Assembly: GCA_002269645.1 (NCBI GenBank)
Contig: NIVC01000981.1
Location: forward strand, 62,001-126,000
Source of the DNA: Macrostomum lignano
Lineage: Eukaryota
Length of the DNA stretch: 64,000 bases
Direction of reading: 5' to 3'
Position 1 is the first letter of the stretch; every line of letters begins with the position of its first letter. Shown piece after piece: positions 1-64,000 of this stretch. Made by a program: the position numbers and the translations under genes. Under the pieces are notes generated by a model. It had not been told where the DNA came from, did not search any database, and saw only the letters and a list, made by a program, of their open reading frames with translations.

Positions 1-522
1 CATTTACTACCGAAGCGATTCCGTTAGGACAAAGAATGCTGAATTCGCGTAGCCGGTCACAGCAAATCTTGACCCTGAAAAACGCTATTTTCTGCAATAT
101 TAGACAACAAAAACCGATTCTCTTTGTCTTTTTGCTGCTTCTGTGATGTCCGAAGTATAAAAGTTTTAAGATTTGTTGTGCATCCCTTAGAAAAAGATGC
201 TTTACTGTTGGGCCAGCCTCCTCGCCATCATTGGCGCGGCCAAATCTTAATTTGGAATTCAGCTTTGGGGAGGGAAATTCGAAGCCGTGAAAGCGAAGGT
301 GTGCGAGAGGCGCCTCCGGGGGGGGGGCTGGGGCAGTTTTATGGGGCTGTGCGGCACTGCAGTTTAAACGGCAATGCAAGAAGACACCCGCAAGAAGAAA
401 GGAAAATCTCCGGCAGCATCTGTGGGGACTGCGGAGAAAATTCTTTAGTGGCCTCAGATTGCCTGCCTTTAGCTCGGCTGCTGCTCCACTGATCCTGCGC
501 TTGTGTCTGTCTATGTATCTGC

Positions 523-794
<272 letters not shown>

Positions 795-1044
795 TAAATA
801 TGCTACCAACAAAATCCCGAAGTGTTTCACGAAAAGGTCGCGCACAGTGGTTGCCAGGCCGTCAAGCCACTGTTGACAAGAGAGATGAAAGCTGTGTCAG
901 AATTACAGCCTCGTCAATTGTTTTTCATTACCATCAGGGAAAGGTCGAATTTCAATAACATAAGCGAAAATCGCTATTCAAAGTTCACAGAGCCATTTCC
1001 AGTCTACAGGATAAATAAAAAACGGAACCCAACTGAAATTGCAG

Positions 1045-9758
<8,714 letters not shown>

Positions 9759-12700
9759 TGTAAATTTTAGAATTCGGCATGCATTCTAATTTCGTCTTCC
9801 TACTGGCTGCATCGCCTGTCCTCTTCATTTGCACCCGATTATAGGAAAACTATTAGCCCTGCACACTTTTACCAGCCTCATTCTGATTGGCTACCAGTTG
9901 ATGTTTTCCACCACGACCACAGGTTCCCTGCTCCACTTTCCAAAGCCAATGGTATGGTTTGATCAACTTTGATCAACTCCTTCTAAGCTTTCTGTTTGGC
10001 TCTCAGCAGTACAGAAGGTCACATCCTCAATACAACTGTGGGCCATCACCTCTGCAAATGGCTAAAATTATTTTTAAGTCTTTCATTTATTAAAGTATGC
10101 AAATTGGTTTTTATGATAATAATTAATTTAAGCTTCTGCACCTTGGCAATAAACAAAATATTCATACTTTCTTTTCGTTATCGAGCTCATCAGCCTTTTC
10201 ATATATAAATTATTATTTTGCGTATACTTCAACGACTTAATTATTAATTAGCGATCGTATTCTACAAATTGTGCAGCTCGTTTAAAAAATGCCATTCAAA
10301 ATATAAGTATATCCGATAGTCAAATGATAAAATAACTATGATTTTAAAATATCAATGCATACGGTATACAATATGAATGTATTTATTGTTTTGATTGATT
10401 ATGTTTTATTGTTTAGAGAATTTACAAGTACATGCACGTTACTATTCATTAAAATATGTTTAATTACAAAATAATCTCTAAGGACGTCGCTGAAAAATAT
10501 GCACTTTTACATTGCATGTACATCGACGGATATCGATGCCACGTTTCGTCGCTGACATGACGTCACGCCGGGATAGTAATACTATCAGCTGTACATACAG
10601 TCAAATACGCTATGGTGTCGCATAGCCTTCGATGTGCTGCCGTTATGGTAACTGTATTTTTTCTAAAAGCAACATCACCATATCACGACACATACATACG
10701 TATATGTGCAGTAAATGCAGGCATCTATTTGTTAAAACGGTTTGAAAACGTACACATTTATGTAAGAGTACATGCACTGACACGTACTGTGTATACCATG
10801 CTGGTATCAATTGATACATATATGGTACATTTACGTGTACATGCTTTTGGCTGGTGCAGGACAAGAAATACTATACAAGTACATATTGTACATTAAGTTA
10901 CAAACAATTAACCTTTCTGGTTTTGAGATCCATGCTATAGCTAAAATCTACACTACGCCCCGGTAGGCATGGCTTGTCAAATATCACAAATAAAGTTTTT
11001 ATTTACTTAAAATTATTCCATACTTCCAAAACAACCTAAAATTATTTGAAACAACTGTCTACGTCATACACTTTGTTTCCAAAAATGTACCAAGGACAAT
11101 GTTTAATTTGTTTTGTCTCATGTTTAATCTCGGCATAGATATGCGTGCGTCCGTAAATACTGTAATCTAAATGTACAACTGTAATTTTACATGTATAGCT
11201 ATAAGTTACCCGGATAATGCTATATAGATTTTGATCGCTCGCAGAAACTCAGAAGAGAGCTCAATATATTTGCATTTATAGCTAGAACCACGTCCAGAAT
11301 ACACACACATGCATTATTGCGTCCTATTTGATCTATACGCTGCCGATTCAATGCTATTTGCGCACAAGCATATAACCCAGACGCTGATAGAAATCATTGA
11401 TTTTATGTTAAGTGCGTATTGTAATTTACTATTGGGTCCATGTATCTCTCCATCTATCTCGATGAGACGGAACTCATAATAAATGTGAACGAAACTATAA
11501 CGAAAAAAATGCTAATAAAAAATAAAACAAACACTTTACTGAGAAACGTGTACTGCGTCAACTTCTACATTTGATGTGTGAGAATTATTAAGTAAATATA
11601 ACATTTAGCATAATACTCTCCTGACTTCTTGCAGCAGCAGTAATTTTTTTCATTTTTTGGAAACTCTTGGTGCATTTTAATTTTTGAGACTAAACAATTT
11701 TCTTCGACGCATGATGATAGATGATATCGTCTGTTTGAGGGATGATAGTGCGAATTCTTTTAAGGTTAACCGTTTTTGTTCAATGACGATATATGATGGA
11801 CGTATTGTTGTACTGTTGTATTATATTCGATGCAAAAATAATTATTGCTAATAAATAATTCGTAATCAAGTAAAAGACGAAGACTCGATGACTAATGTTG
11901 TATGCGGTAACGGTAACCATACATACTCCCAAAGATGCTGTTTTTAGTAGGAAATTCTCGCGTGCAGCAAGGTCCCAGGCAGTCTAGTACCGCGTGCACA
12001 GCGTGCATCGAGGAGTCGGCGAAGTTTTTTGGCGTACTTTTCGCAGCAGCACTATGTATAGCCTAAAGAAGTTAAAAATGCATGGCACCACAGTCGACAG
12101 TCACAGATTTTTGTCCTTTTTTCTGTCCTTTTAAAACATGATATGATTTAAAATACTTCAAATCTGCTTCTTCAACTCTACTTTGACAAATGGAATTTAT
12201 ATTTCTTTTAATTTTATTTTTTTCCTAAAGTAGTAGACCTAGGCCTACCTGGCCTAGTATAGTAAAATATCATGGACATTATGTAGTAATTTTAAAAATA
12301 AAACTATCAATATGTTTTTTACATTAATATAAAATTCTAGCTTATAATACTTTTTATTTATTGTTTGTAGCTTACTAACTTAAGCTTAAAATATTTTTAT
12401 TAATATAAAAATCTAATCTTATTCTTATTGATCTGTTATAGGGCCTATCATATCATGATCTATATTCCATACTCTGGATCATGTAGGCCTAGTATATGCC
12501 TGAAAATTTGGGTGTGCATTGGCCTTGCATGCCAAAAGTTTGCATGCACAGTGGGCATGCATCACTCCTAAGAAAATAGTATATGTGCATACCTGGCATG
12601 CATTTGTCTTTATACAATCACATGGAAGAGCCATAGTCCAGATCATGTTGGACTTACGCCGGAGGAAAAATCCAACATTTTGTGGCACTTACACCAGACT

Positions 12701-13049
12701 TACACCAACCAAAAAAGGTCCCTCTGACTTTTGCCACCCAAAAAAGGTCCCTCACAATTCTTGTGAATAGAATAGAAGATTTACAATTAATCAGTGATTA
12801 ATTAAATTCAGAAGTTGCAACTGTTTAAAAATCTCACAAGTTGCAAATTTTGAATCAAGAATCAAAGTAAGCATCTTGAAGCTAAAAAAACTTTTGGTAT
12901 CCTACAATAGATATTCTGCTATCTCATTTATATAAACTGCAATTTTAATGAACTTTGTTTAAATGCTGCTCTTTAACATCATAATTAACGCAAATGTGTA
13001 ATGTTCTATAGTGATAAATTTGATTGTGAATGATCTCATTTGTGCCAAC

Positions 13050-14171
13050 TGAAATAGATAGCGTTTTTCTCGGGGTGGCCTGGTAGGTCTTTGAATCCCA
13101 CCGCTGCCACCAGTGAAATAGAATGGTTTTCTCGGGGTGGCCTGGTAGGTCTTTGAATCCCACCGCTGCCACCAATGAAGTACAATGAGGTTTCTTCCCG
13201 GTTTAGGCCCTTGCGGATTACCTTCAGACTCGGGCCTCTTCAGTGGGAAGTTCTCTCAACTTTCTCAGTAGCGTAGGTAGTGCTGCCACCAGTTCCTTCA
13301 GGTCTCGGCCTTCGATGAGGTGAGCTTCCCGTCGGAACGAAACAAACAAGTCAACGAACTCAGCACAGCGTGCAGATTTGCAGATTAATGAACAAGGCGT
13401 CCTGATCAGCAGATCCCCGCCGGGCTCAGGGGTGACTGGGAAGGCAGTGTTAGCCTCCCTTAGGCTTGGGCTTTAGTGGGGTCTCAGTCAGACCAGTACA
13501 AACGGATTCAGTACGCAAAGGGCACTTAGTTAGACACTGACGCACACGGGTTCTTAGTGAATTCTCCGCAGATAAGAAGCCAAAATCCTTGACGGAAACA
13601 AGGGGAGAGGGGTCCTATTTATAGCCGGGAAACACCCACGCACAAGACCTCGTGACTTGTTCTATTTTTAGAACTGACGTCACTTGAGGTCTCGAGGCAG
13701 GGTCTCAGTGCGCGCAAGACCTCGTGACTCGTTCTATTTTTAGAACTGACGTCACTTGAGGTCTCCGGCCAGAGTACACGCGGCTGTGACTCAGTTGCTA
13801 TTTTTAGCAACATGAGTCACTCCTCTCCTTAGAGAAGGGAGGGTTCCGAAAGCACGTGATTCTCCCGGTAAACAGGGCCAACGAGTGCAGTAAACATGTT
13901 TACTGCACTTTAGGACTCGAAGAACGCAGAGTCTGTCATGTGACTTGCTCACATGACAGAGGAAAACGGGACGGGAACGAAACAGAGAAAGCCCACAGCA
14001 GAGAAGCTGAGGGCTGAGAACAGAGACGCAGAAGGGCAGAACAGGCCAAGGGCAGCAACAGACGGGCCAAGGGGGTGGGAAGCTGACCAGCGGCAGACAG
14101 CAACCCAGGGCGAGGGCGAGGGAGACTGCTGACAAAGTGGGACGCCTAACATCAACTAGCGGATCACTACA
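13050..14171 (-). repeat. 3' LTR (1122 bp)
   Basis: Direct repeat of 21114-22236; the only difference I noticed is G5 versus G6 near 14071/22135. Confidence 0.97.
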
Positions 14172-14702
14172 CTCTCCCCGTTCAAATGAAGAGGCGGAGT
14201 GAAAGCGAAGCGCGCTTTATTTAATAAACAAAATAGTGATTTTACTAAATAAAATTATTACAAATGCCTGGCAAAAGGATGGCAGTGTCACAAGGCATGC
14301 AAATTATTACACGGCTGGGCCAAGGTCAGGATTGTGACCCAAAATGGCGAAGCACCAATAGCACCGGTGGGTTGCCCACGCCAAGGCAGAGCCCTAGAAA
14401 ATCATAAAATCGGAGGGGCTGGCAAGTCCCTCGGGCGTACGCAGAATCAGGACCTCAGTCCAACAGCGGTTTGGGGGCGCCGGCCCGGAAAATGGGCGCC
14501 TAAATATACGGGATACCATAGACAGCCGGCAGAGCCCGTCACTGGGGAGAAGGGGGATGCAGAACTGCATCAGAGCAACAGCTCACGGGAAGATAAAAGA
14601 GTACGCATTGCGGGGGCGCTGGCCTGCTATTGAGGCGCCACATAAAGTAGAGCAGGGAAAAATCAGAGGGTGCCTGTCAGCACCAAGTCCACAGAGTCAG
14701 AG

Positions 14703-17700
14703 TTAATCGCTGCGTTGGGTTGATCGGTGCACGCAGATGCGGGCAGTGCGACTAACATACGTCTTGGCCCTAGGATTAATAATTAGCCTCTCAGGCTGCC
14801 TACGATTCCTAGCCGGCCTACCGACATCTACAGACCCTAATGACGCTTCCACCGGAGTGGTGCATAACGACGGCCCAGGGGTCTGGACCACAGAAAAAGC
14901 AGCACTGGGAGCGGGAGCAGAAACGGGCGGAAAAGAAACAGCAGGCATAGACGCATCAAGAACAGGCTTATGCAGATGACATTCACCATACGGCACTGGC
15001 TCACGCCGAAGTGCACTTGCCTGGTTCGCTGGTGTCGTGACCGGTCCACCTCCTGGCTGCACCTCCGGGATCGCCAAAGGCCGGAAGTGCCATCGGAAGG
15101 CCGGCCTTGCGTCGTAGCCGTCATCATCGTCATCGTCGGGGTCGTCCTGGTCGTCCTCGGGGATTGGCGTCAAGGTCGCGGGTCCTGCGCCGTCGGGGAC
15201 GTCGGGCGGCCGCCGGCGTTTCTTCGGTTTGTCGACTTCAGGGTCCGAAGTTCTCGTGTAGTCAGCGTCAGGCACGAGCAGAAGGTTCCGGCGATGGACG
15301 ACTAGTTCGTCTCGTCTAGCTCTCGGGTTTGGCAGTCTCCGTCGAATCTTGTAGACGACCTCGCCCTTGGGCTCGACGACTTCGTATAGGGCTTTGCGAG
15401 GTCGATGAAACTTCGCCGCCTCATCCGGTTCGAGTACCGGGTTGTTGAGGAAGACCAGATCTCCGGGTTGAAGCTTCTTGGCGACGGGCAGGTTCGAATA
15501 GTGCTCGTCTCGCAATTGCTGGTGCAGGTGCAGGCGCTCCTTGGCCAGCTCAGTCGCCTCGTCCAGGCGACGTTGGAAGTCCTTGACGTAGTCGGGCAGG
15601 TCGGCGTACTCGGGCAGCTTCTTCAGCGCGTTGTCGATCGGGAGTCGGAAATCACGGCCGAACACCAGGTAGTGAGGCGTGAAGCCGGTCACCGGGTGCA
15701 CGCTGGAGCGGAGAGCCATCAGACAGGCCGGGAGGAAGGTGTCCCAGTCGTTGTGGTTGCGCTCGAGCAGACAGGTGAGGACACTCTTCAGCTGTTTGTT
15801 GAGGTTCTCGACTTGTCCGTTGGAAGCTGGATTGTACGGTGTTGTTGTCGTATGCCGAATGCCAAACAGGTCGCAGAACTTCTTGAAGGCTGAGCCGGTG
15901 AAGTTGGTGCCTTGGTCAGTGTGGATCCAGCATGGTACACCGAACTCGGGGATGAAGCGCTCCTGCAGAAGCTTGATGACTGTTTTGGCTTTCTGGTTTC
16001 TCATCGGGTAGGCGAATGGATACTTCGACGTCGCATCGCACAAGGTCAGGATGTAGCGGTTGCCGCTCTTGCTCTTCTGCGCGATTGGTCCTACTACATC
16101 ACAGTGGATTCTACCCAGAACTTCGCAAACTGGGAAGCTCTGGACCGGAACTCTCTCTCGCCGTCGCGATTTACTTTCAAGGCAAGTGCGGCACTTACTG
16201 ATGAAGGTCTTGGTAGCACGGGCTAATCCGGGTCTCCAGAACCGTTCTCGTAGCCGCAGTAACGTCTTCGTCTCGCCGAGGTGTCCACACAGTGGCGAAC
16301 TGTGGAGCTCCTGGAGCACCTGGGCGTCAAGGGCCTCAGGCAGAACAACCTTTGGCGCTGCTGGCCATCGGACAGGTCAATCAGCAGCAGGCCGTTGTCC
16401 TCCTGCAGGTTCTCATAGTATCCGAGCAGGTTCCGCTGCTCCTTCGTCAGGCGCAACCGGGCGTCGAACTCAGGCTTCGGGGCTTCGTTCTTGACCAGGT
16501 TGAGCACGTAGCTGATGGCTCGGTCAGCGCGCTGGGCTTCAACGAACTGTTGGCGAGTCATCGGCAGCTTCAGAAAATCAGTGAGCACAGCGCGGCATGG
16601 CTGAGGGGTCCGGATTCCCGCAGTCTCCGCTTTAATGGCTCCAGGTCGATCACACGGCACCGTCTTGTCGGCGTCAGGATTAGGTCGCTCCGAGGGACTT
16701 TGTCTCGCAACGTCGGCGTACGTCCGTTGATCTCGTTTCGAAGTTCTCATCGTCGCTCTATTGACAGAAAAATCCGCAGATGGAGCAGTGCACATGCCTC
16801 CACTGCCTAGCCCAGGCGACTCTTGGCTGTAGGGCGGGACGCAACACGTGAAGCACGCCTCGTCACTGGCAGCCGTAGCCGTCGGCTCAGTCGTCGTCAA
16901 ATCTGGGTGAGTCTTCTCCTGCACTGGGCGGTGTCGCAAAGGGGGAATCGACTTTCCGCACAGGCGATGAGCAGCTGTCTGTCGGCCCGGGGGACAGAGC
17001 TTCGACCTTGCAGCTGGCGCGAGATTCTGGCCCCTGTCAACATGGCGAGAGATCTCAGCGAAAGGCTCAGAAGGGTTGTACTTAGGTTGCTGTCCTGGAG
17101 TTGCGTTGCGGGCCGTCATCAGAAGGGCTGCTGGCGCGGTGGCCTTTGAATCTTGGTCCGTGGGCGTCTCCAGATTCCGAGACCGGAAGTCTTGGGCGTC
17201 GTCAAGGAGGTCTGCTTCGGCGGTGGCCTCTAGGACTTCGTCCAGGTTGGTCTCCAGGTAACGGCAGTCGGCGTGGGCATCGCTGCAGAGGGCTGTCGTC
17301 ACAGTGGCCTCTGGGTTGTCGTCCAGGCCGATCTCCAGGCGTTGACTGCAGCGGTGGGCGTCGTGCTGGAAGGCTGCTGGCGCGGTGGCTTCCAGGTCTT
17401 CGTCCAGGTCAGTCTCGGCCTCCAGGTAGCGAGGGTGGACAGTCTTCTGGAGGGCTGCTCTGGCAGTGGCCTCGGGTGTCGCGTCCAAGTCCGTCTCCAG
17501 GAAACGTCGGCGCTCAGTCTTGGGGCTGCCGCCGGCACCGGGTTGGGCTGTAGAACCAGGTTGCTTTAGCAGTCGGCCATGCTCGAAGTTGATCGGTGGT
17601 GTCTCCGGTCTTCTTGACAGGGCGTCGGCGTTGGCGTGGTCCTTGCCTTTGCGGTGGTTAAGCTGGAAGCGGAACTCGCTAAGGCGTTCGATCCAGCGGC

Positions 17701-20022
17701 CTAAAATACCTGTGGCCTGAGTTTGGTTCAGTAACCACAGTAAGGCCCGATGATCGGATCGAACTTCAAACTTCTTGCCGATTAAGTAATGACGGAAATG
17801 TCGCATAGCGTCCAAAATTGCAAGCAGCTCTTTCTTCGTGACCGTGTAGCGCTTCTCAGGATCGCGAAGTTTACGGCTAAAGAACGCAATTGGACGTTCG
17901 ACGCCGTCGGATTGCAGTTGTCCAAGGCAAGCGCCTATTCGAATATCAGAGGCATCCGTGTCGAGGACAAACTTCACTGCAGGATCAGAATTAAACTCAG
18001 GCAGAGCGAGAACTTCAGTAGAACACAGTTTCTTCTTCAGAGTGTCGAACGCGTGCTGATGCTCAGGAGTCCAGTGCTGCCGCAGGCTGCCAATGTCCTT
18101 TCGCGTCAGGGCATGCAGCGGCGCAGCCACTCCAGCGTAGCCGTCGACAAACTTGTGGTAGTAATTGGCGAGGCCTAGGAATTGTCTCAGTTGAGTAACG
18201 GACTGTGGCACGGGCCAATCACGGATCTGCGCAATCTTGTCCTCACAGGTCTTCAGGCCGTCGGGAGTCACGACGTGACCTAAATAATGCAGCTCCTTGA
18301 GGAACAAATGACACTTCTTCGGTTTCACTTTGAGGTTGGCTGCGATGATGCGCTGGAGTACAGTTCGCAAGTTATCCAGCTGTTCCTCGAAAGTCACTGA
18401 GTGCACCACGATGTCGTCCATGTAGCCAAGTGCAGTCTTTGGCGTCAGGCCGTCCAGGAGCTTATTGATGCAACGCTGAAAGCTGCCGGGACTATCGTGG
18501 AGACCCATCGGTAGAACGTTAAAACAGAATTGGCCGCGGTCGATTACTGAGAACGCCGTCAGGTGCTGGTCGCAGTCCGCAGCGGGATCTGCCAGAATCC
18601 TTGAGCAAGGTCCAGGCTGGAATACCACTGAGCACCACGAAGCTTCGCGAAGGTTTCCTGGATGTGCGGCAGCGGATACGGGTGATACACACACCTATCG
18701 TTGAGAGCTCTGAAGTCGTGGACTAGTCGGATGTTGCCGTCCTTCTTGGGCACGATGAGCATTGGCGAATTGTAGCTCGAGTAGGCAGGGCGAATGATGT
18801 GCTTCGCCAGCATCTCGTCTAGCAGGGCGTCGAGCTTGTCCTTCAGATGAGGCGGGATTCGGCGCGGTGGTAGCGCAACTGGTGTCCGGTCCTTCAAGAT
18901 GATCTCGTGGGTCACCAGGTGAGTCAGGCCGGCGTCTAGCGAGTGCTTGGAGAAGGCCGTTTGACATTCGACTAGTAGATCTCGCACTCTTTGATGTTGT
19001 TCTTTGGACAATTCGCTGTTGATCTCGACTTCATCTAGCCATGCTGTGCTGGACTCTTCAGAGTTCTTCGGGAGATGTCGCACTTCAGGTTCTGGCGTCT
19101 CGCTCAAGTACATCAGGTCGGCAGTTCGGAGTGGCGTCGCGACACCAACACGGATACCGGCTTGCAGAAACACTTCGCTGTCAGCGGTGTTGACGACCTC
19201 AATGTAGCCGCGACCTTCAGGCATCGTCATCAGAGCAGGCGCTGCTTCCAGAGCGTTGCAGCTGGGATGCAGCCTCGACTTAACCAGCTCGACAATTGAT
19301 GGCGATCCTCGATTCTCAGGGTGGCCGTCATCCAGTCTGACGGCAAGCAACGCTGAACTTCTAGGCGGCAGGGTGCACTTCTCGGAGGTGTACACTCGGC
19401 AGTTCTGAAGCTCACGACGCGAATAGCGAACGGGGATGCACGCGCCATTGTTAAACTTCAACATTCCTTGAGCGAAGTCCAAGTTCTGGCAGTGCTCTCG
19501 CATAAATGATACGCCAAGTAAATTTTCACAATCGGAGACCGTAACGAGGAATTCGGTGTCCGCGACGACATCACCGAACTCCACCGGGATGGTCACCTTA
19601 CAAGCAAGCGGGAGCTGCGTCCCGTCATACATAGTTACGCAATCGGGAATAGCATGCGATATGATACAACGAGGCATCCGACGTCTAATAGCGGCCCAGG
19701 TTGACGAACCAAGAAAGTTTTTCCGGCTGCCGCTGTCAAGCAAGAAAGGGACCTCTCGACTCGCAACTCGACCTGTGACGTACGGATCGGCCTCACGCGC
19801 ATGGATTTTTTGATTCGGGGAGGTGTCCACGAAACCTCCGCACTCCGCGTCACTTACTGACGAGTGACTGTCGGACTGGGCATTGGCGCCTGCACAGCCG
19901 ACATCCTCTTCTTCTGGTGACCTCTCGGAGTCTGCCAAGTAGCCTGGGCTTGGACCTCGCGGAGGGCGGTGCCGTTGTCGCTCTCCGCCTGGCCGTTTCC
20001 CTGGTTCTGGCGCATCGGGCAC
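14703..20022 (-). CDS. pol: gypsy Pol polyprotein (protease, RT, RNase H, long repeat-containing tether, integrase), split by two 1-bp frameshifts
   Basis: ORF 18559-20022 has FLLDSGS (protease) and the RT N-terminus. ORF 16223-18694 has YMDD and RNase H (DTDAS...ELLAI...SDH...ADALSR). ORF 14703-16319 has the HHCC finger (H...H...CRTC) and DDE (HCDVVGP, HTDQG, QVENLN). Frameshifts at ~18579 and ~16350. Confidence 0.95.
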
Positions 20023-21023
20023 TGGGCACTGCGGTGACCGGGCTGTCCGCAGCCGTAGCAGATTGTAGTCTTCGCTGGCGAGCTGTTCTGCTGTTGGTCA
20101 CGCTGCACCAGGTGATCAAGCAGTCGCTGCTGCTTCTCGATCAAGTCGGTTAGAGTTAGCAAGGCTTGGGCGGTGACGTCGGGCTTCGGGTCGCCGTCCT
20201 GCTCCCCGTCCAACATCCTAACCGGGGGTTGAGCAGATCGCTGCGCCAATTCTTTGGCGCCTTCTAGTCGTCGTAGCTCTCGAATCGCAGCAAGAAGATT
20301 GTTCGGGCGAACCCAGTACAACCGTTCGCGCAGGTCTGGAGTCGTCCGGATACCAGCAAGGAATTGATCAGCAATCTCCTTCTCGCGGTCTTCAGGATGC
20401 ATTCGAGGATACGCACGTTCACCAAGAGTTCTCAGGGCGTCAGCAAACTCTTCTGCTGACTCATTCTTGCCTTGTTGACGACGCCTCAACAGCTCTCTAT
20501 ACTCATCAGCACCACCATGACGGGCAAATCGCTCAATCAGACGTTGCTTGACCTCCTCGTAGCTGGCGAGACGCGGAAGATTCATACCAAGCAGGGCAGG
20601 ATACGCAGTAGCCAAATCAAGACTCGCAATGAGGTGTTGCTTCATCTCGAACGGGTCGACGATGCGCTCCATCTCGCAACGCTGCTCGAACGCGGCAAGC
20701 CAGACATGAATGTCCTGACTTGGAGTATACTTCACAATCTTAACTTGTTTACTCACAGGCCGCTCCATCTGCTGCTGCAGAGCTGCCATCATGGTCCTCT
20801 CGTCCTGGTGCGTGATGTTCCGGCCGATGTTGTCCAGGCCTTGCAGAAGCTCGTCTGGCGGGTCGTCGGACACGTCGCTTCTGGCACCTCGCCTCGGCGT
20901 CGGCTGCTGACCAAAGTCGTTGATCGCTGCTGCTGCTGCGGCGTCCGCTGCCGCAGGCCTCGAACTGCTGATGTGCTGATCCAGCCGGCTGCTGCACCGG
21001 CTCTCGTCTCGTTCGTTGAACAT
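19854..21023 (-). CDS. gag: gypsy Gag (capsid-like region + CCHC zinc knuckle)
   Basis: First ATG at 21023; CYGCGQPGHRSAQC knuckle; overlaps pol in the -1 frame. Confidence 0.93.
   Translation of the reverse strand: MFNERDESRCSSRLDQHISSSRPAAADAAAAAAINDFGQQPTPRRGARSDVSDDPPDELLQGLDNIGRNITHQDERTMMAALQQQMERPVSKQVKIVKYTPSQDIHVWLAAFEQRCEMERIVDPFEMKQHLIASLDLATAYPALLGMNLPRLASYEEVKQRLIERFARHGGADEYRELLRRRQQGKNESAEEFADALRTLGERAYPRMHPEDREKEIADQFLAGIRTTPDLRERLYWVRPNNLLAAIRELRRLEGAKELAQRSAQPPVRMLDGEQDGDPKPDVTAQALLTLTDLIEKQQRLLDHLVQRDQQQNSSPAKTTICYGCGQPGHRSAQCPMRQNQGNGQAESDNGTALREVQAQATWQTPRGHQKKRMSAVQAPMPSPTVTRQ
19959..20001 (-). promoter_or_regulatory. Programmed -1 ribosomal frameshift signal (G GGA AAC + stem-loop)
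   Basis: Heptamer GGGAAAC (19995-20001) is in the gag frame. After a 6-nt spacer comes GCGGAG-AGCG...CGCC-CTCCGC (19959-19988). pol lies in the -1 frame. Confidence 0.8.
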
Positions 21024-21094
21024 GTTGAACTCGTAGTAGTTACTGGCCGATGTCGTTCTCGAAAGAGCGGTTGGCTTGGGTGTGTCGTAGTCGG

Positions 21095-21112
21095 ATCCCA
21101 CCGCTGCCACCA
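21095..21112 (-). promoter_or_regulatory. Primer binding site complementary to the 3' end of tRNA-Leu
   Basis: TGGTGGCAGCGGTGGGAT lies 1 nt from the 5' LTR and complements ...ATCCCACCGCTGCCACCA, the conserved tRNA-Leu(AAG/TAG) 3' end. Confidence 0.88.
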
Positions 21113-21113
21113 G

Positions 21114-22236
21114 TGAAATAGATAGCGTTTTTCTCGGGGTGGCCTGGTAGGTCTTTGAATCCCACCGCTGCCACCAGTGAAATAGAATGGTTTTCTCGGG
21201 GTGGCCTGGTAGGTCTTTGAATCCCACCGCTGCCACCAATGAAGTACAATGAGGTTTCTTCCCGGTTTAGGCCCTTGCGGATTACCTTCAGACTCGGGCC
21301 TCTTCAGTGGGAAGTTCTCTCAACTTTCTCAGTAGCGTAGGTAGTGCTGCCACCAGTTCCTTCAGGTCTCGGCCTTCGATGAGGTGAGCTTCCCGTCGGA
21401 ACGAAACAAACAAGTCAACGAACTCAGCACAGCGTGCAGATTTGCAGATTAATGAACAAGGCGTCCTGATCAGCAGATCCCCGCCGGGCTCAGGGGTGAC
21501 TGGGAAGGCAGTGTTAGCCTCCCTTAGGCTTGGGCTTTAGTGGGGTCTCAGTCAGACCAGTACAAACGGATTCAGTACGCAAAGGGCACTTAGTTAGACA
21601 CTGACGCACACGGGTTCTTAGTGAATTCTCCGCAGATAAGAAGCCAAAATCCTTGACGGAAACAAGGGGAGAGGGGTCCTATTTATAGCCGGGAAACACC
21701 CACGCACAAGACCTCGTGACTTGTTCTATTTTTAGAACTGACGTCACTTGAGGTCTCGAGGCAGGGTCTCAGTGCGCGCAAGACCTCGTGACTCGTTCTA
21801 TTTTTAGAACTGACGTCACTTGAGGTCTCCGGCCAGAGTACACGCGGCTGTGACTCAGTTGCTATTTTTAGCAACATGAGTCACTCCTCTCCTTAGAGAA
21901 GGGAGGGTTCCGAAAGCACGTGATTCTCCCGGTAAACAGGGCCAACGAGTGCAGTAAACATGTTTACTGCACTTTAGGACTCGAAGAACGCAGAGTCTGT
22001 CATGTGACTTGCTCACATGACAGAGGAAAACGGGACGGGAACGAAACAGAGAAAGCCCACAGCAGAGAAGCTGAGGGCTGAGAACAGAGACGCAGAAGGG
22101 CAGAACAGGCCAAGGGCAGCAACAGACGGGCCAAGGGGGGTGGGAAGCTGACCAGCGGCAGACAGCAACCCAGGGCGAGGGCGAGGGAGACTGCTGACAA
22201 AGTGGGACGCCTAACATCAACTAGCGGATCACTACA
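21114..22236 (-). repeat. 5' LTR (1123 bp) with TATA box and U3 enhancer repeats
   Basis: TATAAATA at 21680-21687 (minus strand); a duplicated U3 block containing TGACGTCA; two internal PBS copies at 21159-21176 and 21221-21238. Confidence 0.95.
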
Positions 22237-23667
22237 CAACATTTACGCCACTTGATTTATGCCATATACTTATGCCAAGCATTTACGCCAAGGCACATTT
22301 TGGCCTATACTTACGCCAAGCACTTATGCCAGCCTCCGATCCCAAACCAGATTTACGCCGGAGATCTCCGGGATAAACGACATGATCTGGACTATGGTGG
22401 AAGAGTTATTGTAAGGTAAGGAAAAGAAGAAAAAAGTTCATTTTAAGCTTAGATTTCAAGCTTTCTGGGTTTTAAAAGCTTGTAATAAAGTATTTAAGCA
22501 AATCTTTGAATACATTATTGATTTTTTATCATAAAAAGAGTATTGCCAAAGAAGCAAAAAAAGTAACCAAATTATCTACCAAATAGGGTCCATTATACTA
22601 CTCACAAAAGCTCATTTATTGTCACAATGTAAAAAAGGTCATTTATTGTTGCAACACCAGCATAGTTTTGATGATTTTTTAATGTGCATTTGTAATTATT
22701 CAATTTTTGTTTAGGTGTGCACCTAGCATGATCCAGATTATAGGTCAGGAGATAAATATACTATTAGTAAAAATAGGTTAAAAGATATTAGTTAGAAGAA
22801 TTATGATCAATATTTTGGTCATTGAAGTGGGCCTATCTAATTTTTTAATAAGTAAATTTTGACAATCTAACTTAGAGAATGATACATTTATATAAATATA
22901 TGCTTGTAAAATAAAAAAACCACTATATTGAAAACCAAGATTCTAAATAGAATTCACCAAAAGAAAAGATCATATAAGTTATATCTCTACCCTACTCTTT
23001 AAATCAATAAGTCTTTCTAAACCATAGAAATTATGTTGTACTTAGGATTGTCTCAAGGTAATTAGTTTGGTAGGTCTTTGACTCCCATCCCAGTGGGAAA
23101 TTCTGGTACGCCCAAGGGTGCGCAGACCGCGGCGCCCGGTGGCCTGTGGCCGGTAGCGGGGCGCACTCTTTGTCCAGTCGGGGCGCCGGCCTTATACCCG
23201 GCGCCCGGTGGACTGCCCAATAAATTAAGGCAAGAATTGGTTTACTCTACTAACAGTAGTATGCAGGGCTTTTACTGATATATTTTGCTCTGGCAGCAGC
23301 CTAGCTTTCTGGTTGTTTCAAAATTGAATTTATTTCCAAATAATTTTCAGAGCTATCTGATTTTTTTAAGCAATTGTCTCTTCCATTATAAATTTAAACA
23401 ACCTTGCTGCTACCTGCTTACGAAGTTTGCCTTTTGTAAATTTTTTTGCAGTTCTTTAGAAAATTAGTTTGAGTCTATGAATGAAATCGAATAAGAAACT
23501 TAAATGTAATGAAATTTGAATTTATTTAGCGAAGTTAAATGGAACTGATATTAAAACACAATATTAGAACGAAAAATAGTTAAGTTTTTGGCAACAAAGG
23601 TGTTGAAAGAATGTCAGTTTTAAAATCATTTTGACAGCATTTACTCGTAAAATACGTGCTCTCATAA

Positions 23668-26629
23668 TTAGAAGATTTTAAATTGTCCATCATCCAGCTC
23701 TCGCTGATCTTCGGACCAGTTTGATCCACTTGATTCGGTTTCGTCATCAGATTCGAGAGAGCAGTCAGTGCGGTAGTTGGTTTTTGACTTTGCTGAACGG
23801 GGGCGATGGTTGTTCCGCTTTCGAGGCTGAGAATCCAACTGAATACTCGCTCGCTTTCTGGATTGGGAGCTCGGCTTTGCTGTCGCCGCTGGCGGCACTT
23901 CTCCCGCTGATAGTCGCGATGGTGTCTGTGACATTGGAAAGAAAACAAAAAATTACTGCATGCACATTTTATCTTACTGATAGTAGTATTTAATGCTTAG
24001 CAATCATAGTATTCATCGTTCATTATTCAGTTTAGATACGTTTTTACTCACTAGGGAAAAAGAAGATGAATGGCTGTGTCTTTGCACGGCGCTGCCAGAA
24101 GCGGGACTTTGAGTCGCTGCCACCAAAGACCGTCTTTGCACGGCGCTGCCAGAAGCGGGACTTTGAGTCGCTGCCACCAGAGATCGTCTTTGCACAGCGC
24201 TGCCAGAAGCGGGACTTTGAGTCGCTGCCACCAAAGACCGTCTTTGCACGGCGCTGCCAGAAGCGGGGCTTGGAGTCGCTGCCACCAGAGACTGTCTTTG
24301 TACGGCGCTGCCAGAAGCGGGGCTTGGAGTCGCTGCCACCAGAGACTGTCTTTGTACGGCGCTGCCAGAAGCGGGACTTTGAGTCGCTGCCACCAGAGAC
24401 TGTCTTTGTACGGCGCTGCCAGAAGCGGGGCTTGGAGTCGCTGCCACCAGAGACTGTCTTTGTACGGCGCTGCCAGAAGCGGGGCTTGGAGTCGCTGCCA
24501 CCAGAGACTGTCTTTGTACGGCGCTGCCAGAAGCGGGACTTTGAGTCGCTGCCACCAGAGACTGTCTTTGTACGGCGCTGCCAGAAGCGGGGCTTGGAGT
24601 CGCTGCCACCAGAGACTGTCTTTGTACGGCGCTGTCAGAAGCGGGGCTTTGAGTCTGGACTCCGGAAAGCAGCTGGCTTCCTGTGCGATGCGACCGCCCC
24701 TTTAATCGGTCACCGCCATGCTTTAGCTGCTGTCTGCAAGTATTTCTTACAGATTGTTCAGAGGGCCTGCCGGCTTCAGCGGTCGCGCCATAGATGAATG
24801 TGATTGCTTCTGTTAGGAAAAAAGTTGAAAGTTACTATGAATAGCATGCACTGTGCTCGACTAATTTCTTGATATTTAGCTCTAAAAGTCTCATTGAACG
24901 TTGATTAAGTAGACTTACTTTGGAAATGGCTGAGCAGAGTGCTCTGAAATCCAAGCTGCGCATCAGTAAGGTTGGTCGCAACTCCAGCAGCAACAGCTCG
25001 GCTTCGCATGTCTGACCCGATTAAATTAATAACCGCCTGCATCTCTTTCGACAAGCTCTCGTTAAGCATTGCCATTAAAGCATCGGACCACTTGTCTCGC
25101 TTGCATGAACGTAGCAGGCTCTTCTGTTTAGATTTTTACAGGTGAGAATACTTATAGATTATTATTTCAGTGATAGTACTAGTGCGCTTTGAGTAGTAGT
25201 TAGAGCATTTCTTCTAATGAAAAGAAAATAAAAAACTCTGTCATGAACTTACCAAAGTAGAAATATGTTCATTTGGACTGGAAGCGAATTGCACATATTT
25301 TTCCCAGGAGTTGATCGGCCAGAATGAAGGCTCAGAATTATCAGTTGGAATGTCAGCGCCAACAGGTTCCAAAAAGCGTAGCACGCTCTGCACTTCAGTG
25401 CGCATTGCGGTGATTTGTTTGGTCAAACTATTTTCTAATGCTTTCAATTCATTCTTGCGCATAGTAAGTTCGCGTAGGGCATATAAGGACAGAAACTTGA
25501 TGCCTCTTGGACTTTCCAGCTCAAAGCTAACACCGGCTTGGATCTGCTCTTCTAGTTTTCTAAGAAAGCCAGAACCAAAATTAAAAGATGAAATGGTGGG
25601 AGGCGACTTAGGAATCGTCGATCGATCATCTGCTACGAACTCAGCTTCTATTTCAGCTTCCGCCTCAGCTTCCACCTCAGCTCCCATCTCAGCTTCCACC
25701 TCAGCTTCCGCCTCAGCTTCCGCCTCAGCTCCCATCTCAGCTTCCACCTCAGCTCCGATCTCAGCTTCCACCTCATCTTCCGCTTCAGCTTCCGCCTCAG
25801 CTTCCACTTCAGCTTCCGCCTCAGCTTCCACTTCAGCTTCCGCCTCAGCTTCCGCCTCAGCTTCCATATCGGCGTCTACGCCAGCTTCTGCTTCATCATC
25901 ACTAATAGGAGGCATTGGCGCTAACTGTGCAATCGTAGGCGGATGTTGTTTAGGCAGCAAAGCTGGAGGTTGCAAACAGCGGCTGCTCTTATCTTCGAAG
26001 ATTGCCTCGGAATCGGTGGCTGAGCCGTCTGACAGATTCTGTTTGGGATGGTTACGGCATGAGAAATTATCAAGTTAATGTCAGTTTTAAAGATTATTTT
26101 CACATTTAATTTCTTCCCTTTTCTTAAAAAATAGTTTAAAAGGTAAAACGGAGAAAACAAAGTTCTCGATAAAAATTATATGGGCTGTGCTTAATTTTAC
26201 CTTAGTCTGGTAATGCCTTCGTGCTTTCTTCATGTCACGCTCCTGAAAGACTCTGGGTTGAACCAACTCGAGAATTCGGTTCAGTCGGGTCTTTTTGGCC
26301 ACCAATTCACGCACAAAGCGGAAGCTCCCAGGCTCTAGGTTGTTGCTTAGTATTACCTTTAAATTAATGAGAAAATATGAGCGTACAAATATTAGATCGA
26401 TTCAAGAATTTTAACATTTCAATCGTTGGGATCGGTTGCTTACCTGAATAATTAGAGCAGAGTAAAAACAGCCTTCATACAAGGCTTCACACTTCCACTT
26501 CTCAGTGGAGTCCCTCTTTTCTAACCATTCCTCTTCCTTAAGGTTTTGAAAGCCTTCAGGAAGCTTCACTTCGCTTTCCGAGACCTCAACAATTTGACGG
26601 TCGTCTTTAAAGATCACTAAAAACTTCAT
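23668..26629 (-). CDS. EnSpm accessory protein (~782 aa, 6 exons) with a DUF4806/BEN-like region and low-complexity repeats
   Basis: Phase-consistent exons 26629-26444, 26356-26201, 26038-25253, 25123-24919, 24809-24052 and 23925-23668 (stop). The segment [17 protein letters not shown]...GFQSTLL...[16 protein letters not shown] resembles, from memory, DUF4806-type accessory ORFs of animal EnSpm elements. Confidence 0.75.
24075..24660. repeat. 48-bp tandem repeat, coding ([17 protein letters not shown]-like 16-aa units) in the accessory gene
   Basis: About 12 units, in frame in exon 24809-24052. Confidence 0.9.
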
Positions 26630-26993
26630 TGTAGCATGCAGACTAGACTATGCTAGTGCAAAACTGAGTACCAAATAAAGCAAGAGTTTGGAGCTCACAC
26701 TATAGTTTATGCTTATTTAATGATTCAGTGGTTTAGGTTGCTTCTAGAAGCAATTGTCTTCTATAGTTCTTCGAATGAAAAAGGCCGCCCTGGCTTTTCC
26801 AATTTCATTGGCCCTACCGTCCCCGCATCCATACCTGTCCAATCAGCGCGCACAAACCCCCAAAGGAATAGTTTTCAATTCTTCCCAGCTTTTGTTCATA
26901 TCCTTTCTTTAATACGAAATAAGCAATCGTAGTAATTACTTTATTATTATTACAACAGTCAACTATCATCAAAGTCTGATTCGGACGAAAACA

Positions 26994-29020
26994 ATGACAA
27001 GGCAATTGAGGCGACAAGCAAATAAGGATTTGCTGGGCTTGTTCATGGAAGGAGAACAAGAAGCTTTGGAAGACATCGCACTGCAAGAGAAAAAAAGAAA
27101 AGTATTCGAAGCAGATGATTCTGGGAGAGTCGCCGGTTTCATCGCTTCGGAGTCCTCTGTAGCAGAAGTCAATGAAGGTACGGATCCAGATCTTGACAAC
27201 GACAATGGCAGCTATCCTGATTTTGACGAGTTCGCGCGAGTTTGCAGCGATGAAGATGAGGAGATTGACAAGAAAGAGGATGACCGCTCTTTAGAAGATA
27301 AAATATTCGCCTTGCTGGTAGTCTACTTTTCTTGTTTCAACCTAAGTCGTGGATCTAAAAAATTCCTTGTTGATGGTCTAAGAGACATAGGCTTGCCTGC
27401 GCCGAAGTCTGTCAACTCTATTGAGGCCGTCATCAATGCTGGCGATCCAACGGAAAAATTGGAGCCCATGGGAAAAGGCCATTTTCGCTACATTTCGATT
27501 CTGAAAAATCTAGAACTAATGTTTCGCAAAAACCAGCTGCACATGAAGCCAGAATATCTACAACACGATAGTGAAACTGAGAAGGTTTACAAAATTGAAG
27601 CCATCGTTAATTTTGACGGCTTGCCTTTGTACCGAGCAAGCCACTTCGGTCTTTGGCCCATACTTATGTCTATTCCCAGCATATTCAGCAGACCTTTTCC
27701 AGTAGCCGTATGGGCTGGTTGTGGCAAGCCACCTCTGAATGATTATCTTCGACAATTTTGCGACGAGGCTAAACGTTTTCTTACGGGTCCAATAAAAATT
27801 ATCGAAAATTTAAGCATCAGCTTCTCGACTATCCGATTTGTTTGCGATGCGCCTGCTCGAGCCTGGGTCTCAGTAACTCAAGGGCACATGTCGTACGTCG
27901 GTTGCATGTACTGCAGGGCTACTGGACCTTATACCGACAACAGAGTAACATTTTCAACGAGCGTCGGGGAGTCTCGTAGCAGCCAACAATACCGAGAGGG
28001 AAAGGAGTCTAACCAGGAAAATAAAAAATCGCTCTATCGCCCCTTCTAAATTTGCCTAACATTAGTTTTGTCGATGCTTTTCCCCCTGACTACCAGCATG
28101 CCGTATGCCTTGGAGTCACAAGGAAGCTATTTTACCTATTTTTCGACAAATCTAATGGCAAGAAGTGTCTCGTCTATCCCGGTCCGATGAGCCTATTGGG
28201 CGACCGAATTACTATGGCTGCCGGTTGGACACCTTCAAACTTTCAACGAAGACCCCGGAAAATCGACTTGGAACTGAAGCACATGAAGGCTACTGAATTC
28301 AGACAGTACTTGCTGTACCTAGGACCTGTCCTCTTCAAAGGCATTTTAAATGAAGAAAGGTATAACCACTTTCTTTACCTCCATTTCGCCATTTACGCAT
28401 ACTCCAACGAAAGGTACTCCAAGTGGTGGACGCAGGCAAAAACTTGCATTGAAGTTTTTGTTGAACGGGCTGCCCACCTTTACGGCCAGAAGTTTATAAG
28501 TTTCAATCTTCACACTATTCTTCATTTGGATGAGTTTGTCCGAAAGCTAGGCAGTTTAAACAACTTTTCGACTTTCCCTTTCGAAAACTTTCTTGGATCT
28601 GTAAAGCGCCGCGTAAAGGTGACAAGGCACATGGCAGCGCATTCAGTTAAGCAGGTGCTCAGAGTTCGCGATCTTCTGTTGAATGAGCAGCGAATTCCAC
28701 CGTTGAAATTCAGCACAAAGCGAGGTGATAATTGTTGCATAATCGACAAAGTATGCGTCCTAATCGAAGCTGTAAGTGAAGCTAATCAAGTCACTGGCAG
28801 GATTTTACACCCAGTTGACAACATCTACGCCAACCCATATCCATCTTTGCGTCTGGGAATCGGCTTGTACAGGATGACATCTGGTGTTCTAACTGGCACA
28901 CCTGAGCGAAAGTGCTGGATTTTGCCTGCGAATCTGCTTGCCAATCTTGCTGGAGCGGACAGGGATCCAGCAAGCCATTTTTTTGTCATTCCTCTGACAG
29001 GTGACTCCGAGGAGGCCTGA
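26994..29020 (+). CDS. EnSpm/CACTA-type transposase, one frameshift at ~28025
   Basis: Motifs NFDGLPL, CDAPARA, GH..Y.GC..C, PPDYQHAVCLG, KATEFRQYLLY, FNLHTILHL and STFPFEN. One extra A in the A6 run at ~28024-28029 joins ORFs 26994-28049 and 28052-29020 (…KKIALSPLLNLP…). Confidence 0.92.
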
Positions 29021-30909
29021 TGTAGGACGCGTGAGTCGCAAGTGAGTACTAAAAATATCTTTCTCTGGTTTTTTATATCAATCCGATTTCCTTCTATCTC
29101 GATTCTCGTATTCCCTGTATTCTGCAATTCTGCAATTTCTTCCTGTATATGTTCTCAGCTTCAACACGCAGACATGATTGTAGATTGTGAGTTAAATATT
29201 AGTATATTACGATGCATACTCGATCGCAACTGCCATTTTATCTTTACTTTTAGGATCCGCAGTTTCACGAGTTTACTACAAGCCTGGCGATCGGTCATTC
29301 ATGAACTGGAGTTATTTTAGAGACTGATTATATTGATTCTATCTTTATTGTTTACATTCTTGAACCCTAGAATTAGGTACAGCTTAAAATTCGGTGTTAT
29401 AGAGGCCGGAGGGGTAATTTAGCTCAAAACTGTGTAGGAGGGGTGGAGGGGCCGGAAACTTAGTGGGAGGTGATGCCGCTGTATGTGGCTGAAATGGGGG
29501 ATTTATTTTCTTAAACCCCAGTATACGAGTATGAAATACTAATGGTATTGTATACAGTATTCCTACCTCCAATTCAAGCCAACAGAATTTTTGTAATATT
29601 TTACTTATCCCATTGATAATAATCAACTAGCTGCACAACTGTAATTTCCATCTGTTACCATCTGGTTTTACTTTTAAGCACATATAAAATGCTATGAATA
29701 TTTTCTTTCTTTTGCTGGCACCTATTTTAGGTCAGATCGAATCAATACTTTCCGTATCAAAGTATTTATGTGTTTATGCTAGGTTGTAACTTATCAAGCC
29801 TTCAGTTCAGTTTACAGTTTTACAGTTCAGACCTTGTCAAGCCTCGCACGAAATTCGTCTTTATTCTTCCTTTATCTTTGGTGCAATATGGGAATAGAAA
29901 AAACTTGATGACCTGCACTGATAAGGAGTCAGGACAGTTTGTTTGTTTCGCATAGGTTCGCTTAAGCAGGCAAGAACGGTACAACGTAGAAATTCCCATA
30001 TCACTTCTCTAGCCTTTCTTCTAACCCCCCCCCCACCCAACTGAAATGAATTGGCCAAAATTAGCTGTCACCTCTAGGTTAAAATAATTCCTTGCATTGC
30101 CCTGTCATTACGGGTTATTGCCACTGGCCAGGAAATTCAAAACATTTTTCTAAGAGCAACTCAAAATGAGTAAGCTTTATACAGGCTATAATTGATGAGA
30201 GATTTCTGTTAATGAGAGATAAAGCCCACACGGGTTTTATTGATGTCGGGTTGTAAAAGACGATCGCAAATAGAGAACAATATAGCGAGAATATTCAAGC
30301 TGGCGGACGTGCGCCGAGCTATAATTTTCTGTTAACTCGGGGATTCAGTAAGACTAGAATAATTGAGTGGCAAAAACTGTCATGAGAACGCAAAGGCACT
30401 TTGAAACCTTTATGATTCAGTGGATTTATTCATCCGGAAAAATGACAAGGCGGGGGTTAGATTGTTATTTATTCATGACCTGTCCCATTTGAGCTCTGAC
30501 CGCCTCTGAATATGAAAACTGAGAAAATATCTATGTCTATGTATCCCTCCTTATCAAAATGTGACTGAGTGACTGTGCCCTACTCGTAATCGGGGAGATA
30601 AATGAAGGGGAGACAGGGGAGACAGTCTCCTATCTCCAATCTCCCATGTCTCTTATTTGCCATTATGCAGTTAACTGGGCCCGTCATGCATAGCCTACTG
30701 CAGGCTGCAGGGGTCAGCAAACTCCAGCCCACGGGCCACATGCGGCCCGCAGTCTCTCTATCCAGCCCTCGGGTCCTTTCTAACTTCCCATGCCAATAAC
30801 AATCCAGCCCGCTCAAGGTTTGCATCTCTTCTCAGCTTTTTTGCTAATTTCTTCTCCTTTTCTCATCAAAATCTCCCCTCTCTCCTCCTTTCCCCTCTTT
30901 CCTTGCTCC

Positions 30910-31103
30910 CAGTGGCGCAACCAGGGGGGGCGGGGGGGGGCGGGGGGGGCGGGGCCCCCCCTTAGGCGGAGACCCAGAAAAAATTGAAGGGGGGACCAAG
31001 CGAATTTTCGCCAAAAACAGAGCCTCCCCTCCGCCCCCTCCCTCACGGGACTTTACCTTCCAGAATCCGCCCCCCCCTCAAAAAATTTCTGGTTGCCCTA
31101 CTG
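30910..31103. mobile_element. hAT-type MITE (194 bp) nested in the EnSpm element
   Basis: TIRs CAGTGGCGCAACCAG / CAGTAGGGCAACCAG; 8-bp TSD CTTGCTCC at 30902-30909 and 31104-31111. A related truncated copy starts at 31441. Confidence 0.85.
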
Positions 31104-31984
31104 CTTGCTCCCTTCCTCTGACATCTCTCCTTTCGCCTCTCTCCTCTCTCCCTTTATCTCCCTTCTTTCTCTCATCTCGCCTCTCTCCTCTCTTCCCTCC
31201 TCTCACATCTCACATCTCTCCCCTCTCCCCTCCACTCTCCTCCTTCTGGCCCGCAGTCTTGAGCTAGATTCTCTATCTGGCACTTAAAGTAAAATAGTTA
31301 GCCAATCCCTCGCAAGGAATTTCGATCATTACAATGAGCAAAAGTTGACATTAACAAAATTTTGGCGGGCGCGTTGTGCCAAGCCTGAACAGCTTCTCTA
31401 GACAGCACTCTGTGCTCTCCAGAATTACTTGAACTGTTAGCAGTGGCGCAAGCAGAATTTCTTATGTGGGGGGGGGGGGGGCGGATTCTGAAGGGTAAAG
31501 ACCCAAGGGGGCGGAGGGGTGGCTCTGTATTTTGGCAAAAATGCGCTTGGTCCCCCTTTAATACAGCTTGGCAAACCTGATTGATTTTCCGGGATTTCCC
31601 CTGTCCTAGTTGTATTTCTCTAAAATTCTGGAAGATAAATCGAGATTCTAGATAATAGCTGCATCTAAGATTAGTTTGTTTTGCTATCGCATTGTACCGT
31701 ACAATTAATTATTGAAAATTTTAAACCTTTGCTGGCATACGCATATGTTATCTTTGACCTTACCTGTTGTTTAATAGGTAAATTATTACTGTATGGAGGT
31801 ACATGTAGATATAGGCATTTTGACTGTCAACTGTCCACCCCATACAAGCATACGGCTTTCAAATAATTATGCAACCTTGTGCAAGGGTATGCCGCCTACT
31901 TACATGTAAAACTTTGAAATGAGTATTTATTTACGCCACTATCCAAGGGGGGGGGGGGCGCGGCCGCGGGAGACCGACAGCGGA

Positions 31985-32200
31985 GACCGCCACAATTTGC
32001 CCGCCAGACAATTTGCCCGCCAGACAATTTGCCCGCCAGACAATTTGCCCGCCAGACAATTTGCCCGCCAGACAATTTGCCCGCCAGACAATTTGCCCGC
32101 CAGACAATTTGCCCGCCAGACAATTTGCCCGCCAGACAATTTGCCCGCCAGACAATTTGCCCGCCAGACAATTTGCCCGCCAGACAATTTGCCCGCCGCC
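31985..32200. repeat. 16-bp tandem repeat (ACAATTTGCCCGCCAG)
   Basis: About 13 units; they account for the overlapping ORFs at 31896-32324. Confidence 0.95.
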
Positions 32201-33010
32201 CTATTTCACCTTGAATAGAACGGCGATCAAATTGTGGCGGTCAAATGTACTCGTAGATGTAGTAGACCCGGCGGCCGCCCCCTTTGCCATGGCTGGACTT
32301 GCATATAAGGGGGGTAAATTTTGAGCTTACTTTGGCTTTTTAGACCAAAACAAAAATTTGGGCAAATCTGCCCCCACTACTTTAAAAATCCTGAATTGAC
32401 CACCAAATCGGACTCATCTAAATGAAAACTTAAGAATACAAGCAACATTGTACATGCGCTAGTGCTTAAGTAGTGGAGTATTAAAAAATATATTTTTTGT
32501 TGCGTTGATTTCGAAGATCAAAAGGTATTACTTATAAGTAGGTAGGCTAAAACGCACACTTTTGCGTTCACATCCAATTTCTGAAGTGTATGAAACTCAG
32601 AAAAATTTGCACGAGTCGCCTATACCCCACTTTGGAGCTTGCAGCAATTTTTCAAAGAGATGGCTGCTCAAAGGGTTAAAAGTTCAAGTTAGCTGTAGTA
32701 TGAGGATTGGTCAATGCAAATAAATAATGAGCTCATTATACAAGAAAATAATTAATAAGGATATCAATAGTTCGCCCCACTGTCCACTGCACGTACTGAA
32801 AGGCGTACTGTCAGGTTCGAGCACAAAAACACCCGAAACTAAAAAAATCAACTTTAAAAATTCTGCTCTTTACATAATTTCCTCACAAAAATATTTCATA
32901 CGTACAAAGAAGAAAACCTACAAACTTTTATCTTGCGGGATGGGGCGTACCCTTGAGGGCCGCCGGGGCGCCGGCCTAGAGGGTACGCCCCAATTTTTCT
33001 AACCACTGGG

Positions 33011-33655
33011 ATAGTCCCATTGCTACTACCAGTGTTAGGCCTATGCTTCTCTAGCTATCCAACATAGTAGTCTAGCTTTCCATCTTCTGAACCAGAAGCC
33101 TTGTAACTCTTAGTAGCATAGGTAGTGCTGCTACTAGTCCATTAGGTCTTGGCCTTTGGTGAGCTAAGCTTCTGTTGGCACAAAATAATCAAGTTGGGCA
33201 AATAACATAGCATGCAGATTTGTAGCTTCAAAGTTGTCTTATCAACAAATCTTACCAGGCTTAATGGGGGATAAAAAGGCTATACTAGCCTCATGTAGGC
33301 TCAGAGTTGGCTTTAGGTGGTTTGCAGTCAGACTAGACTAATAATAGTGGGTTAATTGTATATGCAAAGTAAGAGTGGGAACTTGGAAAATGCAGTCGAA
33401 CTGAATAGTTAGAAGAAGAAAATCCTCAATAGACACGAGTGAGGGGGTCTATATTTATTTATAGCATAAGAATCCCTTTGTGTGTAAGACCTCGTGACTC
33501 ATTCTATTTTTAGAAATGATGTCATTTCCTGCCAAAGAAGGCAGGGGTCCGTGGGCTAAGTGCATAGAGCCACGTGACTTAGTGTCTATTTTTAGAAACT
33601 TGAGTCAGCTTACCTTAGGGAAGGTAAGGGTCCCATGGCATGTGATTCCTTAAAA
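33011..33655 (-). mobile_element. Old degenerate LTR of the same gypsy family (left stub at ~23066-23088), split by the EnSpm insertion
   Basis: Colinear blocks with the young LTR: TGGTAGGTCTTTGA, GTAGC(G/A)TAGGTAGTGCTGC, GC(G/A)TGCAGATTTG, TATTTATAGC, AAGACCTCGTGACTC(G/A)TTCTATTTTTAGAA, GCA(C/T)GTGATTC. Confidence 0.85.
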
Positions 33656-33948
33656 TTATTCTTTGCTTCAAATAAGATATGAATTACAAAAATATGTTAA
33701 ACTTGACTTTATTGGCATCCAGCCATCTGGAGTCCAAATTCAAGATGCCAAAATAAAATTTTATTGTCTCATAACACTAAAAGACTGTAACGCGCCTAGG
33801 GAATGATTAGCCTTTATATAAAACTATAAAAATAACATTTTCTTAAAGGTTAACTCGTATTTAACCACTTTGAATTTCAGTTTGTCAGCAACATTAAGCA
33901 TTGTCACCTTTTTTACCAAACAATTGTTAACTATTTCTATTCATTACC

Positions 33949-36900
33949 ATGTCAGCAGCTGCTGGTGATGCTGAAGACAGTTCATTGCAAGAAGTTCAAA
34001 CATTACGCAACTCACTGTCTAATGACTCAGTCGTAGCAGAGTTGCGCAATGAGCTGCTCAGTTTGCACAATAGAATTGATAGATTGGCTTCGTTAGAGCA
34101 ATTCAGATCTGAAGGCGAACGACTTCAGGCCAGTCTTGAGGACATGTGAGTTCAATGAATCTCTTTGGTATTCAGTAAGTATTCAGTAAGTTCAGTAAGT
34201 AAGATTGAAAGTATTCAATCTTTTTGGAATCCTTGTCCTAAGACCTAATATAATGCATTAAAAAAAACTCACAATGGTTGTGAATTTAGCTTGAAGCTTT
34301 AAATAGTCATCTACTCGTATGTGCTTTTTATTGTAAAATTGCTGAAATTTGAAATTTTATAAACTAAAATTTGCCATCCATTTAAATAAGTTAAATATGT
34401 TTGAATAAGGGAGTACGAGATCTGCTAGCAGGAAATCTGCTAGCCGAAGTTTGCTAGCGAGAAATTTGCTTGCCGAAATCTGCTAGCCGAAGTTTGCTAG
34501 CCGAAATGTGCTAGCCGAAATGTGCTAGCCGAAGTTTGCTAGCCGAAATGTGCTAGCCGAAATCTACTAGCCGAAGTTTGCTAGCCGAAATGTGCTAGCC
34601 GAAATCTGCTAGCCGAAGTTTGCTAGCCGAAATCTGCTAGCCGAAATCTGCAAGCCGAAGTTTGCTAGCCGAAATCTGCAAGCCGAAGTTTGCCAGCCGA
34701 AATGTGCTAGCCGAAATCTGCTAGCCGAAGTTTGCCAGCCGAAATCTGCTAGCCGAAATCTGCAAGCCGAAGTTTGCTAGCCGAAATCTGCTAGCCGAAA
34801 TGTGCTAGCCGAAATCTGCTAGCCGAAATGTGCTAGCCGAAATCTGCTAGCCGAAGTTTGCTAGCCGAAGTTTGCTAGCAGGAATTTTGCTAGCGAGGAT
34901 TTTGCTAGCCGAAATCTGCTAGCAGGAATTTTGCTAGCTGCCTTGCTCTCGTAGCTGTTGCATGTTATTTGCTGTGTTTTGATTCCGATTTGAGCTGCTT
35001 TGATTTGTACGAATAAATATATAACTTATATACCATATACTGCCACTACCAGCCATTAAGACTGAAAGTTGTGTGTATAGATAAGTTTAAATTTAACTAC
35101 CTGAACTACAGCTGCCTGAGCTACCTGAACTACGGCCTTACAGCTGATAATGCTAAAACATTATCAAATGTCTACGAGTAAAAAGGACAAAAATTATAAA
35201 TGATTTTGACGATTTCCAAGTGCAGTTTTAGCATATACAGTACTTTAGCATATAGTAACACACATGTTGGTGTATAGTATCTATAGCTAGATACATGTAT
35301 GTCCAAGGTACAATTTACTATAGCTATATGTATTGTTAATGTATAGATATTTTCCATCGCTTACGGCACTGTGTACAAGCAAAAACTCTATGCTGGTGTG
35401 GCCCACAAGCTCTTACCCTGTGATCATGGATGTAATATATTTACTTTATTCAATATTGTTAGCTCGGAGTCGATTATTGAATCACTTTCACTTGACAATC
35501 AAGCTGCATGCTCTCGCGGCTTACTTTGCCTTCTTTCGTTCTTTTTTATTTATTCTTTAGCGCTGCCTTTGCTCATTACAACTCTATGGGTTTGGCCAAA
35601 GACAGCATACCGACGCACACACAAGCCGATACTAACAATATATTATATATTGCAATTTGAAGATCACTGCTAATAAGCACGATAAAGAGAGTCATTAGAG
35701 CGAAAAACGCAAATTTATTTGTCCTGCATGATAAGTCCTGCAAAGTTTCTTGCGAAATTGGACAAGAAAAAATGTCTCTAGCAAATTAAAACTTCGTAAA
35801 TTGCTGTTCGCCGGTTTTGGTTAGATTATCGCTAGCAGATTTCGGCTAGCAAAATCCTCGCAAGCAAAATTCCTGCTAGCAAACTTCGGCTAGCAGATTT
35901 CGGCTAGCACATTTCGGCTAGCACATTTCGGCTGGCAAACTTCGGCTAGCAGATTTCGGCTAGCACATTTCGGCTGGCAAACTTCGGCTTGCAGATTTCG
36001 GCTAGCACATTTCGGCTGGCAAACTTCGGCTAGCACATTTCGGCTAGCACATTTCGGCTGGCAAACTTCGGCTAGCAGATTTCGGCTAGCACATTTCGGT
36101 TAGCATATTTTGGCTAGCAAACTTCGGCTAGCACATTTCGGCTAGCACATTTCGGCTAGCAAACTTCGGCTAGCAGATTTCGGCAAGCAAATTTCTCGCT
36201 AGCAAACTTCGGCTAGCAGATTTCCTGCTAGCAAATTTCATAGACCCGTTTGAATAATTCAATATGCACCTAAATATTTAATTACACAGCAAGACTAATT
36301 GGTCGGCCCACTATTCCGCTTGGCGTGTGAGTCGGGACGAGCAAAACAGTAAATTAAGTGAGTAAATTTACTCTATCGCCTGTTTCCTATTTACATTATT
36401 AAAGTACTTGACTCGTTACTCTAAGAATATCGCTATTAACATTTTAGTGAGCATTGAGAAGCGTCTGAATTCTTTAGAGTCAGATTCAACTGCGCTAGGT
36501 AAACGACAAACCCAGTTGGAACAGGTAATATTATAATGCTGGTTACGAGCATATTGTGCGCTTATTTTCTCTTATTCTGTCTTCCTTTCCATATTTCATT
36601 TTTATTTGATTTGTGTGAGCTAGACCATTTCATTAGTGAGGTCGCCATTTCATTTCTGATCTAAGTCATTCATTAGTGAGGTCGTCATATCATTTCTGAT
36701 CTAAGTCATTCATTAGTGAGGTCGTCATTTCATTTCTGATCTAAGTCATTCATTAGTGAGGTCGTCATATCATTTCTGATCTAAGTCATTCATTAGTGAG
36801 GTCTTCATTTCATTTCTGATCTAAGTCATTCATTAGTGAGGTCGTCATTTCATTTCTGATCTAAGTCATTCATTAGTGAGGTCGTCATTTCATTTGTGCG

Positions 36901-39900
36901 ATCGCCATTTCATTTCTAATGAAAGTCATTCATTTGTGAGGTCGTCATTTCATTTGTGAGATCGCCATTTCATTTCTAATGAAAGTCATTCTTTTGTAAG
37001 GTCGCCATTTCATCTGTGAGATCGCCATTTCATTTGTGAGGTCGCCATTTCATTTGTGAGGTCGCCATTTCATTTGTGAGGTCGCCATTTCATTTGTGAA
37101 CGTTGTATCGCACGAGTATCGACGAATCACACGTGTTCGTCATCAGATTTCATCGCTGATTGTTTATTGAAGAGAGGGTGCCAGGCTTTTGTCCAACATA
37201 ATCAGCTTTGCCAAGTGACAAGTGACGTTATTTACAGTCTGTTAACGCTTCAAGTGAGATTTATCACGTAGTTTTAACCGTGTTTCTGAGTTCATTGAGC
37301 CTGAGCCGTATTAAAGACGTTTAGTATAGGTAGATAGATCAACGGTTTGTACTTTCCAGAAGTACACTCAAGAGTCGTTTAAGCAGTAGAGTTTAGGACG
37401 TCTGCAACACGTAGTAAGTGGCATTTTTTCGAACTAATAATCCAACTTTGATGTCGCTAAAGCTAAACTCAATTGGCGCGAATTAGTCTTGCACTGTCCT
37501 CTTGGTTTGCTAGCTAAGACGAACTTTAACATCCAATGAAGTTGATTCTATTGATTCTGATCAGCAAAGCGAAACTCTGATTGGCTGTTGCTTCAAACTG
37601 AAAAGACATGATTTAAACTGCTGCCGCACATCCTTGCTTCATTATCTAAAAACAAGTTGGATTCAGTCCTTTGCTAAAGTCTACAATTCGAACCAAAAAT
37701 GATTGACAACGCGAGTGTAGCAGGTCTTGATGAAAATAATGTCACAGGTGCTGAGCTGGACAACTTTGATTCTCTGGAGATTAAGATCGCCGACATCTTC
37801 TTTCTTATTGTCGGAATCTGCGTCGGAGTCTGCGGAAACCTGCTCATGATCCTCTCCATAACGCTCTTTAAGCAGCTCAAGTCAGCCACCAACATTCTGG
37901 TGGTGAACATCGGCATAGCCGATCTGCTCGTGTGCTCATACTCGATCCCAGCCACCCTGGCTAACCGCATCGCTGACAGCAATGTCTTCAACGACGTCAC
38001 TTGTCGCGTGAACGCCTACGCTCTGTTCTCAGCCGCCGGAGTGTCTAACTTCAGCTTCACACTGATTGCGGTAACTCGGAACCTGTACGTCATGCGCAGA
38101 GTCGTGTACCAGAGGAACTTCACGGACTCAAAAATGATTGCATACTGCGTAGCCTGCTGGATATTCTGGTTTCTCGTCAGCGGTCTGTTCTGGTGGCAAG
38201 GAGGATTCGGATACATTCCTGAGGCGTTCATCTGCTTCTACTATGACAATGACTCGCCGTTTACATTGAGCTTCCTGCTCACCTTGCTGGGAGTGGCGAT
38301 TCCGTCACTTCTCGCTGCTGGTTGCTACGTCAATCTATTCTACAAGCTGTTCCGTATACGCAATCAGTCCGAGAACTCAGTCTCTGGTGATACAAGCGAT
38401 ACATCCGTGAGCAAGGAATGGAAAGCTGTGGCTCCAGTGCTAGCCGCTTTCATAACCTTCAACCTGTGCTGGGGTCCCTACAGCATCCACGTGTACATCG
38501 ATAAGTTTTTTGCGCACGTGGGCGCGATTCCGCACAAGGTTTTCACCTGGCTCGCTGTGTTCAACTCGATGCTGAACCCGATCATCTATGGTGTGCTGAA
38601 CCCGAATTTTCGTCGCTGTTACATGCGTCTGATTCGCGTTGCGTTCGCTTGTCGAGCCTGCAAGCGGTCCGCAGCCGTGACGCCAGCTGACAGCGGTGGT
38701 ACAAGCTAGTGATTAGTTTTCGTTCTTGGATACAAATCTTGACAAAAGAAATTTTCTGATGAAATTTAAGATCTTTTTTGATCTCTCGAAAAGATTGTAG
38801 CCACAATGCAGCATAAATGCAAAAAAAACAAAAAAATATTGTGGCAAATAAATCTCCCTGACGGCAGTCGATTCCTTGCAAGCAATTTTGTAGTCGTTTT
38901 GTTTTCCTCTTTGAATATCTTCAACGGTGCAGCAATTTTGCAAATAAATATTGCATCGGTAATCGGAAACCTTGAGAGTATTTATTTAAAATGGCTATAC
39001 ATTAGCGTTTGAGTCCTAGCGTAGCGGAGTCTTTGAAGTATTGTTCAATCTAATAGTTTTTTTACCGCTTTGCGCAAAAATCAAGGATTAAATTGCAATC
39101 GCACTGCGATTTCTTGATGATTTAATTTCGACAAAACAAAGGATACAATTGCTGTTAAGCCCCTTCATGTTGATCGTTTTTTGTCTTAGTCAACGTCTTA
39201 TTGAGTTCGACAACATCATCGAAGTCCGATTGAAAATACTAGATCTTTGTTAACAACCTGTTAACAGCCTGTCCTAACCGATTTACTGAATTTAGTGCCA
39301 AAAAACTGAAAGTCAGTCAATCACAGTGCCATTTGGTATCCTGTCTCGTGACTCAGACCGTTAACTTGAAATTCAGGTTGCTAGCTGGAATTAGGTAAAA
39401 AGTAAAAAAAAACAATACCGACATCTTTACCCTTACCCACAGATACTATATAATATAATAGATACTATATAGTATCTGTGCCCTTACCCTTTACATTGCT
39501 GAGTCTCTTTGATCTACAGAAGGTGTAGCAAAGGTCTGCAGACTCCATACTTACAGATTACTCAAATTTGACAATCAATAAAAATTTTGAAGTCCTAAAA
39601 ATCCTAGTATTATAATTATTGATAGTTAAAGTGAAATATGAATTACATACAATGTGGAATTTAAATTAGATGACATCGAGCTGGGAAAATTGAGTGCCAA
39701 AGTCAGTTTAAATTCAGAATGCTCAGTTTTATACAAATTTTCAATTGAATAAAATACTTTAAATAAAAATTTTTAAGCAGAGTCACTACAAGGGCGTTCA
39801 GAAAGTTCGGCATGGGCTGATGCACTTTTGCTCTAGCTGTAGCCTTCGCCCTTGCCAGTCTCATTCCAGCGGCAGTATGGCACCTTTACCCCTTTCTTGC

Positions 39901-41733
39901 ATGTGATTTGTCTTTTTATTTGAAAATCTGCACAAGATGCGGATTGAAGATCTACGGTGCAACACATCGTAGAGGCTGCTCGCCCGTCATCTGGCACCTT
40001 GCACTCCATAATTATCAGCATCCTGGGCTTCAACTGTCTCCTGCGTGATGGCGTTGTTGAGGCGGCCAGATCGCAGCTTATTAAAAGTGGTGCTTCCTCC
40101 CCTTTCGAAGTCTGCCATCCAGTTCTTCACCGTCGAATATCATTGAGCATCTTTCTCGCCCAGTGTTTTCACCATGTCCTCAAAAGCGTGTTTTGTTGAG
40201 AGCCCTTTTAAGTGGATGTCCTTCATCACAGCTCGAATTGCAGATTTTCGAATAAAAAGACAAATTTTATGCAAGGCAGAGGGCATGCTAAGAGGGAATC
40301 TGCTGCCAGGGAAGGAAAAAGAGAAGTTGCATGCTGCTTGAATGAGACTGGCAAGGGCCGATGAATGCATTTCAATGGTACTAAAGCTGCAGTTAGAGAA
40401 AAATTGGACGAGGCCACACTTAAACGCACTTCGTATTCTTACGGAAGTCGCTTCATGCTCCTATGTAAACCAGTTTAAGGCCACAGAATATACACAGAAT
40501 GCTCAATCACGCATTTTCCATGAAGCCGAATAAAATTCGTGCTCACTACCTTAGTTGGGAAGTCTATGGCCAAATGTACCGGCAAGCAGGTCGTGAGCTC
40601 TCTCAGTTGATGCAGTGGAGTCCGCTGAAATCAGATCATCGCCTTGCAACCCAGGACCCTGCGCAATTGCACTTGCTTCTACATGGGCCTGAAATTCGCC
40701 CAGCAAATTGCTGCCATCGTTCTCGCAGTTGCTGTTGGTCTGCGATTAACAGCCCAACAACTGGGTTGACAGAAAAGGATCGCAAAGCTGCCACGGCCTC
40801 TCGACACTCCCGTCTGTTATTGAAGCTGCCTCTGCACTTCAACAAAACAACAGGAATAGTCCGATGCGATTTCTTTTCTTGCACTGCTTCATTAATAAAA
40901 AAAGTAGATTCGGCACTAAGTAATTTCTGTGGATAATTCTGTCACTTGTTCCGTCCGGCTTTACGCCTCGGTGGTGCTTACCATGTCTCAACCTCACTTT
41001 CTGCTGGCTTGTCCGTGTTTTAGTCTATGGCCGCATACATTAATATTTGTCTATAATCTGAAGTGCTTACAATTAAGCACTAAGGGAGGTGGCTTCATAT
41101 GCAAAGATGAAAGGGCAGACTCATATACAAGTATAGACTCTTGGACTGAGGTCTTCGAGAATCCAACCTATAAGTGCATTGGAACGTTAAAACACACTGT
41201 TACGAACTTGATTCAACAATCCGAGCTGTAGTTCACATTCAAAACCCCCCCCCCCTATTCCAATTCCATAGGAACTGCATCAAGTTCGCATGCAACAAGC
41301 GGGTCTATTAGCTTCAATGAGCGTCTTAGAGAAGCACGCTGCCTCTTGTCCGCAGTATCAGCAACAGCAGCTGCTGCAACGAGTTGTAGAACAACCGGAA
41401 CCAGACGATGCTGTCATAGATAGTCTAAAATCGCGCTTGGCCCGTGTAGAGTCGTTCATGCAGCAGCAACAGCGTGGCGGCATGAACTCAACTCGTCATA
41501 GGCATCACCGTAGGCGACACCAATCGCCGCCTTCGTCGCCGAATTCATCACCTTCGCCAAACGAACATTCGTCATCAATATCGGATACTAATAATGACAC
41601 CAGGCTGATGGAGAACGGTACTGACTGCTACAAGTACGAATGCAACCGAGATTGCAATCGTAGGCGGGCGTCCAGTACCAGCAGCGGCTGGTCTGAGGAA
41701 TCTCTGCATGGCTTGGACTATTCTAGCGATTAG
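33949..41733 (+). CDS. Uncharacterised coiled-coil protein (~256 aa, 4 exons)
   Basis: Exons 33949-34145, 36290-36324 (weak donor), 36448-36524 and 41272-41733 join in frame (…SLEDIKTNWSAHYSAWLSIEKRLNSLESD…QLEQ|ELHQVRMQQ…). Heptad-like L/E/R pattern. No family recognised. Confidence 0.5.
34409..36247. mobile_element. Non-autonomous foldback/Mutator-like element (1839 bp) with inverted arrays of a 14-bp unit
   Basis: 10-bp TSD GTTTGAATAA at 34399-34408 and 36248-36257; GGG...CCC termini; arms 34409-~34940 and ~35828-36247 are reverse complements built from GCTAGCCGAAATCT/GCTAGCCGAAGTTT units; no internal ORF. Confidence 0.88.
36620..37100. repeat. 40-bp minisatellite grading into a 20-bp sub-unit array
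   Basis: CATTAGTGAGGTCGTCATTTCATTTCTGATCTAAGTCATT units are followed by CATTTGTGAGGTCGCCATTT units. Confidence 0.9.
37699..38709 (+). CDS. Intronless class A (rhodopsin-like) GPCR, 336 aa, orphan (loosely melatonin-receptor-like)
   Basis: Seven hydrophobic segments; GN (TM1), NIGIADLL (TM2), C before TM3, W in TM4, CF in ECL2, CWGP (TM6), NSMLNPIIY (TM7); N-terminal NAS and NVT sequons. Confidence 0.95.
   Translation: MIDNASVAGLDENNVTGAELDNFDSLEIKIADIFFLIVGICVGVCGNLLMILSITLFKQLKSATNILVVNIGIADLLVCSYSIPATLANRIADSNVFNDVTCRVNAYALFSAAGVSNFSFTLIAVTRNLYVMRRVVYQRNFTDSKMIAYCVACWIFWFLVSGLFWWQGGFGYIPEAFICFYYDNDSPFTLSFLLTLLGVAIPSLLAAGCYVNLFYKLFRIRNQSENSVSGDTSDTSVSKEWKAVAPVLAAFITFNLCWGPYSIHVYIDKFFAHVGAIPHKVFTWLAVFNSMLNPIIYGVLNPNFRRCYMRLIRVAFACRACKRSAAVTPADSGGTS
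39789..40433 (-). mobile_element. Internally deleted mariner/Tc1 element with a decayed transposase N-terminus
   Basis: TA-flanked ends TA|CAAGGGCGTTCAG… and …ACGCACTTCG|TA. The minus strand reads IRAVMKDIHLKGLSTKHAFEDMVKTLGEKDAQ*YSTVKNWMADFERG…RSGR…TQE, which matches the mariner HTH region. Confidence 0.8.
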
Positions 41734-41914
41734 TTTCTTGAAGCTGAAGAAGACCATGGTTGTGTGCGATTTAGTTCGTTTTTCTCAGTGGCTGTGTCCG
41801 TCTAGGGACCTGTGTATGTGTTGGGGCTGTGAGACCATCGTGATATATCGCATTGAAGGTTTATTCGTACTCTTAAAGTGTCGCATAAAATATGCGGTGC
41901 AGAATCAGGTTTTA

Positions 41915-42450
41915 GACTGGTTCATCATCTCTAGGGGTGAGATTCTGTACCGTGGTTCATCCTCTCTAGGGGTGAGATCCTGTACCGTGGTCCATCATCT
42001 CTAGGGGTGAGATTCTGTACCGTGGTTCATCATCTCTAGGGGTGAGATCCTGTACCGTGGTCCATCATCTCTAGGGGTGAGATTCTGTACAGTGGTTCAT
42101 CCTCTCTAGGGGTGAGATCCTGTACCGTGGTCCATCCTCTCTAGGGGTGAGATCCTGTACCGTGGTCCATCCTCTCTAGGGGTGAGATCCTGTACCGTGG
42201 TCCATCCTCTCTAGGGGTGAGATCCTGTACCGTGGTCCATCCTCTCTAGGGGTGAGATTCTGTACCGTGGTTCATCATCTCTAGGGGTGAGATCCTGTAC
42301 CGTGGTCCATCATCTCTAGGGGTGAGATCCTGTACCGTGGTCCATCCTCTCTAGGGGTGAGATCCTGTACCGTGGTTCATCATCTCTAGGGGTGAGATCC
42401 TGTACCGTGGTCCATCATCTCTAGGGGTGAGATCCTGTACCGTGGTCCAT
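41915..42450. repeat. 35-bp minisatellite (CTAGGGGTGAGATCCTGTACCGTGGTCCATCATCT)
   Basis: About 15 tandem units. Confidence 0.95.
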
Positions 42451-42861
42451 CCTTATTATTTTTTTCAATTTCGATGGTCACACGCACGCTACTTATAGTG
42501 AGGCATCAAATGGTTTTAATTAATTTATTTTACGAATAAAATAAGCGCCTTCTCTACTTTAATTAGTAGGCCGGTGGTGCTTGCATTGAATATTTATGCC
42601 TTGCAGACTGCTTAATTTGTTTTTTATTGCTAATATCATTCCAACTTAACCACTTAACAGCATTAATTCCTCGGAACTCTTTTCTTTGTCTATTCATCCG
42701 CTAATCTTTACTGCTAGTATTACTTGAAGTGTTTATTTCTCACTTGGCTATGCCGACAGCGTCGAATTAACTGTCCAAGTTTATTTGATTGATAGCTTCG
42801 AAGCTGGCTGTGGATTGGACTTTAAGGCTTTAAAAATACACCTCTGGATAGCAATGTATGC

Positions 42862-42889
42862 TGTCTGCCTGTCTGTCTGTCTGTCTGCC

Positions 42890-42959
<70 letters not shown>

Positions 42960-43089
42960 CCTGTTTGCCTGTCTGCATGTCTGCCTGTCTGCCTGTCTGC
43001 CTGTCTGCATGTCTGCCTGTCTGCCTGTCTGCCTGTCTGCCTGTCTGCCTGTCTGTCTTAGTGTCTGTCTGTCTGCCTGTCTGTCTTAG

Positions 43090-43142
<53 letters not shown>

Positions 43143-43155
43143 TAGTGTCAGTCTT

Positions 43156-43210
<55 letters not shown>

Positions 43211-43212
43211 GC
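42862..43212. repeat. (TGTC)n microsatellite
   Basis: Direct inspection. Confidence 0.97.
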
Positions 43213-44530
43213 CAGTCAGTGAGTGAGTCAGTCAGTTTTAGCGCAGTCTACAGATCAGGAGCCGGCAGCAACGATTTCAGCTTAAATAACACAATTCCAT
43301 TAAGTCATTGCTATAAATTTACTTAGGTCGTCACAGATTTGAATTTCTTCCAACTATTTTTTGTTCTTATTTTTATTTAATCAACTTTTTTTACCATCAG
43401 AACATCTTGTCGGGTCCGCCCCTTGACTAATTGAGCTCAAGTTATAAATGAATATGAACTTTTTTATAGTGTTTAATTTATACAGAAAGCAGCTCTGCGC
43501 TTGCTACAGATTCATCACTGCCCAGGCCAGTTGAAGGACATGACCGTTTTTAGCAAACAGTTTTTTGTTGTGCTAACGAATTATAATTGGAGTTTTCCAT
43601 GGAGACCAACTTGGCAGTTACCTGTCAGTCCTGTCTGTTTATATTGATTTTCATTTTCTGTCATTTTGTTCGGCTTCTACTGCTGCTTGTTGTTATAGCT
43701 TTGCTTTTTCTGTTAAAGACTATGTTTATTTTGGAGATGTTCAGACAATATGTTTATGAAATAAAATAGTTTGTTATACTTTAGATTGGCGCTGATACAT
43801 GATGCTTATATTATATCTTCTAACCTGCATCAAGCCAAGGTAATAATATGAATTATTAATAAAACTGTGTAAGCATTGGTTCTGTTTGCTCTATATATTA
43901 TTTTGTTTCTTTATAGCCGCTTCTTTATTCACTAGTATTTTAAGCCATTTGAGTTTAAACAAGTGATTTTAGTAGTACAATTTTGAGATGCACCTTCAAA
44001 ATCCCGTTGATAACTTTTTTCCGTGACAAGACTTAGTGACTCTATACTTATAGCGACTGTTGAGTCACGAGGGCATCACATGAGTTTCAGAATCGTCGCC
44101 AAAAAATCATTTAAGACTCGATGTGTTAGCGCTTAACTTCCTACTAGACTCGAGTAGGAATATATAGACAGACTCGAGATCTATACAGACGACTCTTTGA
44201 CGACTTGTACACTACGTGTCGTTTTAGAATTGTCTAGTGTCACTTCTTTCCTATAATATTTTTACCTGTGTTACCTGCAACGACTGGAGGGACGCAGCTG
44301 TTTTGACCGGGGAAGGTTATTTTTAAAAAAATGACCTTTAAATATCATTTTGGACGTGGACTTCTGTACTGTACTTTTAATTATAAGTACTTTAGCAAGT
44401 TGTACTTTTGAATTTATTTTGAGCAATGTACTTTCATAGAAATGTACTTTAAAGTCTACGCTATTCTATCCTAAGTAATATTAATTTCAATGTGAAATTT
44501 CAGTGATTCGCTAATTAAATCATCCTGGCC

Positions 44531-45082
44531 ATGTCTAAGTCAAACTCTGGAAGTCAACCCCGCCATCAGCAGCAGCAGCAGCAGCATCATCGGGCCAGCA
44601 TCCCGGCTTACGCTGGCGCTCTGCACTCCGGCCCGAACGGCACCCGGCCGCATCGGATTGCCGTCGACCCCGACGCCGGTCGCTACGTCGGCGACTGGCG
44701 CTGGTGGGGCGGCGACGGAGGCGGCTGCGGCCAGCACACAAGCAGCCTGGCTGGCCTGGGCAAAAGTACACGAGGTGCTTTTGTACCGCGGCCCAGATCG
44801 AGCATGCCGGGAGAGGTCGGCTGGGTGCCCGCGGCTTTCGGTCCCAAGCCGGTGCCGCCGCCGCCTCGGGGTCATCAGGTGGCGATGTCGGAGTTTTGGG
44901 CGGATTTAGAGCATCGCTACAGTTACAGGTACCTGGGAGCCTGGTGGCCCGACCCAAATCAGGGTCAGGGGCTGGCGTCTTCAGTTAGCGGCAGCGGCTC
45001 GAGAGATGAGAACTCCAGTGGATACTTCAATGCCGGACAGCGGGACGATGCTGCGAGTCCCGTGTCTTCTGGTGGCAAATGA
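44531..45082 (+). CDS. 183-aa single-exon protein, possibly C4orf45/SPMIP2 (DUF4562)-like ciliary or sperm protein
   Basis: GC-rich ORF in AT-rich flanks with a good ATG context. RYVG, GEVGW and GHQVAMSEF…YRYLGAW resemble remembered C4orf45 motifs (SYVG, SEIGW, GFHIKYEEL…HRYQNPW). Confidence 0.55.
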   Translation: MSKSNSGSQPRHQQQQQQHHRASIPAYAGALHSGPNGTRPHRIAVDPDAGRYVGDWRWWGGDGGGCGQHTSSLAGLGKSTRGAFVPRPRSSMPGEVGWVPAAFGPKPVPPPPRGHQVAMSEFWADLEHRYSYRYLGAWWPDPNQGQGLASSVSGSGSRDENSSGYFNAGQRDDAASPVSSGGK

Positions 45083-45089
45083 AGCTGAA

Positions 45090-45385
45090 ATAGATCTGCT
45101 AGTTAAAATTGGTAGATTTGCAGTTAAATCTGGTAGTTAAAATTGCTAGATTTGCCGTTAGATTTGGTAGCTTTTAATTGCTAGATTTACAGGTAGATCT
45201 GGTAGATTTTAATTGGTAGATTTGCAGGTAGATCTAGTAGTTAAATAATGGCAGATTTGCAGTTAGGTCTGGTAGATTTAAATTGGTAGATTTGCAGGTA
45301 GATCTAGTAGTTAAATAATGGCAGATTTGCAGTTAGGTATGGTAGATTTAAATTGGTAGATTTGCAGTCAGATCTGGTAGCTTTA
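45090..45385. repeat. Degenerate short tandem repeat (GTAGATTTGCAG-like)
   Basis: Recurrent GGTAGATTT/GTAGATCT motifs. Confidence 0.75.
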
Positions 45386-45879
45386 ACTTAGATTTTCAGT
45401 AGTTTATTATAGTTGTGGGTTTTTGTATCCAGTTATTCAATTGCACTGCTTGCTACTTTTCTATGTAATAAGTAGTATTGTTGGAGAAGACTGTTCCTTG
45501 TTTCTTGTATTTTTTTTCAATTGCACCTCTGCTGAATTCCTATCATGCTTTGTGTGATTTTATAGCGAAATTTGTCTGTTTCTGAATGTTATTTAAAACT
45601 AGATTTTTCTTCACATTTTCTTTGTGCCAGAAATCTCTGTTCAGATTTTATTCTTTTTTGTTTTTTTAACGCAGTTTTGTCAAAATTTTCTATATTGTAC
45701 TCCTTATGAGATTTTATTTTTATATTGTTTTCATTGTGATTTTTTCTGCTTTAAAGTACACAGAATTCATGACAAAGAACCTTACCTAAGTTGCTTTCAC
45801 GCTGATAGTTGCTCGACTAATTAAATTGTTGCTATTTTTTCTATGAAAATTTTGCCCCTTAGAAAGAGCTTGGTAATTA

Positions 45880-46440
45880 GCCGATGTACATTTTGAGTGA
45901 GGTGGGTGCTTTGGGAGTTGATAAATAGCCAATGTACATAGTGAGTGAGGTGGGTATTTTGGGGTTGATAAATAGCCAATGTACATAGTGAGTGAGGTGG
46001 GTATTTTGGGGTTGATAAATAGCCAATGTACATAGTGAGTGAGGTGGGTATTTTGGGGTTGATAAATAGCCAATGTACATAGTGAGTGAGGTGGGTATTT
46101 TGGGGTTGATAAATAGCTAATGTACATAGTGAGTGAGTTGGGTATTTTCGGGTTGATAAATAGGCAATGTACATAGTGAGTGAGGTGGGTATTTTGGGGT
46201 TGATAAATAGCCAATGTACATAGTGAGTGAGGTGGATATTTTGGGGTTGATAAATAGCTAATGTACATAGTGAGTGAGGTGGGTATTTTGGGGTTGATAA
46301 ATAGCCAATGTACATTGTTAATGAGGTGGGTGTTTTGAGGGTTGATAAATAGCCAACGTAGATAGTGAGGTGGATGTTTTGGGGGGTTCGATAAATCGCC
46401 AAGATGTACATTGTGAGTGAGATGGGTGTTTTGAGGAGTT
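45880..46440. repeat. 47-bp minisatellite (AATGTACATAGTGAGTGAGGTGGGTATTTTGGGGTTGATAAATAGCC)
   Basis: About 12 units immediately upstream of NEURL4. Confidence 0.95.
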
Positions 46441-46589
46441 GATTCATCGCCAATTTTTTTGTCCCATTTTTCAGGCGCCCTAAACGTCAATTAAAATAAG
46501 CTCTCCAATTGAACTCATTTTTGCAGTAAATCAGCGGCCTTTGCTACTAGAAGACGCCCCAGTTATAGCATCCCTGTCCGCAGTCAAAG

Positions 46590-49500
46590 ATGCCGAAGTT
46601 TCATCAGCAGGCCGGCTCCCTAGTGGTGCTAGATTCAGACTTTAGAAGTGCACGTCGGAGATCATATTTGAACGAGTTCAACAATGGCCTCGTGTTCAGT
46701 CATCGGCCTTTACGCGACTATCAGGTGTTCTCAGTGCGAATTGTGGACAAAACCTTAGCTTGGAGCGGCTCCATAGAGATTGGCGTCACCGCCTGCAATC
46801 CGAGCACGCTGACTCCTCTACCGTGCAGCGCTTCCAACCTGACCAGGTCAGCCTGGGTCATGTCCGGCTTCTCCGTCCTCCGCGACGGCTTCCCCAGCTG
46901 CGAGAACTACGGCCTCGATTTGGAATCATTGAAAGAGGACGACACAGTTGGCGTTATGCGAACCTCGGACGGGGATTTGCACTTTTACGTTAACGGCGTC
47001 GACTTGGGCGTGGCGGCTAGGAACGTGCCCTCTCCAGTGTGGGCCGTTGTGGATCTGTACGGCAAGTGCGTTCGCGTTGTCATAGTAAACGACGACACCG
47101 ATTTACTTGACGATGAAGATGATATTGATGTCGAGCAGAGAGTATCGACTGTTCCAGCTGAATCTGCTGGCTCGCCAGTGCTGAGCCTGCCGCAGTCAAG
47201 GAGCAGTCTGGATTTAGACAGTGTCGAACCCGGCACCGCAGCTGCTCAGCAGAACACTCCGCTTAGCTTGGCATTGGCCATGTCGCAGCTGCAGCTGGAT
47301 CACATGACCAATCTCAGCAGGATTAGCGCCGCGCTTGACATGGCAGGCGGCGCCAACGGGAGCGCCAGTCGTCTGGAACGTCCGGAACGTCCCAATACGT
47401 TGAATGTGGAACCGACGTCGGCGGCGGCTGCTGCTGCTGCTGCTGCTTGTGGTGGTGCCGCGGCTCTTGTTGATGAAGATATCGACGAAGACCCCAATGA
47501 AGGCGGTAGTCTAGCAGCGGCGGCTGATGTCGGTCACGATGCTCTTCTGGACGACGCTGAGGAGCTGACATTCCATCGGAAATGCGGCACCCTAGTCCGG
47601 TTGAGCACAGATCGTCGGGTTGCCGAACGGCGCAAACCGTTCGACGAGTTTAACAACGGCGTAGTGGTTAGCAGCAGGCCGTTGCGGGATAACGAACTAT
47701 TCAAAATTAGAATTGACAAGCTGGTGCAGAAATGGAGCGGATCTATTGAAGTCGGGATTACTAGTCACAATCCCGAACGATTGACATTGCCGTCAACTAT
47801 GACGCAGTTGCGGTCTGGCACTATTATAATGAGCGGCGCTGGCATACTAATGAATGGCAAGGGCACACACAGAGAGTATGGCAAGGTTAGCCTGGACTGT
47901 TTGAAAGTTGGCGACCGAATTGGATTGAGAATTTCTCCGGAGGGCGACCTGCGGTACTACATTAACGGGCGGGACCAGGTGCGCTGCGTCCTTCACTTGT
48001 TTTTGTTATCAGTTATTGGCTTTGGTCCTTTGACGTTGATTCTTTTGACCTTGGTGAATTTGACCTTGGTGAATTTGACCTTGGTTGTTTGACCTTGGTT
48101 CTTTTGACCTTGGTTATTTGACCTTGGTTCTTTTGACCTTGGTTATTTGACCTTGGTTGTTTGACCTTGGTTATTTGACCTTGGCTCTTTGACCTTGGTT
48201 ATTTGACCTGGGTTCTTTTGACCTTGGTTATTTGACCTTGGTTCTTTTGACCTTGGTTATTTGACATTGGCTCTGAACTTGACTCTTTGACTTATGTAAT
48301 TGACCTTGGTAATGTGACCTTGGTTATTTGACCTTGGCTCTTTGACATTGGTCCTTAGGTCATATGACTTTGGTGCTTTCATATTTCTCATTTGACGTGG
48401 GTTTCTAAAATCGTCTTTAACCATCGCCTTGTGCACGCACGCAGGGCGTTGCCGCCAGTCGCGTCTCCCGGCCCCAGTGGGCAGTGGTGGACCTCTACGG
48501 CATGTCCGTCAAAGTCACGCTGGTGTCGCGCGGGCTGCTCAGCGGCCGGAGCGTCAGCCAGGCTGCCCGACAATCCTGCGGGCCTCAGCTGTCGGCGCTG
48601 CCGTCCTCCTCGGCGCCACCGCTATTGTCAACTTTCTCCGAGGACGAAGACCAGCGCGAGGAGACGGAGAAGCTGACCTTCAGTCCGGCAGCTCCGTTCG
48701 GGGTGCAGATCAGCGACGGCGCCACCAGGGCCAGCGGCCAGGGCGAGCTGCTCAGCAACCGGCCGCTGAGACTGGGGGAGCCGTTCGCTCTGCTGGTGGT
48801 CAGCGGCTCCGTGCAGGTGAGTCTGTCTCAGTTGCCTGGGCTACCAGCCTCTCAGATCCTCAGTTTCCTAGGCAACCAGCCTCTCAGATCCTCAGTTTCC
48901 TAGGCAACCAGCCTCTCAGATCCTCAGTTTCCTAGGCAACCAGTCTCTCAGATCCTCAGTTTCCTAGGCAACCAGTCTCTCAGATCCTCAGTTGCTGGGC
49001 CAGCCTCCCAGATCCTCAGTTGCTGGGCCACCAGCCTCTCAGATCCTCAGTTGCCTGGGCCACCAGTCTCTCAGATCCTCAGTTTCCTAGGCAACCAGTC
49101 TCTCAAATCCTCAGTTGCTGGGCCACCAGCCTCCCAGATCCTCAGTTGCCTGGGCCACCAGCCTCTCAGATCCTCAGTTGCCTGGGCCACCAGCCTCTCA
49201 GATCCTCAGTTGCCAGGGCAACCAGCCTCCCAGATCCTCAGTTGCTGGGCCACCAGCCTCAGATCCTCAGTTGCCTGGGCCACCAGCCTCTCAGATCCTC
49301 AGTTTCCTGGGCAACCAGTCTCTCAAATCCTCAGTTGCCTGTGCCACCAGCCTCTCAGATCCTCAGTTGCCTGGGCCACCAGCCTCTCAGATCCTTTGTT
49401 TCCTGGGCAACCAGTCTCTCAAATCCTCAGTTTCCTAGGCAACCAGTCTCTCAGATCCTCAGTTTCCTAGGCAACCAGTCTCTCAGATCCTCAGTTGCTG

Positions 49501-51277
49501 GGCCAGCCTCCCAGATCCTCAGTTGCTGGGCCACCAGCCTCTCAGATCCTCAGTTGCCAGGGCCACCAGCCTCTCAGATCCTCAGTTTCCTAGGCAACCA
49601 GCCTCTCAGATCCTCAGTTGCCAGGGCCACCAGCCTCTCAGATCCTCAGTTTCCTAGGCAACCAGCCTCTCAGATCCTCAGTTACCTGAAGCCGTTGTTC
49701 CTGCTGCACAAAAGCCAATCAGGTCAACTCTCTCTCCCGTTTTATGCAGGTAAGCGTGACCACTGGCACCGGACCGCCCAGCGGTCGCAGCTGGAGTCTG
49801 TCCGAGCCTGTCCGAGCCGGGCCGGGCACCAGCCTGTCCGTTTGCGTTCGTCGCGACGGCGTCCGGTTTGCTCGCAACGACGAAGATTTGGGCGCGGCGC
49901 CGAATTCCGCCGGCGTGTCGGCGCCGCTGTACGCCCGGGTGCTGCTGGACGGCGAGGCGCTGATCCGCCTGGACGCCTGCTACCTGCACTACTTCCACGA
50001 GCGGCACGGCCGCAATGTGGCTCTGCTGAATAATAAGAGAACTGCCAGGTGAGACACTTGCTTAGTGGTGGTGTTGTCCTCTGCTGATTGTTGTGCATTT
50101 CTATGTGCTTTTTCGGTCGGCAACTGAGGATCTGGGAGGCTGGCCCAGCAACTGAGGATCTGGGAGGCTGGCCCAGCAACTGAGGATCCGGGAGGCTGGC
50201 CCAGCAACTGAGGATCTGGGAGGCTGGCCCAGCAACTGAGGATCCGGGAGGCTGGCCCAGCAACTGAGGATCTGGGAGGCTGGCCCAGCAACTGAGGATT
50301 TGGGAGGCTGACCCAGCAGATGAGGATCTGGGAGGCTGGCCCAGCAACTGAGGATCTGGGAGGCTGGCCCAGCAACTGAGGATCTGGGAGGCTGGCCCAG
50401 CAACTAAGAATCTGGGAGGCTGGCCCAGCAACTGAGGATCTGGGAGGCTGGCCCAGCAACTGAGGATCTGGGAGGCTGGCCCAGCTGGGATCTACCAAAT
50501 TAGGCTATCCTGGACTCGCGGCATCAGTATTCCCGACTGGAAACTCTCTCCCCAACCGCAGGCGCACCAACCCATCGGCTGAGTTCAACGACGCGGTCTG
50601 CCTGTCTGCCCGGCCACTGCTGGAAGATGAGATATTCGAAATTCGCATCGACCACCTGGTGGACCGGTGGAGCGGGTCCCTGGAGGCCGGTGTGATCGCG
50701 GCTCCGCCCAGCCAGTTCCCCACCACCCTGACAGACATCAGGCAGGACTGCTGGCTGCTGTCGGGCTCCACGGTGATGCGGGACGGCGCCACGGTGCGCA
50801 CAGGCTACCCGCTGGACCTGGACGACCCGGCCGTGGTTCGGCGTGGCGACCGGATCGGCATCTGCGTGAAGGCCTCCGGCGAGTTGCACTTCTATCACAA
50901 CGATGCCGATATGGGCCCGGCGTGTTCGGCAGTGCCGCTCGGAGTCTACGCTGTTGTCGACCTCTACGGCCAGTGCGCCGCCATCAGCCTGTGCCCCGCG
51001 CCGCCGCCGCTGCCGCACGCGTCGTTCTACGCTTCCGCCGACGCTGAAGCCGCCGCCGCCGCAGCTGCCGCGGTGGCCGCCGAAGAAATTGACGACCCTG
51101 CAGCGTCTGGCGGCCCTGCGCCTGCGGCTGCTGCTGAGGACTCGGCAGATGAGCAGGGCTTCAGTGCGAGCGCTGCGGCCGAGAGCAAGTCGTCGGCTGC
51201 GAGGAATGAGACTGCTCCGTCTGGTGCTGGCTTTGGGGCGTTCAGCGACCGGGTGCAGGTGTGTCTGTCTGTCTGTG

Positions 51278-51338
<61 letters not shown>

Positions 51339-51363
51339 GTCTGTCTGTGTCTGTCTGTCTGTG

Positions 51364-51410
<47 letters not shown>

Positions 51411-51411
51411 G

Positions 51412-51458
<47 letters not shown>

Positions 51459-51475
51459 GTGTCTGTCTGTCTGTG

Positions 51476-51508
<33 letters not shown>

Positions 51509-51553
51509 TTCTGTCTGTCTGTGTGTCTGTCTGTCTGTCTGTCTGTCTGTCTT

Positions 51554-51584
<31 letters not shown>

Positions 51585-54500
51585 GTCTGTCTCTCTGTCT
51601 ACCTGCCTGTCTGTGTGTCCGTCTGTCTGCAGTTGTTGCTACCACTGCCTTACCTGACGCTATCAATCTCCCTCGCCATTCTCAACCGCCCAGCTGCACG
51701 ACCGCATCCGGGCCACCGGCTCCGGCCTGGTGTTCAGCTCGCGCCCGTTGAAGCCCGACCACCTGTTCGAGGTGAGCATCGACCAGCTGGCCTCGGGTAC
51801 TCGCGTTCCGGCCAGCTCGGGGACGCCGATCCTGGGCCTGAGCGAAGGCCTGCCCCGCACCAGCTCCAGCTGCGTAGACATTCGCCAGGCTCGCCGACGC
51901 AGCTGGCTGGTCGGTCAGGACGGCGCCTATCGCTGCTCGGACGCCGGTCAGCTGACTGTCCTACAGCTGGCCTACGCTCGCTGCCTTCGCCAGCTGGCGG
52001 TTGGCGACCGACTGGCGATTCACTATGCATCCGATGGCGGCGTCAGCCTGCTGGTCAACGAGACCAGCTTAGGCCGGTTCGCCGACACGGTGCCGAGGAA
52101 CTGCTTCGCCTTCGTGCAGTTCGGCTCGCCCACCTGTCCGGCTGTGGAGGAGCTCCGGTTCCTGCGGCAGGCTCCGTGCCGCCTGCCCCGGCTGACCCAT
52201 CGGCCCGGACAGCCGCTCGAGTCCTGCCTGGACGCCACGGTCACCACTAACGGCGACGAGGCCGACGACGCCGGCAACGTCGACGGCGAAGACAATGCTG
52301 ACCGCGGCGAGGCTGACAAGCAGCGGGCTGTAGCCGACAGCGACAAAGACGTCGACGAGACTGAAGCTACTTCAGGGACGGGTAACGTCAATGACGATGA
52401 TGATGTTGTTGTTGACACAGACGGCAGTGAGCAGAAGCAGCAACAGCAACAGCAGCAAGGCTTTGTTGTCGCCGGAGCTAACTGCGCTGTATCGTCGGAT
52501 CGGCTTACCGCCCGACGTCGGGTCGGTTTCTGTCACGCTGTGGCCGCGTGTGCCGATCCGTTGGAACCGGCCGGCCGGCCCGTCTTGTTTCAGCTGGACT
52601 CCTTAACGGCGGCTTCGGCATCGGGCCCAGCCGGTTCGGTTAGTCTGGGCCTGCTACGGCGCCGGCCGAGTCATCGGGATCAGCTGGCGGCTACGCTGGT
52701 TAATCAGCGAGGCGAGCCCGGGTTGCTGCTGTGCGTTGTTGGCGACTCCGTCTACGGGTCTGGACTAAAGCTGGTGAGGACTGACTCTGCCTTGATGTAC
52801 ACAAGAGAACGTATAAAATCTTTCCTCTAATGTACATACAGGACCCTAGAATATCTCTGCCCCAAAGTAGTGTACAGGACCCTAAAATTTTTCTGCCCCA
52901 ATGTACATACAGGACCTAGAATATCTCTGCCCCAATGCACAGACAGGCGGCCCTAGAATATCTCTGCCCCAATGTACACACAGGACCCTAGAACATCTCT
53001 GCCCCAATGTACACACAAGACCCTAGAATATCTCTGCCCCAATTTACACACAGGACCCTAGAATATCTCTGCCCCAAAGTAGTGTACAGGACCCTAGAAT
53101 ATCTCTGCCCCAAAGTAGTGTACAGGACCCTAGAATATCTCTGCCCCAAAGTAGTGTACAGGACCCTAGAATATCTCTGCCCCAAAGTAGTGTACAGGAC
53201 CCTAGAATATCTCTGCCCCAAAGTAGTGTACAGGACCCTAAAATTTTAACCCCAATGTACATACAGGACCCTATAATATTTGCCCTAATGTACGTACAGG
53301 ACCCTAGAATATTTGCCCTAATGTACATACAGGACCCTAGAATTTTTCTGCCCCAATGTACACACAGGACTCTAGAATATCTTTTCCCCGGTGTAAACAG
53401 GAGACCGTAGAATATCTCTGCCCCAATGTACACAGGAGACCCTAGACTATCTCTGCCCCAATGTACACAAGGCAGCCTAGAATATCTCTTCCCCAACGTA
53501 AACAGGAGACCGTATAATATCTATCCTCCAATTTACACAAGACACCCTATAAAATCTCTGCCCCATGTGCACACAGGAGACACTTAGAATATCTCTGTCC
53601 TAATGTACACGCAGGACCCTAGAATATCTCTGCCCTAATGTAGACACAGGACTCTGCTCTACCCCAAAGTAACCTGAATTCTTGCAGCTCCAGTCGGGCC
53701 TGTCCGTTGACCTGGACACCCTGTCCGAAGGTGACACAGTTGGCCTCATGCTGGACGCGGAACGTCGTCCCCGCCTGATTGGTTCGAATGGCCGACCCTC
53801 GGAGCCGATCGGCGAGCCAGTAGGCCTTCGACCAGTCTATCCGGCCATCGACATCTACGGCCGCTGCAGTCAGGCATCCATCGTCGCTACGCCGGATTCT
53901 GCCAGCTCCGGCTCCGGCGTCTTGTCGACTAATCCGACCTCCGTTCCGACAGCGCCGATGGATCCGACAAAAATTGCAATAACGTCAGTCGCGACGCTGG
54001 CGTCGACATCGACAATTTGTTCGCAGCGACGTCGAGCGCAGCGTTGGCTCGAGCGACTGGCTCTGCCGGCGGCGCTTCTGCGGCCGAAATACGACTCGTG
54101 TGCCTGCCGGTCGTGCGCCAGCGGTGTCGGCGGCGTCGCTGCATCGAAATCGTTAGAGACAGCCAAATCTGCCGATGACGGGGCCGGCTGGACCAAATTC
54201 GGCCTGCGCGTGTCGACATCCTCGCCGCACATTCTGTCGCAACAGGTTCGGCTCTCTTTTAAGCATTTTGTCCTCAATGTCGGAGATTAGTGACACAATT
54301 ACCGGCACCATGCAATCACCGACACAATCACCGATACACACCGACACACCGACACACCGACACAATCACCGATACACACCGACACACCGACACAATTACT
54401 GATATACCTATCAACACGCCGGCACACTCACCGACAAAATGACCGGCACACTTACCGACACAATCATCGACACAAGCACCGACACAATCACCGGCACACT

Positions 54501-55570
54501 CGCCGACACAATCACCGACACAATCACCGGCACACTCACCGACACAATCACCGACACAAGCACCGACACAATCACCGGCACACTCACCGACACAATCACC
54601 GACACAATGACCAGCACACTCACCGACACAATCATCGACACAAGCACCGACACAATGTCCGGCACACTCGCCGACACAATCACCGACGCAATCACCGGCA
54701 CACTCACCAACACAATGACCGGCACAATCACCGACACAATCGCCGGCACAATCACCGGCACAATCACCGGCACACTCACAGACTCAAAGACCGGCACACT
54801 TACCGACACAATCACCGGCACAATCAACACACACTCACCAACACAATCACCGACACATTCATCGACACATTTATCGACACACTTTCCGACACACTCACCA
54901 ACACAATGACCAGCACACTTACCGACACAATTACCGATACAAGCACCGACACAATCACCACACACTCACCGACACATATCGAATCTCCAACATTTCCTTC
55001 TCTCCCCGCCAGCTCACCCGCTGGGTGCTGGCCTACCTGCCCGTGCCGATCGGCCAGCTGCGCTGCCTGCTCGACTCTCCCGACCCCGTGCTGCTGAGCC
55101 TCGCCGCCTCGTCGCCCGCTACTGGCGACTCCATCGACGACGACGAATCTGCCGAATGCGTTGACGAGGCCTCCGTGGTGAAGCACCAGCTGACCCTGTT
55201 CCCCTCGGCCGAGCAGGCCGCATCCCAGCCCTGCAGAATCGATCGAATCCTGCGCTATCGTCGGCATAGCAACGCAGAAGGCGACGATTCGGACGGCGAC
55301 GAAGGCGACGGCAACGATTCCTCCGGCGAGGATGGCGGCGGCGGCGGCGGCGACGGCGACGTGCACGGCGGAGCGGAGCGTCGTCAGTTCGGCGAGCTGC
55401 TGGTCGAAGTTCGACTCTGTCCGGGCGCTTTCGCTGCGGCTACGCTGGAGAATCGGAGTCCAGCTCAGCAGCAACAGCAGCAGCAGCAGCAAATTCTAGT
55501 AACCAAGGAGCTGGGCGCCGTTCTTTGCACCGGCCTTCTCTTCCGGCCTTGCTCCGCTGTTAGCTATTAA
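46590..55570 (+). CDS. NEURL4: Neuralized-like protein 4 (~1650 aa; about six NHR domains + C-terminal ART-like domain)
   Basis: Phase-consistent exons 46590-47978, 48445-48816, 49750-50048, 50562-51258, 51694-52773, 53688-54245 and 55013-55570. Repeated NHR motifs ([29 protein letters not shown]). The C-terminus matches NEURL4 (LALP…C.CRSC…[23 protein letters not shown]). Confidence 0.92.
48040..48355. repeat. ~15-bp minisatellite (TTGACCTTGGTTATT), NEURL4 intron 1
   Basis: About 20 degenerate units. Confidence 0.9.
48825..49682. repeat. 28-32 bp minisatellite (CCAGCCTCTCAGATCCTCAGTTGCCTGGG), NEURL4 intron 2
   Basis: About 27 units. Confidence 0.95.
50120..50486. repeat. 28-bp minisatellite (GCAACTGAGGATCTGGGAGGCTGGCCCA), NEURL4 intron 3; reverse complement of the intron-2 array
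   Basis: About 13 units, exactly complementary to units such as those at ~48992-49022 and ~49496-49525. Confidence 0.95.
51259..51628. repeat. (GTCT)n microsatellite starting at a NEURL4 donor site
   Basis: Direct inspection. Confidence 0.97.
52830..53650. repeat. 34-36 bp minisatellite (ACAGGACCCTAGAATATCTCTGCCCCAAAGTAGTGT), NEURL4 intron 5
   Basis: About 23 units, homogeneous in the centre and degenerate at the edges. Confidence 0.93.
54290..54980. repeat. 12-bp minisatellite (ACCGACACAATC), NEURL4 intron 6
   Basis: It accounts for the T/D-rich and V/S-rich spurious ORFs. Confidence 0.93.
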
Positions 55571-55671
55571 AGAATCTAAAAGCGCTCCTTAATAATAACT
55601 TAATATTCCGTCTGTGATGCGCATTGGAATGCAGGTTTATCCGACAAAAATCAAAGCAGTGTACGCAACAC

Positions 55672-56050
55672 ACTCTAATGTACATTCTTCCTGGGAATCT
55701 CCTTTCCCTAATGTACACTCTTCCTGGCAATCTCCTTCCCCCAATGTACACACTTTCCGGGAATCTCCTTCCCCCAATGTACACACTTTCCGGGAATCTC
55801 CTTCCCCTAATGTACACTCTTCCCGGCAATCTCTTTCCCCCAATGTACACTCTCCCCGGGAATCTCCTTCCCCCAATGTACACTCTCCCGGGAATCTCCC
55901 TCTCCCAATGTACACTCTTCCAGCAATCTCTTTCCCCCAATGTACACTCTCCCCGGGAATCTCCTTCCCTAAATGTACACTCTCCCCGGGAATCTCCTTC
56001 CCCAAATTTACACTCTCCCCGGGAATCTCCCTCCCCCCAGTGTACACTCT
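55672..56050. repeat. 33-bp minisatellite (AATGTACACTCTCCCCGGGAATCTCCTTCCCCC)
   Basis: About 11 units just 3' of the NEURL4 stop. Confidence 0.93.
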
Positions 56051-56811
56051 CAAGGAATCACTGGCCCCAGCAAAACCTTCCTATTACAGATGTACACGAA
56101 CCTTGAACTTGTACTTGTAGCTGGTTTGTAAAATTTTGGTTTCAAGTTTATGAATGAAAATTTATTGCTATTGAGAGTCTGATTATTGTGAAAATTGCTG
56201 ATTAAAACGCTATCCAGACTACTCCAGTCTTTGTAGTTGCTCGCATTTTAGCTGTCGAAATAATTCGTATATTTCTACTGTTGATCTTAGAATGAATAGT
56301 GAAATAGAGTATAAGTTTGTCTAATTTTTCAGTTGCATACTTAATTTACTAAAACCAATGGATTCCAATAAGCGTTTGAATTGGCGTGTTTTATTTTAAA
56401 TTTCTCTTGTTTTTGGTCCCGTAATTTTGACGTTTGTTTTACTTTTTTCACATTTCAATATGTATTCAGTGATCATTACAATGTTAAATTTACTTAGCCA
56501 ACTAATTAATGCTTAGTTTATCCTGTAGGTTGTAGAAAAATAGATTTTACTGTATGTAAATATCACTCTCAAAGTTTAGCATAGATGCCACAATATTTTA
56601 TTTTCAGCTTGTAATTTTCTAGCAGAATCAGCACAAGCGCTTTCCTATCTGCGTTAATTTCTGTTGGGAATATTGCTTATTCTGTTAGTTGACAAATATA
56701 TGCGTTTTATGACATTGTTACAGGAGTGAGCAGCTGGGTTGAGGCAGCTGAAAGTGAAAAAAACCTCTTGCATTTTCAGTTTTTTTCGAAGTTTATCATC
56801 TCTTGGGACTT

Positions 56812-57358
56812 GGGGTGGGTGAAGGAGTGAGGTGGGTGAAGGAGTGAGGTGGGTGAAGGAGTGAGGTGGGTGAAGGAGTGAAGTGGGTGAAGGAGTGAGG
56901 TGTGTGAAGGAGTGAGGTGGGTGAAGGAGTGAGGTGTGTGAAGGAGTGAGGTGTGTGAAGGAGTGAGGTGTGTGAAGGAGTGAGGTGGGTGAAGGAGTGA
57001 GGTGTGTGAAGGAGTGAGGTGGGTGAAGGAGTGAGGTGGGTGAAGGAGTGAGGTAGGTGAAGGAGTGAGGTAGGTGAAGGAGTGAGGTGGGTGAAGGAAT
57101 GAGGTGGGTGAAGGAGTGAGGTGGGTGAAGGAGTGAGGTGGGTGAAGGAGTGAGGTGGGTGAAGGAGTGAGGTGGGTGAAGGAGTGAGGTGGGTGAAGGA
57201 GTGAGGTGGGTGAAGGAGTGAGGTGGGTGAAGGAGTGAGGTGGGTGAAGGAGTGAGTTGGGTGAAGGAGTGACGTGGGGGAAGGAGTGAGGTGGGTGAAG
57301 GAGTGAGGTGGGGGAAGAAGTGGGATGGGTAAAGGAGTGGGGTGGGTGAAGGAATGGG
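56812..57358. repeat. 17-bp G-rich minisatellite (GTGGGTGAAGGAGTGAG)
   Basis: About 31 units. Confidence 0.96.
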
Positions 57359-57540
57359 CGCGTAAGGGACTGAAATGGTTGAATGGTTTTAGAAAAATCA
57401 ATATTACTTAAACCAAGTGCATCTTACAAAACCGACTGAACTGAATTAGGAATTTAGAAGAATAAAAGTAGATTCTTCAGGAATTACAAATATACAAAAT
57501 CATAATTAGTCTCTGAGCACTGTGGACGAGCACGGAGCTG

Positions 57541-60500
57541 TCAATTTCCGAGTCTCTCCAGTCCGAAATGAGTCATCCGGTCGAAGGAGTTCAGGCAGCA
57601 GGTTGACGAACTGCTGGAGCATTTGAAATCCACCGCGTCATATTTCGCTCGCAAGTAGCGAACAGAGTTGACGTAGCAACGGGTGTATTTATTGCTGTCG
57701 CTTGATTTGGAAATGTTTCTGGGATAGCAAGCGGCCCACACTTTATTATTCACCCGGATGGCCAGTTGCTCCTCTTGACCCTTCCAACAAGAGGATACCT
57801 GCCATATGTGAGACGTGTTGATATCGGGGTATAAAATAGAACTTTTATATGGTAGTAAGTAGCCTGAAGTACTTTTAGGTTTAGAGGAGGAAGGGTGTAT
57901 AGCGGGGTGAGGTGGGTGCATGGTGGAGTGGTGGGTGCATTGTGGAGTGAGGTGGGTGTATAGTGGAGTGGGTGGGTGTATAGTGGAGTGAGGTGGGTGC
58001 ATAGTGGAGTGAGGTGGGTGTATAGTGGAGTGAGGTGGGTGTATAGTGGAGTGAGGTGGGTGCACGGTGGAGTGGGTTGGGTGCATAGTGGAGTGAGGTG
58101 GGTGTATAGTGGAATGGGTGGGTGTATAGTGGAGTGGGTGGGTGTATAGTGGAGTGAGGTGGGTGTATAGTGGAGTGAGGTGGGTGCACGGTGGAGTGGG
58201 TTGGGTGCATAGTGGAGTGAGGTGGGTGTATAGTGGAATGGGTGGGTGTATAGTGGAGTGAGGTGGGTGTATAGCGGAGTGATACGGGTGTATAGTGGAG
58301 TGAGGTGGGTGTATAGTGGAGTGGGTGGGTGTATAGTGGAGTGAGGTGGGTGTATAGTGGAGTGAGGTGAGTGAAAGGTGGAGTGAGGTGAGTGCATGGT
58401 GGAGTGAGGTGTACATGTAAATATTTCCGAGTCTGTAGGGCAGTCCATCTCATCTCACCATCATGTATATCCTGTAGTAGCCATCCCTAGCAACCTGGAT
58501 CCGGTTGGAGTTGCCAATCAGTTTGTACAGAGGACCACGGATGCCGTTTTCACAGTTGGCAGAGTGCTTAGACCAGTCGCTGCACGTCAGGGGGCCGATT
58601 GAGTTCACTATGCGATTGCGGATGAGTTGGAGATCTTTGTTTGGTTGCAACTGTTCTCATGATGTGCAGAAAAGCAATATGTAATGAACCTCGTCACTCT
58701 TCATTAGGCACTCTTGTCACACCCTATACAGTATAGCCCTATAGGTACTCTTGACACCCTACATTATAGGCACTCTTGTGCACACTACTGTCCCTCTAGA
58801 AAGCATTGATATGACCTGGCCTTAAACACCAGCAAAGCATTTCATTTCTCTACTAAAATTCTGGTCAAAGACAGATTGCAATCAGTGCAACAATTTACTT
58901 AAAAATTTATAGAATTTTGCACACCAGATTTTCTGAAGCTGAACTTGCTAAGAAGATTTTCAACTTCGCTTAAAAAGAAACGACAAAATAAGTTCAAATC
59001 GTTAGAATACGCCCAAGTCAATATACTTGAAATATGACTATGAATTGATTTTAGGGCATAAAAGCTATTCATATGTACATGCAACCATGCTCACCCCCCG
59101 AAAAATAGGTGCTTTGATCTTGGCGGTGACATTCGGTGTCCTCGCTTGACTGACAGATCCGGCTTCTGCCGATTGACAGACTGAGCCAAGCCTGCGGGTG
59201 CGGCATTCCATTCTGATTGACAACTGCATGCTCACTTCTCTGCCCTCTCCCCTTCTCTCCCTCTCTCTCCTTCTCTGCCCTCTCCCCTTCTCTCCCTCTA
59301 TCTCCTTCTCTGCCCTCTCCCCTTCTCTCCCTCTATCTCCTCCTCTGTCCTCTCCCCTTCTCTCCCTCTATCTCCTTCTCTGCCCTCTCCCCTTCTCTCC
59401 CTCTCTCTCCTTCTCTGCCCTCTCCCCTTCTCTCCCTCTATCTCCTTCTCTGCCCTCTCCCCTTCTCTCCCTCTATCTCCTTCTCTGCCCTCTCCCCTTC
59501 TCTCCCTCTATCTCCTTCTCTGTCCTCTCCCCCTCTCTCCCTCTCTCTCCTTCTCTCCCTCTCCCCCTCTCTCCCTCTCTCTCCCCCCTCTACTCTCCCC
59601 CTCTCTTCCTCTCCCCCTCTCTTCCTCTCCCCCTCTCTTCCTCTCCCCTCTATTCCTCTCCCCTCTCTTCCTCTCCCCCTCTCTTTCTCTCCCCCTCGCT
59701 TCCTCTACCCTCTCTTCCTCTACCCCTCTCTCCTCTCCCCTCTCTCCTCTCCCCCTCTCTTCCTCTCCCCCTCGCTTCCCTTACCCTCTCTTCCTCTACC
59801 CCTCTCTCCTCTCCCCTCTCTCCTCTCCCCCTCTCTTCCTCTCCCCCTCGCTTCCTCTACCCTCTCTTCCTCTACCCCTCTCTCCTCTCCCCTCTCTCCC
59901 TCTCCCCTCTCTCCCTCTCCCCCTCTCTCCTCTCCCCTCTCCCCTACTCTCTTTCTCCCCCACTCTCCCTTTCCCCCACTCTCCCTCTCTCCCACTCTCC
60001 CTCTCTCTAACTCCTCCTCTCCTCTCCCCTCTCTTCCTCGCAACGCCTGTCTCTCCCTAGCTCCCTCCCCCAAGCAAATCAGACTAAATACCTGTTCACT
60101 TTCAGCTTCATCGCTGGGCTCCCCGCCTGCAGCAGTCAGGGCAGCGAAGTCAGACGAGAACATGGCCAGGACAACCATGGTTGCCAGTAGGTTGGCCATG
60201 AACACGATGAAGGATGTGGTATTGATGATTGACAGCTGGCGACGCTCCTGCGAATTTCGAGCACTGCTGCTTCGAGACCTTCCAGACTTTCGAGTTCCCG
60301 ACGATTGTCTCGACGAAGGAGTCCGGGCACCTCGTTTATGCTGCTGGCGCTGACTAGACTGCTGTTTTATCTGCTGCTGCTCCTGGTGTTGCTGCTTCTG
60401 CCGTCTGGCAAAGAACGACGAAGACCTCTGCGAACCTCTACTCGAGGTCATCCGAGTTTTTGCCTGTCGATTCTGCTCGAACCGGCGGCCATGTGACGTA

Positions 60501-60670
60501 GAGGCTTCTGGAATTGGCGATGACGACAAGAGAATTGAAGGCGGAAGTTCATTGCTGGTACCTGGGGCAGGCAGCTGCGGTGACGGCTGCGGCTGTTCAC
60601 CGGTCAGCGATACTATGGTGAAGTATACATTGTCCTGCTCTTTGCTGAACTTTACTGTATTATTAGCCAT
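57541..60670 (-). CDS. TNF-superfamily ligand-like type II membrane protein (~385 aa), gene A
   Basis: Exons 60670-60092, 59223-59095 (less certain), 58650-58459 and 57798-57541, all phase 0. Long basic cytoplasmic N-terminus; TM (SFIVFMANLLATMVVLAMF); RTRR furin-like site; THD-like strands RIQVARDGYYRIYMM|VSS, LAIRVNNKVWAACY, TRCYVNSVRYL, THFGLERL. Confidence 0.72.
57900..58412. repeat. ~21-bp G-rich minisatellite (GTATAGTGGAGTGAGGTGGGT), TNF-A intron
   Basis: Direct inspection; related to the 17-bp array at 56812. Confidence 0.92.
59232..60052. repeat. Pure polypyrimidine/polypurine tract (35-bp unit decaying into CT-rich sequence), TNF-A intron
   Basis: About 820 bp almost free of purines on the + strand. 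Confidence 0.95.
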
Positions 60671-62214
60671 TGTAGTTAAGTCAGCGCATGTGAGGCTCAA
60701 TGTAATTGTAGGACTGTAGCAGTTACTAAAATCTTTGCTAAGATAAATCCGTGTAAAGATGCAATATTTATATTAAAGATGGCTTCAATTCTGATTGGCT
60801 GTCTGTTAATAAAAATAGCTGTATTTTTGCACTCTGAACTGTCTACTCAAGCCAGTAGTAAGAAAAGGAAAATAAATGTTTAAAAATTGTTGACTTTAAA
60901 GGCTAGACTTCCGTTACATATTAGTACATCGTTAGGTTCAATGAAGTTGAAAAATGGACTATTGACCTTCTCTTTTGATTCAACCAAGCAAAACCACCGT
61001 ATACTAATAAAACTGTTTTGCCAATTTGCAAAGTCTTGCTGCCAACGTTTGCTTTGATCTGTTGGGCTAGATAAGAAACTACTGCCAAGGATGCCAAAAA
61101 GCTTACCAAGTATTTAAACAAGCTATTTTCGGTTTTTATAACTCCGTTTCGATGCCACACTGTATTTTCAAATCTTTCGAATGTAAACTATGCGCTGCTT
61201 TTGGGCTATCGGGTTTGGATGATTCACTCCAATGCAATACTTGCTTAGTAACCATTGGATCACGTGTTTTGGCTGCTGCTACAAGATTCATGATAATGAT
61301 TCTATAATTGTACTTTTCCATGACACAATTGCGCCATTGAGATAATGATAAGGTAACAAACGCCTTGAGAAAAAATAAATTTAAACAACAACAAGCAGTT
61401 ACAAAATGTATTTAGATGTATTCAGATGATTTTACCGGTAAACAGAATTAACCTACTCAAAGTAGCTCAAAACATGAATGAAAGCCAATTGTGTGTACAA
61501 AATATTTTACTGCAAAAATTAAGCACAAAAATGATATTTAGGAATTTAACGCGCTCTGAACTGAGTTCATTTCACGAATACCTGCATGATGAAAAATACA
61601 AGCGCCTGTTATATACAAGCATGGTCAATAAAACTCAGCAGGCAAAACGGGTAGGACATGGACATTGTTAATGTTAACTATAAAGTGTTAATTGATAAGC
61701 ACTTTGATATCTAAAGCATAAGTAACTGTCGACAATTAACGATTTTTAAGCAGTACACTCACTGGAGAAAAATGTACACTGATGAAATACAAATTGAGTT
61801 AAATAGCTAATTTGATGAGGAGATTAGTGGGGGGCTTTAAGGGGAGGGTGGATTTGTACACAGCCATTGGATGAATGTACAGTGAGGGGTAGGAAGGCGA
61901 CGCTCTAGTGAGGAGGTGAGCAAGCAGGGGTGAGAAAATCTTTAGAATTTGAAGTGGTATAAAGACGAGAGGACGAGAAAATTGGGGTGGGCGCTTTAAA
62001 AGGAGGGGCGGGTTTGTACGCAGCTATTAAATGAATGTACGGTGGGGGTAGGAAGGAGACGCTCTAGTGGAGGGGTGGGGCAAGACGGGGCTGAGGAAGT
62101 CTTTAGAATTTAAAAAGGGTCAGTGATAAGTGGGCAGATAAGTGGGACTGGGACTCTGGCTGTAAATCTAGACTCATTTCTCTTTAAGGCACAATTCACG
62201 AATGCAAAAATTTG

Positions 62215-64000
62215 TTAAACCATTCTCTCCAAGCTTACAGTAAAGTTATTTTTGCAGTTATATCTAGAAAACTGCAACTGCAGCCAACTATTGACCGTTA
62301 GTGGACGAACTATGCTGAAACTGCACACAATTAAATCGCGGCTTGACTGACCAATCCATTTTCGCATGCACTCGTGCAGTTTTTGGGACTCCTGATGCTT
62401 CGGCGTCGAATATTGAACTCTCGATTGAACAGTAGTTACGCTGTTCTTGCAACCAAAATTTACCTGGAAATATAAGGTCTTTTTAATTAATGACTAAATG
62501 TAAATCAGATAATAATCAAATAAGATCTGCTACTTTCAGTGAGGTTGAGCTTCTACTCACATTGAAATTGATGCGGAACAGACCACCCTGTTTGATGAGT
62601 ATTTTGCTTCTTTGGCCGTTTTCGTCCTCTTCAATCTTGACCATCTTAATAGACGGGTCGATTGCGGCGAAGTTCACAGCTGAAGTTGGGGCATTAGCAG
62701 GTGAGCAATCAATCTTTGTTTGGCTTAGCAGCGAGTTTGTACTGAAAATAGTTTGGCTTCAGTTGAAAAAGTTGCTTGTAGTTCCCGGCTGTCGGGCTTC
62801 GTGTTTTGCAAAGTGCAATTGGGCATCTCATATTTTATACCTTCATTATATCTACCTCCGCCCTTAATTCTACGCTCGTAAGTCCACAATCTACCTCCGC
62901 CCTCTACCTTCACCCTTCTAACTACACCCCCACTATCTCCGCCCCCTCCATCTCCGCTCTCTACCTCCGCCCTTTACTTCCGCCCTTCTAACTACACCCT
63001 CTCTATCTCCGCCCCTCTATACCTCTGTCCTCTACCCCGCCTTCTACATCTACCTTCACCCTCTATCTTCACTCCTCTACCTTCGCACTTCAAGTAAGTG
63101 TGCTATAAACAGTGAATTGAATGACTAAATATAATTTTTGTGCACGGGTATAATTCAGACTGGCAAAGCAGCGGCTTCATGTGTTTATATCAAACATTGA
63201 CGGTTGACGAAAGACCAGTTTCGTTAAACAATTTGCTGGCTAAATGTACGCCAGAAAATATGGAAGTTCAGGCCAAGAAAATAATTGTATACTATAGACG
63301 TAATTGCTGAGTAAGCAATTCATATGCCCGGCAAATGGACTTACAGCCAAGACCCGTGAGGCTTGGAGACTCGAATTTCGACGACAAGTTGATCCACTCT
63401 TGTGATACTCGTACCTGCGCCATGTTGGTGTGGGGGAGTTTTCTACTGAATAGTTAGCTAACTAATGAATCAGGAACAACACATGATTAGCTTTAGTTAA
63501 CTTCGTCTGTCTATATAATTATCCTAATTTTCGTCCACTAAATATTCCTTTCATTCTTCCCTGAATTTTTCAATTTTCCATGACGAATCTATCCCTTCAT
63601 TACTATGAATCTGCCGTAGACTAAATCGTAGTAAATTTTGCAGAATTTTCTGCCCAGAATCTACAGAATTTTCTGCCAAGAATCTACAGAATTTTCTGCC
63701 AAGAATCTACAGAATTTTCTGCCCAGAATCTACAGAATTTTCTGCCAAGAATCTAACAGAATTTTCTGCCAAGAATCTACAGAATTTTCTGCCCAGAATC
63801 TACAGAATTTTCTGCCAAGAATCTCAGAATTTATTATCTAGAATTTGCAGAATTTTTAGCTGAAAATATATTTTCTTTCGCCTAAAATCCCATTCTTTTT
63901 ACCATTTTCAGTGTCAGCTCACCAGTCCATTATCCTTTAACAGCCGCAGCGGGCCAAAAAGCACTACGGTCAATGTCAGACCACAGGCCAACAGCAAATG
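62215..64000 (-). CDS. Second TNF-superfamily ligand-like gene (gene B), 5' end beyond the window
   Basis: Last exon 62463-62215 reads VNFGCKNSVTTVQSRVQY…LHECMRKW…LIVCSFSIVRPLTVNSWLQLQF…FTVSLERMV*. The penultimate exon ends at 62561 (…SKILIKQGGLFRINFN|) and starts at 62679 or 62741. Exon 63414-63345 has a GTAAGT donor. A TM-like exon runs from the window end to 63923 (LLLACGLTLTVVLFGPL). The last intron is at the same position and phase as in gene A. Confidence 0.62.
62840..63085. repeat. Degenerate C-rich repeat (CTCTACCTCCGCCC)
   Basis: Direct inspection. Confidence 0.75.
63635..63830. repeat. 23-bp minisatellite (AGAATTTTCTGCCAAGAATCTAC)
   Basis: About 8 units in the first visible intron of TNF-like gene B. 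Confidence 0.93.

What the first reader, a model, noticed from the sequence alone, without database searches (positions are those of the whole stretch)
62215..64000. Hidden second TNF-like ligand gene forms a tandem, highly diverged pair
Seen: it is absent from the ORF track because its exons are short and lack ATGs. It has KILIKQGGLFRINFN|VNF (gene A: RIQVARDGYYRIYMM|VSS) with the intron at the identical codon and phase, CSFSIVRPL (CYVNSVRYL), a terminal SLERM* (GLERLGN*) and a TM exon at the window edge. Identity to gene A is low, so the duplication is ancient. One phase-consistent model (63923|63414-63345|62679-62561|62463) puts the THD almost directly on the membrane with no furin site, unlike gene A. 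Inference: a previously unannotated invertebrate TNF-ligand cluster pairing a sheddable ligand with a tethered one, possibly hetero-trimerising as LT-alpha/LT-beta do.
Basis: partly seen in the sequence, partly recalled or inferred. Interest (0 to 1): 0.72.

Follow-up and report, generated by a model that had tools for sequence, protein, structure and literature searches.

The report
Diverged second TNF-family ligand gene
Next to a clear TNF-family cytokine gene in this animal genome lies a second, very diverged copy that still looks like a TNF-type domain, which is an ordinary tandem duplication; the proposed shed-versus-tethered pairing has no support.

Summary
The quoted peptides, exon coordinates, GT/AG sites and reading phases are all in the sequence. 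The last residues are SLERMV*, not SLERM*.

Neither gene matches Pfam TNF, PDB chains or any protein in the large collections. A and B are not significantly alike in direct comparison.

I built TNF-homology-domain (THD) profiles from a published tunicate alignment.
- **Gene A (57541-60670, minus strand):** a bona fide TNF-superfamily ligand. It scores 21.6 bits (P 1e-8) against 81 sequences and 29.5 bits (P 3e-11) against the compact cysteine-pair groups.
- **Gene B (spliced model):** 12.9 bits (P 4e-6). None of 10,000 shuffles reached this. It also beats all 215,295 possible two-exon combinations elsewhere in the window.
- **Shared features:** B keeps the invariant Trp, Gly and both Cys. Its intron lies at the same profile position and phase as gene A's.
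- **Losses in B:** two core Tyr and the Phe-Gly of the last strand.

So B is most likely a THD-coding tandem paralogue. Whether it is expressed is unknown.

The transmembrane exon at the window edge is not shown to belong to it, and an in-frame ATG at 63423 is an alternative start. Gene A has no furin motif in its stalk, so "sheddable versus tethered" fails. Heterotrimers remain speculation.

The parts
62215..62463 (-). Gene B last exon, including the TAA stop at 62215-62217. Encodes VNFGCKNS...FTVSLERMV, which covers the end of strand C through strand H of a THD-like domain and includes both conserved Cys.
   Evidence: Acceptor TTTCCAG|GT with a 92-codon open frame. Aligns to TNFSF profile positions about 65-132. 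The Cys pair sits in invariant columns.
62561..62679 (-). Gene B exon 3: (S)VNFAAIDPSIKMVKIEEDENGQRSKILIKQGGLFRINFN. It covers strands B'-B-C with the invariant Gly. The donor is GTGAGT, phase 0.
   Evidence: The open frame ranks 14 of 1419 against the profile.
63345..63414 (-). Gene B putative exon 2 (VRVSQEWINLSSKFESPSLTGLG), carrying the Trp that MAFFT places in the invariant Trp column. Alternatively it is the first coding exon, starting at ATG 63423 (MAQVRVSQEW...).
   Evidence: It is the only phase-compatible candidate of 58 with a perfect GTAAGT donor. Its acceptor has only 5 of 12 pyrimidines, and ACCAACATGG lies just upstream. Trp column. It adds no profile score of its own.
63923..64000 (-). 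Possible gene B upstream exon with a hydrophobic TM-like stretch (LLLACGLTLTVVLFGPL), cut by the window edge. Donor GTGAGC, phase 0.
   Evidence: It is the only open frame on this strand at the edge. Its link to B is inferred from phase only.
60092..60670 (-). Gene A exon 1: ATG, a 151-aa Ser/Arg/Gln-rich cytoplasmic tail, the TM segment (aa 152-171, nt 60158-60217) and the start of the stalk.
58459..58650 (-). Gene A exon 2: the first half of the THD, ending ...GYYRIYMM at a phase-0 GTGAGA donor.
   Evidence: It is the top hit of 1419 six-frame ORFs against every full-family profile version.
57541..57798 (-). Gene A exon 3: the second half of the THD with the Cys pair, SVRYL, and THFGLERLGN followed by the stop.
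   Evidence: The true junction 58459|57798 is the best of 230,883 GT-AG combinations.

Best explanation
The minus strand of 62215-63414 encodes a highly diverged TNF homology domain. It may continue through the TM-like exon at 63923-64000 and beyond the window. It is a tandem paralogue of the neighbouring gene A (57541-60670).

Gene A is a type II membrane TNF-superfamily ligand of the EDA/APRIL/BAFF/Eiger kind, with the cysteine pair that links strands E and F. Such ligands fold as a jelly-roll, assemble into trimers, and cluster TNF receptors to signal through TRAF adaptors.

Gene B arose by local duplication of such a gene. It kept the domain length, the Trp, the Gly of strand C, both Cys, the strand-F pattern (V-R-x-L), and the intron inside strand C. 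It has replaced two core Tyr and the Phe-Gly of the last strand.

Shown here: profile-level homology, the shared intron position, and intact frames and splice sites. Inferred: the fold, trimer formation, membrane anchoring, expression and receptor binding.
For: **Gene A against TNFSF THD profiles** built from the published tunicate alignment:
- 9.1, 11.7, 21.1 and 21.6 bits as the profile grew from 23 to 81 sequences.
- 29.5 bits, P 2.6e-11, against the Cys-pair groups, over A residues 42-144.
- hhalign probability 75% over the full length.

**Gene B spliced model against the same profiles:**
- 5.7, 7.4, 11.0 and 12.9 bits (P 4.3e-6). The match is collinear over B residues 41-128.
- No shuffle out of 10,000 reached 12.9 bits.
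- The B exon-4 frame ranks 2 of 1419 window ORFs, just behind gene A.
- No two-exon combination outside the A and B loci beats it.
- hhalign gives a full-length collinear alignment, P 0.006.

**Independent alignment:** MAFFT with 16 tunicate ligands has four invariant columns (W, G, C, C), and B has all four.

**Family of the joint profile:** that 18-sequence alignment (A, B and the 16 tunicate ligands) finds EDA (1e-21), BAFF/APRIL (1e-14) and Eiger (4e-14) in the PDB.

**Gene structure:** same strand, 1.5 kb apart. The intron is at the same profile position and phase. A exon 2 has 64 codons and B exons 2+3 have 63.
Against: - There is no Pfam PF00229 hit for A or B, even at E 10.
- There is no PDB or protein-collection hit for either gene alone.
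- Direct A-versus-B similarity is at chance level: BLASTP finds no collinear hit, the permutation p is 0.06 and 0.4 per exon, and tblastn gives E 9.
- B scores only 3.1 bits (P 0.004; 3.7% of shuffles) against the subgroup profile that fits A best.
- B exon 4 alone scores 5.0 bits (1.5% of shuffles).
- Part of the ORF-level rank comes from intronic residues TLYFQ, which mimic strand C.
- hhalign probability for B is only 6%.
- Codon usage is unremarkable, at the 88th percentile of null ORFs.
- B lacks Tyr62 and the Phe-Gly that all 16 reference ligands have.
- There is no transcript evidence and no fold evidence. The exon-only model had pLDDT 46.
Confidence: 0.72

Rival explanations
1. B is TNFSF-derived but is a decaying, unexpressed relic of the duplication (a pseudogene whose frames happen to be still open), not a working ligand gene. 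This overlaps the best explanation on origin and differs only on present function.
For: B alone lacks Tyr62 and the Phe-Gly found in all 16 reference ligands, and Tyr59 is Phe. Its profile score is weak compared with A. The exon-2 acceptor is poor. Codon usage is not distinctive.
Against: There are no in-frame stops or frameshifts across about 145 codons. All splice sites are canonical, and three of the donors are near-perfect. The invariant W, G, C and C are kept, which is not expected after long neutral decay at 17% identity to A.
Confidence: 0.25
2. There is no gene. Two adjacent open frames of 80 and 92 codons with chance splice-like sites happen to carry TNF-like motifs.
For: Open frames of this length are common in the window (179 null ORFs of 60 or more codons). 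A-versus-B similarity is at chance level. There are no homologues.
Against: The profile P is 4e-6 and no shuffle out of 10,000 reached the score. The B locus beats every one of 215,295 alternative GT-AG combinations elsewhere, and the same test recovers the true gene A junction as its best hit. The four invariant residues are present. The intron position and phase match gene A, on the same strand 1.5 kb away.
Confidence: 0.17
3. B is a real gene for a different all-beta protein, not a TNF-superfamily member. The motif matches reflect generic beta-sandwich patterns.
For: The NEURL4 NHR domain, another beta-sandwich, is the best non-TNF scorer against the profile. An early hhalign run placed GGLFRINF on strand F instead of strand C.
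Against: No Pfam family matches any local frame. With the larger profile both HMMER and hhalign give one collinear register, with both Cys aligned. The gene also sits next to a TNFSF gene and shares its intron position.
Confidence: 0.05

Closest known systems
EDA / APRIL / BAFF / TWEAK / Drosophila Eiger branch of the TNF ligand superfamily
   Same: The THD is compact, about 145-150 aa. The Cys pair sits in the positions conserved in the compact tunicate groups. The 18-sequence profile that contains those groups plus A and B finds EDA, BAFF, APRIL, Eiger and TWEAK first in the PDB. Gene A has the G-Y-Y-x-I-Y strand C, the F-G last strand, a long cytoplasmic tail and a single TM. That this Cys pair bridges strands E and F in this branch is established knowledge, not tested here.
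   Different: Neither A nor B reaches Pfam PF00229 or any single PDB chain. There is no collagen-like region as in EDA, and no furin motif in either stalk. B lacks Tyr62 and the Phe-Gly.
Tandemly duplicated TNFSF genes of invertebrates and tunicates (up to 14 per tunicate species; 23 reported in Crassostrea gigas; PMC12843592)
   Same: Two same-strand neighbours with a shared exon plan and fast sequence divergence. Frequent local duplication is the described mode of family growth (PMC12843592).
   Different: Divergence here is extreme. A and B share 17% identity and are undetectable by direct comparison. The species is unknown and has no close relative in the protein collection.
Lymphotoxin alpha / lymphotoxin beta (and APRIL/BAFF) heterotrimers
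   Same: Only the genomic picture matches: two neighbouring, diverged TNFSF genes.
   Different: Nothing here bears on co-expression or mixed trimers. In LT-alpha/LT-beta one partner is secreted through a signal peptide. Here neither a signal peptide nor a processing site was found, and B's trimer-core residues are altered.

Membership tests
TNF ligand superfamily (gene A) | TNF homology domain recognised by a family profile | tested here: met
   Scores 21.6 bits (P 9.5e-9) against the 81-sequence THD profile and 29.5 bits (P 2.6e-11) against the Cys-pair groups. No shuffle out of 10,000 reached the score. hhalign probability is 75% over the full length.
TNF ligand superfamily (gene A and gene B) | Pfam PF00229 above the gathering score | tested here: not met
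   No PF00229 line appears even at E 10, for whole models, THD-only pieces or single frames. HMMER's filters drop matches with P above about 1e-5, so this does not conflict with the custom-profile results.
TNF ligand superfamily (gene B) | TNF homology domain recognised by a family profile | tested here: inconclusive
   Scores 12.9 bits (P 4.3e-6), and no shuffle out of 10,000 reached it. It is the best locus after gene A in two window-wide null tests. Against this, it scores only 3.1 bits versus the subgroup profile, hhalign probability is 6%, and the exons were chosen for their motifs.
TNF ligand superfamily | Conserved core residues: Trp after strand A, G-x-Y-x-I/V-Y in strand C, F-G in strand H | tested here: inconclusive
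   Gene A has all of them. Gene B has W and G, but Y59 is F, Y62 is N and the F-G is absent. All 16 reference ligands have them.
EDA/APRIL/BAFF/TWEAK-type subgroup | Cysteine pair flanking the loop before strand F | tested here: met
   Both Cys columns are invariant in 18 of 18 sequences, including A (C88, C105) and B.
TNF ligand superfamily | Type II topology: N-terminal cytoplasmic tail, one TM segment, C-terminal THD | tested here: inconclusive
   Gene A has a 20-residue hydrophobic segment at aa 152-171 between a 151-aa tail and the THD (by inspection, as no TM predictor was available). Gene B has a TM-like stretch only on an edge exon whose link is unproven, and an alternative ATG at 63423 would give no TM.
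TNF ligand superfamily | Jelly-roll fold assembling into trimers | not testable with these tools
The exon-4-only model had pLDDT 46 and is uninformative.
TNF ligand superfamily | Binding to a TNF-receptor cysteine-rich domain | not testable with these tools
Furin-shed TNF ligands (e.g. EDA, APRIL, BAFF) | R-x-K/R-R or R-x-x-R in the stalk between the TM and the THD | tested here: not met
   Gene A has only RGAR at aa 113 (cytoplasmic) and RYLR at aa 304 (inside the THD). Gene B has none.
Heterotrimeric TNF ligands (LT-alpha/LT-beta type) | Co-expression and mixed trimer formation | not testable with these tools
   No expression data or complex prediction was available.

The most novel reading that the evidence does not exclude
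Gene B is an expressed, functional ligand that has given up the usual trimer-core residues (Tyr to Asn in strand C, Phe-Gly to Val-Ser in strand H). In that case it works in an unusual way, for example only in mixed trimers with gene A, or as a non-trimeric or inhibitory partner that tunes signalling by gene A.
Probability: 0.1. Interest if true: 0.55.

Novelty: new member of a known kind. Interest (0 to 1): 0.3.

Why it matters
The finding adds two very diverged members to the TNF ligand family in an animal lineage that has no close relative in the protein collections. It also shows that standard tools (Pfam, single-sequence searches) miss them, while a profile made from fast-evolving tunicate ligands finds them.

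That is useful for cataloguing immune and developmental cytokines in non-model animals. Tandem TNFSF duplicates are already well described, so it changes no general picture unless gene B turns out to work in an unusual way.

Tried and rejected
**Searches that found nothing useful**
- Pfam on whole models, THD pieces and every local frame on both strands gave nothing.
- PDB phmmer with A and B found no TNF chain.
- Word-indexed homologue searches for A and B found nothing.
- Exhaustive phmmer of the A THD against 1.84 billion representatives gave only a spurious hit to a repeat protein.
- The NEURL4 search reached at most 71% identity, so the species and its close relatives are not in the collection and the taxon stays unknown.
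- Rfam found nothing in the window.

**Structure prediction**
- The exon-4-only model had pLDDT 46 and is not usable, so no fold search was run.

**Direct A-versus-B comparisons**
- BLASTP, permutation tests and tblastn are all at chance level for the collinear register.
- A non-collinear match (A exon 2 start against B exon 4 end, z 3.9) is left unexplained.
- DNA comparison of the two loci matched only the minisatellites.

**Other tests**
- Codon-usage scoring was inconclusive.
- No further TNF-like copy was found elsewhere in the window by the six-frame or two-exon scans.
- The antisense 125-aa ORF at 62490-62867 has no family match and scores -2.4 bits against the TNF profile.

Full report
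**Setting.** The window is animal nuclear DNA. It has spliced genes, many micro- and minisatellites, and a broken Ty3/gypsy-type retroelement at 14.7-21.2 kb. It also carries an intronless rhodopsin-type GPCR at 37699-38709 and a NEURL4-like gene with several Neuralized repeats at 46.6-54.3 kb. The NEURL4 exon finds relatives at no more than 60-71% identity, and the GPCR product is not on record. The species and its close relatives are therefore absent from the protein collections, and I could not name the taxon.

**Observation.**
- Every junction has AG and GT, and the donors are GTGAGC, GTAAGT and GTGAGT.
- The quoted peptides are present. The end is SLERMV*, not SLERM*.
- Exons 3 and 4 lie in open frames of 80 and 92 codons.
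- The ATG/GTG ORFs there are only 50 and 53 aa, so they would be missing from a 60-aa ORF list.
- Gene A is a clean three-exon, all-phase-0 model: 60670-60092 | 58650-58459 | 57798-57541. It encodes 342 aa with a long Ser/Arg/Gln-rich N-terminal tail, one hydrophobic segment (aa 152-171) and a 149-aa C-terminal domain.

**Standard tools see no TNF domain.**
- Pfam gives no PF00229 line for A, B, their domains or any single frame, even at E 10.
- phmmer against PDB chains gives no TNF chain.
- The word-indexed search finds nothing for A or B.
- An exhaustive phmmer of the A domain against 1.84 billion representatives gives one spurious hit to a repeat protein.
- A and B are not significantly alike in direct comparison. 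BLASTP finds no collinear alignment. Permutation p is 0.06 for A exon 2 against B exons 2+3, and 0.4 for the last exons. In tblastn the strand-C match has E 9 and ranks twelfth among chance hits.

On these results alone the "TNF-like" label for both genes rested on short motifs.

**A profile from fast-evolving ligands changes this.** The supplement of PMC12843592 holds a curated 204-column alignment of tunicate TNFSF homology domains. I built HMMs from growing, non-redundant subsets and scored A and B with all filters off and Z = 1.

| Profile | Gene A | Gene B (spliced, 145 aa) |
|---|---|---|
| 23 sequences | 9.1 bits | 5.7 bits (P 8e-4) |
| 41 sequences | 11.7 bits | 7.4 bits |
| 63 sequences | 21.1 bits | 11.0 bits |
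| 81 sequences | 21.6 bits (P 9.5e-9) | 12.9 bits (P 4.3e-6) |
| 22 sequences, two compact Cys-pair groups | 29.5 bits (P 2.6e-11), residues 42-144 | 3.1 bits (P 0.004; 3.7% of shuffles) |

- For gene A, no shuffle out of 10,000 reaches its score. hhalign gives 75% probability over the whole domain. The subgroup match runs through the Cys pair, SVRYL and THFG. Gene A is a TNF-superfamily ligand.
- For gene B, the match is one collinear stretch (B 41-128 to profile 44-132), and no shuffle out of 10,000 reaches it. hhalign gives a full-length collinear alignment but only P 0.006 and 6% probability.
- I report all five profile versions because the choice of profile matters.

**Guarding against selection.**
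- *Six-frame scan.* Among 1419 stop-free frames of 25 aa or more, gene A exon 2 ranks first. The frame holding B exon 4 ranks second (13.0 bits, P 4e-6), and the frame holding B exon 3 ranks fourteenth. The third-best P, 5e-4, is what 1419 tests should give, so the P-values are well calibrated here.
- *Two-exon scan.* I enumerated all 230,883 phase-compatible GT-AG combinations on both strands. The best is the true gene A junction 58459|57798 (21.5 bits). All other top hits involve A or B exons. The best of the 215,295 combinations outside both loci scores 11.1 bits and is a NEURL4 repeat.
- *Caveat.* Exon 4 alone scores only 5.0 bits (1.5% of shuffles). Much of its frame's rank comes from the ten intronic codons before the acceptor (SLIKKTLYFQ), which happen to mimic strand C. 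The spliced model gets the same gain from the real end of exon 3.

**Residue-level picture.** An independent MAFFT alignment of A, B and 16 compact tunicate ligands has four invariant columns: the Trp after strand A, the Gly of strand C, and two Cys. B has all four.
- B also keeps the Ile and Val of strand C and the V-R-x-L of strand F.
- The Arg in V-R-x-L is shared with A in that motif.
- B alone lacks Tyr62 and the Phe-Gly of the last strand, and Tyr59 is Phe.
- A and B share 20 of 119 aligned positions (17%).
- The profile of this 18-sequence alignment (A, B and the 16 tunicate ligands) finds EDA (1e-21), BAFF and APRIL (1e-14), Eiger (4e-14), then TRAIL, TWEAK, CD40L and RANKL in the PDB. 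This places the pair in the EDA/APRIL/BAFF/Eiger branch. In that branch a Cys pair linking strands E and F is a known hallmark (established knowledge, not tested here).

**Gene structure.**
- In the profile-anchored alignments the phase-0 intron falls between the same two profile positions in A (YMM|V) and B (NFN|V).
- A exon 2 has 64 codons and B exons 2+3 have 63.
- The genes are 1.5 kb apart on the same strand.
- Several tunicate entries carry an X one codon further on. This may mark an exon junction there, but the paper does not define X.

**B's 5' part is uncertain.**
- Its acceptor has a poor pyrimidine tract, and an in-frame ATG in the context ACCAACATGG lies nine bases upstream.
- B may therefore start at 63423 without a TM segment, or continue to the edge exon and beyond.
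- Neither exon 2 nor the edge exon adds profile score.
- Exon 2 does supply the invariant Trp and the right domain length.

Gene A has no R-x-x-R between its TM segment and its domain. Its only such motifs are cytoplasmic (aa 113) or inside strand F (aa 304). B has none. The "sheddable ligand paired with a tethered one" therefore has no basis. Mixed trimers are possible in principle, as in LT-alpha/LT-beta or APRIL/BAFF, but nothing here tests that. B's altered core residues could equally mean relaxed constraint.

**What could not be done.** Exon 4 alone gave pLDDT 46, which is uninformative. Codon usage puts B at the 88th percentile of null ORFs, which is not decisive. DNA comparison of the loci matches only their purine-rich minisatellites. 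No related locus or transcript is available.

**Verdict.**
- Gene A is a real, very diverged TNFSF ligand gene.
- B is most likely (about 0.7) a THD-coding tandem paralogue with intact frames. About a quarter of my belief is that it is an unexpressed relic, and about 0.17 that it is chance.
- This is a new member of a known kind. Tandem TNFSF expansions are well documented in tunicates, molluscs and amphioxus (PMC12843592).
- Interest is modest. It would rise only if B proved to be expressed and to act through an unusual assembly.

Noticed in passing
window 62464-62493 (minus strand): The last ten intronic codons, in frame with B exon 4, read SLIKKTLYFQ. This resembles both the end of exon 3 (ILIKQGGLF...) and the TNF strand-C motif. 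With the minor acceptor at 62478 the profile score is even higher (14.2 bits) than with the consensus acceptor at 62463.
   Followed up: partly
window 63415-63423 (minus strand): An ATG in the context ACCAACATGG lies in frame with B exon 2, whose acceptor has a weak pyrimidine tract. This gives a possible TM-less start, MAQVRVSQEW.
   Followed up: partly
window 58590-58650 vs 62255-62350 (minus strand): There is a non-collinear similarity between the start of A exon 2 (DLQLIRNRIVNSIGPLTCSDW) and the end of B exon 4 (DLIVCSFSIVRPLTVNSW). It has z 3.9 and p about 0.003 in shuffles, which is stronger than any collinear A-B match. It is unexplained.
   Followed up: no
window 56814-57353, 57893-58411, 59235-60007, 62890-63084, 63641-63832: Minisatellites with units of 17, 21, 35, 13/70 and 23 bp lie in the introns and 3' flank of both genes. 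The arrays at 62890-63082 and 59285-60017 are the only DNA similarity between the two loci.
   Followed up: partly
window 62490-62867 (+): A 125-aa ORF antisense to B exon 3 is longer than the sense frame. It has no family match and scores -2.4 bits against the TNF profile.
   Followed up: yes
window 14703-21239 (-): Ty3/gypsy-type retroelement remains: the integrase, RNase H and reverse transcriptase domains are split over three overlapping ORFs, so pol is broken.
   Followed up: partly
window 26994-29020 (+): Two adjacent ORFs of 351 and 322 aa have no Pfam match. They may be a transposon-derived gene.
   Followed up: partly
window 37699-38709 (+): An intronless rhodopsin-family GPCR of 336 aa (7tm_1, E 3e-36). 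Its exact product is not on record in the assembly collection.
   Followed up: partly
window 46590-54290 (+): A NEURL4-like gene with several Neuralized repeats, whose introns are filled with (TCTG)n-type microsatellites. The best relatives reach only 60-71% identity. Its NHR repeat is the top non-TNF scorer against the TNF profile.
   Followed up: partly
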